The translations under genes were made by a program, and so were the position numbers. Positions 1 through 48,602 of a stretch of 48,602 bases of DNA are shown one piece after another. Numbering within the stretch: the stretch's first letter is position 1; every line of letters starts with the position of its first letter. Under the pieces are notes generated by a model. The model was not told where the DNA came from, did not search any database, and was given only the letters and a program-made list of their open reading frames with translations. Location of the stretch: the IMG/VR virus record IMGVR_UViG_3300014208_000011, positions 1 through 48,602 of that record. One strand, 5' to 3'. This DNA is from a virus (lineage: Duplodnaviria > Caudoviricetes).

Positions 1-123
1 ATCAATCCGGAACAGAAAAAACAAATTCTCAAGGATTTGCTTGGTGGTGTATTAAAGGAAAAAAAACCCCTTACTTTAGAAAAGAGTAATCTTCCTCGAT
101 TCGGCATGAACACCCAAGACGTG
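1..123. repeat. Terminal direct repeat (circular overlap), copy 1
   Basis: 1-123 (ATCAATCCGG...CCAAGACGTG) is identical to 48480-48602, and an ORF reads in frame across the junction. Confidence 0.97.
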
Positions 124-981
124 AATACAATGACACCAGCACAACTCAAAAAGTCAGGATTGGGAAAAAATAGCCCAGCTGTGGGTCAAACAGCCCTCCA
201 CGCAGAAGCGAAGGGAAAGAGTTTGGAGGAATTTAACACGCATATTAAATCTTTGACAGACCCTACAAATAGGGAAAATTACGACCTCCTTCCAAACTCA
301 TATCTTAAAAAACCAAAAACTATTTATAGAGGTCAAAAAGAAATGATGGGAAATAGTTCAGGAATTGGGATAGCTCAAGAAGGTACTGGACTCTATACAA
401 CTACTGACAAAAATATAGCTAGACACTACGCCAGTGTTCACGGAAAAGAAGGTGTCGTTAAAGAAATGTCTATAAATGATATTCCTAAAAATCCATTATA
501 TTTTAGAGACGGTGCTAATGTGGATAATTGGGTACAACGAACAGCTAAAAAATTAGGAATGAGTCTTCCTGATTTCAATGAAAAAATAGGAATAAATAAA
601 TTATTGGAAGCTTCTGGACACGATGGAGTTGTATTCGATATGGGAAAAGGACAGGCTTATGTTAAATTTCCTGAAGTTAAAAATAAACAGAATCTCACCG
701 ACATCTGGAAAGAAGCGAACAAAAAATCCATAGGTAATCCAGGTTTTGCTCTTCATCCTGAAGATAAAACAGCCCTCACGAAATTCATTGATGCCGTAAG
801 ACTTAAGAAAGATATGTCTGAATCCGATTGGACTGGAGCGGAAAGGTTGCTAACAAAAGCAGGAATAAGTCTTGATCAACCCCAGTCAAAACTGGCGAAT
901 ATAGCAGAAGAGATAGTAAGCGGGAAAAGAAAACTGGTAACAGTATCGCCTGGAACAAAAACCATAATAAGTAAGAAATAA
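1..981 (+). CDS. C-terminal part of the large virion/ejection protein starting at 46125; contains an ADP-ribosyltransferase-like (ART-PolyVal type) module at about 316-670
   Basis: The frame continues from 46125 through the repeat. Motifs IYRG, GTGLYTTTDKNIARHYA, KNPL, SGHDGVVF and YVKF resemble the ART domains of phage polyvalent proteins. Confidence 0.75.
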   Translation: MNPEQKKQILKDLLGGVLKEKKPLTLEKSNLPRFGMNTQDVNTMTPAQLKKSGLGKNSPAVGQTALHAEAKGKSLEEFNTHIKSLTDPTNRENYDLLPNSYLKKPKTIYRGQKEMMGNSSGIGIAQEGTGLYTTTDKNIARHYASVHGKEGVVKEMSINDIPKNPLYFRDGANVDNWVQRTAKKLGMSLPDFNEKIGINKLLEASGHDGVVFDMGKGQAYVKFPEVKNKQNLTDIWKEANKKSIGNPGFALHPEDKTALTKFIDAVRLKKDMSESDWTGAERLLTKAGISLDQPQSKLANIAEEIVSGKRKLVTVSPGTKTIISKK

Positions 982-992
982 TCAGTTTAATT

Positions 993-1169
993 ATGCACAA
1001 AGTCATATCCAGTGCCAGTAAAATGGTATTCATCATCCTGACAGTCGCCCTATGCGGACTCACTTTTGCCAAGATAGTGGACGCGACGGACTTCATCATG
1101 CTTACAGGTATGGCGTTTTCCGCCTATTTCCGGGGAACGGGAGCTAATTCAACTAATACAGACCGATGA
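993..1169 (+). CDS. Holin-like small membrane protein (58 aa, missing from the ORF track)
   Basis: MHKVISSASKMVFIILTVALCGLTFAKIVDATDFIMLTGMAFSAYFRGTGANSTNTDR has two hydrophobic segments, an ATGA overlap with the next gene, and lies at the end of the late operon. Confidence 0.6.
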   Translation: MHKVISSASKMVFIILTVALCGLTFAKIVDATDFIMLTGMAFSAYFRGTGANSTNTDR

Positions 1170-1513
1170 ACGAAAAAGAAGTACAAAAAATAGTATCGGA
1201 ACAAAACAAAGCACTGCTTACTGAGTTCCATAAAATAGCCATAGGGTTGAGAGAGTCAGTGACTCCCTCCTTTTCACATATCATAAAAGATTTGACCGAC
1301 AAGATTGAGTTTTTGGATAAAAAATCCACAGAAAACCTTGCTGCGATAGAAAAAAAACTTGACTATCAGATAATTTGCACAAGACCAGCCATTGAAGCCA
1401 TAAACGCCAGCAGAATACTAGCAAGCATACTGAAATGGACAGCCGGTGTTATCTTGTCCGTCGGTTCTATTTGGCTGTTTTTTAAACTTATCGTGAAAGA
1501 GGCTTTGAAATAG
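1166..1513 (+). CDS. Membrane protein, coiled coil plus C-terminal TM (lysis-associated?)
   Basis: 115 aa with C-terminal hydrophobic segment WTAGVILSVGSIWLFF; last gene of the late operon. Confidence 0.55.
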   Translation: MNEKEVQKIVSEQNKALLTEFHKIAIGLRESVTPSFSHIIKDLTDKIEFLDKKSTENLAAIEKKLDYQIICTRPAIEAINASRILASILKWTAGVILSVGSIWLFFKLIVKEALK

Positions 1514-1516
1514 ACT

Positions 1517-1545
1517 AAAAAACAACCCCGAGAAAGGCTGTTTTT
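1517..1545. terminator. Probable bidirectional intrinsic terminator between the convergent arms
   Basis: AAAAAACAACC-CCGAGAAA-GGCTGTTTTT hairpin with A and T tracts, between the stops at 1513 (+) and 1555 (-). Confidence 0.65.
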
Positions 1546-1554
1546 GTTGTGTCA

Positions 1555-2025
1555 TTATTTCAAAGTGAACTCCGCAAAACCTTGTATACCATTTCCATAT
1601 CTTTTGTTTAAATAAACGACATCCGAATAATACGGATCATATATTCGATAACCGAACACACGAGAATATCCAACTGGCACAACCCAGTGTTTCCCATTAT
1701 CGACTTGCAACATACACGAATTGTAAGTGGACTTCATTATGTTTTGAATCCTGATGTCATCGCGCTTGTAGTAGCGGTAGACGAACTTGAATGGTAATTC
1801 GCTATCATCTATCGACTTCCAGTATAAAAGCCCTGTAGCGGTATATTTGAGCTGTTTGACAAGCTCATCGGGAAGCACGACTTTACCGTTATGGAATGTA
1901 CTGACATACCACTGGGCTAGTGATGATAAATTTACCGTAACGCAACCCTTGGCTCCTAACGTGTAAGGACTATTCCCAATTTTAAGTTTTGCCCACTTTG
2001 GGTCTCTTTGATTCAATCTCCACAT
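1555..2025 (-). CDS. Peptidase C39-like protein, endolysin candidate
   Basis: LNQRDPKW, GAKGC, HWVV and IYDP give the Q-C-H-D pattern of C39-like cysteine peptidases. Confidence 0.7.
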   Translation of the reverse strand: MWRLNQRDPKWAKLKIGNSPYTLGAKGCVTVNLSSLAQWYVSTFHNGKVVLPDELVKQLKYTATGLLYWKSIDDSELPFKFVYRYYKRDDIRIQNIMKSTYNSCMLQVDNGKHWVVPVGYSRVFGYRIYDPYYSDVVYLNKRYGNGIQGFAEFTLK

Positions 2026-2041
2026 ATTGTTTTCGTCTTAA

Positions 2042-2224
2042 TTATTTATTACTCCAATCACAATCATCACACGCCACACGTATACCGTCGTAACCGCATT
2101 CGTGAGTCGTGGATTTGCAGACTGGGCAGATATTGCGCGATGAGTACATTCCAGCCACCCACACATAGAATGTAATGGCTGCGAGAGGTAGGGCGATGAT
2201 GGCGAGTATGGCTAGGATGTTCAT
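2042..2224 (-). CDS. Small membrane-anchored Zn-ribbon protein
   Basis: N-terminal TM followed by CPVC and CDDC. Confidence 0.55.
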   Translation of the reverse strand: MNILAILAIIALPLAAITFYVWVAGMYSSRNICPVCKSTTHECGYDGIRVACDDCDWSNK

Positions 2225-2228
2225 ATTA

Positions 2229-2453
2229 TTACTTTTTTAATGACTTATTTAAAGCTTGAATTGAGCAAAGATATATCGCATACCCATATTGAGTCAATCC
2301 TTGAATGCAAGCCTCTTGGGCTGTCCATCCTTTCTTAATCTGGTCAATAATAAATTTTGAGCATTGCATTATTTCTCTTGTATTATGCTCTTTTCGTTCC
2401 TCATCGCGGTGTTTTTCAGAAAAGGCTGACTCTTTCAATCGTTGGTACTTCAT
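2229..2453 (-). CDS. Hypothetical protein
   Basis: 74 aa, co-directional with and tightly packed against its neighbours. Confidence 0.55.
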   Translation of the reverse strand: MKYQRLKESAFSEKHRDEERKEHNTREIMQCSKFIIDQIKKGWTAQEACIQGLTQYGYAIYLCSIQALNKSLKK

Positions 2454-2638
2454 AGTTTTGTAGCATTATGACCATAGCCCCTCTCCTCCAATGACTGCAC
2501 CTTATTAACCAAGCCAAACACGCCATAAAGAATACAGCCGATACCAAACAAGATTATAATGAGATAGAGCGTGATATTCTTTGTCTTAATATGGTTTGAT
2601 TAGAATTATTGCTCTTCGTTGAGCGTCATATATATAAA

Positions 2639-2981
2639 TTTACTGCCCTCGAGGGGTGTGGTCTAGGTCTCCAGTTATTTCCCTGCTAGGGAGACTCCAC
2701 GGGACACATAATGTGTTTCGCAAATGCTCTTCAGCCGTTCCTTTCGGAAGCAGGGCTAGATGTTTCCATGTCAACCACACTGGGAAACCCACGGGGGCAG
2801 TAAACTTGTTGCTCTTCGTTGAGCTTCATTGCCCTGTACAGCGTGTATACGTCCTACAGGGATACTTCACTAAGAGGGAAGGCGTTCGGGAGTAAAGTAG
2901 GTATGACCCTTGCACTTCTCTTTGTAGCTAATAAAGAGCGTTCTCTTAAACTATATACTCCCCATCTCCCCTCTTAATGAA
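2639..2981 (-). ncRNA. Cluster of putative structured RNAs (long stems 2639-2804, 2832-2861, 2866-2981)
   Basis: GC-rich intergenic region with nested inverted repeats. G-U pairs and a GAAA tetraloop favour the minus strand. No family recognised. Confidence 0.5.
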
Positions 2982-3005
2982 CTATCTTATCCCTCTCCCC
3001 AAATA

Positions 3006-3131
3006 TTAGACGTGTATTATTGCCTCTTCTTGATGAGCGTTTAGCAAACCTGCGCTACTTAGTACTAGATACGCTGTGAAAAGCATACCAAGCCACATAC
3101 CTATCATTACTTTTTGCACTGTTATTTTCAT
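3006..3131 (-). CDS. Small membrane peptide (41 aa, missing from the ORF track)
   Basis: MKITVQKVMIGMWLGMLFTAYLVLSSAGLLNAHQEEAIIHV, preceded by an SD-like AGGAG and a promoter. Confidence 0.5.
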   Translation of the reverse strand: MKITVQKVMIGMWLGMLFTAYLVLSSAGLLNAHQEEAIIHV

Positions 3132-3166
3132 TTCTTCTACTCCTCTTTAAGTTCCTAGATACATAT

Positions 3167-3195
3167 ATCATATCATTTTTTGCACTGTTTTGCAA
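3167..3195 (-). promoter_or_regulatory. sigma70-like promoter
   Basis: TTGCAA-17 nt-TATGAT on the minus strand. Confidence 0.55.
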
Positions 3196-3196
3196 A

Positions 3197-3745
3197 TTAT
3201 TTCTTCAATAATAACTTAACCTCCTCTAATCGCTTTTGAGCCTCTTTCTCTGTTCGGAAAATGCCGAGGAAGTTTTTGATTTCATTGTCGGTTTCGCTAT
3301 TATGCCAAATCCACATCGAAATACTTCCGGAAGTTCTAATAAACCAATATTCGTATTGCTCTTTCGGCGTCCAATCCTCACTCACTTCGGGCTGTTTGAT
3401 ACTACTTTTTTGTAAGGTTTCATCACCTACTTCCGAATCATAGTCTTTTATTTCCTCATGTTTTTCAGGTTGTTTGATGGTGTAGCCTTTATATTGTAAC
3501 ATTTGCTTTGTCCAAATAAATGAAATTTCATCCTTAATATCGGTATTCTCTCCGTAAACAATATCGCCAAAAACTTCAATGACTAAGTGTTCAAAACCTC
3601 CTCTCGACACCAACACATCCCCTTTTTGCAAATTGTCCCAGGTTTTTTTGAGTGGTTTTTTAGAATGACATTCACAATTATGTTCAGTTCCATTCATATG
3701 GTGATGCCAACAATCTATACACGGAGTGTTTATTGTTTCAATCAT
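3197..3745 (-). CDS. Hypothetical phage protein
   Basis: 182 aa ORF in the early arm with a Cys/His-rich N-terminus. Confidence 0.65.
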   Translation of the reverse strand: MIETINTPCIDCWHHHMNGTEHNCECHSKKPLKKTWDNLQKGDVLVSRGGFEHLVIEVFGDIVYGENTDIKDEISFIWTKQMLQYKGYTIKQPEKHEEIKDYDSEVGDETLQKSSIKQPEVSEDWTPKEQYEYWFIRTSGSISMWIWHNSETDNEIKNFLGIFRTEKEAQKRLEEVKLLLKK

Positions 3746-3920
3746 AATTATTTTTCATATTGATTATCCCCCTTGATTTTCGAAGCGTAGTACCCTGCTG
3801 TGAATATATAGGCAACTATACTCACCACGAAGAGCAAACACGCTGTGGCGAGAAGATAGCCGGCATAAAGTAGGATTGCGAGGCAGATTTCTAGTGTCAT
3901 AATGATTTTACGCTATTTTA

Positions 3921-6551
3921 TTATACTTCCCATCTATTTTTCCATCCACGGCGATATATTCTTTGTATCATTTGATATTTGAAATAAAATATAGTCCTAA
4001 TAAGATCGCTTAGTGAATCAAATGAATATCTATGATAGATGGGGTTACCACGAAATCCACGCCCTACTGTCTCCCTAAATGTCCAATGATATTTATTGTC
4101 GTCGTCCATATTATTTACATATTACATCGTGAATAAAACGCTTGACTAGCTCCTCTTGGTCTTCATATGTTTTTTGAAGGTTCCATTGTCCAGTATAATG
4201 TGGAAAATCATCACCATTGCATTCAATCATCAATTCACCGTCGGACTCAATCAATATGTGGACTATCTCAGGTTTTTTCAATTTGTCCATCGCAATCAAA
4301 ATATCAGGTAAGCTGATGGGACGACCGATGATTTGAACTATGTCACTAACTGGAAGTCTATGAACTGAAAAATTATCCATTACTTCGACAACTTCTCTCA
4401 ATTCGGCGTTAATTTCACCGAAATAAGTGTTGGAGCTAAACTGGCGCAAAACCGTAACGTAATGCGGAGAATTTTTACAGATATCTACCCGACACCCAAA
4501 CTTCAGCTCCACAATATCCGGCACTGCCTCAATAACCTTAGCGTGAACCTCGGCGTCTATTTGTTCGATTGGTTTCATAATGTTTCAAAATAAGAATTGA
4601 TAGTTCCTCCTTCTGCTAGGTGATCGATGAGACGGTGTTGTCTGTAATTCCATTCCGGTCGGTGAGCTATGAATTCATCAAGGATTTTATCATCATGCAA
4701 ACGATAATCTAGGTGATAATAATCTTCTTCCCACCCCATAGCCTTTCCAAGGCATTTCCAGAACTCTGGGTCGAGAAGAAAGTCTTGATTGTAATACCAA
4801 TTACCTACTTTTACGAAGTAAGTCGTTGTCTCATCCTTGGTCATTGCGAAGTTTCCATCGTCCCATCCTACTTTCATCGCCTTCTCGATGGCTTCTTGGA
4901 TTTTCATAATGATTTTACGTCAATAATTGAATTTTCGATGAGGTAGATGAGCATTTTGGATAAAAAATCAGCGGATAGTGACTGCATTATAATTTGTCCA
5001 AATCCATCCGTATTACCTTTATGGAATTGATATGCCTCCCACAGTTCAGAATATTTAGCTTTTTTCAACATCTCCCGCAATTCACTGGATAGGAAGGCGG
5101 AAACCCTCTCGCAATTCCTCAATATATCACTATCTTTGTGTGCTAAGTACCAGAACTTTTCACCAATATCAGACTTCATTATGCTGTGATTCGACTTATA
5201 ATGGTAGAACTCACTCTCCTGTTTCACTCCAAGCTCCTTCAATTTCTTGCTCAAAGCTAAACTTGTCACGTGTTTTTCAATCATATGTTTTTGTGTTTTT
5301 GAATTATTGAGAGGGTGTGCTTAAGAGCATTTGGACTGTTTTTGTAAGGTATTGCACTAAACAAGAGTGTGATTTCCTCCTCCACCTGTTCCAAAGCCTC
5401 CCTCACCGCGTCTTCACGAATACACCAGAAGAGCGTTTTATACTTATCAGACGTTTTTTCGAGATTTTCGATGTTTTCTTTCAATCCTTCCTTATACGCG
5501 TCTTCACGGGTTTTTTTGATGAGTTCTCTAACCATATCAAGACGAACCCACCACATTCCACGTTCTGTTTTTCTTTCAAAATCATTTAATTCTTCTTCCC
5601 AAGTCATAGGTTTATTTATTACTGATTAGATATAAAACTTTTTGGAGCGTATTATTCTTCTCAAAATCACAGCTCCCTCGTAAGTCGTGTTTCATCTTAT
5701 CGGTTGGCACTATAAGCTCCTCAACTTCCCTCGCTATCTCCTCTCTCACTGACTGTTCGACTTTTTGGAGAGATTGGATGAAGAAATCAACTGCTCTGTC
5801 AGGATTATCTGATTTCCATACATTATCAATGCCATCATAATCAGTGAACTCTTTGATGAATTGCGAAAGTATCTGTTCTTGTGTGGTTTTCATATTTTTT
5901 TTGCAAATTTAACAATTTTTTGATACATATCTTCATGGAATGCACACCACCCTTCATCCCATTTATCTCTTGCGTAAGATATATCTAATATGTCATCTAA
6001 CCAAGGTTCTTTAGTACGTTCCAAGAATATAATTTTTGCATTTTCATCATGGCCTCTAAGTGTAAGTCTATCCCCGCAATAAGATGAGTCACCACCAGAT
6101 GGTTCATTACGAGTAACAATATCGCCAACCTTAAATTCTTTTATGTTCATATTTTTAAATTAAATTAATTACATCATCGATAGAACTTTACGTCTTTAAT
6201 ATATGTAAGTGGAAACGAGTGAGCGATACCGATCCCCAAAGCGTTCTTCTTATCCGACAAGAGGTTTACATCGACATACTCTCTGTTTTTCTTGATAGAA
6301 ATGACAACGCCCTCTATCTTGCCGACCTGTGCTCTCTGTACACCTATTCGCCCTATCTGTGGAGATGTGAGCCACTCTTGCGTACCGTCAAGGTATTGCA
6401 TAAGATACCCAATTTTTATGTTCGTCAGCAATCGCGCTTTTTCAAGGTAGTGCTTGTTTGTCGGGTCGATGATAAACCATCCCCTATACTCAGATTTGAG
6501 ATTACCTCGTACAACTGATGCTCTAAGCTTTTCCTTTTTTTCTTCGTTCAT
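3921..6551 (-). other. Run of tightly packed small hypothetical early genes (3921-4109, 4111-4578, 4575-4907, 4904-5284, 5281-5607, 5612-5893, 5890-6150, 6174-6551)
   Basis: Co-directional ORFs, many with 4-nt ATGA start/stop overlaps; no family recognised. Confidence 0.75.
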
Positions 6552-6850
6552 AAAATTTTCATTATATCGTCGATACTTTTTGCAATAATATATAAGCCCC
6601 CTGCCTTTTCCAGTTTTTCCTTGAATATCTCTTGATTATCGTTGAGTTTTCCTTTGATATCCTTTACCTCTATACCTATAAATTGACCTTTTACTACTGC
6701 GATTATGTCGGGACTTCCCGGATATCCAAACTTCATAAAATGATTTCCTGCTACCATTGTACCGCCTGTATTATTTCTCCAGTGGAATATCTTTTTCGCT
6801 TCGAGGTACTGAATGATTGCTTTTTGTGTATCTTTTTCTGTTGATTTCAT
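6548..6850 (-). CDS. VRR-NUC domain nuclease (PD-(D/E)xK)
   Basis: EKDTQKAI, GSPDII, IGIEVK and Q..F pattern. Confidence 0.85.
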   Translation of the reverse strand: MKSTEKDTQKAIIQYLEAKKIFHWRNNTGGTMVAGNHFMKFGYPGSPDIIAVVKGQFIGIEVKDIKGKLNDNQEIFKEKLEKAGGLYIIAKSIDDIMKIL

Positions 6851-7119
6851 CCGCGGAGTCTTTTAAATACGTCTTTAGTTAGTTCTCTATCGTCTTCAAT
6901 GATGTTGTGACAGTTGGTACAGGCACAAATCCACTCGTTGTAGGCTGCTAGCTCCTCTGCGCTCTTGTAGTGAATACGCTTGTGTTTATGTGCCGGAGCG
7001 AGAAACAAGAACCCTGAACACTTATCATCAGCCTGTACCTCACAGTAGTTCAGTCCAATCGCTTCACATTTTTCAGAAATCATCTTTCTTGCTCTCTTGT
7101 TCATTTCTGTTCGGTTCAT
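6847..7119 (-). CDS. Small Zn-binding HNH-like nuclease (NinG/Ref-like)
   Basis: YCEV..C, PAHKH and CACTNCHN motifs, next to VRR-NUC. Confidence 0.55.
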   Translation of the reverse strand: MNRTEMNKRARKMISEKCEAIGLNYCEVQADDKCSGFLFLAPAHKHKRIHYKSAEELAAYNEWICACTNCHNIIEDDRELTKDVFKRLRG

Positions 7120-7137
7120 ACTTGTTAGTAGAGAGAG

Positions 7138-7287
7138 TTAATCTTGAAATGACATCAATATCTTTTCTAGTTGTTCGAGCGTGATGTAATAGTCGTTTTT
7201 CTCTCCAACAGTTTGCTTATGTTCACGGGCTAAGATAGTGGCTTTGAGTTGTATTTCTTCGAGCATAGCGTTTTGGATTGTTATCAT
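7138..7287 (-). CDS. Hypothetical protein (49 aa, missing from the ORF track)
   Basis: MITIQNAMLEEIQLKAT...LMSFQD fills the gap between two motif copies exactly. Confidence 0.55.
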   Translation of the reverse strand: MITIQNAMLEEIQLKATILAREHKQTVGEKNDYYITLEQLEKILMSFQD

Positions 7288-7309
7288 ATTACTTGTTATT
7301 AGAGAGAAA

Positions 7310-7618
7310 TTACTTACTTAATTCTTTTACTACATAAAGCCAATCTTTAATTGTAAGACGACCAATTACACCATTCCCGACTGAATCAAACTTCTTTTCT
7401 ATTTTCAATTTCAGTTTCTCTGGGGCGTTCAGTATCATTATTTCCGCAGTATCACTTCCTAAAAATGTTGAATACATATCTGTAAAATTTCCTCCTTTCA
7501 TATCTATATCGTAGTTATCTGAATATGTTCCAACGCCCCAAATAGTAGAAAGACCATTACCATTAGGAAACCAAAGATGAATAATGTTGTGTCGAGTATT
7601 TTCAAACGCTTTTGCCAT
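7310..7618 (-). CDS. Hypothetical protein
   Basis: 102 aa ORF flanked by the intergenic motif. Confidence 0.7.
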   Translation of the reverse strand: MAKAFENTRHNIIHLWFPNGNGLSTIWGVGTYSDNYDIDMKGGNFTDMYSTFLGSDTAEIMILNAPEKLKLKIEKKFDSVGNGVIGRLTIKDWLYVVKELSK

Positions 7619-7669
7619 AATTTTATTTGTTAGTTAGAGAGAGATGGATTAGTTATCTTTTTTATATAC

Positions 7670-7933
7670 CTATAGTGAGTTAGACTCTTCTATCAACTGG
7701 TTTAATGTCGAGACTATGTTTTGCAACCTTTTGAAATCTGAATCGTTTTCTAGTTTCCATTCTTCTTTAATCTTCCCGCCTGTCATTATGGCGTTCAGGA
7801 AATCGTTGGCTTCTAGCGTTTTCTTTGTTTCATCGTTTGGACTGAGACGGACAAGAAACTGGGAAAATACGCTACCCCCTATTTTCGCCATTTCCTCTGA
7901 GAGAACACTTACAGCTACTTCGTGTTTTTTCAT
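7670..7933 (-). CDS. Hypothetical protein
   Basis: 87 aa ORF flanked by the intergenic motif. Confidence 0.65.
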   Translation of the reverse strand: MKKHEVAVSVLSEEMAKIGGSVFSQFLVRLSPNDETKKTLEANDFLNAIMTGGKIKEEWKLENDSDFKRLQNIVSTLNQLIEESNSL

Positions 7934-7981
7934 ACCTATACTGTGAGATGGATTAGCTTGTTATTAGAGAGAGTTAAAAAA

Positions 7982-8359
7982 TTATTCTACTTTCCTCCAC
8001 GTTCTTTCTTTAAGTTCATAAACGCCACTAATTAAGTTATCATTGCTCACTTGATGTTGGTCAGTATTACCACATCCACCGCTAATCCCCATCTCACTTA
8101 CAACTCCCCATATAGCAACCCAACCGTCCTTTCCCCTTGTCCCAGACGGCGACTGAAAAACAGAACCGTAACACTCGAATGGATAATGTTTCGTTGATTC
8201 AATTTTATCGCTTTTCATTCCTACGCTAACGCCAGTAATACCTGCCTCACCGCATTTATTCAAAAACTTCTGTGTGAACTTACTCGCTTCTTTCAACGAA
8301 GACTTTACTTCTTTGAATTGACTTTCTAATCTTGCAATTTCACCTGTATAGTTTCTCAT
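7982..8359 (-). CDS. Hypothetical protein
   Basis: 125 aa ORF in the early arm. Confidence 0.65.
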   Translation of the reverse strand: MRNYTGEIARLESQFKEVKSSLKEASKFTQKFLNKCGEAGITGVSVGMKSDKIESTKHYPFECYGSVFQSPSGTRGKDGWVAIWGVVSEMGISGGCGNTDQHQVSNDNLISGVYELKERTWRKVE

Positions 8360-8561
8360 AATCTTATTTATTACTTGTTAATATCTCACATCTGATTTCT
8401 AGCTTCGGATTCGTACACCCTGAGAACAGCTTTCAAATTGCTCATCAGACGCTCCAAACCTTTTAGATATATCTCATTGTTCCTCATTTCTTGACCTTTT
8501 CCATCCCTGATGAAGAGCATATCTATAGCCTTATCCGATACTTTTTCATAGGCTTTGCATA

Positions 8562-8780
8562 CTATTGTGTTCTAAATACTCTTGTACCTTCATTTTCTTT
8601 CCTAACAGCAAACTTCATATTATGTCTTTTTCCGAATGAATGCGAAAGTGGTGATATTTTTTTTGTACTACATTCCACAAAAAATGAATCTCCGACTTCC
8701 ATAAGGTTGAATGGATATTTTCCTTGTCGCACTTCTCTTTTGAGAGGTATTCCTTTTTCTATTATGTACATATTATTCAT
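8562..8780 (-). CDS. Conserved small phage protein, possibly DNA-binding
   Basis: IEKGIPL, KYPFNLMEVGDSFFV and GTRVFR motifs recur in small phage proteins. Confidence 0.65.
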   Translation of the reverse strand: MNNMYIIEKGIPLKREVRQGKYPFNLMEVGDSFFVECSTKKISPLSHSFGKRHNMKFAVRKENEGTRVFRTQ

Positions 8781-9211
8781 ACTATTGGTTTACCTAAAAT
8801 ATCATTTGTCATCTTCACCATATCAAAACCTTGTGGCTGAATCACGGGTATATCTTCATTACCTTTCCCCGACATTGACCCGTGGAGTGCGACAGCAGAA
8901 GGATTAGTCACATCAATCAGCAAAGTTTTAAGGTTGGACAATTCTTTGATTTCTTTTTCCAAGGCACTGACTCGTGATATGAGTGTATTGACCGTTTCTT
9001 GTGTATTACTGGCCCATGCTGATATCATCTCGAATCGTTCTTCGACATTTGGCTGGATATTGTCTCCGAGTTGCTGTTGCTGTTCACTTTTTGGAAGCCA
9101 GCATTTCTCCGAGCAGAATTCTTTTCCTGTTTTAGGACTTCTGACACGGTCTGCTCCACAATCTTTGCATTGACCGTATGGACTTTTACCTGTTCGTGTT
9201 TTGTATGCCAT
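8777..9211 (-). CDS. Zn-finger plus coiled-coil protein
   Basis: CKDC and FCSEKC motifs followed by a heptad region. Confidence 0.6.
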   Translation of the reverse strand: MAYKTRTGKSPYGQCKDCGADRVRSPKTGKEFCSEKCWLPKSEQQQQLGDNIQPNVEERFEMISAWASNTQETVNTLISRVSALEKEIKELSNLKTLLIDVTNPSAVALHGSMSGKGNEDIPVIQPQGFDMVKMTNDILGKPIV

Positions 9212-9215
9212 AAGA

Positions 9216-9698
9216 TTATTCTATTGTTTTAGTAATGAGTTCTAGTTTATCGGTAACTTCTACTACGGCAACGTCACTGCAATCTCCGTAATCTTTAGCA
9301 AGCCATAAAGGTGTCTCTCTTGTTATTTCGTTGTACCCGCCTTTATAACCATCAAAATATGCTCCAAGTAGAGATTCTAATACCTCTGCCAGCTTTTTAG
9401 GATTTTCTACAAAATCAATATCTATCCTATTTTCTTTTCCCCATTTATCCCAATTTGTGGGAGAGTCATAATCTAATGATGTTTTCCACGCCGGACTTCC
9501 GTCTTCAGTACATAAAGCGATGTCGGAATAATAACCACGATATGCCCCTATGCCGACTATTTTAGGAGTAATTCTTGCTGTTTCATCAGCCGTCTTTAAC
9601 TTGTCTATAAAATCTCCAAAAGTAGCGTGGTATTTACTTCTTTCTGTTTTTCCTACTTCACTCATTGTATCAAATAATTTTTGCATATTCATACTCAT
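9216..9698 (-). CDS. Hypothetical phage protein
   Basis: 160 aa with YRGYYSDIAL and FDGYKGG motifs. Confidence 0.65.
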   Translation of the reverse strand: MSMNMQKLFDTMSEVGKTERSKYHATFGDFIDKLKTADETARITPKIVGIGAYRGYYSDIALCTEDGSPAWKTSLDYDSPTNWDKWGKENRIDIDFVENPKKLAEVLESLLGAYFDGYKGGYNEITRETPLWLAKDYGDCSDVAVVEVTDKLELITKTIE

Positions 9699-9713
9699 TT
9701 GTATTTATATTAG

Positions 9714-10241
9714 TTAAAATTTAATACTGTTTAACTCTTCTGAAATTCGTTTGTCGTTTTCATCCAGTGGCACAAAAGGAGTCTTTTGATACCCTGTACC
9801 GCTACCTGATTGTGCTTTGGTTGGCTCTATATGCGTATTATCCATTGTGTCTGCATCTTTGGTATCATCTATCAAGAACATTCCATTAAGGGCGTATTTT
9901 CGAGCGTATGAGCTTGCCATTCCAGTAATCTGACTTTCATCCATTCCTTTTTTTAGTTGAGGTTCTCGGGCGTAAGCAGATACAAATGAAAGTAACTGAT
10001 CGTTGTCAAAAAGTGTTGCGGTAGCTTTGACATAATATCTATCCCCTACTAAAACAATTTCGTCATTGATTGTGAGGGTGCATTCTAGCAATAGAGGCTT
10101 TACCGCTTCCAAAATATCTTCACAACTTCGATACTTATATCCTCCAAAACTATTCATCTGTCCTTTCGGCACTTTCAAAGCCTGTTGTATTCGATTGAGT
10201 TGTGAGACTACGCCCATTTCTTCTTCCATATTATTGTTCAA
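9714..10241 (-). CDS. erf: ERF-family ssDNA-annealing recombinase
   Basis: LKVPKGQMNSFGGYKYRSCEDILEAVKP and QITGMASSYARKYAL...DDTKDAD are ERF signatures. Confidence 0.9.
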   Translation of the reverse strand: MNNNMEEEMGVVSQLNRIQQALKVPKGQMNSFGGYKYRSCEDILEAVKPLLLECTLTINDEIVLVGDRYYVKATATLFDNDQLLSFVSAYAREPQLKKGMDESQITGMASSYARKYALNGMFLIDDTKDADTMDNTHIEPTKAQSGSGTGYQKTPFVPLDENDKRISEELNSIKF

Positions 10242-10458
10242 TCAAATTATTACAAGAACCTCCCGACCACGATTGATTGTCTCCTTGAAAATGACTCATT
10301 TCGTTTTCTTCATTCATCCGTTCCACGTTTTCGATAGTTACCCATTGTCGACCTAACTTGGTCATATTCTCTATCGCATCTGTCAAAGCGTCTCCGCTGT
10401 TTCCGTGATGCATCAGATTTGCACTAAAGAGAAAGTCTAGGTTAATTTTGTTTGTCAT
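10231..10458 (-). CDS. Hypothetical protein
   Basis: 75 aa ORF overlapping the start of erf. Confidence 0.5.
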   Translation of the reverse strand: MTNKINLDFLFSANLMHHGNSGDALTDAIENMTKLGRQWVTIENVERMNEENEMSHFQGDNQSWSGGSCNNLIEQ

Positions 10459-10561
10459 AATTGTTCGTTTTAGTGGTTAATTATTCCGTTTATACCGACA
10501 TATAAGATACCAATCCATAAGGATATTCCCACAGAGATTATAAAGATTGATTGAATTATTT

Positions 10562-10744
10562 TCATAGAGATATTTTTACTTCGCTAACTGTCCATTCTCT
10601 GCCTAACTCTTCAACTAGAGCAATGGCAGATTCTTTATCTGAATGGATTTGCAGCACATTTTCAAATTTTCCAACTACTGAAAAGTCGGGAATAAAAAAC
10701 TCATGTTTCATCGTAATTGCCCACGCTGTTATTGTCTTTTTCAT
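10562..10744 (-). CDS. Hypothetical protein (60 aa, MKKTITAWAI...)
   Basis: Start moved to the ATG 4 nt after the transglycosylase stop. Confidence 0.5.
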   Translation of the reverse strand: MKKTITAWAITMKHEFFIPDFSVVGKFENVLQIHSDKESAIALVEELGREWTVSEVKISL

Positions 10745-10748
10745 AGGG

Positions 10749-11408
10749 TTAAAGATATTTAAGATAGCTACCGTTCCAGTGAGAAACCCAAGGACTCCAA
10801 CCTCGCGAGTCATACATCTGCTTAGCGATGGCAAGGTTGTGTTCAGGATTGAAGAGTTCGACGGGACAAGTTTTACCCAGTACGTTGATTTGCGCGATTC
10901 CACAATCAACACTCCACGCCTGCGCTTCATCTCCCTTATGGCACGACTGACTTTTTCCAAAGTATCTGCAATTCCAGTTCATTGATTGCGGGTTATGGTG
11001 GCTCTCCGCATAGAATACGGCTTGAGCCACCTTCGCCTCGTCTCCAAAAGCAGTATTGATAAGAGCCAAAATACGGTCTGTATCCTTGTCTTTGTCGGTC
11101 AATGCCGGCTTATCTTCAGGTACTCCGCCAGTATCTTCGCCCATACACTGCACTTCCTTCAATCCACACGGGTCGTAACTCGCTTCCGCTTCATTGACGA
11201 CATTGTGAATAGTTATAGTGTGTGATTTTGTCAGTATCGAATACGTTGGAAACCATACACAGAAATTGATGAGCGTAAGAATGACTGCTTTTTCAAAGGT
11301 GCTTCTTGGTTTCTTAGCGATTCGACGCCACTTCAATGCTTCATCTTCTGCTTTTCGAGCTTTTTGGCTCATAAGTTTGTAATAAAACTTATTACGTGCG
11401 TTTTTCAT
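10749..11408 (-). CDS. Membrane-anchored lytic transglycosylase (SLT/lysozyme-like)
   Basis: TM segment followed by AES (catalytic Glu), DCGIAQIN, NPEHNLAIA and GWSPW. Confidence 0.8.
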   Translation of the reverse strand: MKNARNKFYYKLMSQKARKAEDEALKWRRIAKKPRSTFEKAVILTLINFCVWFPTYSILTKSHTITIHNVVNEAEASYDPCGLKEVQCMGEDTGGVPEDKPALTDKDKDTDRILALINTAFGDEAKVAQAVFYAESHHNPQSMNWNCRYFGKSQSCHKGDEAQAWSVDCGIAQINVLGKTCPVELFNPEHNLAIAKQMYDSRGWSPWVSHWNGSYLKYL

Positions 11409-11606
11409 ATTATTGAGATAAGCGGGAAATGTGTCCCGTTCACTCACCCGATTTGCCACTAAACTTCGATTGTAAGAGGTTTTCAGTGACTCTTGGCACT
11501 CTTACCTATAGATACCGATATATCGTGTCCTACAGGCGTTGTTTTTGTCAGGAGAAGAGGAGTGGACTCAAGTTTATATTTGTTCCCTCTTCATTCACCT
11601 TTTTTA

Positions 11607-11657
11607 AGTATACTCTATCTTTACTAGGTTGTCAAGGTTTACTAGATTAACTAGGTT
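11607..11657 (-). promoter_or_regulatory. Near-consensus sigma70 promoter with operator-like repeats
   Basis: TTGACA-17 nt-TATACT (11635-11607); ACTAG(G/A)TT occurs three times around the -35 box. Confidence 0.8.
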
Positions 11658-11767
11658 GTTACTCCATTGAGTCGAGTATTTTGTGGCATTCTCCGAGGAG
11701 ATTGAGCGCATAATCAAGGTCTTCAATGGTTGCTGTTATCTCCGGGTCTGTTTCTTCGTTCATAATT

Positions 11768-12010
11768 TTATTTTATAAGGTCAAGCTTATCCTCCCATTT
11801 TTTTAAAGTTTCCCACGGCTTGTTTGTTCCTTGATAGAACACTTTATGATGATGATCGTCCAGCAAAGGATTCTCCTCTGTGCTGTTTATGTATCGATGC
11901 AAACCTGTAATCATAGCCTCCAGTTGTTCCTTACGTGTTATAGGGGTAAAGAGAGTGTTCTTGTAGGTTTGGTAGCGTTCGATTGGTTCTTGTTTTGTAT
12001 TGAAGCTCAT
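11768..12010 (-). CDS. Hypothetical protein
   Basis: 80 aa ORF starting 4 nt downstream of rtcB. Confidence 0.55.
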   Translation of the reverse strand: MSFNTKQEPIERYQTYKNTLFTPITRKEQLEAMITGLHRYINSTEENPLLDDHHHKVFYQGTNKPWETLKKWEDKLDLIK

Positions 12011-12014
12011 ATTA

Positions 12015-13172
12015 TTAGTCTCCTTTACAGTTTATTATTTGTTTTAGAGTATGTTCAACTTTTACTAAGTCTTTTGCCCATTCTATGGTTTTTTCAACAT
12101 CTTTGTATGCTCCTGGTATTTCGTCAATGAGAACACTCGATTCTCGGTATTCAATCCCTTCCATTGATTTCTTGAGGTCTTCCAAATTGAAAGTTTTTGA
12201 TGCTTTTTTTCGACTCATTTTTCGACCTGCGCCGTGCGGTGCAGAACAGAATGATTCTTCATTCCCAAGCCCTGAAACGATATAACTATTCGTTCCCATA
12301 GAACCAGGTATCATCGATTTCTTACCGATACTCGCTTCAATCGCTCCTTTTCTAGTTATCCAAGCATTACCTCCTAGGTGGTTTTCAATCTGTGTGAAGT
12401 TATGATGACAATTTATTCTTTCAACCTCAAACTCTGATTGATGTCCATTTTCTCCATAAACCGCGAAGCTAATATCTTTCAAAACCCTGTCCATCATCTC
12501 ATCTCGGTTTAACAGTGCGAAGTGCTGTGACCAGTGCAAGTCAGTGAGGTAATCATCAAACATTTTACTCCCGATCGGAAAATACGCTAAGTCTTTATCG
12601 GGTAAAGTTACGAACATATTTTCACATAAATCTTGTGCCTTTTTGATATAAGCGTTACCAACTTTATTTCCAACACCACGACTTCCGCTGTGAAGCGTAA
12701 CCCAAATAGTCTCTGTTTCGTCTACACATATTTCTATAAAGTGGTTTCCGCCACCAAGAGTTCCTAATTGTTCTTGCCAATTTCCTTTTACTTCTCCCGT
12801 GTGCGGTAAGGCTTCCAGTTCATCAATTCTTTTTTGAGCTGTTTCGGTTATTTTCTTATTGAACCTTCCCATACTCATAGGGACACTTTTTTCTATGCTT
12901 TCACGCAACTTTGCAAGGTCTCCAAGTTGTTCCTTTTTAAGATTCGTTTTCACAGCTATCATTCCGCATCCTATATCAACCCCGACCGCTGCAGGAATAA
13001 TTGCCCCCTGAGTAGCAAGAACGGTACCTACAGTAGAACCTTTCCCGTAGTGTACATCAGGCATAACCGCAATGTGCCGGAAGATGAAAGGCATTGAAGC
13101 TGTATTTTTAATCTGATTCTGCGCCTCAACTTCTATTTCTTCCCAAGGAATAAATGTTTTAATCTTCTCCAT
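12015..13172 (-). CDS. rtcB: RtcB family RNA ligase
   Basis: MPDVHYG, VGVDIGCG, GTLGGGNHFIE, LHSGSRG, CHHN, RKGA, IPGSMG, SAPHGAGR, DEIPGAYK and terminal KG motifs are all present. Confidence 0.96.
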   Translation of the reverse strand: MEKIKTFIPWEEIEVEAQNQIKNTASMPFIFRHIAVMPDVHYGKGSTVGTVLATQGAIIPAAVGVDIGCGMIAVKTNLKKEQLGDLAKLRESIEKSVPMSMGRFNKKITETAQKRIDELEALPHTGEVKGNWQEQLGTLGGGNHFIEICVDETETIWVTLHSGSRGVGNKVGNAYIKKAQDLCENMFVTLPDKDLAYFPIGSKMFDDYLTDLHWSQHFALLNRDEMMDRVLKDISFAVYGENGHQSEFEVERINCHHNFTQIENHLGGNAWITRKGAIEASIGKKSMIPGSMGTNSYIVSGLGNEESFCSAPHGAGRKMSRKKASKTFNLEDLKKSMEGIEYRESSVLIDEIPGAYKDVEKTIEWAKDLVKVEHTLKQIINCKGD

Positions 13173-13241
13173 ATTTTTAATCTTACTTATTTAATTTCAA
13201 TAAAAGTGTACTCATTCCGGGGTTGTAACTACACCCGTTTG

Positions 13242-13715
13242 CTATGAATAACACTTTTCTCCATTTTCACCGAGATAATACATCATATCTCCATCTTCTT
13301 CTTGTTTTGATGACATTGGGAGAGCCTCTTTGTTCTCAACTTCTCGCACTCTCTCTATTTTTTTAACCACTCCTCCCCATTCACTTTTTGACTCTTCAAG
13401 CATTTGTTTTGCCTCGATAAGCTTCATAGCCTCTCTTTTCGCGGATTGCAAGCAAGCTATTCTGTACTCCGCTTCTTTGAGTTCTGTTTGTTCTTGCGGG
13501 GAAAGAAGCATATAGTTTTCAGTTCTTGCTACCCGTAACATCTCAGCCGAACCTGTATGAAACCCTATGCGCGAGATTGATTTTCGGTTTATTCTCTGAA
13601 CGCCCAGTGTAAATTCTTCTGCCCCTTTATCCCATAAGGCGAGGAAATTGGCGTATTGTCCCGGAGTGAGAAGTATCGTATCCCCATTGAAGAGGTGTAT
13701 TGCGTATGGTGTCAT
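13242..13715 (-). CDS. Hypothetical protein downstream of the initiator (helicase-loader position)
   Basis: 157 aa with an ATGA overlap to the initiator gene. Confidence 0.6.
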   Translation of the reverse strand: MTPYAIHLFNGDTILLTPGQYANFLALWDKGAEEFTLGVQRINRKSISRIGFHTGSAEMLRVARTENYMLLSPQEQTELKEAEYRIACLQSAKREAMKLIEAKQMLEESKSEWGGVVKKIERVREVENKEALPMSSKQEEDGDMMYYLGENGEKCYS

Positions 13716-14503
13716 AAACTCATATCGATTACGGCAACCTTTCTTTGATTGCCAGCGGATAAAATCTTACCTACATTCTTGTAAACCCACTGCATAGAGG
13801 ATGAATTACCGCGGATATACTTGTCAGGACTATCTTTTGCCATCCTAAAAAGTGCTTGTACCCCTGTAACACATTCCTGCGCTGTTGGTTCTCTGTCGTG
13901 TTTCTTCTTGTAAATTTCAGGCATCTTGCTATCAAGGAAGAGCTTAGCCCACTGGCGACGCTTCCCCACGGGTTCATCGATTATGGGTATAACTGCTTCG
14001 ATTGCCTTGATGACAATGGTGATATCTTTTCTGGGAAGTTTTTTAGGTTTGACGGTTTCCGTCTTCTCCGTAGGAGAATCAAATCTTATTATATCTTTCT
14101 TATTTAATAACTCTTTCTTCTTCTGTGCACCTGTGGGTGACACGTAGGTGTCATTGGTGGGTGACACCGTGTCATCTGTGAGTGACACCCTATCACCTGT
14201 GGGTGACACCTTCGCGAATATTACCAGTGGTATGATTTCTTTTCGTATTCTCCGACCATTATCTGAAAAAATCCTTTGTATATAGCCTTTTTCTTCTAAT
14301 CTTGTAAGTGAGTTTCTAACTGTTCCAGAAGTTGTCTTTGCTAAAATTGCCAGTGTAGTGTTTGAAGTCGTACACCTCTGCATTTTTAGCTTCGAAAACC
14401 AGTAAATTATTCCATATAATCTCTCGTCAACAAGTCCAATATCCTTATCATCAAGCAAAATATATGGTATAATAAGGAAGTCAGGGAGTATTATTTGAGC
14501 CAT
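13712..14503 (-). CDS. Phage replication initiator, N-terminal HTH
   Basis: LYGII...SNTTLA...TVRNSLTRLEEKGYI HTH followed by a repetitive VSPT linker encoded by iterons, as in lambda O. Confidence 0.8.
   Translation of the reverse strand: MAQIILPDFLIIPYILLDDKDIGLVDERLYGIIYWFSKLKMQRCTTSNTTLAILAKTTSGTVRNSLTRLEEKGYIQRIFSDNGRRIRKEIIPLVIFAKVSPTGDRVSLTDDTVSPTNDTYVSPTGAQKKKELLNKKDIIRFDSPTEKTETVKPKKLPRKDITIVIKAIEAVIPIIDEPVGKRRQWAKLFLDSKMPEIYKKKHDREPTAQECVTGVQALFRMAKDSPDKYIRGNSSSMQWVYKNVGKILSAGNQRKVAVIDMSL
14133..14209. repeat. Iterons / probable replication origin
   Basis: GTG(G/A)GTGACAC at 14133, 14157, 14178 and 14199 (spacing 24, 21, 21), next to an AT-rich tract at about 14085-14125. Confidence 0.8.
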
Positions 14504-14663
14504 ATCATTTCTGTGTTTCTTTGCGGATTATTTTTAAAATGAGCAGTTTTAAAGCATCATTTGTTCCGTATACCTCTGCCTCCATAATGTTTTTGACTTC
14601 CTCATCCACTGCTTCTTCCCACCAAAACTTTTCTATTTCGTCCATATTTGTTATATTTACCAA

Positions 14664-14760
14664 TTAAAAAAACCCTTGAGCACCAACCCAGCTTTTACAC
14701 TGGGGCGGTATTCAAGAGTTTCGTATACATTAAATTCCGCTCTTGATGCTCCTAACTTTA
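14664..14760 (-). promoter_or_regulatory. Structured leader with a terminator-like hairpin upstream of the early operon
   Basis: AACTCTTGAATACC...GGTGCTCAAGGGTT followed by a U tract; upstream TCAAGAG can pair alternatively with CTCTTGA. Confidence 0.55.
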
Positions 14761-14784
14761 AAAGCTGTTAGCGCTTATGTTCCC

Positions 14785-14847
14785 AGTATAGCACACTGCT
14801 CTACGCCTTGTCAAGCATTTGCAAAGAAGAGGGGAATATGCTATACT
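14785..14847. promoter_or_regulatory. Back-to-back divergent sigma70-type promoters
   Basis: Minus: TTGACA-18 nt-TATACT (14814-14785). Plus: TTGCAA-17 nt-TATACT (14819-14847). Both carry the TG extension. Confidence 0.8.
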
Positions 14848-14859
14848 GTAAGAGTAATA

Positions 14860-14914
14860 ACTTGACACTGAAGATGAGTCCATTCTGTCAAGTGTGGGCT
14901 CTTTTTTGGGAAAA
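14860..14914 (+). promoter_or_regulatory. Pseudoknot-like leader motif of an HNH gene, copy 1
   Basis: ACTTGACA/TGTCAAGT interleaved with GAGTCCAT/GTGGGCTC, then a T tract and GGGAAAA; covaries with the copy at 27696. Confidence 0.65.
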
Positions 14915-14917
14915 TAT

Positions 14918-15367
14918 ATGAAAGAGATACCTTTAACAAAAGGAAAAGTAGCCTTAGTGGATGATGATGATTTTGACGAATTATCGAAGTTTAAGTGGTT
15001 TTTTAGCAAGGGATATGCTCTAAAATCAGAAGATAGGTATAGCACAGAAATAATTATGCATAGGCGTATTATGAATGCACCCGATGGAATGGATACAGAC
15101 CATATCAACCATAACGGACTGGATAATCGAAGAGAAAATTTGAGAGTTTGTACTCGTTCTGAAAATTTGATGAACAGAGGAAAACTAAAGAATAATACAT
15201 CAGGATATAAGGGTGTTAGTTGGAATAAAAATAGTAAAAAATGGCAGACTCATATAAGGGTTAATGGAAAAAAAATTTATCTAGGTAATTTTAAAGACAA
15301 AGAAGAAGCATATAAAGCTTATTGCGATGCAAGTATAAAATATCACGGAGACTTTTCAAAGGTATGA
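14918..15367 (+). CDS. HNH homing endonuclease with C-terminal AP2 domain
   Basis: MHRRIM, TDHINHNGLDNRRENLR, SGYKGVSW and YLGNF..EEAYKAY motifs. Confidence 0.92.
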   Translation: MKEIPLTKGKVALVDDDDFDELSKFKWFFSKGYALKSEDRYSTEIIMHRRIMNAPDGMDTDHINHNGLDNRRENLRVCTRSENLMNRGKLKNNTSGYKGVSWNKNSKKWQTHIRVNGKKIYLGNFKDKEEAYKAYCDASIKYHGDFSKV

Positions 15368-15777
15368 GAAAGAAACACATTTTTATTCAAGACACCGGTA
15401 TTTTTGTGGATGAATTTGTTGTTGCTGTCGGATGTACTGAAAAAGATATACGACAATTCGCCAAAAAAGAGAAGTTGAAAAAGGAGTTGTTTTTAGATGT
15501 AGTGTTTGAGGATGATTTTAAAGAAATAGTATCGTCTGACTCTGCTTATACCATTTACAATAAAGAGTTTAATAATGTCGTACTTGTAAATCTATCTAAA
15601 AATGATGACTCTTGGGACTTTCTCACATCTCTTTTGCATGAAGTTGTCCACGTTGTCCAAAGAATCGAGATAAGAAAAGGACTCCAAAAGGAAGATGAAG
15701 CAAGAGCATATCTTACCGAATATCTCTTCACAAATATCAGACGTAAAATTTACGCAGGTAAACATTCAATAAAATAA
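15364..15777 (+). CDS. Small HEXXH metallopeptidase-like protein
   Basis: LLHEVVHVV and DEARAY motifs. Confidence 0.6.
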   Translation: MRKKHIFIQDTGIFVDEFVVAVGCTEKDIRQFAKKEKLKKELFLDVVFEDDFKEIVSSDSAYTIYNKEFNNVVLVNLSKNDDSWDFLTSLLHEVVHVVQRIEIRKGLQKEDEARAYLTEYLFTNIRRKIYAGKHSIK

Positions 15778-15802
15778 CACAAGGTACTTATAAGCAAAAA
15801 AT

Positions 15803-16081
15803 ATGAAATATAGAAAGAAGCCAGTGGTGATTGATGCTATCCAATGGACGGGGAAAAACTTTCAGGAAATAGAAAAACTTTTAGAACTTGGTGATGGTAA
15901 GCGTTCAATAAGTTATGGAAATCAAGTTGACTATCTTGAGATTCACACATTAGAGGGAACTATGAAAGCAAATAAAGGTGATTTTGTCATTAAAGGCGTT
16001 TCTGGTGAACTCTACCCGTGCAAACCTGATATTTTTGAAAAAACTTACGAAAAGTTTTCTCTTGACAATAAGGTAAAATAA
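15803..16081 (+). CDS. Conserved phage protein
   Basis: MKYRKKPVVIDAIQWTG...TLEG...GDFVIKGVSGELYPCKPDIFEKTYE is a widespread phage family. Confidence 0.8.
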   Translation: MKYRKKPVVIDAIQWTGKNFQEIEKLLELGDGKRSISYGNQVDYLEIHTLEGTMKANKGDFVIKGVSGELYPCKPDIFEKTYEKFSLDNKVK

Positions 16082-16090
16082 ATGTAGAGT
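16062..16090 (+). promoter_or_regulatory. Promoter for the packaging genes (short or no leader)
   Basis: TTGACA-17 nt-TAGAGT with TG extension; ATG at 16100. Confidence 0.55.
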
Positions 16091-16099
16091 GTGGATACT

Positions 16100-16399
16100 A
16101 TGAAAGATGAAAATCCCCCTGCTATCAGGGAAAATACAGGAAATAGGAATCCTGATGGAACTTTTCCTAAAGGTGTAAGCGGAAATCCTTCTGGACGCCC
16201 TCGTGGAACTATGAAGGATTATTTGCGTCGGAAATTTATGGAGATGACGGACGAAGCTAAAGAAGAATTTTTGAAAGGTGTTTCTCCTGAAATGCAGATA
16301 AAACTAGCTGAAGGAATGCCAAAACAGGACGTTGAACAGAGTGGAGAAGTTGGATTAGTTATTAAACAAGTGAAGTATGGAGATAACGATACCTTATAA
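16100..16399 (+). CDS. terS: Terminase small subunit-like protein
   Basis: GTFPKGVSGNPSGRP motif, directly upstream of terL. Confidence 0.7.
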   Translation: MKDENPPAIRENTGNRNPDGTFPKGVSGNPSGRPRGTMKDYLRRKFMEMTDEAKEEFLKGVSPEMQIKLAEGMPKQDVEQSGEVGLVIKQVKYGDNDTL

Positions 16400-17681
16400 A
16401 TTTTTTCCACGCCCATACCAGCTTAATCTTCTCAAAGCACTCGATTCAGGAATGAAGCGTGCTGTGTGGTGTGCTCATCGCCGTTCTGGGAAAGATAAAG
16501 TGTGTTGGAATTATCTTATCAAGCGTGCTATCGGTGAAGTCGGTACTTATTTTTATTTCCTCCCGACATTCAGTCAGGCGAAACGTGTTGTTTGGGACAA
16601 TATCGACAATGATGAGTTCCACATGCTCAGTCATATCCCACCTGAAATCACCAAACAAAAGAACAAAAGCGAATTGAGCATAGAGCTTATCAACGGATCG
16701 GTCATCCAGCTCATCGCCGCCGATACATTCGAGAAATCAAACGTCGGAACGAACCCGAAAGGTGTGGTGTTCTCCGAGTATTCCATCTCTAATCCGAACG
16801 TATGGAACTTTGTGAGACCAATTCTTTTGGTGAACGGAGGGTGGGCGATATTCAATTTCACTCCCCGAGGAATGAACCACGCTTTTAAACTGCTACAAAT
16901 AGCCAAAGAGAATCCGAAAGAGTGGTTTTATGAAGTGCTGACAATCGAGGATACCGGAGTGATAACCAAAGAAGAATACGAAGGAGAGATACGACAAGGA
17001 ATGCCTCAGGATTTGGCGGAACAGGAATTCTATTGCAAATTCATCGAAGGAGCTTCAAGTGTTTTCAGAAAAGTTGATGAGGCTGTAAGGGCGAGTGAGT
17101 CGGACATCGGACTGAAACCGTTTCGAAGGTATCAACTCGGAATCGATCTCGCCAAGCATCAGGATTATACGGTCATTACCGTCACTGATCTGCATACGTT
17201 CGATATCGTCAAACAGATATCTTTCAACAAAATCGACTGGAACGAGCAAAAAGAAATCATCGTTAAAGAGGTGAAGTATTGGAATAAAGGCAAAACGTGG
17301 ATGGACTCGACCGGTATCGGTGACCCGATTATTGATGACCTCAAACGCCAAGGACTGATCATAGAACCGTTTCATTTCACCGAGACGAGTCGAGAACAAC
17401 TGCTGAATAACTTGAAGATTTTACTGGAACAGAATAGAATAAAGATACCAAACGATCAAGAGCTTATCGATCAGCTCAAATCAATGCAGTATGAACTGAA
17501 CGGACAGAAAGTCAAGATGAAGGTACCGGAAGGACTGCACGATGATAGAATCATGTCGTTGGCATTGTCAGTGTGGGGATTATATGAGAAACTACCGATA
17601 AGAGATGTCCGAGAGCTTGACAGACAACGAAGAAAAAATCCTCAAACAACGGGCATAAAATTAAGAATGACTTCATATTGA
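16377..17681 (+). CDS. terL: Terminase large subunit
   Basis: HRRSGKD Walker A, VVFSE Walker B variant, FTPRG, QEFYC, GIDLA, DST and HDD nuclease motifs. Confidence 0.95.
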   Translation: MEITIPYKFFPRPYQLNLLKALDSGMKRAVWCAHRRSGKDKVCWNYLIKRAIGEVGTYFYFLPTFSQAKRVVWDNIDNDEFHMLSHIPPEITKQKNKSELSIELINGSVIQLIAADTFEKSNVGTNPKGVVFSEYSISNPNVWNFVRPILLVNGGWAIFNFTPRGMNHAFKLLQIAKENPKEWFYEVLTIEDTGVITKEEYEGEIRQGMPQDLAEQEFYCKFIEGASSVFRKVDEAVRASESDIGLKPFRRYQLGIDLAKHQDYTVITVTDLHTFDIVKQISFNKIDWNEQKEIIVKEVKYWNKGKTWMDSTGIGDPIIDDLKRQGLIIEPFHFTETSREQLLNNLKILLEQNRIKIPNDQELIDQLKSMQYELNGQKVKMKVPEGLHDDRIMSLALSVWGLYEKLPIRDVRELDRQRRKNPQTTGIKLRMTSY

Positions 17682-17682
17682 T

Positions 17683-18111
17683 ATGCGAAGTAAGACAAAA
17701 ACAATAGATGCGTGGACAATCTATCTGTGGCGTAATAACGACGTCGCCGAAGGATGTGCCGCAGTCGTAACCAAAGATGGCATCAAGGAAATGTACCAAA
17801 ACGGATGGGTTATTGAACCGACTCCTGAAATGAAAAACAATGAAGAGCGACACATGGTATGGCGTGCCAAAGTGAAAGTCAAAAACCTTCTCAATAACAC
17901 GCTGAACGTGCTAAACTGGTACGGTAAGAAAGTTCTGAACGCCAATGGAGAAATAGATACCGAAAAATTGAGGAACATTGAAGCTCAAACAGCTCTTCAG
18001 GCCGCTAAGAATAATGTCGGTATGGAAGATTTATATGCTATTAGAAAGTTTCCAAAAAAAGAAATAAGCATTGAGGAAGCCGTTGAATACGGACTAACTA
18101 AAAGAAGATAA
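17683..18111 (+). CDS. Hypothetical protein between terL and portal
   Basis: 142 aa, tightly packed. Confidence 0.7.
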   Translation: MRSKTKTIDAWTIYLWRNNDVAEGCAAVVTKDGIKEMYQNGWVIEPTPEMKNNEERHMVWRAKVKVKNLLNNTLNVLNWYGKKVLNANGEIDTEKLRNIEAQTALQAAKNNVGMEDLYAIRKFPKKEISIEEAVEYGLTKRR

Positions 18112-18114
18112 TGT

Positions 18115-20049
18115 ATGTATAAGATTTCCGATAAAGACGAGCAAATGGTCAAGAGGATTTATGATGAATTCTCCGACATGCGCACGCTTCGAAAAAAACT
18201 GTGGAAATACTTCAATGATCGCACCCTTGAAGATTTTGTGGACGATTCGCAACTGCGACTGAACGGGTATGTCCCGACGAAAGAGTCGCAAGGAAAAGAG
18301 CAGTGGCAATCGAATGTGTTTCACCCGGTTACACGAAACAAATTCAAAGCTATCCTCGCTGCGGTCGCTCTCGATGTGCCTCAGACACGAATCACCGCTC
18401 AAAACGAAAAGAGCCAGCGTGATTACTGGCGTGCCCAAACCATCAAGGAACTCGTGAAGTTCTCGTATGATCAGGACAACAAAGAAGAGCAGGTGTTTTT
18501 TGAAGCGTGGGAAGCCTGTGAAAAGGGAACCGTCATCGTGTATGACGGCTACTTACGAGCGAAAGCAAAACGAAAAGTCGTCAAGAGCTTTGATACCATT
18601 ACAGGAGAAATTGAGACCGAAGAAGAGGAAATCGAAACCGACAGCCAATGTTTCAACCAAATCGTACCGCTGATGAATCTCTACATAGCGGATTTTCACG
18701 TGTTTAATATACAGAAACAACCCTCACTGATATGGATTGACCGTATGACGAAAGGCGTGTTTGAAAAAGAATACGGCAAGTATAAAAACGCTCAATATGT
18801 TCCCGAATCTGTTCCTAAAACACCGAAAAACGAAGACGACACGTTCTTTACGCATATGTGGCAAGAGAGATGGGACGGCGAAGAGCCTATCGAAGTTTTG
18901 AAATACTACAACAAACTCAATGATGAGTTCATCATTCTAGCGAACGGTGTTTTGCTCTTGAACGCCCCGTTGCTTTTGGGAAAGAAAAAGAAATGGTACC
19001 CATTCGCCAAGACAGTGTGCGAACCATTCTCAACCGAGTTCTTTTACGGGAATTCCATTCCGAACCTTCTTATGGGAGAGCAGGATGTGATCAATTCCTT
19101 GTACAATATGGCTCTCGACAAGACATATAAGTCAATGGCACCGCAACTTCTTATCGGCAATGCCAATAAGGATGATTTTGATCTCGAAGATCAGAACACA
19201 ACGATCGACACCAAGATATATGTCCAAGATATCAGTCAAGTTCGAGAGATGCCTATCACAGGTGTCAATCAAAGCGATGTGAAGATGATTGAAATCATAT
19301 CGCGAGGGCTTGATCTCACATCGGTTGACTCCAACCAGCAAGGCGTAGCAGGAAGGGGCGTCACGGCACGTGAAGTGGTGATTGCCAACGAGAATGCGAA
19401 AAAACTCAAGGGAATTTTGTATATGTTCCTGACTTCTTTGTGGTTGCAGAAGATAAAACTGCGCATTATGAACATTCTGGTATACTACACCAAACCAAGT
19501 GTTCAAAAAATACTCGATAAAGAAGGAAAAGCAAGCAATATCCTTGATGAATATCGTTCATTTACAGTTGATAATGCGGAATTACCGGATCCAAACGGTG
19601 AAATGACAAAAGGAACACTTGGCATTCAGATATATCCTGATCAGAAATCGCTTCCGAAGCAATCGGAACTCGATATCCAAGAGATGAAACACACGAAACA
19701 AGCCAAAGAAAACTATCAAGTGATAGCTATGACAGCGGATTACCTCGATGATTGGCAGTATGATGTCAAAGTCATATCCGAGTCGGTATTTCAAACAGAA
19801 TCAAGCCTCTCACAATCGAAAATGGAGGATAAATTGCGTATCCTTGGAGCGTACTTCCCGCAAGTCATCGCTCAAAACGGAGAGAAGCTCGCTAAAGATA
19901 CCATTACGGCATTTGATGACGATCCCGACGAGTATGAGTTAGCGCCACCACCACCAGCCCCAATTCCGGGAATGCCAGGACAGGCTCCAGTTCCAGGAGC
20001 AGATATGGCAACAGCCGGACAGGCAGGAATGCCACCATTACCAGCATAG
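18115..20049 (+). CDS. Portal protein (P22/podovirus-like)
   Basis: 644 aa after the terminase; PFAK...FYGNSIP..L..EQD.IN and TAREV motifs; Pro-rich tail. Confidence 0.85.
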   Translation: MYKISDKDEQMVKRIYDEFSDMRTLRKKLWKYFNDRTLEDFVDDSQLRLNGYVPTKESQGKEQWQSNVFHPVTRNKFKAILAAVALDVPQTRITAQNEKSQRDYWRAQTIKELVKFSYDQDNKEEQVFFEAWEACEKGTVIVYDGYLRAKAKRKVVKSFDTITGEIETEEEEIETDSQCFNQIVPLMNLYIADFHVFNIQKQPSLIWIDRMTKGVFEKEYGKYKNAQYVPESVPKTPKNEDDTFFTHMWQERWDGEEPIEVLKYYNKLNDEFIILANGVLLLNAPLLLGKKKKWYPFAKTVCEPFSTEFFYGNSIPNLLMGEQDVINSLYNMALDKTYKSMAPQLLIGNANKDDFDLEDQNTTIDTKIYVQDISQVREMPITGVNQSDVKMIEIISRGLDLTSVDSNQQGVAGRGVTAREVVIANENAKKLKGILYMFLTSLWLQKIKLRIMNILVYYTKPSVQKILDKEGKASNILDEYRSFTVDNAELPDPNGEMTKGTLGIQIYPDQKSLPKQSELDIQEMKHTKQAKENYQVIAMTADYLDDWQYDVKVISESVFQTESSLSQSKMEDKLRILGAYFPQVIAQNGEKLAKDTITAFDDDPDEYELAPPPPAPIPGMPGQAPVPGADMATAGQAGMPPLPA

Positions 20050-20052
20050 TTT

Positions 20053-20355
20053 ATGAAAAGATTTAAACTGCTACTTATTAAGTTCCTTGGAAACGACATT
20101 TATCAGCCGGAAAGTTTAGATGAGGAAACAATGAACAAATGGCTGATGATGTCGTACCGGGATAACGGGTTCAAGAATTACTACACGATGCGTAAAAAGT
20201 ATCTCGTGAGCAAAATGGCACTCGGTGTCGAGGGAAAAGAAATGTGGGAGACGCTCGGACGATTGAATGAGCTGAAAGCATTGACCGTCAACATCACGAC
20301 AGCTTACAAGACTCTTGACAAAAAGAAGAAGAAACTTGCAAGTGAAAAGAAATAA
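20053..20355 (+). CDS. Small protein following portal
   Basis: 100 aa in the usual post-portal position. Confidence 0.7.
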   Translation: MKRFKLLLIKFLGNDIYQPESLDEETMNKWLMMSYRDNGFKNYYTMRKKYLVSKMALGVEGKEMWETLGRLNELKALTVNITTAYKTLDKKKKKLASEKK

Positions 20356-20515
20356 CCGTATACTATAGTTGACAATTTATAAACCATCACAAAGCCATTA
20401 AGAGGCCAAGGTCTTCCTCTGAATGATTTACGTGATGGTTTATCATTCGAGGTTGACCCTGTTCTCTTAATTGAGACAGGGTTTTTACCATTATGCACGA
20501 CGTTCGATCTCGTGT
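20336..20515 (+). promoter_or_regulatory. Promoter and structured leader of the scaffold/capsid operon
   Basis: TTGCAA-17 nt-TATACT (20336-20364); stems ATAAACCATCAC/GTGATGGTTTAT and ACCCTGT..ACAGGGT followed by a T tract. Confidence 0.65.
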
Positions 20516-20536
20516 TGAAACAAACGAATTAAAAGT

Positions 20537-21280
20537 ATGGAAGATTCCCAAAAAGACTTAAATACGGTAACTGTTACCGATGACGATGGTCAGTCAGAAA
20601 CAACGGAAAATACTACGGAATCGAAAGATACCGAAGTAGCCGAACTTCAAGAACGTCTGAAAAAGACGGAAGAAGAGCGAGACAACTACAAGACAGGTTT
20701 GCTCAAGTTGAAAAAAACCGATAGAACTCTCGAAGCGAAGAAAGATACCACTGTTCGTTCATTGGATCAGCAAGATGAAGACGCTGATTGGGATGATGAT
20801 TCCAAGAAATTCCAAAAACAGACTCTTTCCAAAGCTGAGAAGGTAGCCCAAAAGGCAGCCGAGAGTGTATATCAGAAAGCCAACGAAAAACAGGCTATCA
20901 ACAGTTTTCTCGAACAATATCCGGATTTTCAGTCTGATGAAGAATGGCAAGAGATTCTGTCGAACTATAACCCGAAAAATGGAAAGGATAGCGTTTCCAA
21001 TATCATGAAAGACCTTGAACGCGCGCGAATAAATGTCTTGTATGAAAAAGGAGACCTTGAGAAACTTTCCGTTGAAGCGGAGAATCGCGGTAAACAAAGA
21101 GGCTATGCCGAAGGTATGCACGCGGATCTTATGACTTCAGGAGGAACTCGACAGAAATCTTCTAACAAGGACGGCAAGGAAATATCCGACGGAGCTCGCG
21201 CATTGGCGACAAAGTTTCGGATAGATCCAAAGAAATTGGCTCAGGAAGATGATTCCAACAGAGCTACTATAAGTTTTTAA
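20537..21280 (+). CDS. Capsid scaffolding protein
   Basis: Acidic N-terminus, coiled coil, located before the capsid genes. Confidence 0.7.
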   Translation: MEDSQKDLNTVTVTDDDGQSETTENTTESKDTEVAELQERLKKTEEERDNYKTGLLKLKKTDRTLEAKKDTTVRSLDQQDEDADWDDDSKKFQKQTLSKAEKVAQKAAESVYQKANEKQAINSFLEQYPDFQSDEEWQEILSNYNPKNGKDSVSNIMKDLERARINVLYEKGDLEKLSVEAENRGKQRGYAEGMHADLMTSGGTRQKSSNKDGKEISDGARALATKFRIDPKKLAQEDDSNRATISF

Positions 21281-21290
21281 TTAAAATGCA

Positions 21291-21731
21291 ATGGCAGTAA
21301 AACACTTGAGGGGGAAATTCGCTATCGAATGGTACCCAAAAACAGCAAGCACCGCCTACACGCTGAACGACATGGTTGAGATTCTCACCACGGCAGCGGG
21401 AGTCGGTACACTTGCAAAAGTTACGAGTTCTTCCACGAAGATTCTCGGACTGATTCAGAAGACTATCGCATCAACTGACAGCGATTACGCATCCGCTTCA
21501 TTGGTTCCAGTGCTCGTTCCTGAAGTAAACACCGAGTTCGAGTTTGATGTTTCAACCGGAACGGCTGCTACAACCGATATCGGAGAAATGATTGACGCTG
21601 ACGATGAAAACTCTGTCGATGTCAACGCTTACACCGTCGGTGTAGTCGAAGTCACCGGCATCGTATCGACGACAAAGATCATCGGTAAGATCGCCAAGAA
21701 GAGCGGAGTCGCAGTAGGAGTCACAGCATAA
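21291..21731 (+). CDS. Capsid cement/decoration protein
   Basis: 146 aa, T/V/A-rich and beta-like, between scaffold and MCP. Confidence 0.6.
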   Translation: MAVKHLRGKFAIEWYPKTASTAYTLNDMVEILTTAAGVGTLAKVTSSSTKILGLIQKTIASTDSDYASASLVPVLVPEVNTEFEFDVSTGTAATTDIGEMIDADDENSVDVNAYTVGVVEVTGIVSTTKIIGKIAKKSGVAVGVTA

Positions 21732-21753
21732 ATTAACCAGTAATTCAAAAGCA

Positions 21754-23546
21754 ATGATTTTAACAACTCAATTTAACGACGTGGTAAACTAATTCTCTGC
21801 CTCGTCGGTAAACGAATCTTTCCTGATTAATGGCGGAACTCCTGCAGAGGACAACGCTCAGCAAGCAACGAAAGTGTGCAGCTGCAACGACTGAGTGGAA
21901 AGAAATGAAGATTCTGCTCTTTGACAATTATATAGTGTAGTGGTAAAATGGTTTTATGACAATGTTAAATAAAAAACATAGTGATGAAACTAAGCAAAAA
22001 ATCCAAGCGAAACTTCTTGGGAGGTGTTGGAAGCCTGTTAGATTGTGCTTAATTTGTGGAGAAGATGGAGTAAGACCTGGTAGAAAATATTGTTCCGAGG
22101 AATGCTATGGCATATCTCGTAAAGGAATAATAACCTGGATGAAGGGAAAAACTCATACAGATAAGTCTAGAAGTAAAATTAGCAAATCTCATAAAGGAAA
22201 GACTCCTCATAATTACGGAAAACCTAACTATAAAGGACGAGGAGAAAACTGTCATCTTTGGAAAGGTGGACTAACAAAAGAAGGCGTAAGGATACGGACA
22301 AGTATTGAGTATAAAAATTGGAGGCGATTAGTCTTCAGTAGAGATAATTTTACCTGTCAAGATTGTGGAAAGCGAGGTGGAGAGAAACATGCTCATCACA
22401 TCAAAGATTTTGCTACCAATCCGGAATTGAGATTCGATGTATCAAACGGAATTACACTATGCCCTGAATGTCACAAAAAAACGGATAATTATCCAAAGAA
22501 TCTTCATTAAGCAACAGTCTGAGCAACGACTATAACAAAATGAAATCGTTGAGAGAAACCTGAAGCGGTTTTTCCCCTATATTTTAGGAGTAACAAAGTG
22601 AAAGAATGCCAAAGTGCAGTGGAGGGAAGGCTTTATGGCTGTTCCTAAAGCGGCTCGGCAGATGTACGACGTGACTTCTACGGATGTTATGACGTCAGAA
22701 CACTCCATCATCGACGGTTACGGCTTTGCAAAGCGAAAGCAACAGGGTCAAAACTACACCTACGGTTCTATCAAACAAGGATATACCTTGAACCTTTCTC
22801 AGACTCGTATCGGTCTTATGGACGCGATTACGTGGGAAATGCGAAAGTTTGACAAGTATCGAGAAATCGACAAGAAAATGCGAGCACTCGGTGAAACGAC
22901 TGCAAAGCGTATCGAACTCGATCTCACCCACCTGTTCACATTCGGTATGAGCGCAGCCTCGTACACGAACATGGACACCGAAACGATAGCTACAACCAGT
23001 GCTGACGGTCAGAATATCTTTGACACCGACCACACGATTACCGGTGGTTCAGATACATATTCCAACCTCATCACCACAGCGTTTAGCCGTGCAGGTCTTG
23101 AAGAGGCTGAAAACAAGTTCAATACTTTCGTTGACAACAACGGAAATATCGTCTTGGTTGAGCCTGACACCATCATCACAGGACGCAACGTGACCATTCA
23201 GAACTCCGTCAAGGAATTCCTCAAGTCTACGCTCGTTCCTGATGAAGCCAACAACGCGACTAACGTCTACTCTGGAAAATACAAGCACTTGGTGCTTCCT
23301 TTCCTTGGAACAACCGCTGCTGGTGCTCCTACGACTTCGTACGACAACTACTGGATGCTTGCAGACTTGAAGCATAAAGACGCGTTGTGCGAGATTTCCG
23401 AAGAGCCTACATTTACCGCGCCTACTATGGGTGGTAACGGTGAAGACTTCGAAACGGACGACTGGAAGTTCAAGAGCTCCGCATGTTACGACTACGGTGT
23501 GCTCGACTTCAAATGGATCGTTGGTTCGACTGGTGCAACTTCTTAA
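21754..23546 (+). CDS. Major capsid protein, spliced (exon 1 21754-21785, exon 2 22601-23546; 325 aa)
   Basis: The join gives MILTTQFNDVVKNAKVQWREGF...; ADGQNIFDTDH, PDTII and the C-terminal DYGVLDFKWIVGSTG resemble HK97-fold capsids. Confidence 0.85.
21786..22600 (+). mobile_element. Group I self-splicing intron (815 nt) in the MCP gene
   Basis: P1 GACGTGGT/GCCTCGTC with U.G at the 5' splice site; P3 CTTTCC/GGAAAG; P7 GACTG (21889)/CAGTC (22515); P8 AATGAAGATT/AATCTTCATT enclosing the ORF; terminal G at 22600; splicing restores the frame. Confidence 0.9.
21956..22510 (+). CDS. Intron-encoded HNH homing endonuclease with NUMOD3-like repeats
   Basis: KHSDETKQKI and GKTHTDKSRSKIS repeats, RDNFTCQDCG, AHHIK and NGITLCPECH; own promoter TTGACA-17 nt-TAAAAT at 21921-21949. 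Confidence 0.92.
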   Translation: MTMLNKKHSDETKQKIQAKLLGRCWKPVRLCLICGEDGVRPGRKYCSEECYGISRKGIITWMKGKTHTDKSRSKISKSHKGKTPHNYGKPNYKGRGENCHLWKGGLTKEGVRIRTSIEYKNWRRLVFSRDNFTCQDCGKRGGEKHAHHIKDFATNPELRFDVSNGITLCPECHKKTDNYPKNLH

Positions 23547-23623
23547 TTGACCTAATCGGGGCGGGATTGACGCCGTAAGGTAGGAATCCCGAAAGGGACT
23601 ATATACCCGCCCCTCACAACACT

Positions 23624-24034
23624 ATGTCAAGCGTATCCGAACTCAAGAGTTTCATGGTGAAGCAGTCTATTTTAACGGAATCGAAAACATTGACGGATTC
23701 AGACTCCGGTCGAACATTCTTTTTGAATGTCGCTGGAGGATTGACCGTTACGCTTCCGAGTCCTCGTGCCGGAGTACGATTCGAATTCATCGTTAAAACA
23801 GCTCCAACGACAGCCTACATCATCACTTCAGCCACCAATATAATCGTAGGAGGGATTTACACATCCGATATCAATGCGGAGGCGGATTCTGACTTCGAGA
23901 CAAGCGGTGTTGACGTAATCACCTTCACAGCCAATCGGGCGAAAGTCGGTGATCGTGTCGAGATTGAATCTGATGGTACCAACTGGTTTGTCAGGGGATT
24001 CTGCGGAATAAATGAAGCAATAACACTAAGTTAA
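23624..24034 (+). CDS. Virion decoration-like protein (paralog A)
   Basis: TLTDSDSGRTFFL..TVTLP..GVRFEFIV...SDGTNWFV; follows the MCP gene. Confidence 0.65.
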   Translation: MSSVSELKSFMVKQSILTESKTLTDSDSGRTFFLNVAGGLTVTLPSPRAGVRFEFIVKTAPTTAYIITSATNIIVGGIYTSDINAEADSDFETSGVDVITFTANRAKVGDRVEIESDGTNWFVRGFCGINEAITLS

Positions 24035-24109
24035 TAACTGAGCCAAGTTTGACGCAAGGGTGATTCCTTGTAGGAAAGCAATCATATATACTGGCTCTTA
24101 AAAATCATT

Positions 24110-24763
24110 ATGGGTAGAGCAACACAATTCAAGAACTTCATGGTAAAGCCAAGGACGCTCACCGCCGTTACCTCGCTTTCAGAAGCTGATTGCGGAAAGA
24201 CTATTTTCCTCAATTCAACAACTGAATTTGAAGTAACGCTTCCAAAAGTCAAAGCCGGTCTTAACTTCAATTTCGTCGTGAAAGCGGCTCCGTCGGGAGC
24301 AAGCTACACGATCGTTACGAACGAGGGAACTCCTTTGATGTTTGGTCAGGTGTTCACCACGGATGTCAACGCCGAGAATGACAGCGATCTCAATATTACC
24401 GCCGCTCAAAAATTCACGTTCGTGGATGGTGTGGCTGTTGTAGGAGATAGCGCGAAGTTTGTCAGTGATGGTACTTATTGGTATGTACAAGGGTTTTGTT
24501 CCGTCTATAACGGAGAAACAATCACTCTTTCACAATCAGTTTCACCTTCAGTGTCTCCTTCGGTCAGCCCGTCGGCATCTCCTTCGGTTTCTGTCTCGAT
24601 CTCGCCTTCGGTGTCTGTATCGATTTCACCGTCGATATCTCCATCGGTCTCGAAATCTATCAGTCCGTCGGTATCGACTTCACTCAGTCCGAGTGTCAGT
24701 CCTTCGGTGTCTGTATCGAAGAGTCCTTCGGTATCACCTTCGATTTCACCATCTGTTTCTTAG
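24110..24763 (+). CDS. Virion decoration-like protein (paralog B) with C-terminal (Ser-X)n tail
   Basis: Clear paralog of 23624-24034 plus a 77-aa Ser-alternating tail. Confidence 0.7.
   Translation: MGRATQFKNFMVKPRTLTAVTSLSEADCGKTIFLNSTTEFEVTLPKVKAGLNFNFVVKAAPSGASYTIVTNEGTPLMFGQVFTTDVNAENDSDLNITAAQKFTFVDGVAVVGDSAKFVSDGTYWYVQGFCSVYNGETITLSQSVSPSVSPSVSPSASPSVSVSISPSVSVSISPSISPSVSKSISPSVSTSLSPSVSPSVSVSKSPSVSPSISPSVS
24530..24760 (+). repeat. (Ser-X)n / SPS repeat tract 1 (77 aa)
   Basis: Ser at every second residue with mixed Ser codons. Confidence 0.95.
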
Positions 24764-24816
24764 TTTATACGGTGGGCTTCTACAGAGCCTACCTATAAGC
24801 CAATAAGCATAACAAT

Positions 24817-25011
24817 ATGGGATCACCAAACTGGTCAAAGATACCATTCGATAAGATGCCTCAATGGAAAAAAGAGGAAATTCTAGCGAAATCAAGAAAA
24901 GATATACAGGTTTTAGAGAACGATTTAAAAACTAATTTGACCTGCGATGTGTGTCAAAGAGAAGCTAAGAGTTTAGCCGGACTTGTTGCGCATAAGCGAT
25001 CACATAAATAA
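24817..25011 (+). CDS. Small C2H2 zinc-finger protein
   Basis: CDVC...SLAGLVAHKRSH. Confidence 0.7.
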   Translation: MGSPNWSKIPFDKMPQWKKEEILAKSRKDIQVLENDLKTNLTCDVCQREAKSLAGLVAHKRSHK

Positions 25012-25015
25012 TATT

Positions 25016-25648
25016 ATGACTAAATTTTATCCATCACAAAAAGAAATTCTTCTAAACGAAGACGGTTCAGTAAGGTTTAACGGTGGTGTTGCAGACGGTG
25101 AGGCTGTTGAAGCCGATCCTATCCTTGTTGGTGGAGAATACAATGCAGAAGCACCAACTTACCAGAATGGTTCACAAACAACTCTTCAGCAAGACAGAAG
25201 AGGAAATCTTAAAACAGTCGGTAGCTCTGTATATAATGCAACCGCTCCTACGTTAGCCAATGGCGAGGTAGCTACTCAGCAATTAGATGTCAACGGAAAT
25301 CTTAAGGCAACTCTCGCAACAGCAATCGCAGGTGAAGACCTCACGAATGACGTGTTGAAGGTGGAACAGAGATATAGTTATGCATACTGTGTAGCTGATA
25401 CACTGGTAAAAACAGGGGCTGGGTTCTTGCATACTCTGACATTCAGTCCCACTGATGCCGCCGCTACGGCAGGGACGATATTTGTCTACGATAAGACAAC
25501 CGAAGCGACTCCGACTATATTCTCGTACACTATTCCAGCAGCTGCTCTGGTTCCCGTAACTGTAACCCTCGATGTAAGTTTCACTACCGGTCTTTATATT
25601 GGCTTCACAACGACAGCAGACGTTGCTGTTACTGTGAGCTACAGATAA
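25016..25648 (+). CDS. Virion structural protein
   Basis: T/A/V-rich with an internal repeat YNAxAPT..NG...Q.D..GNLK. Confidence 0.65.
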   Translation: MTKFYPSQKEILLNEDGSVRFNGGVADGEAVEADPILVGGEYNAEAPTYQNGSQTTLQQDRRGNLKTVGSSVYNATAPTLANGEVATQQLDVNGNLKATLATAIAGEDLTNDVLKVEQRYSYAYCVADTLVKTGAGFLHTLTFSPTDAAATAGTIFVYDKTTEATPTIFSYTIPAAALVPVTVTLDVSFTTGLYIGFTTTADVAVTVSYR

Positions 25649-25651
25649 ATT

Positions 25652-26305
25652 ATGTCAAGAAATATAATAATAGCAGAAAATTGTTTGATGCTTGATGGAT
25701 CCGGTGACTATGTGGTCACTCCGATTACCCCTGGAGTTGGACCTCTTTCTGTCGCTGTTTGGGTAAAGAGATATGCCACAGGTGGGGTAAATAATGACAG
25801 AATATTTGATTGTTTTGATGGCGCTCCAACAAATGGGTTCGCCTTGAGACAGCCGAACGGTGGAAAAGGTTTTAATTTTGATGTGTATAACAACGGTGCA
25901 TTGCAAGCAACTCCAGCAACAGGCGATTTGGAATTGAATCGCTGGTATCACATCGTTTGTACTTTCGCTACTAATTCAGTAAAGATATATGTTAATGGAG
26001 TGCAAGTTGGTGCAACAGATACATCGTGTACTTTGACACAAACGACAAGTGTTTTGCGAATTGGTACCCGATTAGGAGAAGCTGCCTCTTATTTCTTTGG
26101 GATGCTTAAAGACTTCCTGTATTACGACAGAGTTCTTACCCTGACAGAAATAGAAAATCTCTATTACAGTAGAACTATTCCAACTACACCAGTCATTTAC
26201 TACAAGTTCAATAACGACGCATTGGATTCCTCTGGTAATGGTAACAATGGAACACTCACCGGAGCAACATACGGTGTATTTAATTCACCTAGATTATCAG
26301 TGTAA
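25652..26305 (+). CDS. LamG/concanavalin A-like lectin domain protein
   Basis: LDGSGDYV, SVAVWVK, WYHIVCT, IYVNG, YDRVLT..EI and DSSGNGNNGT motifs. Confidence 0.88.
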   Translation: MSRNIIIAENCLMLDGSGDYVVTPITPGVGPLSVAVWVKRYATGGVNNDRIFDCFDGAPTNGFALRQPNGGKGFNFDVYNNGALQATPATGDLELNRWYHIVCTFATNSVKIYVNGVQVGATDTSCTLTQTTSVLRIGTRLGEAASYFFGMLKDFLYYDRVLTLTEIENLYYSRTIPTTPVIYYKFNNDALDSSGNGNNGTLTGATYGVFNSPRLSV

Positions 26306-26994
26306 TGTCCAGAAGTAATAAAGCACTAAATTTCGCAAGTGACGCTGCCAATAGGGTTGTTATTACAGATGCATCAATTCTTCGACCAGATGCGACAAAT
26401 ATCTTCTCGTGGTGTAATTGGTTCTATTTGTTCAGTACAAACAATAATTTACTACCAAGGTTTGTAGAAAAAGGTGCTCATTACACCTGTATTATGGGTG
26501 ACCAAACAGTGGGGACAGTCCATAACAGAGTAGCTCTGGAAGTTCAAGCGACTGGAACAGTTGTAGAATACTGGGGGTCCACGAAGATTCAGCCGAACAG
26601 ATGGTATCACATTGCCACCACATTCAATGATGGTGAGTGCCAGCACTACCTGAACGGAGTTAAAGAATCTATGGTAGTCATAAATAACGCTCTTCCGTAC
26701 CAGTCTCCACTAGAAACCTCCGCTGGTTCTGATTTGAAGATAGGAAACAGCTCCGCTAACACGAGAAATCCAAATGGGTATATATGCAATGTCACTCAAC
26801 ACAACGTAGCACTGACACAAGAAGAAGTCATAACAATAATGAATGGGGGCAATGTTTCAAGAGGATTAGTTGGAAAATGGAACGTAGACGAGGGTACTGG
26901 TGCAACTGTTGCTGACTCAAGTGGAAATGGTAACAATGGCACGATAACTGGTGCTGTGTGGGAAACATTTGTAAATACGAGAAACTCTGTATAA
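26305..26994 (+). CDS. LamG/concanavalin A-like lectin domain protein (tandem paralog)
   Basis: WYHIATT, YLNG, NVALTQEEV and GLVGKW..DEGTG..VADSSGNGNNGT motifs. Confidence 0.88.
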   Translation: MSRSNKALNFASDAANRVVITDASILRPDATNIFSWCNWFYLFSTNNNLLPRFVEKGAHYTCIMGDQTVGTVHNRVALEVQATGTVVEYWGSTKIQPNRWYHIATTFNDGECQHYLNGVKESMVVINNALPYQSPLETSAGSDLKIGNSSANTRNPNGYICNVTQHNVALTQEEVITIMNGGNVSRGLVGKWNVDEGTGATVADSSGNGNNGTITGAVWETFVNTRNSV

Positions 26995-27062
26995 TAAAAA
27001 ACTCCTCATCTGGCTAGGAATACTATAATAAATGCCATAAGAAGCAATAATATGAACCGAGG

Positions 27063-27671
27063 ATGGAAAGAATAATTTGTTTTACGGCGATTTGTGGAGA
27101 TAAAGACAAGGCGCGGACTGATATTCGCGTCTTTTCTGAATACGACAAGTTTAAAAGTTCAGTCTATAACGCGAAAATAGCGAAGATACTGGCACATAAG
27201 TTCCTTGATTGTGATATATCCGTGTGGATGGACGGAAACATCTCCTTAAACGTTCCTGTCGAGCAAGTCGTAAAGGAGTGGCTCGGAGACGCGGATATAG
27301 CCTTTTTCAGACACTATAAGAGCAAGGATTTGGATTGGGAGAACCGTTGGATAAAGTATAAGTTTGGAAGACACTCGGAAGTAGCAAAAGAAGCAGAGAA
27401 ACAGTACGAAAGGTACAAGCCTCTAAACATCAGAAAAGAAGAGCTAGGAATGGGAGGATTTATCATAAGGAGGCATACTCCGTTAGTTGAAGCCTTTAAT
27501 AACGAATGGTGGTCAGAAATTTGCGCTTTTGGAGAGCGTGACCAGATGAGTTTACCAGTAGTTTTGAGAAAGTTCCCAGAATTGAAGGTGAACAGAATAA
27601 ACCTTGACATAAAGCAGAACGAGTTTCTCACTTATAGTCCGCACAACTACGATGTTGCAATTTCTCAGTAA
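27063..27671 (+). CDS. Glycosyltransferase-like protein (DUF616/TOD1-MUCI70 type)
   Basis: FTAICG.KD, KILAH, SVWMDGN, IIRRH, FNNEWW and RDQMSL motifs. Confidence 0.75.
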   Translation: MERIICFTAICGDKDKARTDIRVFSEYDKFKSSVYNAKIAKILAHKFLDCDISVWMDGNISLNVPVEQVVKEWLGDADIAFFRHYKSKDLDWENRWIKYKFGRHSEVAKEAEKQYERYKPLNIRKEELGMGGFIIRRHTPLVEAFNNEWWSEICAFGERDQMSLPVVLRKFPELKVNRINLDIKQNEFLTYSPHNYDVAISQ

Positions 27672-27753
27672 GTATGCTAAGATAAATATATAATTAACTT
27701 GTCACTGGAAACGGGCACCTTTCTGACAAGTTGGGTGCCCCTTTTTGGGAAAA
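27655..27753 (+). promoter_or_regulatory. Promoter plus pseudoknot-like leader motif of an HNH gene, copy 2
   Basis: TTGCAA-17 nt-TAAGAT; AACTTGTCA/TGACAAGTT interleaved with GGGCACC/GGTGCCC, then TTTTTGGGAAAA. Confidence 0.65.
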
Positions 27754-27758
27754 CTAAT

Positions 27759-28343
27759 ATGTCTAAGCATTCTTATTTTCAGAAGAAAAAATGTATAGTG
27801 TGCAATAAGCTAATTACAAATGAAGCAACTAACTGCAAGAAACACAGACCAGTAACCTGGGCTAGTAAGGTTAAAGAGTCTCTAGCAAGAGAAGATGTAA
27901 AAGATAAAATGCGAGTTGCGAAAAAAGGAAAAACTTATGACAAAGCTAACAGTTGGAAAGGTGATAAGTGTGGTTACGCTGCAAAGCATGTTTCAGTTAA
28001 GTCACAAGTAGGAAATCCTAAGAAATGTAAGCACTGTGGAAAGGTTGGAGAGAAAGCCAACGGAAGGTGGAACGTGCACTGGGCTAATGTAAGTGGAGAG
28101 TACAAGAGAGAAGCAGAAGATTACATAGGTTTGTGCAGAAAGTGTCACTATTGGTTTGATAGAAGTAGAAAACCGTATACTCCAAAATGGAGAGTGATGA
28201 TTGAGTTCAATGGGGAGAGAAAAAGCTTAACTGAGTGGGCTAACTACATTGGAATCAGTAAAAGTACGCTAAGCGCAAGAATTAATCGGTATGGGATTCC
28301 ATTGGAAAGGGCGCTAAGTAGCAAGAAACAGCATGACTGTTAA
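27759..28343 (+). CDS. Free-standing HNH-like homing endonuclease with C-terminal HTH
   Basis: WKGDKCGYAAKH, CKHC, HWAN, YIGLCRKCH and SLTEWA..GI..STL..R motifs. Confidence 0.8.
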   Translation: MSKHSYFQKKKCIVCNKLITNEATNCKKHRPVTWASKVKESLAREDVKDKMRVAKKGKTYDKANSWKGDKCGYAAKHVSVKSQVGNPKKCKHCGKVGEKANGRWNVHWANVSGEYKREAEDYIGLCRKCHYWFDRSRKPYTPKWRVMIEFNGERKSLTEWANYIGISKSTLSARINRYGIPLERALSSKKQHDC

Positions 28344-28507
28344 TACTATGAATATAATCAAGCAGTAAATAAATTTAAAACATATGAAAACTCTCGCGTG
28401 GATAATGTTAATAGGATTGCTTCTGTGGTTGGTAACGATATTTCCAATACTCTTGCTTATTGGTGCTATTTGGATGTTAATCGCTTATCTTTCATCGGAA
28501 TACTAGT

Positions 28508-28993
28508 ATGGTAAAGCTGTACCGGGATGATGACCCGAACGTGTATACCGATGCTTTTGAGTTCAAGAAACTTCATCAGCATTTTATCGACCGCAAAGAA
28601 GTCCACACGGTAGCGGTGATTATGAAGGACTTGTGGGAGAATCACGCGCTTTTTTACTACCTAGCTACTGCTCCCTATCTTGAAATAGGCTTGCATGGTT
28701 GGGAACATAAGGATTACAGCCTTCTATCGTATGAAGAGTGCTATGAAGACCTTAAGAAAGCAAAGGAATACTGGCAAACAAATTCTATCCGAATGGTAGG
28801 ATATACCAAGCCAATAGCCACTTTCTTCGCACCATGGAATCATGAAGGAGAGAACATAAAGAAGGCTTGCAATGATCTATCCCTTGATTTTTGTAACGTA
28901 AAAAAAGGAGAATGGAACGGGAAAGATGTTCGGTCGTTTCACCATTGGTATTTGGAGCTTAATCCGCAGGATATTCCTAAATTGTTCAAATAA
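28508..28993 (+). CDS. Polysaccharide deacetylase-like (CE4/NodB fold)
   Basis: YRDDD, EIGLHGWEH, FFAPWN and FHHW motifs. Confidence 0.8.
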   Translation: MVKLYRDDDPNVYTDAFEFKKLHQHFIDRKEVHTVAVIMKDLWENHALFYYLATAPYLEIGLHGWEHKDYSLLSYEECYEDLKKAKEYWQTNSIRMVGYTKPIATFFAPWNHEGENIKKACNDLSLDFCNVKKGEWNGKDVRSFHHWYLELNPQDIPKLFK

Positions 28994-29076
28994 TATGAAA
29001 ATATTCCTGTTTATTTTAATGATGGTATCTGTATGTATAACAAGTGGTTTAATTGGTGCTCAATTATACAAAATGT

Positions 29077-29898
29077 ATGAAAATCCTTCTTGTACACAAC
29101 AATAAAATGCGTTGGGCGGATACCTTCCGCGCCGAGGAGTTCAAGAAACACTGGACTACTGACGAAGTCGATATCGTCAACCGATGGAATCTTCCTGATG
29201 GATCAAAATACGATGTCATTCACTTTCTGTACAGCGGTGGAATCACGAAATCAAAGGACTATATCCTGAAAAACAAGGAGAAGGTGTTCACGTCTTTGGC
29301 GTCTCAAAGGACATTTGATTTTATGTTTGACACGAAAGAAGACTTGATCGAGGTGTACTCGCAAACACGGTGCTGTGTGGCTCAAAACAGACAACTGCTA
29401 GAGAGTTACAAGAAAATTGTCGGAAAGGACAATGTTGTGTACATACCAAACGGCGTTGATGAGAATCTGTTTAAGCCTGAGTTCGTTGCCGGATTCGTCG
29501 GAGCGAAGGACAGTTGGGAGCATAAAGGGTACCATATAGCGAAACAAGCCTGTGATGATTTGGGAATACGATTTGAAGTCGCCAAAGAGCACGATTATGA
29601 CCACGAAACTATGCCTGAGTTTTACAAGAAAATAGATGTTTTGCTGATACCGAGTTTAAGCGAAGGATGCCACAACCCAACGCTTGAGGCTTTGGCTATG
29701 AATATACCGGTCATTTCTACGGATGTCGGTATCGCGGACGAATTGGATGGTGTTTTTTTAGTGGAACGAAACATTCCTATGATAAAAGAAGGTTTACGAT
29801 TCTTTAAAGATAGGTCGCAAATACTCGGGAATGAACAGGTACTTGAAGAATATACCTGGAAAAATATATCCGATCAATATAGAAAGCTTTATGTGTAG
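29077..29898 (+). CDS. Glycosyltransferase family 4 (GT-B)
   Basis: YIPNGVD, KG, PSLSEG...LEALAMNIPVISTDVG and YTWK motifs. Confidence 0.9.
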   Translation: MKILLVHNNKMRWADTFRAEEFKKHWTTDEVDIVNRWNLPDGSKYDVIHFLYSGGITKSKDYILKNKEKVFTSLASQRTFDFMFDTKEDLIEVYSQTRCCVAQNRQLLESYKKIVGKDNVVYIPNGVDENLFKPEFVAGFVGAKDSWEHKGYHIAKQACDDLGIRFEVAKEHDYDHETMPEFYKKIDVLLIPSLSEGCHNPTLEALAMNIPVISTDVGIADELDGVFLVERNIPMIKEGLRFFKDRSQILGNEQVLEEYTWKNISDQYRKLYV

Positions 29899-31096
29899 TT
29901 TTTTGGCGTACAAGCACAAAGGGAACAACGAACTTATCCAAAAAAGGGGTCCGGATTTTACCAACACCATTACGGTAAACGGTCTCAATTTTACGCATAA
30001 TCTTTTAGCGGTAACGGGTGTGCCAACAGCACAACCGTTTGTAGACAAAGAGATAGTAGTTGTTTACTCAGGAGAGATATACAATCATCCATTTGCAAAA
30101 AGCGATGGAGAGAATATCATACCTCTGTATAAGAAGCACGGACTCCTGTTCGCGAATGAACTTGATGGTGAGTTCGCTATCGCTCTATACGACTTCAAAA
30201 CGAATATAGCGCTCTTCGTTACGGATAGGTTCGGAACCAAACCGTTGTGGCGAAGCGGAATCGAGTGCGCCAGCTATCGAAGCGGAGTCGGAGGCAGAGA
30301 GATTGAACCGAACACCGTTGAATGTGTGCAAATTTCGACGGAGAAGGAGCTTTTCAGACAAAACTACCACCAATGGGACTGGAACCAGTATAAAGACTCC
30401 TACGACGATTTTTTGAGTGCTTTTGAACGTTCCATACAGAAGCGAGCAACCCGACGCTGTTTTCTAGGATTATCGTCCGGATATGACTCGGGTGCCATCT
30501 GTCATGAACTCGTCAAACAAGGAGCAAACTTCAAGGCTTTCTCCATATTGAACAATGAGAACATCAATGTTATTCTTCAAAGAGGAAAGACTGCTTATGA
30601 GTTCGATAAGATAACCGTGTCAAAGGATGAAGACTTGCTCAAAGACGTGGAAGATATAGAGTACATACGAGCTGGAGAGAAGTCGGTCAAAGAAGACAAA
30701 GCGTCCTACGGTTTGGCATCTATATGCAAGCAGGCGAAAAGAGAGGGAAGGAAAGTATATCTGAGCGGACAGGGCGCGGACGAGATTATAGGAGATTATA
30801 AGCTCTATCCGAAACAAAGTGCTTTCAAAGGGATATTCCCTAAAGAATTGAAAGAGTGGGAAAGCTTTTCCGGAGGACTGCAAAGAGATTACATCCACAA
30901 AGAAGAACATGTCGCCGGTGCATACGGCATAGAGACACGGTATCCGTTCCTTGATACCGACGTCGTCCAAGAGTTTCTCTGGCTCAAACAGGAACTTAAG
31001 AACAGGAATTACAAAGCACCGATCTATGAGTATTTAATAAAAAATCATGTCCCATTTGATAAAGAAGTTAAAAGAGGATTCCGACCTTTCGCATAA
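29891..31096 (+). CDS. Asparagine synthetase B-like glutamine amidotransferase
   Basis: N-terminal Cys2 (MCSF), RGPD, QP, GEIYN, LDGEFA, DRFGTKPL, LSSGYDS, LSGQGADE and RYPFLD motifs. Confidence 0.9.
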   Translation: MCSFLAYKHKGNNELIQKRGPDFTNTITVNGLNFTHNLLAVTGVPTAQPFVDKEIVVVYSGEIYNHPFAKSDGENIIPLYKKHGLLFANELDGEFAIALYDFKTNIALFVTDRFGTKPLWRSGIECASYRSGVGGREIEPNTVECVQISTEKELFRQNYHQWDWNQYKDSYDDFLSAFERSIQKRATRRCFLGLSSGYDSGAICHELVKQGANFKAFSILNNENINVILQRGKTAYEFDKITVSKDEDLLKDVEDIEYIRAGEKSVKEDKASYGLASICKQAKREGRKVYLSGQGADEIIGDYKLYPKQSAFKGIFPKELKEWESFSGGLQRDYIHKEEHVAGAYGIETRYPFLDTDVVQEFLWLKQELKNRNYKAPIYEYLIKNHVPFDKEVKRGFRPFA

Positions 31097-31928
31097 GGTG
31101 ATCATATTTGGCGGTGAAGGATTCGTCGGGAAACACATGAGAAAGTCCATAGACGGGTATGTTTATGATTTGGTAAACGGAGACGATATCCGTGATCGGT
31201 TCAAGCTCGACCGTCTTTTCGAATCGGAAGGATTCGACACGGTCATAAACCTAGCCGCGCGCGCAGGAGTAAGAAGAGGTGAAGATTTCCCGGAAGAATA
31301 CTTCTCTACGAACGTTATAGGACTCAACAATCTTATCGAGGTATCGGAGAAATACGGTGTCAAAAAGTTCGTTCATTTCTCAAGCTCTTCGGTGTTCGGC
31401 GTTCAAGGAGAAAACGGAACCAAAGAAGACGAAGAAAAGAAACCGAAATCTATCTATGGCATTACAAAACTTGCTGGAGAATTACTGCTTGAAAAGTCGA
31501 GACTCGATTATGTTATCGTGCGACCGTTCACGATCGTCGGAGAGAACGGGAGAAAGGAAATGGTCGTTTATAAGTGGCTCAATCAGATCAAGTCCGGAAA
31601 GAAAGCGTCTTTTTACGGAGACGGGACGACGTATCGAGGATACACGTATGTCGAAGACATCGTGGACGCCGTGAGACTGATACTTGCAAACAAATCAGTG
31701 AAACGCGAGACGTTCAACATCGGAGGAAATTCCATAGTGACACTCGAAGAATTATGGCATGTATTCAAGGAAATTTACCCTCATGCCGAAAGAGAGATGC
31801 TTCCTATGCCAGTTACCGATCAGGTAGGAAGTTTCGCAGATACATCCAAGTTAAAAGACATTATCGGATGGTTCCCTAGAACGGACGTCAAGCAAAAGAT
31901 TAAGGAAATAATAACAGAAGAATTATGA
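31047..31928 (+). CDS. NAD-dependent nucleotide-sugar epimerase/dehydratase
   Basis: GGEGFVG, NLAARAGVR, FSSSSVFG, YGITK and R.YTYVEDIV motifs; UDP-glucuronate epimerase-like. Confidence 0.9.
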   Translation: MSHLIKKLKEDSDLSHKVIIFGGEGFVGKHMRKSIDGYVYDLVNGDDIRDRFKLDRLFESEGFDTVINLAARAGVRRGEDFPEEYFSTNVIGLNNLIEVSEKYGVKKFVHFSSSSVFGVQGENGTKEDEEKKPKSIYGITKLAGELLLEKSRLDYVIVRPFTIVGENGRKEMVVYKWLNQIKSGKKASFYGDGTTYRGYTYVEDIVDAVRLILANKSVKRETFNIGGNSIVTLEELWHVFKEIYPHAEREMLPMPVTDQVGSFADTSKLKDIIGWFPRTDVKQKIKEIITEEL

Positions 31929-32725
31929 TAAAGCTATCAGTTGTGATTCCTTCATACAAGGATCCGTATCTCAACAAGACTATAATGGATCTCTTGGAAA
32001 ACTCCGAACTCGGAGACGCTCTTGAGATTGTGGTTGTGTGTGATGGCTATTGGTGCACTCCTATCGACGATAAACGCGTTCGTTACGTTCATTTGGGACA
32101 GAATCGAGGCATGAGAGGAGCTATCAATGCCGGAGTCGCTGTCGCTCGCGGTGAGTTCTTCATGAGATTGGATGAGCACTGTAGTTTCGGTCAAGGGTTC
32201 GACAAAATTCTTACCGACGCATGCAAAGAGAACGAGGTCATGACTGCAGTACGATATTTCTTGAACCCTGAGACATGGACGGTGATGGACTTGGAGCCTG
32301 TCTATCATGAGAGATTGGATATCGTGAATGTGAGCGAAGGAGTTCGAAAGTTTCACGGAAAAACATGGAAGAAACGCGACGAGGAGCAGAAAGATGTGAT
32401 GGTTTCAGAGACTCTCGCCATGCAAGGATCGATGTGGATCGCTCATCGTGAGTTTTTCCTGAAGACAGTCGGGGAGTTGCAAACAGAAGGCTATGGTCCA
32501 TTGATTCAGGACTCGGTGGAAGTGTGCATGAAATACTGGAATGCTGGTGGAAGACTCATGCTTAATAAAAACACTTGGTTCGCACACAAGCACCGCTCAT
32601 TCAAACGCACGCACAACAACGGAACCGCTGAGAATCCGGCAAAGTGTGAAGATGGATACACCTACGCTTTGCAACAGTGGGAAAAGTATTATACTGATGT
32701 AATTCGCCCTAAGTGGAACATATAA
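31925..32725 (+). CDS. GT-A glycosyltransferase, ppGalNAc-T-like paralog 1
   Basis: LSVVIPS, LDEHC (DxH), QGSMW and KYWNAGGRL...WFAH motifs. Confidence 0.8.
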   Translation: MIKLSVVIPSYKDPYLNKTIMDLLENSELGDALEIVVVCDGYWCTPIDDKRVRYVHLGQNRGMRGAINAGVAVARGEFFMRLDEHCSFGQGFDKILTDACKENEVMTAVRYFLNPETWTVMDLEPVYHERLDIVNVSEGVRKFHGKTWKKRDEEQKDVMVSETLAMQGSMWIAHREFFLKTVGELQTEGYGPLIQDSVEVCMKYWNAGGRLMLNKNTWFAHKHRSFKRTHNNGTAENPAKCEDGYTYALQQWEKYYTDVIRPKWNI

Positions 32726-32726
32726 T

Positions 32727-33431
32727 ATGGAACTCAAAGACCTCATTACGATATTTTATTGTTCAAGCAATCGTGAGAAGCCTGAATTCGAACAGCGGAT
32801 TATAGATAACATCCGAAAACATTGCGGTGACTTGCCTATCATTTCCGTGACGCAAAAGCCGATTGATTTCGGAACGAATATCTGTGTTGGTGATACTGTT
32901 GGAGTTTCAGGTTTCAACTTCTTCAAGCAATCCCTTATCGCTTTGCAGAATATCAAAACACCGTTTGCTTTGTCGTGTGAGGCAGACACGGTATATCCTC
33001 CGGATTACTTTACATTCGTACCTGAAAGACTGGATATGTGCTACAGGGACAAGAATCTCTTTGTAATGGGACAGCACAGGAATTACTTCTACAAAAAAGA
33101 AGAAGGAGCCACGCACGCGCAGATAGTCGGAACGGAATTCTACCGAAAAACTTTGGAAAAACTGTTCGAAGGAGAACCCGAATGGGATTACAATGAGGAG
33201 CAGAAGAATTTCCCGAAAGAAAAGTTCCATAAAAAAGGAGAGGACGTATTTAAAAAGGAAGAAATAGCATTTTACGAGACGGAAAACCCCGTTGTTCAGA
33301 TAAAAACAAGTCAATCAATGCGACATCACACACATAGCTCAAGGGTTCCTATTTATTCTCTCCCTTTTTGGGGTTCAGGAATGGATTTCAGAAAGAAGTT
33401 TTACGAATTAAGCACAGGTGAAAAACACTAA
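32727..33431 (+). CDS. Divergent GT-A-like protein
   Basis: IFYCSSN, ISVTQKPIDFG and CEADTVYP; N-terminal half is paralogous to 35863-36618. Confidence 0.6.
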   Translation: MELKDLITIFYCSSNREKPEFEQRIIDNIRKHCGDLPIISVTQKPIDFGTNICVGDTVGVSGFNFFKQSLIALQNIKTPFALSCEADTVYPPDYFTFVPERLDMCYRDKNLFVMGQHRNYFYKKEEGATHAQIVGTEFYRKTLEKLFEGEPEWDYNEEQKNFPKEKFHKKGEDVFKKEEIAFYETENPVVQIKTSQSMRHHTHSSRVPIYSLPFWGSGMDFRKKFYELSTGEKH

Positions 33432-33432
33432 T

Positions 33433-34167
33433 ATGAAACAACTCCTTATATTCCTTCACCCTTCGAAAGGTTTCAACGACGAAACGGAGAAACTGGCGAA
33501 GATACAGATCGACAACAGCTTCGAACTCGGATGGAAAGCCGAAGATACTATCGTCATTACCAATTTTCCATACGAGTACCGAGGTGTAAAGGCTCTCGAA
33601 GTCGGTGATGAGAACTTCAGCCGTATCATTCCTCAGTGTACGAAGATTGACACTGTCTGCACGCTTTTCGATCAAGGATTTTTCAAGGAAGGAGAACTAT
33701 ACTGGGCGCATGATTTCGACGCTGTGCAAAATGCTGTTATCACGGAAGAAGAACTCGAACTCGGTGAAAGAATGGGATTCACCGATTACGGACGACACGA
33801 CAGGTGGAATGGCGGGTCATATTTTTTCAGAAGCACGGACGGAGACTTTTTCAGGAAGACAAAGAAACTCATGTATGACAGGAATATCAACGAGGAAGAC
33901 GCCTGGATGGTGATGATGAAAGAAGAGCCTGAATATATGGAAAAGAACTTGAAGCGTCTCAACATTTCATATAACTTCGGTATCAAACAGATGGAATTGT
34001 GTTATAATAAATCTATCAAACCGGTCAAGGTACTCCACTTTCATCCTGACAGGGTGTATCGAGGATGGGGACGTGCTATGGAGATAGTGAAAGGAAAGAA
34101 TGAAATCAATCAAGTGCTTATGCTCGAAAGACTGATACAAATTTTTAAGAAGCATGGTTATGAATAA
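33433..34167 (+). CDS. Glycosyltransferase-like protein (GT8-like)
   Basis: HDFD (DxD), WNGGSYFF, LNISYN and VLHF motifs. Confidence 0.6.
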   Translation: MKQLLIFLHPSKGFNDETEKLAKIQIDNSFELGWKAEDTIVITNFPYEYRGVKALEVGDENFSRIIPQCTKIDTVCTLFDQGFFKEGELYWAHDFDAVQNAVITEEELELGERMGFTDYGRHDRWNGGSYFFRSTDGDFFRKTKKLMYDRNINEEDAWMVMMKEEPEYMEKNLKRLNISYNFGIKQMELCYNKSIKPVKVLHFHPDRVYRGWGRAMEIVKGKNEINQVLMLERLIQIFKKHGYE

Positions 34168-34735
34168 CGCTATCGAAGACTTAAATAACCTTCCCGTAAA
34201 AAGTCGCCGAAGAGTATGGCGCGCGTTTATGGAAAAGTATGATTGCCAAAAGATAGCCGAAATAGGTGTGTTTCAAGGACAAAATTTTGAGTTAATGGTT
34301 GCGCATAATCCTGAACTCGCCGTAGGAGTGGATGTATGGCGCGAGGACGGCATCCCCGGGCAAAATGATGCCGATTTACCGCAGGAAGAATTGGACGCCA
34401 TGTACAGGCATTTAGAGCATAAATACATCAACAACAAAAACGTCAAACTTATCCGAGATTACACGGTAAAAGCGGCTGAATTATTTGAAGACGAATCTCT
34501 GGATTTGATCTACATCGATGCAAACCATACGTATGAAGGCGCAAAAGCGGATATTGAAGCTTGGTATACAAAAGTTAAGAAAGGCGGTTTTGTAACTGGA
34601 GATGATTATTGGGATCGTATGTCACCAAAAAGACATGTACGATTCGGAGTGGTACGAGCTGTCAATGAATTTGCAGAAAAGAACGGATTAACGGTACACC
34701 CCTTGACACTGCACGGGTGGGTTATACTAAAATGA
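34160..34735 (+). CDS. Class I SAM methyltransferase (Methyltransf_24 type)
   Basis: AEIGVFQG, GVDVW, LDLIYIDANHTYE and VKKGGFVTGDDY motifs. Confidence 0.88.
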   Translation: MNNAIEDLNNLPVKSRRRVWRAFMEKYDCQKIAEIGVFQGQNFELMVAHNPELAVGVDVWREDGIPGQNDADLPQEELDAMYRHLEHKYINNKNVKLIRDYTVKAAELFEDESLDLIYIDANHTYEGAKADIEAWYTKVKKGGFVTGDDYWDRMSPKRHVRFGVVRAVNEFAEKNGLTVHPLTLHGWVILK

Positions 34736-35232
34736 TCATAGGACACGGAGACATTTCATCAGTACTTCCAGAAAGAGATGACCTCTTATTCTTTGCCAGT
34801 GGCGTTTCTAATTCAAGAGAAGATAGAGAAAGCGAGTATACAAGGGAGATAGATTTACTGCACGCTCAAGATAGAGATAAACACATCGTGTATTTCAGCT
34901 CTCTGTGTGTTTTCGATAAAAAAAGTCGATACTCACAGCATAAAAGACGAATGGAATTGATGATATCTATCATTTTTGAAACATATACCATTATAAGAAT
35001 TGGCAATATAACATGGGGGAGCAACACCAACACGATCATAAACTTCCTGAAAGACAAAATACAGAAAGGAGAGCAGTACACCGTCGAAGATGTTTATCGT
35101 CATATTCTTTCCAAAGAAGAATTTCTGTACTGGATAGACAGGATACCATCATGGTCGTGCGAAATGAATATCCCGGGAAAAATGATGATGGTATCGGAAA
35201 TAGTTGAATCCATTAAAAAAGGAGAATTATGA
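34732..35232 (+). CDS. Short NAD-dependent epimerase/reductase-like protein
   Basis: MIIGHGDI, FFASGVSNS, VYFSS and YSQHK motifs. Confidence 0.7.
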   Translation: MIIGHGDISSVLPERDDLLFFASGVSNSREDRESEYTREIDLLHAQDRDKHIVYFSSLCVFDKKSRYSQHKRRMELMISIIFETYTIIRIGNITWGSNTNTIINFLKDKIQKGEQYTVEDVYRHILSKEEFLYWIDRIPSWSCEMNIPGKMMMVSEIVESIKKGEL

Positions 35233-35861
35233 ACAAAAAAGACTTAAAACCTGGATCGCCTTATTGGATACCAAACGTCAATCGAGCGGATTTGCCGGAG
35301 TTCTTCAAGTCTCTAGGATTCAAGAAAGGCGTCGAGATTGGGGTTTCTTGGGCGCAGAACATTATCGGATACTGTGAGGCAGGGTTCGAGATTTACGGCG
35401 TTGATCCGTGGGACGCTCACACCGATGAAGATGAGTTTCGTAAACTGGTCAGTATTGACGGAAAATACGGAAGTACGGTTGACGGCGTGTACCGCTTAGC
35501 AAAAGAACGCACGGAGAAATATCCGAACTGCAAACTGATGAAAATGACATCTATCGAGGCTCTGGATTATTTCCCGGATAGGAGTTTGGATTTTGTGTAC
35601 ATAGACGCAAACCACTCTTTCGGATATGTGGCTATGGATTTGATGAAATGGAACAGAAAGGTAAAAAAAGGTGGAATCATAGCCGGGCATGACTACTTTT
35701 CTCACAATCCTAGAACCCAAAGACAACTGAGAGGTATTGGAAATATCGTCGAGGCTTTCGCAAAGACATACGATTTCAAAGATTGGTATGTATTAGGAAG
35801 CAAAGAACGAAAAGAAGGAGAGGACAGTGAGCTATCGTTTATGTTTATTAAACACTGGTAA
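35229..35861 (+). CDS. Class I SAM methyltransferase (Methyltransf_24 type), second copy
   Basis: VEIGV, GVDPW, LDFVYIDANHSF and VKKGGIIAGHDY motifs. Confidence 0.88.
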   Translation: MNKKDLKPGSPYWIPNVNRADLPEFFKSLGFKKGVEIGVSWAQNIIGYCEAGFEIYGVDPWDAHTDEDEFRKLVSIDGKYGSTVDGVYRLAKERTEKYPNCKLMKMTSIEALDYFPDRSLDFVYIDANHSFGYVAMDLMKWNRKVKKGGIIAGHDYFSHNPRTQRQLRGIGNIVEAFAKTYDFKDWYVLGSKERKEGEDSELSFMFIKHW

Positions 35862-35862
35862 T

Positions 35863-36618
35863 ATGCTTAAATCAGCCATTTTTTATACAAGCAATAAAAT
35901 AAACAACCCCATACGAGGCGCTGTGAGGCGTTTTATTCAAGAGGCTGGCATCCATGTAACCTCTGTGTCGCTCAAAACCATTCCGTTTGGTGATAAGCGT
36001 ATCGTTTTGGAAGGACGTCAGCCAAGCTACCCCACCTATCTCTATCAGATTGTGACAGCTTTGGAAAACGCTCCAGGGAAGTATGTCTTCTTTTGTGAGC
36101 ATGATGTCCTCTATTCAAAATCACATTTTGACTTTACACCGCCTAAAGACGATGTTTTTTATTACAATGAGAATGTGTGGCGGTGGAAATTGCACGATTT
36201 CAAACTAGTAACCTATGAAAAGATGAGACCTCTTTCGTGTCTTGTTGTTAATCGAGAGTTTGCATTAGAGCATTATAAACGAAGGGTAAAGGCTATGGAG
36301 GATATGGGGATGGATGAGTTCCGGAGCAGAGAGCCAAGAATGGGACGAGTATGGGGGTATGAGCCCGGGACTAAAAAGAAACGAAATGGAGGATTTTCCG
36401 ATGATGTGTGTGAGATGTTCCGATCCGAACTGCCCAATATAGACATACGACATAATAGAGCTTTCACGAGTCCGAAATGCGATAAGGTTGATTTCAAGCA
36501 TGTTCCGGATAATTGGCAAGAAGTCAGTGCGGATGAAGTCCCCGGATGGGATTTGCGAGATATTTTTAAACAAGGGATGGAAAACCATTCGATTCATTAT
36601 AAAAAGTTTTATGAATAA
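35863..36618 (+). CDS. Divergent GT-A-like protein
   Basis: IFYTSN, SVSLKTIPFG, VFFCEHDVLY and IDIRH motifs. Confidence 0.65.
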   Translation: MLKSAIFYTSNKINNPIRGAVRRFIQEAGIHVTSVSLKTIPFGDKRIVLEGRQPSYPTYLYQIVTALENAPGKYVFFCEHDVLYSKSHFDFTPPKDDVFYYNENVWRWKLHDFKLVTYEKMRPLSCLVVNREFALEHYKRRVKAMEDMGMDEFRSREPRMGRVWGYEPGTKKKRNGGFSDDVCEMFRSELPNIDIRHNRAFTSPKCDKVDFKHVPDNWQEVSADEVPGWDLRDIFKQGMENHSIHYKKFYE

Positions 36619-37588
36619 TATAGCACTCTCAATTCTCATTCCAAGTCGCAACGAAAATTTCCTTGCGAGAACCATACAGGACATTCTCGAACACAGTGAA
36701 GCAAACATTGAGATTATAGCTTTACTGGACGGTCAATGGGCGAATCCGGCTATTCCGCAACATCCTCAAGTGAATGTCATCTTTGTACCGGAGAGTATCG
36801 GACAAAGAGCAGGAACTAGTCTTGCGTGTAAACTGGCACAAGGAAAGTATATTGCCAAACTTGACGCCCACTGTGCTTTTGACCAGGGCTGGGATAGGAA
36901 AATGATTGAGTTTATGGAAAAGCACGGAGATGATACGGTGGCTGTGCCCATAATGCGCAACCTGTGGGCGTTTGATTTTAAATGTTATCATTGTGGATGG
37001 AAGAAATATCAAGGTCCGACACCGACAGAATGCGGTGCTTGCGGGAAAAAAGACAAAATACGCAAGAAAATGATGTGGGTAGGGAAGCATAACCCTCAAA
37101 GTTGGAGTTTTTGTTTCGACAATGAACCGCATTTCCAGTATTTCGAGGACTATAAACACCGCCCTGGAATACGAGACAAAGCACAAAAAGAAGGGTATAG
37201 TGAAACTATGAGTCTTCAGGGAAGTTTTTGGATGATGAGCCGTGAGAAGTATTTGGAGTATATCCCGACACGAGAGCATTTCGGAAGCTGGGGAAATGAA
37301 GGACTTGAAATAGCGTGTCTCGGATGGCTGACAGGAGGAAGAGTGCTTGTCAATCACGAAACGTGGTATGCCCATTTATTCAGAACTCAAGGCGGTGATT
37401 TCGGATTCCCCTATCACCAATCGGGACGGGAAGTGGACAAAACCAAGAATACTGTGTGGGAGTTTATCAAACAAGGAAAGTTACCGAATCAGAAACATCC
37501 TGTCTCGTGGCTGGTGGAAAAGTTTGCACCGGTTTCCGGGTGGAGTGAAGAAGACTTGCAAAGATTGAAGAAAGAGGAGAAGATATAG
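36611..37588 (+). CDS. GT-A glycosyltransferase, ppGalNAc-T (GT27)-like paralog 2, with Zn-ribbon insert
   Basis: LSILIPSRNE, LDAHC..GW and WGNEGLEIACLGWLTGG...HLFR motifs; insert CYHC..CGAC. Confidence 0.85.
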   Translation: MNNIALSILIPSRNENFLARTIQDILEHSEANIEIIALLDGQWANPAIPQHPQVNVIFVPESIGQRAGTSLACKLAQGKYIAKLDAHCAFDQGWDRKMIEFMEKHGDDTVAVPIMRNLWAFDFKCYHCGWKKYQGPTPTECGACGKKDKIRKKMMWVGKHNPQSWSFCFDNEPHFQYFEDYKHRPGIRDKAQKEGYSETMSLQGSFWMMSREKYLEYIPTREHFGSWGNEGLEIACLGWLTGGRVLVNHETWYAHLFRTQGGDFGFPYHQSGREVDKTKNTVWEFIKQGKLPNQKHPVSWLVEKFAPVSGWSEEDLQRLKKEEKI

Positions 37589-37633
37589 AAAGAAGAATAA
37601 TAAACCATCACATTTATTTGTTGTGGTTTTTTT

Positions 37634-38629
37634 ATGGCTATAGCATTAGTACAACATGCGGCGGCAGGAGGAACAGCGGATACTGTCACCACAAGCGGAG
37701 TAGATACTACCGGTGCTAATTTAATTGTAATTGGTGTCACTTTTGACACCACCGCCGCTAGAACGATCGCCGACAATAAAAGTAATACTTGGACACCCTT
37801 AACTGCGACCACCAGTACTTCTGCTGGTGCTCAAATCTATTATTGTCTTGGGCCCACAGTTGGAACAGGTCACACGTTTTCAAATACCGGATCTGGAAAT
37901 TACAGCACCATATTCATGTCGGCTTATAGCGGAGTGCTGGCTAGTCTAGCATTTGACAAAGAGAATGGAGCGACCGGTTCCGGAACAACTCTCGCTACCG
38001 GAAGTGTCACTCCGGCAGTTGATGGAGAACTTTTGGTTACTTTTTTTGGATTCAATCAGGCAGGAGCTCCCGTGAGTATCAATAGCGGATTTGCTGAAAC
38101 GGATACAGAAATTGAGTTTTCATCAGGTAATCATTACGGTGGAGCGATGGCTTATTTGGTGCAAACTACCGCGGCGGCTATAAACCCCACTTGGACTCGA
38201 ACCAATACCCAAACTAACTCTGCCAGAATTGCGACCTTCAAACCAGTAGCGGGTTCATTTTCTCCCTCAATCTCACCGAGTATCAGCCCATCTATCAGTC
38301 CATCACGAAGCCCCTCCGTATCAGTATCAATTTCACCAAGTCGTTCACCATCAGTAAGCCCGAGTGTCTCGGTTTCTCTCTCTCCATCCGCAAGCCCGTC
38401 GGTATCAATATCCGTTTCACCTTCCATATCACAATCCCTCTCTCCGAGTGAAAGTCCTTCGCCGTCTTTGTCGCAATCTATTTCACCAAGTCTCAGTCCG
38501 TCTGTTTCTCCGAGTATGGGTCCGATTTATCCAGTGAGCAGAATTGACTATACAAGAATACATAGTTATACTAGGGACATACAACCGCGAGTTCATATTG
38601 ATTCTATTATTCCACGATCGCATTTATGA
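37634..38629 (+). CDS. Virion protein with internal (Ser-X)n tract
   Basis: T/G/A-rich beta domain, then 87 aa of Ser-alternating repeat and a short C-terminus. Confidence 0.7.
   Translation: MAIALVQHAAAGGTADTVTTSGVDTTGANLIVIGVTFDTTAARTIADNKSNTWTPLTATTSTSAGAQIYYCLGPTVGTGHTFSNTGSGNYSTIFMSAYSGVLASLAFDKENGATGSGTTLATGSVTPAVDGELLVTFFGFNQAGAPVSINSGFAETDTEIEFSSGNHYGGAMAYLVQTTAAAINPTWTRTNTQTNSARIATFKPVAGSFSPSISPSISPSISPSRSPSVSVSISPSRSPSVSPSVSVSLSPSASPSVSISVSPSISQSLSPSESPSPSLSQSISPSLSPSVSPSMGPIYPVSRIDYTRIHSYTRDIQPRVHIDSIIPRSHL
38255..38515 (+). repeat. (Ser-X)n / SPS repeat tract 2 (87 aa)
   Basis: SFSPSISPSISPS...SPSLSPSVSPS. Confidence 0.95.
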
Positions 38630-40017
38630 AAACAATATTTATCTCCAATAAGGAATTGATTGAGAATGCGCCTCATAGCAATCTTAGTTCAACCGTTGCC
38701 TCGGGTGTTTCTACCCTAAGCGTTTATTCCATTTCCCAATTTGCCATCAATAAGGTTCTTCTTATTGGGGAATTCGGACAAGAGGGTTCTGAAATTATCA
38801 AGACACATTCCGCAACCGCACCGACAGGGACAACGATTACGTTGGCGACTGCTCTTGCAAAATCTCACCCGAAAGATGTCAAAGTTTCTATTCTTCCCTA
38901 CGACCAAGCTGAATTTTCGTATGCTTCGACAGCGACAGGCTCGAAGACTGTTCTTGCTACATCGGATATTGATGAAGAAGCCAATGAGACATCGTATGAC
39001 GACACGACCTATACATCAGGCTACTATTTCACTCGATTCAAGAACTCCATCAATGGAAACTATTCAGCGTATTCCGACCCGATTCCGTATGCAGGATTCA
39101 ACAGCAACACGGTCAGCTATATCGTTCAGTTGTGTCTGAGCGAAACAGGCAAGAAAGTATCAGAAACCCTCACGTATGAGCGTTTAACACAAGAAATAAA
39201 CGCTTGTTTGCGGTATGTTAGAGGGAAACTTAAGACGTGGAGCAATATGCAGGAGTTTGATTATGTCTTGGATCAAATGCACCGAGGCGAATACTCGTGG
39301 ACACTACCGACCACTTACTACGATAAGAATTCCAATCGTTCGATGCTTCAAGTGAAGGTGGGAAAAGACAGAAAACTTGACTATAAAGATAAGATTGAAT
39401 TCGATCAATACTTTGAAGATACGGTGGTATCACAAGCTACAGCGGCTCTTATCGGCGCCGTCTCTGTTGTCCTGGATTCGACTGATGATTTTCCTTCTTC
39501 AGGAACGGCTCACTTTTATATCAGCAATACGCAATACGACATAGCGTTCACGGCGAATAACAAAACAACCAATACACTTACCTGTACCGCTTTGACGATA
39601 GCTTTACCGGAAGACACGAATGTGTGGTACAACGAATCGGAAGGAACACCGCAGTTCTTCTCCGTGTGGGACGGTTCCTTGTATGTATGGCCGATTTGCA
39701 ATGCTACAACCAACGGGAAAAACATCTATCTTGATTTTTATACGGATATTACGGAAGTTGATTCGGACGCCGATGAGATTACGCTGGCTCGGTATGATAT
39801 GGTCAAACACTGGCTCAAATGGCAAATACGAAATATCACTGAGAAACAAGGCGTCCCGGACTTTCAGGACGGTGATTGGTTGATGTTTAGCCAAATGCTC
39901 ACTGACGCCGTACGGAGAGAATCCTCTGGACAAAAACACAAATTATCCCCAAGAATAAACGGTATCAATTATCGAGGCGAGGGACGAGTAACCAATCAAT
40001 CTTTTGACGTAACATGA
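38626..40017 (+). CDS. Head-tail adaptor-like virion protein
   Basis: 463 aa; YSWTLP and GTPQFFSVWDGSLYVWP resemble adaptor motifs; lies before the tail stabilisation gene. Confidence 0.55.
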   Translation: MKTIFISNKELIENAPHSNLSSTVASGVSTLSVYSISQFAINKVLLIGEFGQEGSEIIKTHSATAPTGTTITLATALAKSHPKDVKVSILPYDQAEFSYASTATGSKTVLATSDIDEEANETSYDDTTYTSGYYFTRFKNSINGNYSAYSDPIPYAGFNSNTVSYIVQLCLSETGKKVSETLTYERLTQEINACLRYVRGKLKTWSNMQEFDYVLDQMHRGEYSWTLPTTYYDKNSNRSMLQVKVGKDRKLDYKDKIEFDQYFEDTVVSQATAALIGAVSVVLDSTDDFPSSGTAHFYISNTQYDIAFTANNKTTNTLTCTALTIALPEDTNVWYNESEGTPQFFSVWDGSLYVWPICNATTNGKNIYLDFYTDITEVDSDADEITLARYDMVKHWLKWQIRNITEKQGVPDFQDGDWLMFSQMLTDAVRRESSGQKHKLSPRINGINYRGEGRVTNQSFDVT

Positions 40018-41465
40018 AAAACGCAAAACCTATTTTTGTCAGGGACTTTTCACGCGGGACTATTCGTACCGTTCAGTCTTCGGTTGTTCCTCAAAACTCC
40101 GTCAAGCAATCCATCAATATGGACTCGGATAAGGAACTCGGTTCTTTGGTTTCACGTCTTGGAACGGACAGAATAGGCACGCAAACGGTAGCCTCCGCTA
40201 CTTGCAAGGGATTACATTATCATCGTGATACGGTGGCGAGTAATCATAAACTCTTCGGAGTTTTTTCAGATGGTGCGAATAATAATATCTATGACGTTCT
40301 AACCGGTTCCGCTTCTCTTTCCGGTGATACGACCGGGTTAAAGACACGATTTTGCACCTATTTAGGATCGACAGTCCGTGTCAATGGGACAGATGCCTGC
40401 AAATCATATAACGGTTCCGCGTGGGTAACATCGGGAGGGGCATTTGACGAGGCTGATATGCCGAAAGGAAAAGTTGTTATCGAATGGAAAGACCGCATTT
40501 ATACCGCTATTCATGACATATTGTATTACTCAACCGTCGCCGATCCGGACGCTCGAACGATAAGCTGGACGATAACCGCCGATGATGCCGATTCCGCAGG
40601 ACAGATAGAAATGGAACAAGAAGACGGAGGAGGTGATATCACGGCACTGGAAAAAGTCCCCGGGTATCTACTCGTCTTCAAGGAGCGTGCTATGAAACGA
40701 TGGGACGGCTCTTCTACCTATCCCGAGGATCTGGTCAATATAGGCGCACCATCGCAAGAAGCTGTCTGTCGTGGACGCGGTATGGTGTTTATCGCCAATC
40801 AGGAAGGATTGTGGGCTACCAATGGCGGATACCCGAAGAAGATGTCCAAGCCGGTTCAAGACCTGTGGGACGCCATACCTGCTGCCAATCTCCCCTCTAT
40901 CGCCACTGTCTGCGATGAAACCTATGTCTATGTATATGTCGGCGATATCACGATCGGAGACAATGTTTTGACAAATGTGTGCTTCAAGTTCAATATCGAT
41001 TCACAGTCTTTTGATGTGTATTCTTACTACGATGACTTCACCGTTTTCGCCTGGTACATTTCTTCATCTCAAAAAGTGATTATCGCCGGTAATAAGAACG
41101 GAGAAGCGATACAGATAAACACCGGAAATACCGATTATGCTTCAACCCCGCAACCGATCACGTGGTCGGTGGAAACCCAAGATATGGAATTTGGAGGGAG
41201 AAGAAGCATCAAGGAAGTGATACGAACCGTAGTTCTGACCAAGAATGTCCGCACCGGTGTGTTTATGGTGCGTTCCGATTCCGATAGGGATAAAGATTGG
41301 AAAACTGTATGCAACATTGTGTCCGATGTAGAAGATGTCGATACGGTGAAAGCACTTGGACATTGGTTCAACTTTAAAACAACAGGGGTAACCGATACGG
41401 GACAGGTAACTTTCCTTGGTTTTGAATTTCCGGAACAAAGTGTTAATATATCATTAAACGTATGA
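40014..41465 (+). CDS. Tail tubular/stabilisation protein (P22 gp10 / T7 gp12-like propeller)
   Basis: 483 aa, beta-rich; WKDRIY, ITAL...LLVFKE and SKPVQ motifs. Confidence 0.65.
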   Translation: MKNAKPIFVRDFSRGTIRTVQSSVVPQNSVKQSINMDSDKELGSLVSRLGTDRIGTQTVASATCKGLHYHRDTVASNHKLFGVFSDGANNNIYDVLTGSASLSGDTTGLKTRFCTYLGSTVRVNGTDACKSYNGSAWVTSGGAFDEADMPKGKVVIEWKDRIYTAIHDILYYSTVADPDARTISWTITADDADSAGQIEMEQEDGGGDITALEKVPGYLLVFKERAMKRWDGSSTYPEDLVNIGAPSQEAVCRGRGMVFIANQEGLWATNGGYPKKMSKPVQDLWDAIPAANLPSIATVCDETYVYVYVGDITIGDNVLTNVCFKFNIDSQSFDVYSYYDDFTVFAWYISSSQKVIIAGNKNGEAIQINTGNTDYASTPQPITWSVETQDMEFGGRRSIKEVIRTVVLTKNVRTGVFMVRSDSDRDKDWKTVCNIVSDVEDVDTVKALGHWFNFKTTGVTDTGQVTFLGFEFPEQSVNISLNV

Positions 41466-41466
41466 T

Positions 41467-42660
41467 ATGTATACACTTTACGATATAGGATTTGATAGTT
41501 TCTTGACAAAAGGAGATATTTTACAAGGTATCAGTTTTGCTTCTGCTGAAAAGATAGAAAGCGCACTTCCAAACAAATTCACCGATAATGTCCGACCATC
41601 AGAGATAAAATCAGGAGAACTCTCGGGAAATCTCAATGTTGTCAAAGGGTATCTGCAAAGTTCAAACTTTCAGACAGGTGTCAACGGTTGGAAGTTCGAT
41701 GCCGTAGGGAACCTTGAAGCCAATTCTGGTACATTCAGAGGCTCATTGTACGCGACCGCAGGAAATATCGGAGGTTGGGTCATTGATGCGAACGGTTTGT
41801 ATTACAACGGATCGGGAACGCCCAATATCCGCACATCAGCCACTGTAGGTTCGGGAGCAAATGGTGTTATCCTTGATAACGCCGGAATAAGAGTGTATGA
41901 CGCTATTCTCGGTGTGGTGGTCAATCTTCCGTCCGACGGATCGGCACCGACATTCTCATCAGGGGAAATCAATGAGACAACATTTGAAATCAGTACGAAT
42001 GCGGTACTTCGAACATCGGAAACAGCAGGAGACGGAACAGCAAACAGTGCGGGCGTGCTCATCAACAATTCGGGATTCTACGGTATGGGAGCCAATCAAA
42101 CACCGGCAACCGCCAATGTCCGTATCCTCAATGACGGTAATGCTTATTTTACCGGAGATATATCGGCATCAGGCATATCAGGAAGCGATATTGTCGGTAG
42201 CAGTATTACCGGATCGACCGTAACTGGAGGACTGGTGCGAACTGCCGAAACAGGGAGAAGAATCGAGATGGATTCATCAGGTATCACACTGTTATCGGGT
42301 GCTACGGCTGGAAAATACGGCACTTTTAAATACGGAGCAAGACGATACGGTACGGGAGCTTTGGCAAAAATAAACAACACTTCACTTCGAGTTCCTTTTT
42401 ACATCATGGAAGAGCAGACAGTCGGGGATTTGCATCTCTACAACAGAAGCGCTGAACCGACCGGAACGGCGGAAGTTGGAGACTTAGCAGTCATCAGTGG
42501 AAACCTCGCACTGTGTACCACGGCCGGAACACCCGGAGTGTGGACAACGCTTGGAATGCCCGGTGCTGTTGTCTCCTCACTCTCTCCTTCAATCAGTCCA
42601 TCAGTTTCCCCGTCTGTTTCTCAATCAATAAGCCCAAGTATCAGTCCTTCGGTTTCATAA
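41467..42660 (+). CDS. Tail fibre-like protein with C-terminal (Ser-X)n tail
   Basis: QSSNFQTGVNGWK, GNIGGWVI and Gly-periodic shaft; ends SLSPSISPSVSPSVSQSISPSISPSVS. Confidence 0.7.
   Translation: MYTLYDIGFDSFLTKGDILQGISFASAEKIESALPNKFTDNVRPSEIKSGELSGNLNVVKGYLQSSNFQTGVNGWKFDAVGNLEANSGTFRGSLYATAGNIGGWVIDANGLYYNGSGTPNIRTSATVGSGANGVILDNAGIRVYDAILGVVVNLPSDGSAPTFSSGEINETTFEISTNAVLRTSETAGDGTANSAGVLINNSGFYGMGANQTPATANVRILNDGNAYFTGDISASGISGSDIVGSSITGSTVTGGLVRTAETGRRIEMDSSGITLLSGATAGKYGTFKYGARRYGTGALAKINNTSLRVPFYIMEEQTVGDLHLYNRSAEPTGTAEVGDLAVISGNLALCTTAGTPGVWTTLGMPGAVVSSLSPSISPSVSPSVSQSISPSISPSVS
42577..42657 (+). repeat. (Ser-X)n / SPS repeat tract 3 (27 aa)
   Basis: Ends with SPSISPSVS-stop, identical to tract 1. 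Confidence 0.95.
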
Positions 42661-42670
42661 CAACAATCAT

Positions 42671-42883
42671 ATGATTATAGACATCAAAGAATTACTTATC
42701 CCAACATTGGAGCGTATAGCTTCCGAAAACGGATTACGACCTGAAATATATGCTCGCAACATTGTCGAGTCGTTTTTGGAATCACAGTATCGAGGAGAAG
42801 TGATTGATAAATTTAAACATGCAAGACTTGAAGATTTGAAGATTATAAAGGATAATAAACTTGGAGACCTAAAGAGAAAATAA
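42671..42883 (+). CDS. Hypothetical protein (possible fibre chaperone)
   Basis: 70 aa between two fibre genes. Confidence 0.55.
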   Translation: MIIDIKELLIPTLERIASENGLRPEIYARNIVESFLESQYRGEVIDKFKHARLEDLKIIKDNKLGDLKRK

Positions 42884-42884
42884 T

Positions 42885-43724
42885 ATGGCAATTTCGTATC
42901 CGACCAATTTGGATTCCCTTACCAACAACACCGACAGTGTTGATGATGTCGTGGCTCAAGATGTCAATGACCTCAATGATGCCGTAGAGGCTCTTGAAGC
43001 TAAAGTCGGTATCGATTCATCCGCTGTTACCACCTCTCACGATTATAAGCTCTCCGGTGTGACAGGGAGCGATAAAGCCGTATCAAAAACAGGTACGGAG
43101 ACTTTGACGAATAAGACACTCACCACTCCTGTCATTAACGGAGCAGTAACAGGTACGATTCTTAACTTTCTGATGCCAGTCGGTACTGTCTATACTAATT
43201 ATTCAGACTCAACTAACCCAGCGACTCTGTTCGGTTTTGGAACGTGGGTGGCTATCGCAGGGCGGGTCATTGTCGGTGTCGGAACATCTGACCAGGTATT
43301 CGCAGCGAGTACTACCGGAGGAGAGTCAACACATGCATTGACAACTGCAGAATTGGCAGCGCACGGACATACATTTTCAGGAACAACAGGAACGGTATCC
43401 GCTGATCATACCCACAGTGGAACTACTGGAACGGAAAGTGCAGACCACACCCACTCAACAATAATTGATAGAACTAATGATACAAATCAATCCAGTTCAT
43501 CAGTAGGATTTTTATTCAATGGAGATGATGGAACTTCAGCAAATGTTACTGCAAAAACTTCAGGTGGAAGAAGTGCAGCACATACCCACTCATTTACGAC
43601 AGCAGGAATAAGCGCTAATCATACCCACACCTACTCTGGAACAACTGCCAACGCTGGTTCAGGCACTGCTCATAATAACCTTCAGCCCTACCAGACGGCG
43701 TACATTTGGCGCAGAACCGTTTAA
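42885..43724 (+). CDS. Tail fibre/spike with T4 gp10-like collar and HxH repeats
   Basis: PVGTVY...NPATLFGFGTW...GRVIVG, TGGE..H.LT..EL..H, repeated HTH motifs and HNNLQPY..YIWRR. Confidence 0.8.
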   Translation: MAISYPTNLDSLTNNTDSVDDVVAQDVNDLNDAVEALEAKVGIDSSAVTTSHDYKLSGVTGSDKAVSKTGTETLTNKTLTTPVINGAVTGTILNFLMPVGTVYTNYSDSTNPATLFGFGTWVAIAGRVIVGVGTSDQVFAASTTGGESTHALTTAELAAHGHTFSGTTGTVSADHTHSGTTGTESADHTHSTIIDRTNDTNQSSSSVGFLFNGDDGTSANVTAKTSGGRSAAHTHSFTTAGISANHTHTYSGTTANAGSGTAHNNLQPYQTAYIWRRTV

Positions 43725-43738
43725 TATAACTTATTCCT

Positions 43739-45022
43739 ATGGCATCAATCAGCAAAGACGCTAAAAAAATACTCGCAGGATTGCCGCAAGCGACGCAAGA
43801 CTATATCACTTCTCAAGACTCGGGAGGAAATTTGACATCCGGAGAAGTCAATAAATACCTTGCAACCTATAACACACAAGAAGCCGAGAAAAAAGCAAAA
43901 TCCGACGCTATGATGGCTAAGGCACCGGATTTTCTTAAAAATGATGTTACGTTTCAGAACCTACCCGCAGACCTCAAAGAAATCGCCATCTATAACTACG
44001 AGGTGCAAAAGACACAGAACGCGCAAAAAGCGCAAGCATTGACAACGGCACTGGAACAAGCAACCGCACAAGCCGATCCGTATTGGAAACAGATTATACG
44101 AATCGCTCAAACGGAAGTGTCTAATGGTCTTGCTGATATTCAGGGCGATTATAATGCTCAAAACGACAACTTAAAACGACAGATTCAATACATTCAAGAA
44201 GATCTCTCAACGAATCGGACAAACCTTAGCCTTGACGAGCAAGCGCAGATGTCATCGCTTTTAAGTGATTTGCAGGACAGACAAAAGACATTCGAACTGA
44301 ATATGGGACAGTTGGGAGCGCAGAAAGCCTCTCAACTGGATGCTTTACAACTTGATTTCCAAAAGAGTATCGATGATATCAATCGTAACACCGAATTTTC
44401 ACAATCCGAGAAAACATCTGCTCTTGATAAGATCAATCGTGATTTCGTCGCTCAAAAAGGACAACTCATCGGACAAGCCGCCGATGCCGGTTTGACATTC
44501 GCCACGAAGCGGAAAATAGCCGAACAGCGTATGACAGCCGATAATCAAGGACTCGTAGAATCGACAACACGTCAATATAATAAACAAGCGGCTGACCTGG
44601 CTTCGAGTGCTGCTTATGCAACAGCACAGTATGGTCAACAGACTGGAAATGTCAACAGTCAGTACCAATTCAATACGGAACAACAAAAGCAGGCGAATGA
44701 TACGGCACAAAGACAGATTCAGGAACAACGCGATAAACTTCAGCGTGAGTATTCACAACAGATTGCCAAACTGGAAACGGACGCCGCACGAGGTGATACG
44801 ACGGCTCAGGCTCAAATGACTGAACTCAAGCGAAAACTCGATACCTCTTTGGCTTCGGCTGGTCTCGCGGCAGAGAAATTTTTGGGGAGTGAAAACTTGC
44901 CATCTGGTGTTCCGTCAATAGGAGGAGTTACCGGTACATTATATGAAGATAAAGCCGTCGATATAGCTAAAAGACAATCAACATTATATAATGAAGCTAC
45001 AGCAGCATCATTGAACTTTTAA
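43739..45022 (+). CDS. Internal virion / DNA ejection protein
   Basis: Gln/Ala-rich coiled coil located after the tail genes of a podovirus-like genome. Confidence 0.6.
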   Translation: MASISKDAKKILAGLPQATQDYITSQDSGGNLTSGEVNKYLATYNTQEAEKKAKSDAMMAKAPDFLKNDVTFQNLPADLKEIAIYNYEVQKTQNAQKAQALTTALEQATAQADPYWKQIIRIAQTEVSNGLADIQGDYNAQNDNLKRQIQYIQEDLSTNRTNLSLDEQAQMSSLLSDLQDRQKTFELNMGQLGAQKASQLDALQLDFQKSIDDINRNTEFSQSEKTSALDKINRDFVAQKGQLIGQAADAGLTFATKRKIAEQRMTADNQGLVESTTRQYNKQAADLASSAAYATAQYGQQTGNVNSQYQFNTEQQKQANDTAQRQIQEQRDKLQREYSQQIAKLETDAARGDTTAQAQMTELKRKLDTSLASAGLAAEKFLGSENLPSGVPSIGGVTGTLYEDKAVDIAKRQSTLYNEATAASLNF

Positions 45023-45024
45023 CT

Positions 45025-45447
45025 ATGTCAAAAAAACCCCCACATTTTTATGGAGAAGAGCATCCCGGTTGGAAAGGCGACAATGCTGGTAAATTAGCAA
45101 TGCATCATTGGGTAATCAATAGAAAGGGGAAGCCTAGTCTTTGTGAGCATTGTAAAAAAACAGATAAGAAAAAGTATGAGTGGGCTAACGTTGACCACGA
45201 ATATAAGAGAAACTTAGAAGATTACATAAGGCTTTGTACCTCCTGTCACAGAAAGTACGATATGGAAAATAACAATTATACTTCTGGTATTGAAAAAGTC
45301 AATGCTAGGGCGCAAAGGTTCCTATTCCAAGGAGAAAACCTGACTGTCCGAGAATGGGCTGAAAGATTAGGCATTGAGAGACGGACTCTTGCTTACAGAT
45401 TACAGGTAAAATTGTTGACAGTAGAACAATTTTTTAATAAGAAATAA
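45025..45447 (+). CDS. Free-standing HNH-like homing endonuclease, paralog of 27759-28343
   Basis: WKGD, HHWV, CEHC, EWAN, EDYIRLCTSCH and TVREWAERLGI motifs. Confidence 0.8.
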   Translation: MSKKPPHFYGEEHPGWKGDNAGKLAMHHWVINRKGKPSLCEHCKKTDKKKYEWANVDHEYKRNLEDYIRLCTSCHRKYDMENNNYTSGIEKVNARAQRFLFQGENLTVREWAERLGIERRTLAYRLQVKLLTVEQFFNKK

Positions 45448-45449
45448 TT

Positions 45450-46106
45450 ATGGCAGATACAATTCTCCCGAATACACTCACCGGAACCGCATCACTACCA
45501 CCGACTCCTCAGCCGGCGGTACTTCCAACTATGCCGGTAGGTCTTAAAGTACCTGAAACAACAGCAAATTTGACTGAAAAGAATCTTCCACAAGAAATTT
45601 CTAAGCTTCAGTCAGCTCAACAGAACCCAAATACGCTGGTAGACTTCCAGAAAGTAATGCAGTTGACCTCTTCACAAGCCTACAAAGACAAGCAGGCGTC
45701 TGATTTCGCAACTGAAGGAAAGGCGTTTGACCCGACAAAAGTGAGCGGAGGTACATTTGCTTCCATTATAGGCAACCTCGAATCTCAAAGAGGAGCGGAT
45801 GTCGGGAAGGTGTACGCCGCGACTTTGAACGCCTACGCAAGCGCACAGGAACAAATCACCAATCGGTTGGAGTTCTTACAGAAACTCAAACAAGCTCAGG
45901 ATCAATTTAAGGCTGAATTGAAATTAAAAAAGGAACAACTCGCTGTGGATTCTAAAAAAAATAAGAGTGTGTATGATCTTGGAATCAGAGAATTAAATCA
46001 AAAAGCAAGCCAATGGGAGAAAGATTTTGCGCTTGAAACATATAAGGCTCACAGGATAATAAATACTCAAAACGGTGAGCCTGCGTGGTCACGTCAGGAT
46101 ACTTAA
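45450..46106 (+). CDS. Internal virion / ejection protein
   Basis: Pro-rich N-terminus and helical C-terminus; position. Confidence 0.55.
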   Translation: MADTILPNTLTGTASLPPTPQPAVLPTMPVGLKVPETTANLTEKNLPQEISKLQSAQQNPNTLVDFQKVMQLTSSQAYKDKQASDFATEGKAFDPTKVSGGTFASIIGNLESQRGADVGKVYAATLNAYASAQEQITNRLEFLQKLKQAQDQFKAELKLKKEQLAVDSKKNKSVYDLGIRELNQKASQWEKDFALETYKAHRIINTQNGEPAWSRQDT

Positions 46107-46124
46107 TAACATCACGGGAATTAT

Positions 46125-48602
46125 ATGCAAGATACAACACTCGACAACACACTCTCTTCAACGAGTACACAGAGTTCGAAGGATAAACAAGCTGAAACAG
46201 ACGCCGCTCGAAAACGAAGGGAAGAGCTTCGAAAAGGAATTATAGCTATGTCAGGTCGTGGGAATGATGAATCTATGATTCGACAGCGAGCCTATGAAAA
46301 AGGTGGTTTTGATCCTGCTGAAATTGATTCCGTTTTAAACGAATACAAACAACTTAAAGAGTCTAATTTTTCCGGTCAACCTATTCAAACTCAACAAACT
46401 TCAATGCCGGATTTGTCTAAAGGTTCAGCAGTTGAACGGCAATCTATCGCAGTAGCTGATGAGACGATACAGATGTCCAATGACGCGTTGGATTTTCTCA
46501 ATAAAGGAGTTGAAACCGGTCCGGTGGCCGGACGAGTCGGAGGAGCCAAACAAATGCTTCCCGGAGGAGGTGATGAGCAGTTCAATCAGCTTGATATGAA
46601 ACTTAGCAACATCAAGGCGAATTTTATGAAGTCTATTTCCGGAGCTGCCGTCAGCGATCAAGAAGTGAAAAGACTTTCTCAATTCTTGCCGAGTACCAAT
46701 GATCAAGAAGAAGTTATACGATTGAAGCTTGAGGCATTAAAGAGCGAAACGGCTCATTTGCGCGATAACACCTATAAAACTCTTGGTATTGATCCAAACT
46801 CTGTTCGGAATGAATCTCGGACTGTTGAACAAACAAAGACTAATACTCCGGTCGCTCAGACACAAGACAATCAACCAAGTAATATGATTGTGCATCCTGA
46901 TACAGGAGAGATGAAAATGAGCGGTTTTTTTGATACGCTTGGACAAGAAATACCGGCACTTGCTGGAAAAATAGCTGATAGAGTAGGAAATACATTCAAT
47001 GTCATCAATGAAGAAGCAAAACAAGGACAAACTCCACAACTCTTCGGTGAAGCTGGACTAGATGTGGCGTATGGTATGGCTGGCGCTGCTAATGATGTGT
47101 TCGCATCATTGTTTAAAGTGAGTGTTTCCGCGCTCCCTGATGGTGTTAGAGAAACAGCCTCAAAGACTATGCAAAGTATTTTGAGTACCGACGCGGGTAA
47201 GGCCGGACTCTTTGCAATGCAACAGGGCGGTCAGATGTACGAAGAATTTAAGAAGACAAATCCAGAAGTGGCTAGACATATCGAAGGTCTTACAAATATT
47301 GCCACTGCAATCCCTATTGGGAAGGGTCTGTCAACCGTAGGAAGCGGTATAAAAAATGAGGCTGGAATACTTAAAAGAAATGCCGGACGAGTTATGGAAA
47401 GCGTCACGAGCGGTAAAGCCGATGATGTTATTAAGGCGCAGGTAGAGCAAGGATTACGACCAGATATAAACATTGAAACACTTTCAAAGCAAGCTCAGGC
47501 ATCGGCAAAAGAAGCAATGAAACAAGGTTTTGAAGAGAGAGATGTGAAGTTTCTCGTATCTATGGCACCGGAAGATCGCGCTGCAGCTGGAAGAATGATC
47601 AATCTGGCTGATGAAGTGAATACCAACGCTCGAACATTGCAGCGTCCGATTGATATTGCCGGAGAAACCCTGGTCAATAAATTAAAACTGGTTACTAAAG
47701 AGGCGGATGATGCTGGAAAGGCAGTTGGAGAAACCGCCAAAGGACTCCGAGGTCAGATGGTTGACGCTACGCCGATTCAAGAAAGAGCTAATGGTTTACT
47801 CGAAAATCTTGGCATTACTCAAACTAAAAAGGGACTTAATTTTAATAAGTCTGTCTTTAAAATGACGCCTCAACTTCAAACAGTCGTTAAAAAATTCGTA
47901 CAAGGAATACCGAAGGCTTCCGACGATGCCTACAATCTCCATATCTTCAAGAAGTCTATCGATGAACTCGTCAATTATGGCGCTCAGGGCGAAGGATTGA
48001 AGGGTAATGCACAATCACTCCTCAAGTCACTTCGAAACGCAACAGACGAGGTTCTGGACACCAATTTCGATGCCTACAACGTCGCCAATACTCGATTCAA
48101 GAAAGCTAAAGAGATAGTCGATGCTTCTCAGGACTTATTTGGAAAGAAAAATGGCCTGAACTCTTCCGTTCGTGGAGGGCAAGTGCTTCGTGGAGCCTTC
48201 TCAAATAATACGTCTCGATCACGCGTGTATGACTTAGCTGAACGCCTTGATAATTTTGAGCAAGAAATGACTGGAACAGTAAAAAATAACGCTCTTGATC
48301 AGGCTATGTTTGCAGAACTTTTGGACAAGTCTGGACTCTATAAGACACAGGCCATAACCGGACTCGCAGGTCAGGTAGAAACAGCTGTTAAAAAAGCGGG
48401 TGCTATAGTGGAAGGTGTAAGCAACCCTCTCAAGGGCGTCGCAACGCTTGCTTCATCAGGTATCGAAAAAATAAGGAATATCAATCCGGAACAGAAAAAA
48501 CAAATTCTCAAGGATTTGCTTGGTGGTGTATTAAAGGAAAAAAAACCCCTTACTTTAGAAAAGAGTAATCTTCCTCGATTCGGCATGAACACCCAAGACG
48601 TG
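46125..48602 (+). CDS. Large internal virion protein, N-terminal part (continues to 981; 1,111 aa in total)
   Basis: ATG at 46125 (MQDTTLDNTLSST...) is in the same frame as position 48480/1. It is absent from the ORF track, consistent with a frame that has no stop before the window end. Confidence 0.85.
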   Translation, partial: MQDTTLDNTLSSTSTQSSKDKQAETDAARKRREELRKGIIAMSGRGNDESMIRQRAYEKGGFDPAEIDSVLNEYKQLKESNFSGQPIQTQQTSMPDLSKGSAVERQSIAVADETIQMSNDALDFLNKGVETGPVAGRVGGAKQMLPGGGDEQFNQLDMKLSNIKANFMKSISGAAVSDQEVKRLSQFLPSTNDQEEVIRLKLEALKSETAHLRDNTYKTLGIDPNSVRNESRTVEQTKTNTPVAQTQDNQPSNMIVHPDTGEMKMSGFFDTLGQEIPALAGKIADRVGNTFNVINEEAKQGQTPQLFGEAGLDVAYGMAGAANDVFASLFKVSVSALPDGVRETASKTMQSILSTDAGKAGLFAMQQGGQMYEEFKKTNPEVARHIEGLTNIATAIPIGKGLSTVGSGIKNEAGILKRNAGRVMESVTSGKADDVIKAQVEQGLRPDINIETLSKQAQASAKEAMKQGFEERDVKFLVSMAPEDRAAAGRMINLADEVNTNARTLQRPIDIAGETLVNKLKLVTKEADDAGKAVGETAKGLRGQMVDATPIQERANGLLENLGITQTKKGLNFNKSVFKMTPQLQTVVKKFVQGIPKASDDAYNLHIFKKSIDELVNYGAQGEGLKGNAQSLLKSLRNATDEVLDTNFDAYNVANTRFKKAKEIVDASQDLFGKKNGLNSSVRGGQVLRGAFSNNTSRSRVYDLAERLDNFEQEMTGTVKNNALDQAMFAELLDKSGLYKTQAITGLAGQVETAVKKAGAIVEGVSNPLKGVATLASSGIEKIRNINPEQKKQILKDLLGGVLKEKKPLTLEKSNLPRFGMNTQDV
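48480..48602. repeat. Terminal direct repeat (circular overlap), copy 2
   Basis: Identical to 1-123. Confidence 0.97.

Follow-up and report, generated by a model that had tools for sequence, protein, structure and literature searches.

A phage enzyme resembling polypeptide GalNAc-transferases as a candidate initiator of O-glycosylation on alternating-serine tracts

The last enzyme gene of a sugar-handling cassette in a complete phage genome encodes a protein, here called paralog A, for which it is well supported, by sequence and predicted fold, that the nearest solved relatives are the polypeptide GalNAc-transferases (ppGalNAc-Ts) of family GT27. Paralog A very probably takes some part in glycosylating the alternating-serine (Ser-X) tracts carried by proteins of the same phage, and we assign a probability of roughly 0.55 to the reading that it is the peptide-initiating enzyme.

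Genome setting and gene organisation

The window, by which we mean the whole 48,602-nt stretch analysed, is a complete phage genome of 48.6 kb with a 123-nt direct terminal repeat (completeness class 100%), and the terminase (16377), portal-like (18115) and major capsid (22614) genes mark it as that of a tailed phage. Paralog A closes a series of eleven genes for sugar or methyl handling (27063-37588) situated within the particle operon (Table 1). Family-2 gene a overlaps its start by 8 nt, and 45 nt separate its stop from the gene at 37634-38629, whose product contains an 88-aa tract, so the claim of the first-pass annotation that the enzyme gene closes the cluster and directly precedes a Ser-X tract protein is borne out. 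The same annotation had named one tract protein and did not mention a second DxH paralog; the genome encodes such a paralog (paralog B, 31925-32725) and has three tract proteins altogether. A sequencing-run search listed no RNA source.

Table 1. Features of the enzyme cassette and of the predicted acceptor proteins in the window.
Feature	Position	Strand	Basis
Paralog A, GT27-like GT-A enzyme, 325 aa (ATG at 36611, stop ends at 37588), without hydrophobic segment or lectin domain	36611..37588	+	
K-x-D85-A-H87-C motif of paralog A (KLDAHCAFDQGW, residues 83-94); partner of D209/H211 of mouse GalNAc-T1	36857..36892	+	alignment
Four-Cys insert of paralog A (C125-x2-C128 and C141-x2-C144), predicted zinc ribbon, optional in family	36983..37042	+	
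F169-D-x-x-P-H-F-Q-Y177 of paralog A; pairs with GalNAc-T F-D-W-N-L-x-F-x-W (F280 region)	37115..37141	+	
W227-G228, E233, W239 and H255-x-F257-R258 of paralog A (GSWGNEGLEIACLGWLTGGRVLVNHETWYAHLFR, residues 225-258); correspond to T1 W316, G317, E322, W328, H344, F346, R347	37283..37384	+	
Paralog B, the other GT27-like enzyme (D-E-H); lacks the insert as well as the W-G and HxFR residues	31925..32725	+	
Family-2 gene a, divergent GT-A/nucleotidyltransferase fold with ExD; likely start ATG 35860	35827..36618	+	
Family-2 gene b	32727..33431	+	
Methyltransferase	34154..34735	+	PF13578, E 1.6e-14
Methyltransferase	35229..35861	+	PF13578, E 2e-13
Accessory gene; weak nucleotide-diphospho-sugar transferase match	33418..34167	+	E 0.024, below cutoff
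Variable upstream block of cassette	27063..31928	+	
Upstream block genes: MUCI70-like GT (27063), HNH (27699), deacetylase-like (28508)		+	
Upstream block genes: GT4 (29053), amidotransferase (29831), NAD-dependent epimerase/dehydratase (31047)		+	
Predicted acceptor 1, 331 aa; (Ser-X) tract 38255-38518, 44 Ser	37634..38629	+	
Predicted acceptor 2, 217 aa; C-terminal tract 24518-24757, 38 Ser	24110..24763	+	
Predicted acceptor 3, 397-aa tail-tip-like protein; C-terminal tract 42577-42654, 13 Ser	41467..42660	+	

Sequence and predicted fold of paralog A

In a search of PDB sequences with paralog A, ppGalNAc-Ts filled ranks 1-14 of the 23 matches at E≤1 (best E 1e-5), and nine ppGalNAc-Ts ranked first when a profile of 113 close homologs was compared with PDB sequences (best 2.4e-8). 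With the AlphaFold model of paralog A (pLDDT 93.7) as the query, ppGalNAc-Ts accounted for 27 of the 27 Foldseek matches listed (best E 1.5e-16), while VIA returned mouse GalNAc-T1 (Z 25.8, rmsd 3.1, 273 aligned) and Toxoplasma T3 (Z 24.4), followed after the GalNAc-Ts by the best GT2 enzyme at Z 18.2. The likeness to ppGalNAc-Ts exceeds chance; a model of family-2 gene a, used as a control, gave a flat list of GT-A/nucleotidyltransferase folds (best Z 12.4, GalNAc-T1 10.2). The structural comparison of GALNT with generic GT2 enzymes that the first-pass annotation had proposed thus placed GALNT first in both programs, and best matches to polysaccharide GT2 enzymes, the outcome it had named as speaking against its reading, did not arise. 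A generic polysaccharide GT2 enzyme was rejected, since paralog A has DxH instead of DxD and a fold nearer to GT27, and since most homologs have no Asp in the WGNQG/WGNEG stretch (xED absent).

Among Pfam families only the N-terminal GT2 module PF00535 scored above cutoff on paralog A (residues 7-120, E 6.6e-17); neither PHROGs nor NCBIfam helped to characterise it. The DxH motif is said in the accessible text of PMC7185993 to be confined to GT27 and GT60, both initiating on Ser/Thr of peptides. GT60 (PF11397) enzymes share with paralog A the DxH motif and the absence of a lectin domain, and soluble members are known (PMC8724618, accessible text). Nevertheless, a true GT60 enzyme was rejected because PF11397 scored 14 bits on paralog A, where the cutoff is 21 and true phage members reach 215-222 bits; similarity between the paralog A profile and one phage PF11397 member was confined to the N-terminal 103 columns. 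The PDB searches cannot rank GT60, a phage GT60 protein itself being without a PDB sequence match; in a viral fold search, phage proteins annotated 'Glycosyltransferase, GlcNAc' formed a second tier (E 2e-12, TM 0.51-0.61).

Paralog A shares its predicted fold with ppGalNAc-Ts (mouse T1, 8v9q/1xhb; human T2; Toxoplasma T3, 8uhv) over about 275 residues at 14-22% identity. It differs from them in having no type II membrane anchor and stem (the catalytic domain begins at residue 5-7, and the top 19-residue hydropathy is 0.76), no ricin domain in Pfam, and a four-Cys insert; it terminates 67 residues beyond the C-terminal motif. Paralog A would work in the manner of a GT27 or GT60 peptide transferase, but without the membrane anchor and the lectin it does not qualify as a GT27 member. 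Nor was a lectin domain present among the 55 longer or fused homologs scanned. The first-pass annotation had described both the CxxC..CxxC insert and the missing ricin lectin, and these features hold in the sequence and in Pfam, respectively; the four-Cys pattern occurs in just 23 of 76 cellular homologs, and the insert is thus optional.

Active-site residues compared with GalNAc-transferases

The DxH, W-G and C-terminal His motifs were found where they had been noticed at first pass. Alignment to mouse T1 pairs D85, H87 and H255 with D209, H211 and H344, W227-G228 with W316-G317 and F257-R258 with F346-R347, and a C-terminal-half profile aligned F169-D170...F175-x-Y177 with FDWNLQFSW of Drosophila PGANT9. 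Human T2 numbering, which we infer to be that of T1 with a 15-residue offset, is used below. The accessible literature gives D224, H226 and H359 as the metal residues of GalNAc-T2, G308, G309, G332, E334 and R208 as donor residues (PMC6994419), and F280, W282, W331, F361, R362 and K363 as peptide residues (bioRxiv 2020.06.25.171371; PMC6994419). By sequence alignment, the equivalents of the metal triad, G308, W331, G332, F280, F361 and R362 are retained in paralog A, and equivalents of D85, H87 and H255 are each present in 85/85 viral homologs. Altered positions are R208 (Thr), A307 (Gln), G309 (Ser), N335 (Gly), W282 (Asn/Ser) and K363 (Thr).

The likeness to the WGGEN motif of ppGalNAc-Ts that had been pointed out is real in paralog A, but the Glu of its WGNEG stretch, equivalent to E334, is atypical, as most homologs have Gln (viral homologs: Gln 77/85, Glu 4/85; cellular homologs: Gln 76/76, under a search pattern that permitted Gln or Glu). 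As read from its sequence, paralog A is built like the catalytic domain of a GalNAc-T, and its residues do not disclose the donor sugar. Because donor-reading positions are changed, UDP-GalNAc is not established as the donor, and the change likewise speaks against placing the enzyme in GT27; a HexNAc donor is plausible, with UDP-GalNAc no better favoured than other donors.

Serine-tract proteins as predicted acceptors

In the three tract proteins of the genome, the tracts measure 80, 88 and 26 residues and together contain 95 Ser. Across 182 tracts in viral loci, the alternating positions hold 16,837 Ser versus 28 Thr, and the spacers are 39% Pro, followed by Leu, Val and Ile. The tract serines are encoded by a mixture of TCN and AGY codons, which argues that the tracts are maintained at the protein level; a DNA-repeat artefact was rejected on the mixed codons and on the finding of a 24-aa tract in 0/2000 shuffles per protein. 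The three tracts contain 20 copies of a P-S-x-S-P pattern, which places Pro both at -1 and at +3, and GalNAc-Ts are described as favouring Pro at +3, with T2 also favouring -1 (accessible text of bioRxiv 2020.06.25.171371). The candidate acceptors of paralog A resemble those of GT27 in being Ser/Pro-rich and differ in being almost purely Ser.

Gene position and weak matches suggest that the tract proteins are probably virion parts: the acceptor 2 gene (24110) lies two genes past the major capsid gene and is a paralog of 23624, the product of which has a weak virion-protein PHROG match, and acceptor 3 (41467) matched PF09327 at E 0.028, below cutoff.

Linkage of enzyme and tracts

The link between enzyme and Ser-X tract protein that had been proposed from this one locus holds in enzyme-first, tract-first and capsid-first comparisons. 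Starting from the enzyme, a tract of at least 24 aa was found in 74 of 85 viral loci, and downstream in 45 of the 49 loci with at least 4 kb of flank; ten of the 11 tract-less loci have less than 2.3 kb of downstream sequence, and one (L082), with 9.2 kb downstream and no tract, is a true miss. Starting from the tract, a pattern scan yielded 134 stretches, of which 78 loci on 73 contigs with flanks were used and 54 flankless loci were left out. The enzyme was near the tract in 13/17 pure-Ser contigs, 0/27 contigs with Thr or mixed tracts and 0/29 with a short tract or none; the Ser-tract contigs without it are three records 14-30% complete, plus L130. A further locus (L307) that might have counted as a cassette without a tract was rejected, its match being an ordinary GT2 enzyme with NND and GGGED.

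The capsid-first comparison began with 55 loci, 36 of which were dropped as too short; among the 19 covered well enough, together with this phage, cassette and tract were both present in 6 and both absent in 14. Each of these states occurs in the two main clades of the capsid tree, and five distinct capsid clusters accompany the cassette, which weakens a single-lineage origin of the linkage. Fisher tests of the linkage gave p 4.6e-8 and 2.6e-5, values that are upper bounds on the evidence since related phages are non-independent and the 85 viral loci, near-identical phages among them, were not de-duplicated. In three relatives 94-100% complete, the enzyme and the repeat pattern are absent genome-wide, as against 12 pattern matches in this phage, and the L316 ortholog of 37634 (55% identical over 208 aa) has neither tract nor cassette. 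Single-protein locus searches returned 3 loci with gene 40014, whose alignment proved too divergent to serve as a query, and 4 with the capsid gene.

Composition of the cassette

Four families form the core of the 85 viral loci: paralog A is represented by 85 ORFs and paralog B by 87, while family 2 accounts for 157 ORFs spread over 75 loci and methyltransferases for 92 spread over 70. Homologs of the accessory gene 33418 occur in 32/85 loci and those of the GT4, epimerase, amidotransferase and MUCI70-like genes in 4-8 loci each, the range for all sugar genes of the upstream block being 3-8/85. Paralog A is the final core gene in 79 of 84 cases and single-copy in 76 of 80 loci. Clustering assigned paralog B, 26% identical to A, to 53 of the 57 loci with good coverage; of the four scored as lacking it, at least L007 and L017 do carry the gene. 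In the smallest cassette (L333), just four genes lie between the capsid region and the tract genes, namely those for the epimerase, paralog B, the methyltransferase and paralog A; this argues that GT4 and family 2 are unlikely to be obligatory initiators.

The initiating enzyme

The coordinated gain and loss of paralog A and tracts across related phages suggests that paralog A likely adds a first sugar to the phage's own particle proteins. The equivalents of F280, W331, F361 and R362 are kept in A alone, which makes A the best initiator candidate; FDxxPxF, GxWG and HxFR occur in 79/85, 79/85 and 80/85 A sequences versus 0/87, 2/87 and 2/87 B sequences, the GxWG and HxFR counts being partly built in because the locus-collecting patterns contained both, and the FDxxPxF count being independent of them. 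The designation 'initiating peptide O-glycosyltransferase' in the first-pass annotation is upheld as to the GT27-like character of A and its tie to Ser-X proteins; its preference for A over B as initiator is not secured, B being near-universal in the loci and matching ppGalNAc-Ts at E 1e-14.

The chief alternative, about half as probable as initiation by A, is that the first sugar comes from B or from a family-2 gene product, with A adding a later one to the glycopeptide. B possesses DxH, QGS and the C-terminal His, matches ppGalNAc-Ts over its full length and is near-universal in cassette loci; its profile scores E 1.2e-14 against ppGalNAc-Ts and that of A 2.4e-8, the weaker A score arising because the insert in A breaks the match. 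Tract make-up goes with the B subtype present, the tracts of B2-only loci being poorer in Pro and Ile and richer in Ala (57 vs 26 loci compared). In a first partial Mantel analysis of 68 loci, tract composition was related to B (r 0.29, p 0.001) and not to A (r 0.05, p 0.23). When loci were divided by B subtype, the result was mixed: A gave 0.17 (p 0.009) in 55 B1 loci, and in 46 B2 loci B2 gave 0.12 (p 0.03) and A 0.05. Against B as initiator stand its lack of the F280-, W331- and F361-equivalent patterns, its occurrence in varying copy number and in two or more subtypes (B1, B2), as in elongating enzymes, and a locus (L065) that has a tract but shows no B in the 10 kb upstream. Of the 57 well-covered loci, 4 have no family-2 gene, L054/L333 among them. 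It could also be supposed that A and B each act on peptide, one per serine class.

It is improbable that the cassette targets phage DNA or, on the host side, a surface glycan or a protein, with the tracts serving as unmodified spacers linked by position. Phage glycosyltransferases do act on DNA and host serotype (PMC12619734, accessible text), the methyltransferases, epimerase and amidotransferase are typical of polysaccharide loci, and the identical cassette type is found in cellular genomes. However, cassette and tracts are jointly present or absent at several unlinked carrier genes, the orthologous carrier in L316 has lost its tract where the cassette is absent, the closest folds to paralog A are peptide transferases, and no membrane, flippase or polymerase gene was found among the cassette genes of this phage; secretion genes were likewise not seen in the cassette.

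GtfAB, the initiator of serine-rich repeat (SRR) adhesins, is a GT4 enzyme of GT-B fold. Slighter still is the chance that, as in SRR adhesins, initiation falls to the GT4 gene 29053 (GtfA-like) or to a host enzyme and the two DxH enzymes elongate: the alternating-Ser pattern resembles SRR proteins, to which GtfAB adds the first GlcNAc (PMC7948813, accessible text), and the GT4 gene is present in this genome, but a GtfAB-type initiator would be conserved with its repeat protein, and the GT4 family of 29053 was found in only 5/57 well-covered viral and 3/79 cellular loci (with a six-sequence profile that could miss an unrelated GT-B enzyme) and is absent between the capsid and tract genes of L333.

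If initiation by paralog A is correct, a soluble GT-A enzyme would transfer the first sugar from a nucleotide-sugar to serines of the phage's own (Ser-X)n proteins. A divalent metal would be bound by D85, H87 and H255, transfer would probably be retaining, as in GT27 and GT60, and the extended tract may rest on a surface formed by F169, W227, F257 and R258, with P-S-x-S-P sites supplying Pro at -1 and +3. The reaction would precede particle assembly or accompany it and would take place in the cytoplasm of the host, a site suggested by the finding of no clear membrane segment in any protein of the enzyme and acceptor set. B, the family-2 genes and the methyltransferases may then act on the other class of serines, or they may lengthen the glycan and methylate it, and the outcome would be stiff sugar-coated extensions on head and tail.

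Comparison with known glycosylation systems

No description of such a cassette and tract system was found in the literature covered, to which subscription papers mostly did not belong. Virion glycosylation in mycobacteriophage Che8 and its relatives has reportedly been described by Freeman et al. in 2023. In those phages, phage-encoded glycosyltransferases modify virion proteins, as relayed second-hand in the accessible text of PMC12619734 and PMC11256854, and the glycans are reported on capsid and tail-tube C-termini, not on long accessory repeat tracts. Glycosylation of serine repeats is known from GtfAB systems (PMC7948813; PMC12355684; accessible text), and in SRR glycoproteins (GspB/GtfAB) the serine-rich repeats adjoin a cytoplasmic glycosyltransferase cluster, as here; initiation there is by GtfAB with export via accessory Sec (PMC7948813, accessible text), whereas the present system has a GT-A core and spacers that are 39% Pro. 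According to the accessible text of PMC6994419, ppGalNAc-Ts have never been found in bacteria, unlike the family of paralog A, which both phages and bacteria encode.

The origin of mucin-type glycosylation is a question to which a large clade of prokaryotes and viruses, with its likely acceptor encoded alongside, would be relevant, and two short genes in E. coli would suffice to test it. If the proposed reaction is true, phage virion glycosylation extends from single sites to dense mucin-like tracts, which possibly mimic host surface fibres, and the paralog A family could yield small soluble serine-specific transferases for glycoengineering. More tentatively, and in our view doubtful as a whole, phages and Patescibacteria may share a hitherto undescribed prokaryotic sister clade of GT27 that initiates serine-specific O-glycosylation of mucin type in the cytoplasm, in which A and B split the S-P-S-X serine classes, the tract is a portable tag open to acquisition by any head or tail protein, and the lectin-free ancestor state of the animal GalNAc-Ts is kept.

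Distribution of the cassette

The paralog A family comprised 4418 proteins among 4928 candidates, in 328 clusters (50% identity, E≤1e-30), and tblastn with paralog A gave no match in 50,697 annotated phage records. Leaving out this phage's own record, 79 cellular loci were counted, of which 45 belong to Patescibacteria groups, 27 bear a generic Gammaproteobacteria/Pseudomonadales label and 2 are archaeal by title. A tract was present in 49 of these 79 loci, and in 36 of the 44 that are at least 15 kb long; in 40 of the 79 cellular genes, A and family 2 form a fusion. 'Viral counterpart', as paralog A had been termed, is thus too narrow, for the cassette is common in Patescibacteria genomes and so is prokaryotic and not viral alone; that Patescibacteria are the host of this phage is a guess. 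When 146 A proteins were placed in a tree, cellular and viral labels switched 11 times versus 48.6 in shuffles, and paralog A of this phage groups with viral sequences.

Family 2 and the Thr-tract loci

The two family 2 genes of the cassette, one of which overlaps paralog A (the GT27-like enzyme gene), had no match in Pfam, PHROG or NCBIfam, and the fold, predicted with confidence, is of a divergent GT-A/nucleotidyltransferase type and includes an ExD motif. In 40 of 79 cellular genes, paralog A and family 2 form a single fusion. Family 2 may represent a novel family of glycosyltransferases or a partner similar to GtfB.

Unbroken Ser-X alternation in the relatives extends to 1386 (L010), 1072 (L142) and 1972 (L244) residues. 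Of 28 viral loci whose tracts are Thr-rich or mixed (T-P-T-X), three encode a true GT60 protein (PF11397, match at E about 1e-64), possibly representing a parallel Thr system that uses the other peptide-transferase family. In a cassette-free capsid relative (L307), the gene for a 1321-residue (Ser-Gly-X)-repeat protein precedes both a fusion of an ordinary GT2 with a methyltransferase and another GT-like gene. This is another combination of repeat and enzyme in the same genomic place.

Features of the window and related loci
Feature	Locus	Position	Strand	Remarks
Family 2 gene	window	35827-36618		overlaps paralog A
Family 2 gene	window	32727-33431		
GT60 gene (PF11397)	L097	8996-10252		
GT60 gene (PF11397)	L106	7429-8685	(-)	
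GT60 gene (PF11397)	L161	1-1275	(-)	
(Ser-Gly-X)-repeat protein and GT genes	L307	12756-18962		
HNH-type homing endonuclease gene	window	21956-22510		within particle operon
HNH-type homing endonuclease gene	window	27699-28343		within particle operon
HNH-type homing endonuclease gene	window	45025-45447		within particle operon
Two tandem concanavalin-A-like (Laminin G_3) genes	window	25652-26994		between first tract gene and cassette
RtcB-type RNA ligase	window	12015-13172	(-)	early region; PHROG 1075, E 1.3e-145

Host labels, mobile elements and other genes

The genome bin to which the window's own record (L218) was assigned bears the title Sphingomonas. The window, a complete phage, has a G+C content of 35-46%, the relatives of its cassette come mainly from Patescibacteria, and the contig was probably misbinned. 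Gammaproteobacteria or Pseudomonadales titles are carried by 27 cellular loci (L244, L229 and L224 among them), one of which sits on a 938-kb chromosome, and these labels may be unreliable.

Several paralog A homologs (P0123, P0149, P0129, P0130, P0136 and P0159) are interrupted by inteins or joined to homing-endonuclease domains of the GIY-YIG/NUMOD3 type, marking the paralog A gene as a target of mobile elements; the particle operon of the window itself harbours three HNH-type homing endonuclease genes. The tandem Laminin G_3 proteins are possible glycan-binding virion proteins, and an RtcB-type RNA ligase is also encoded.
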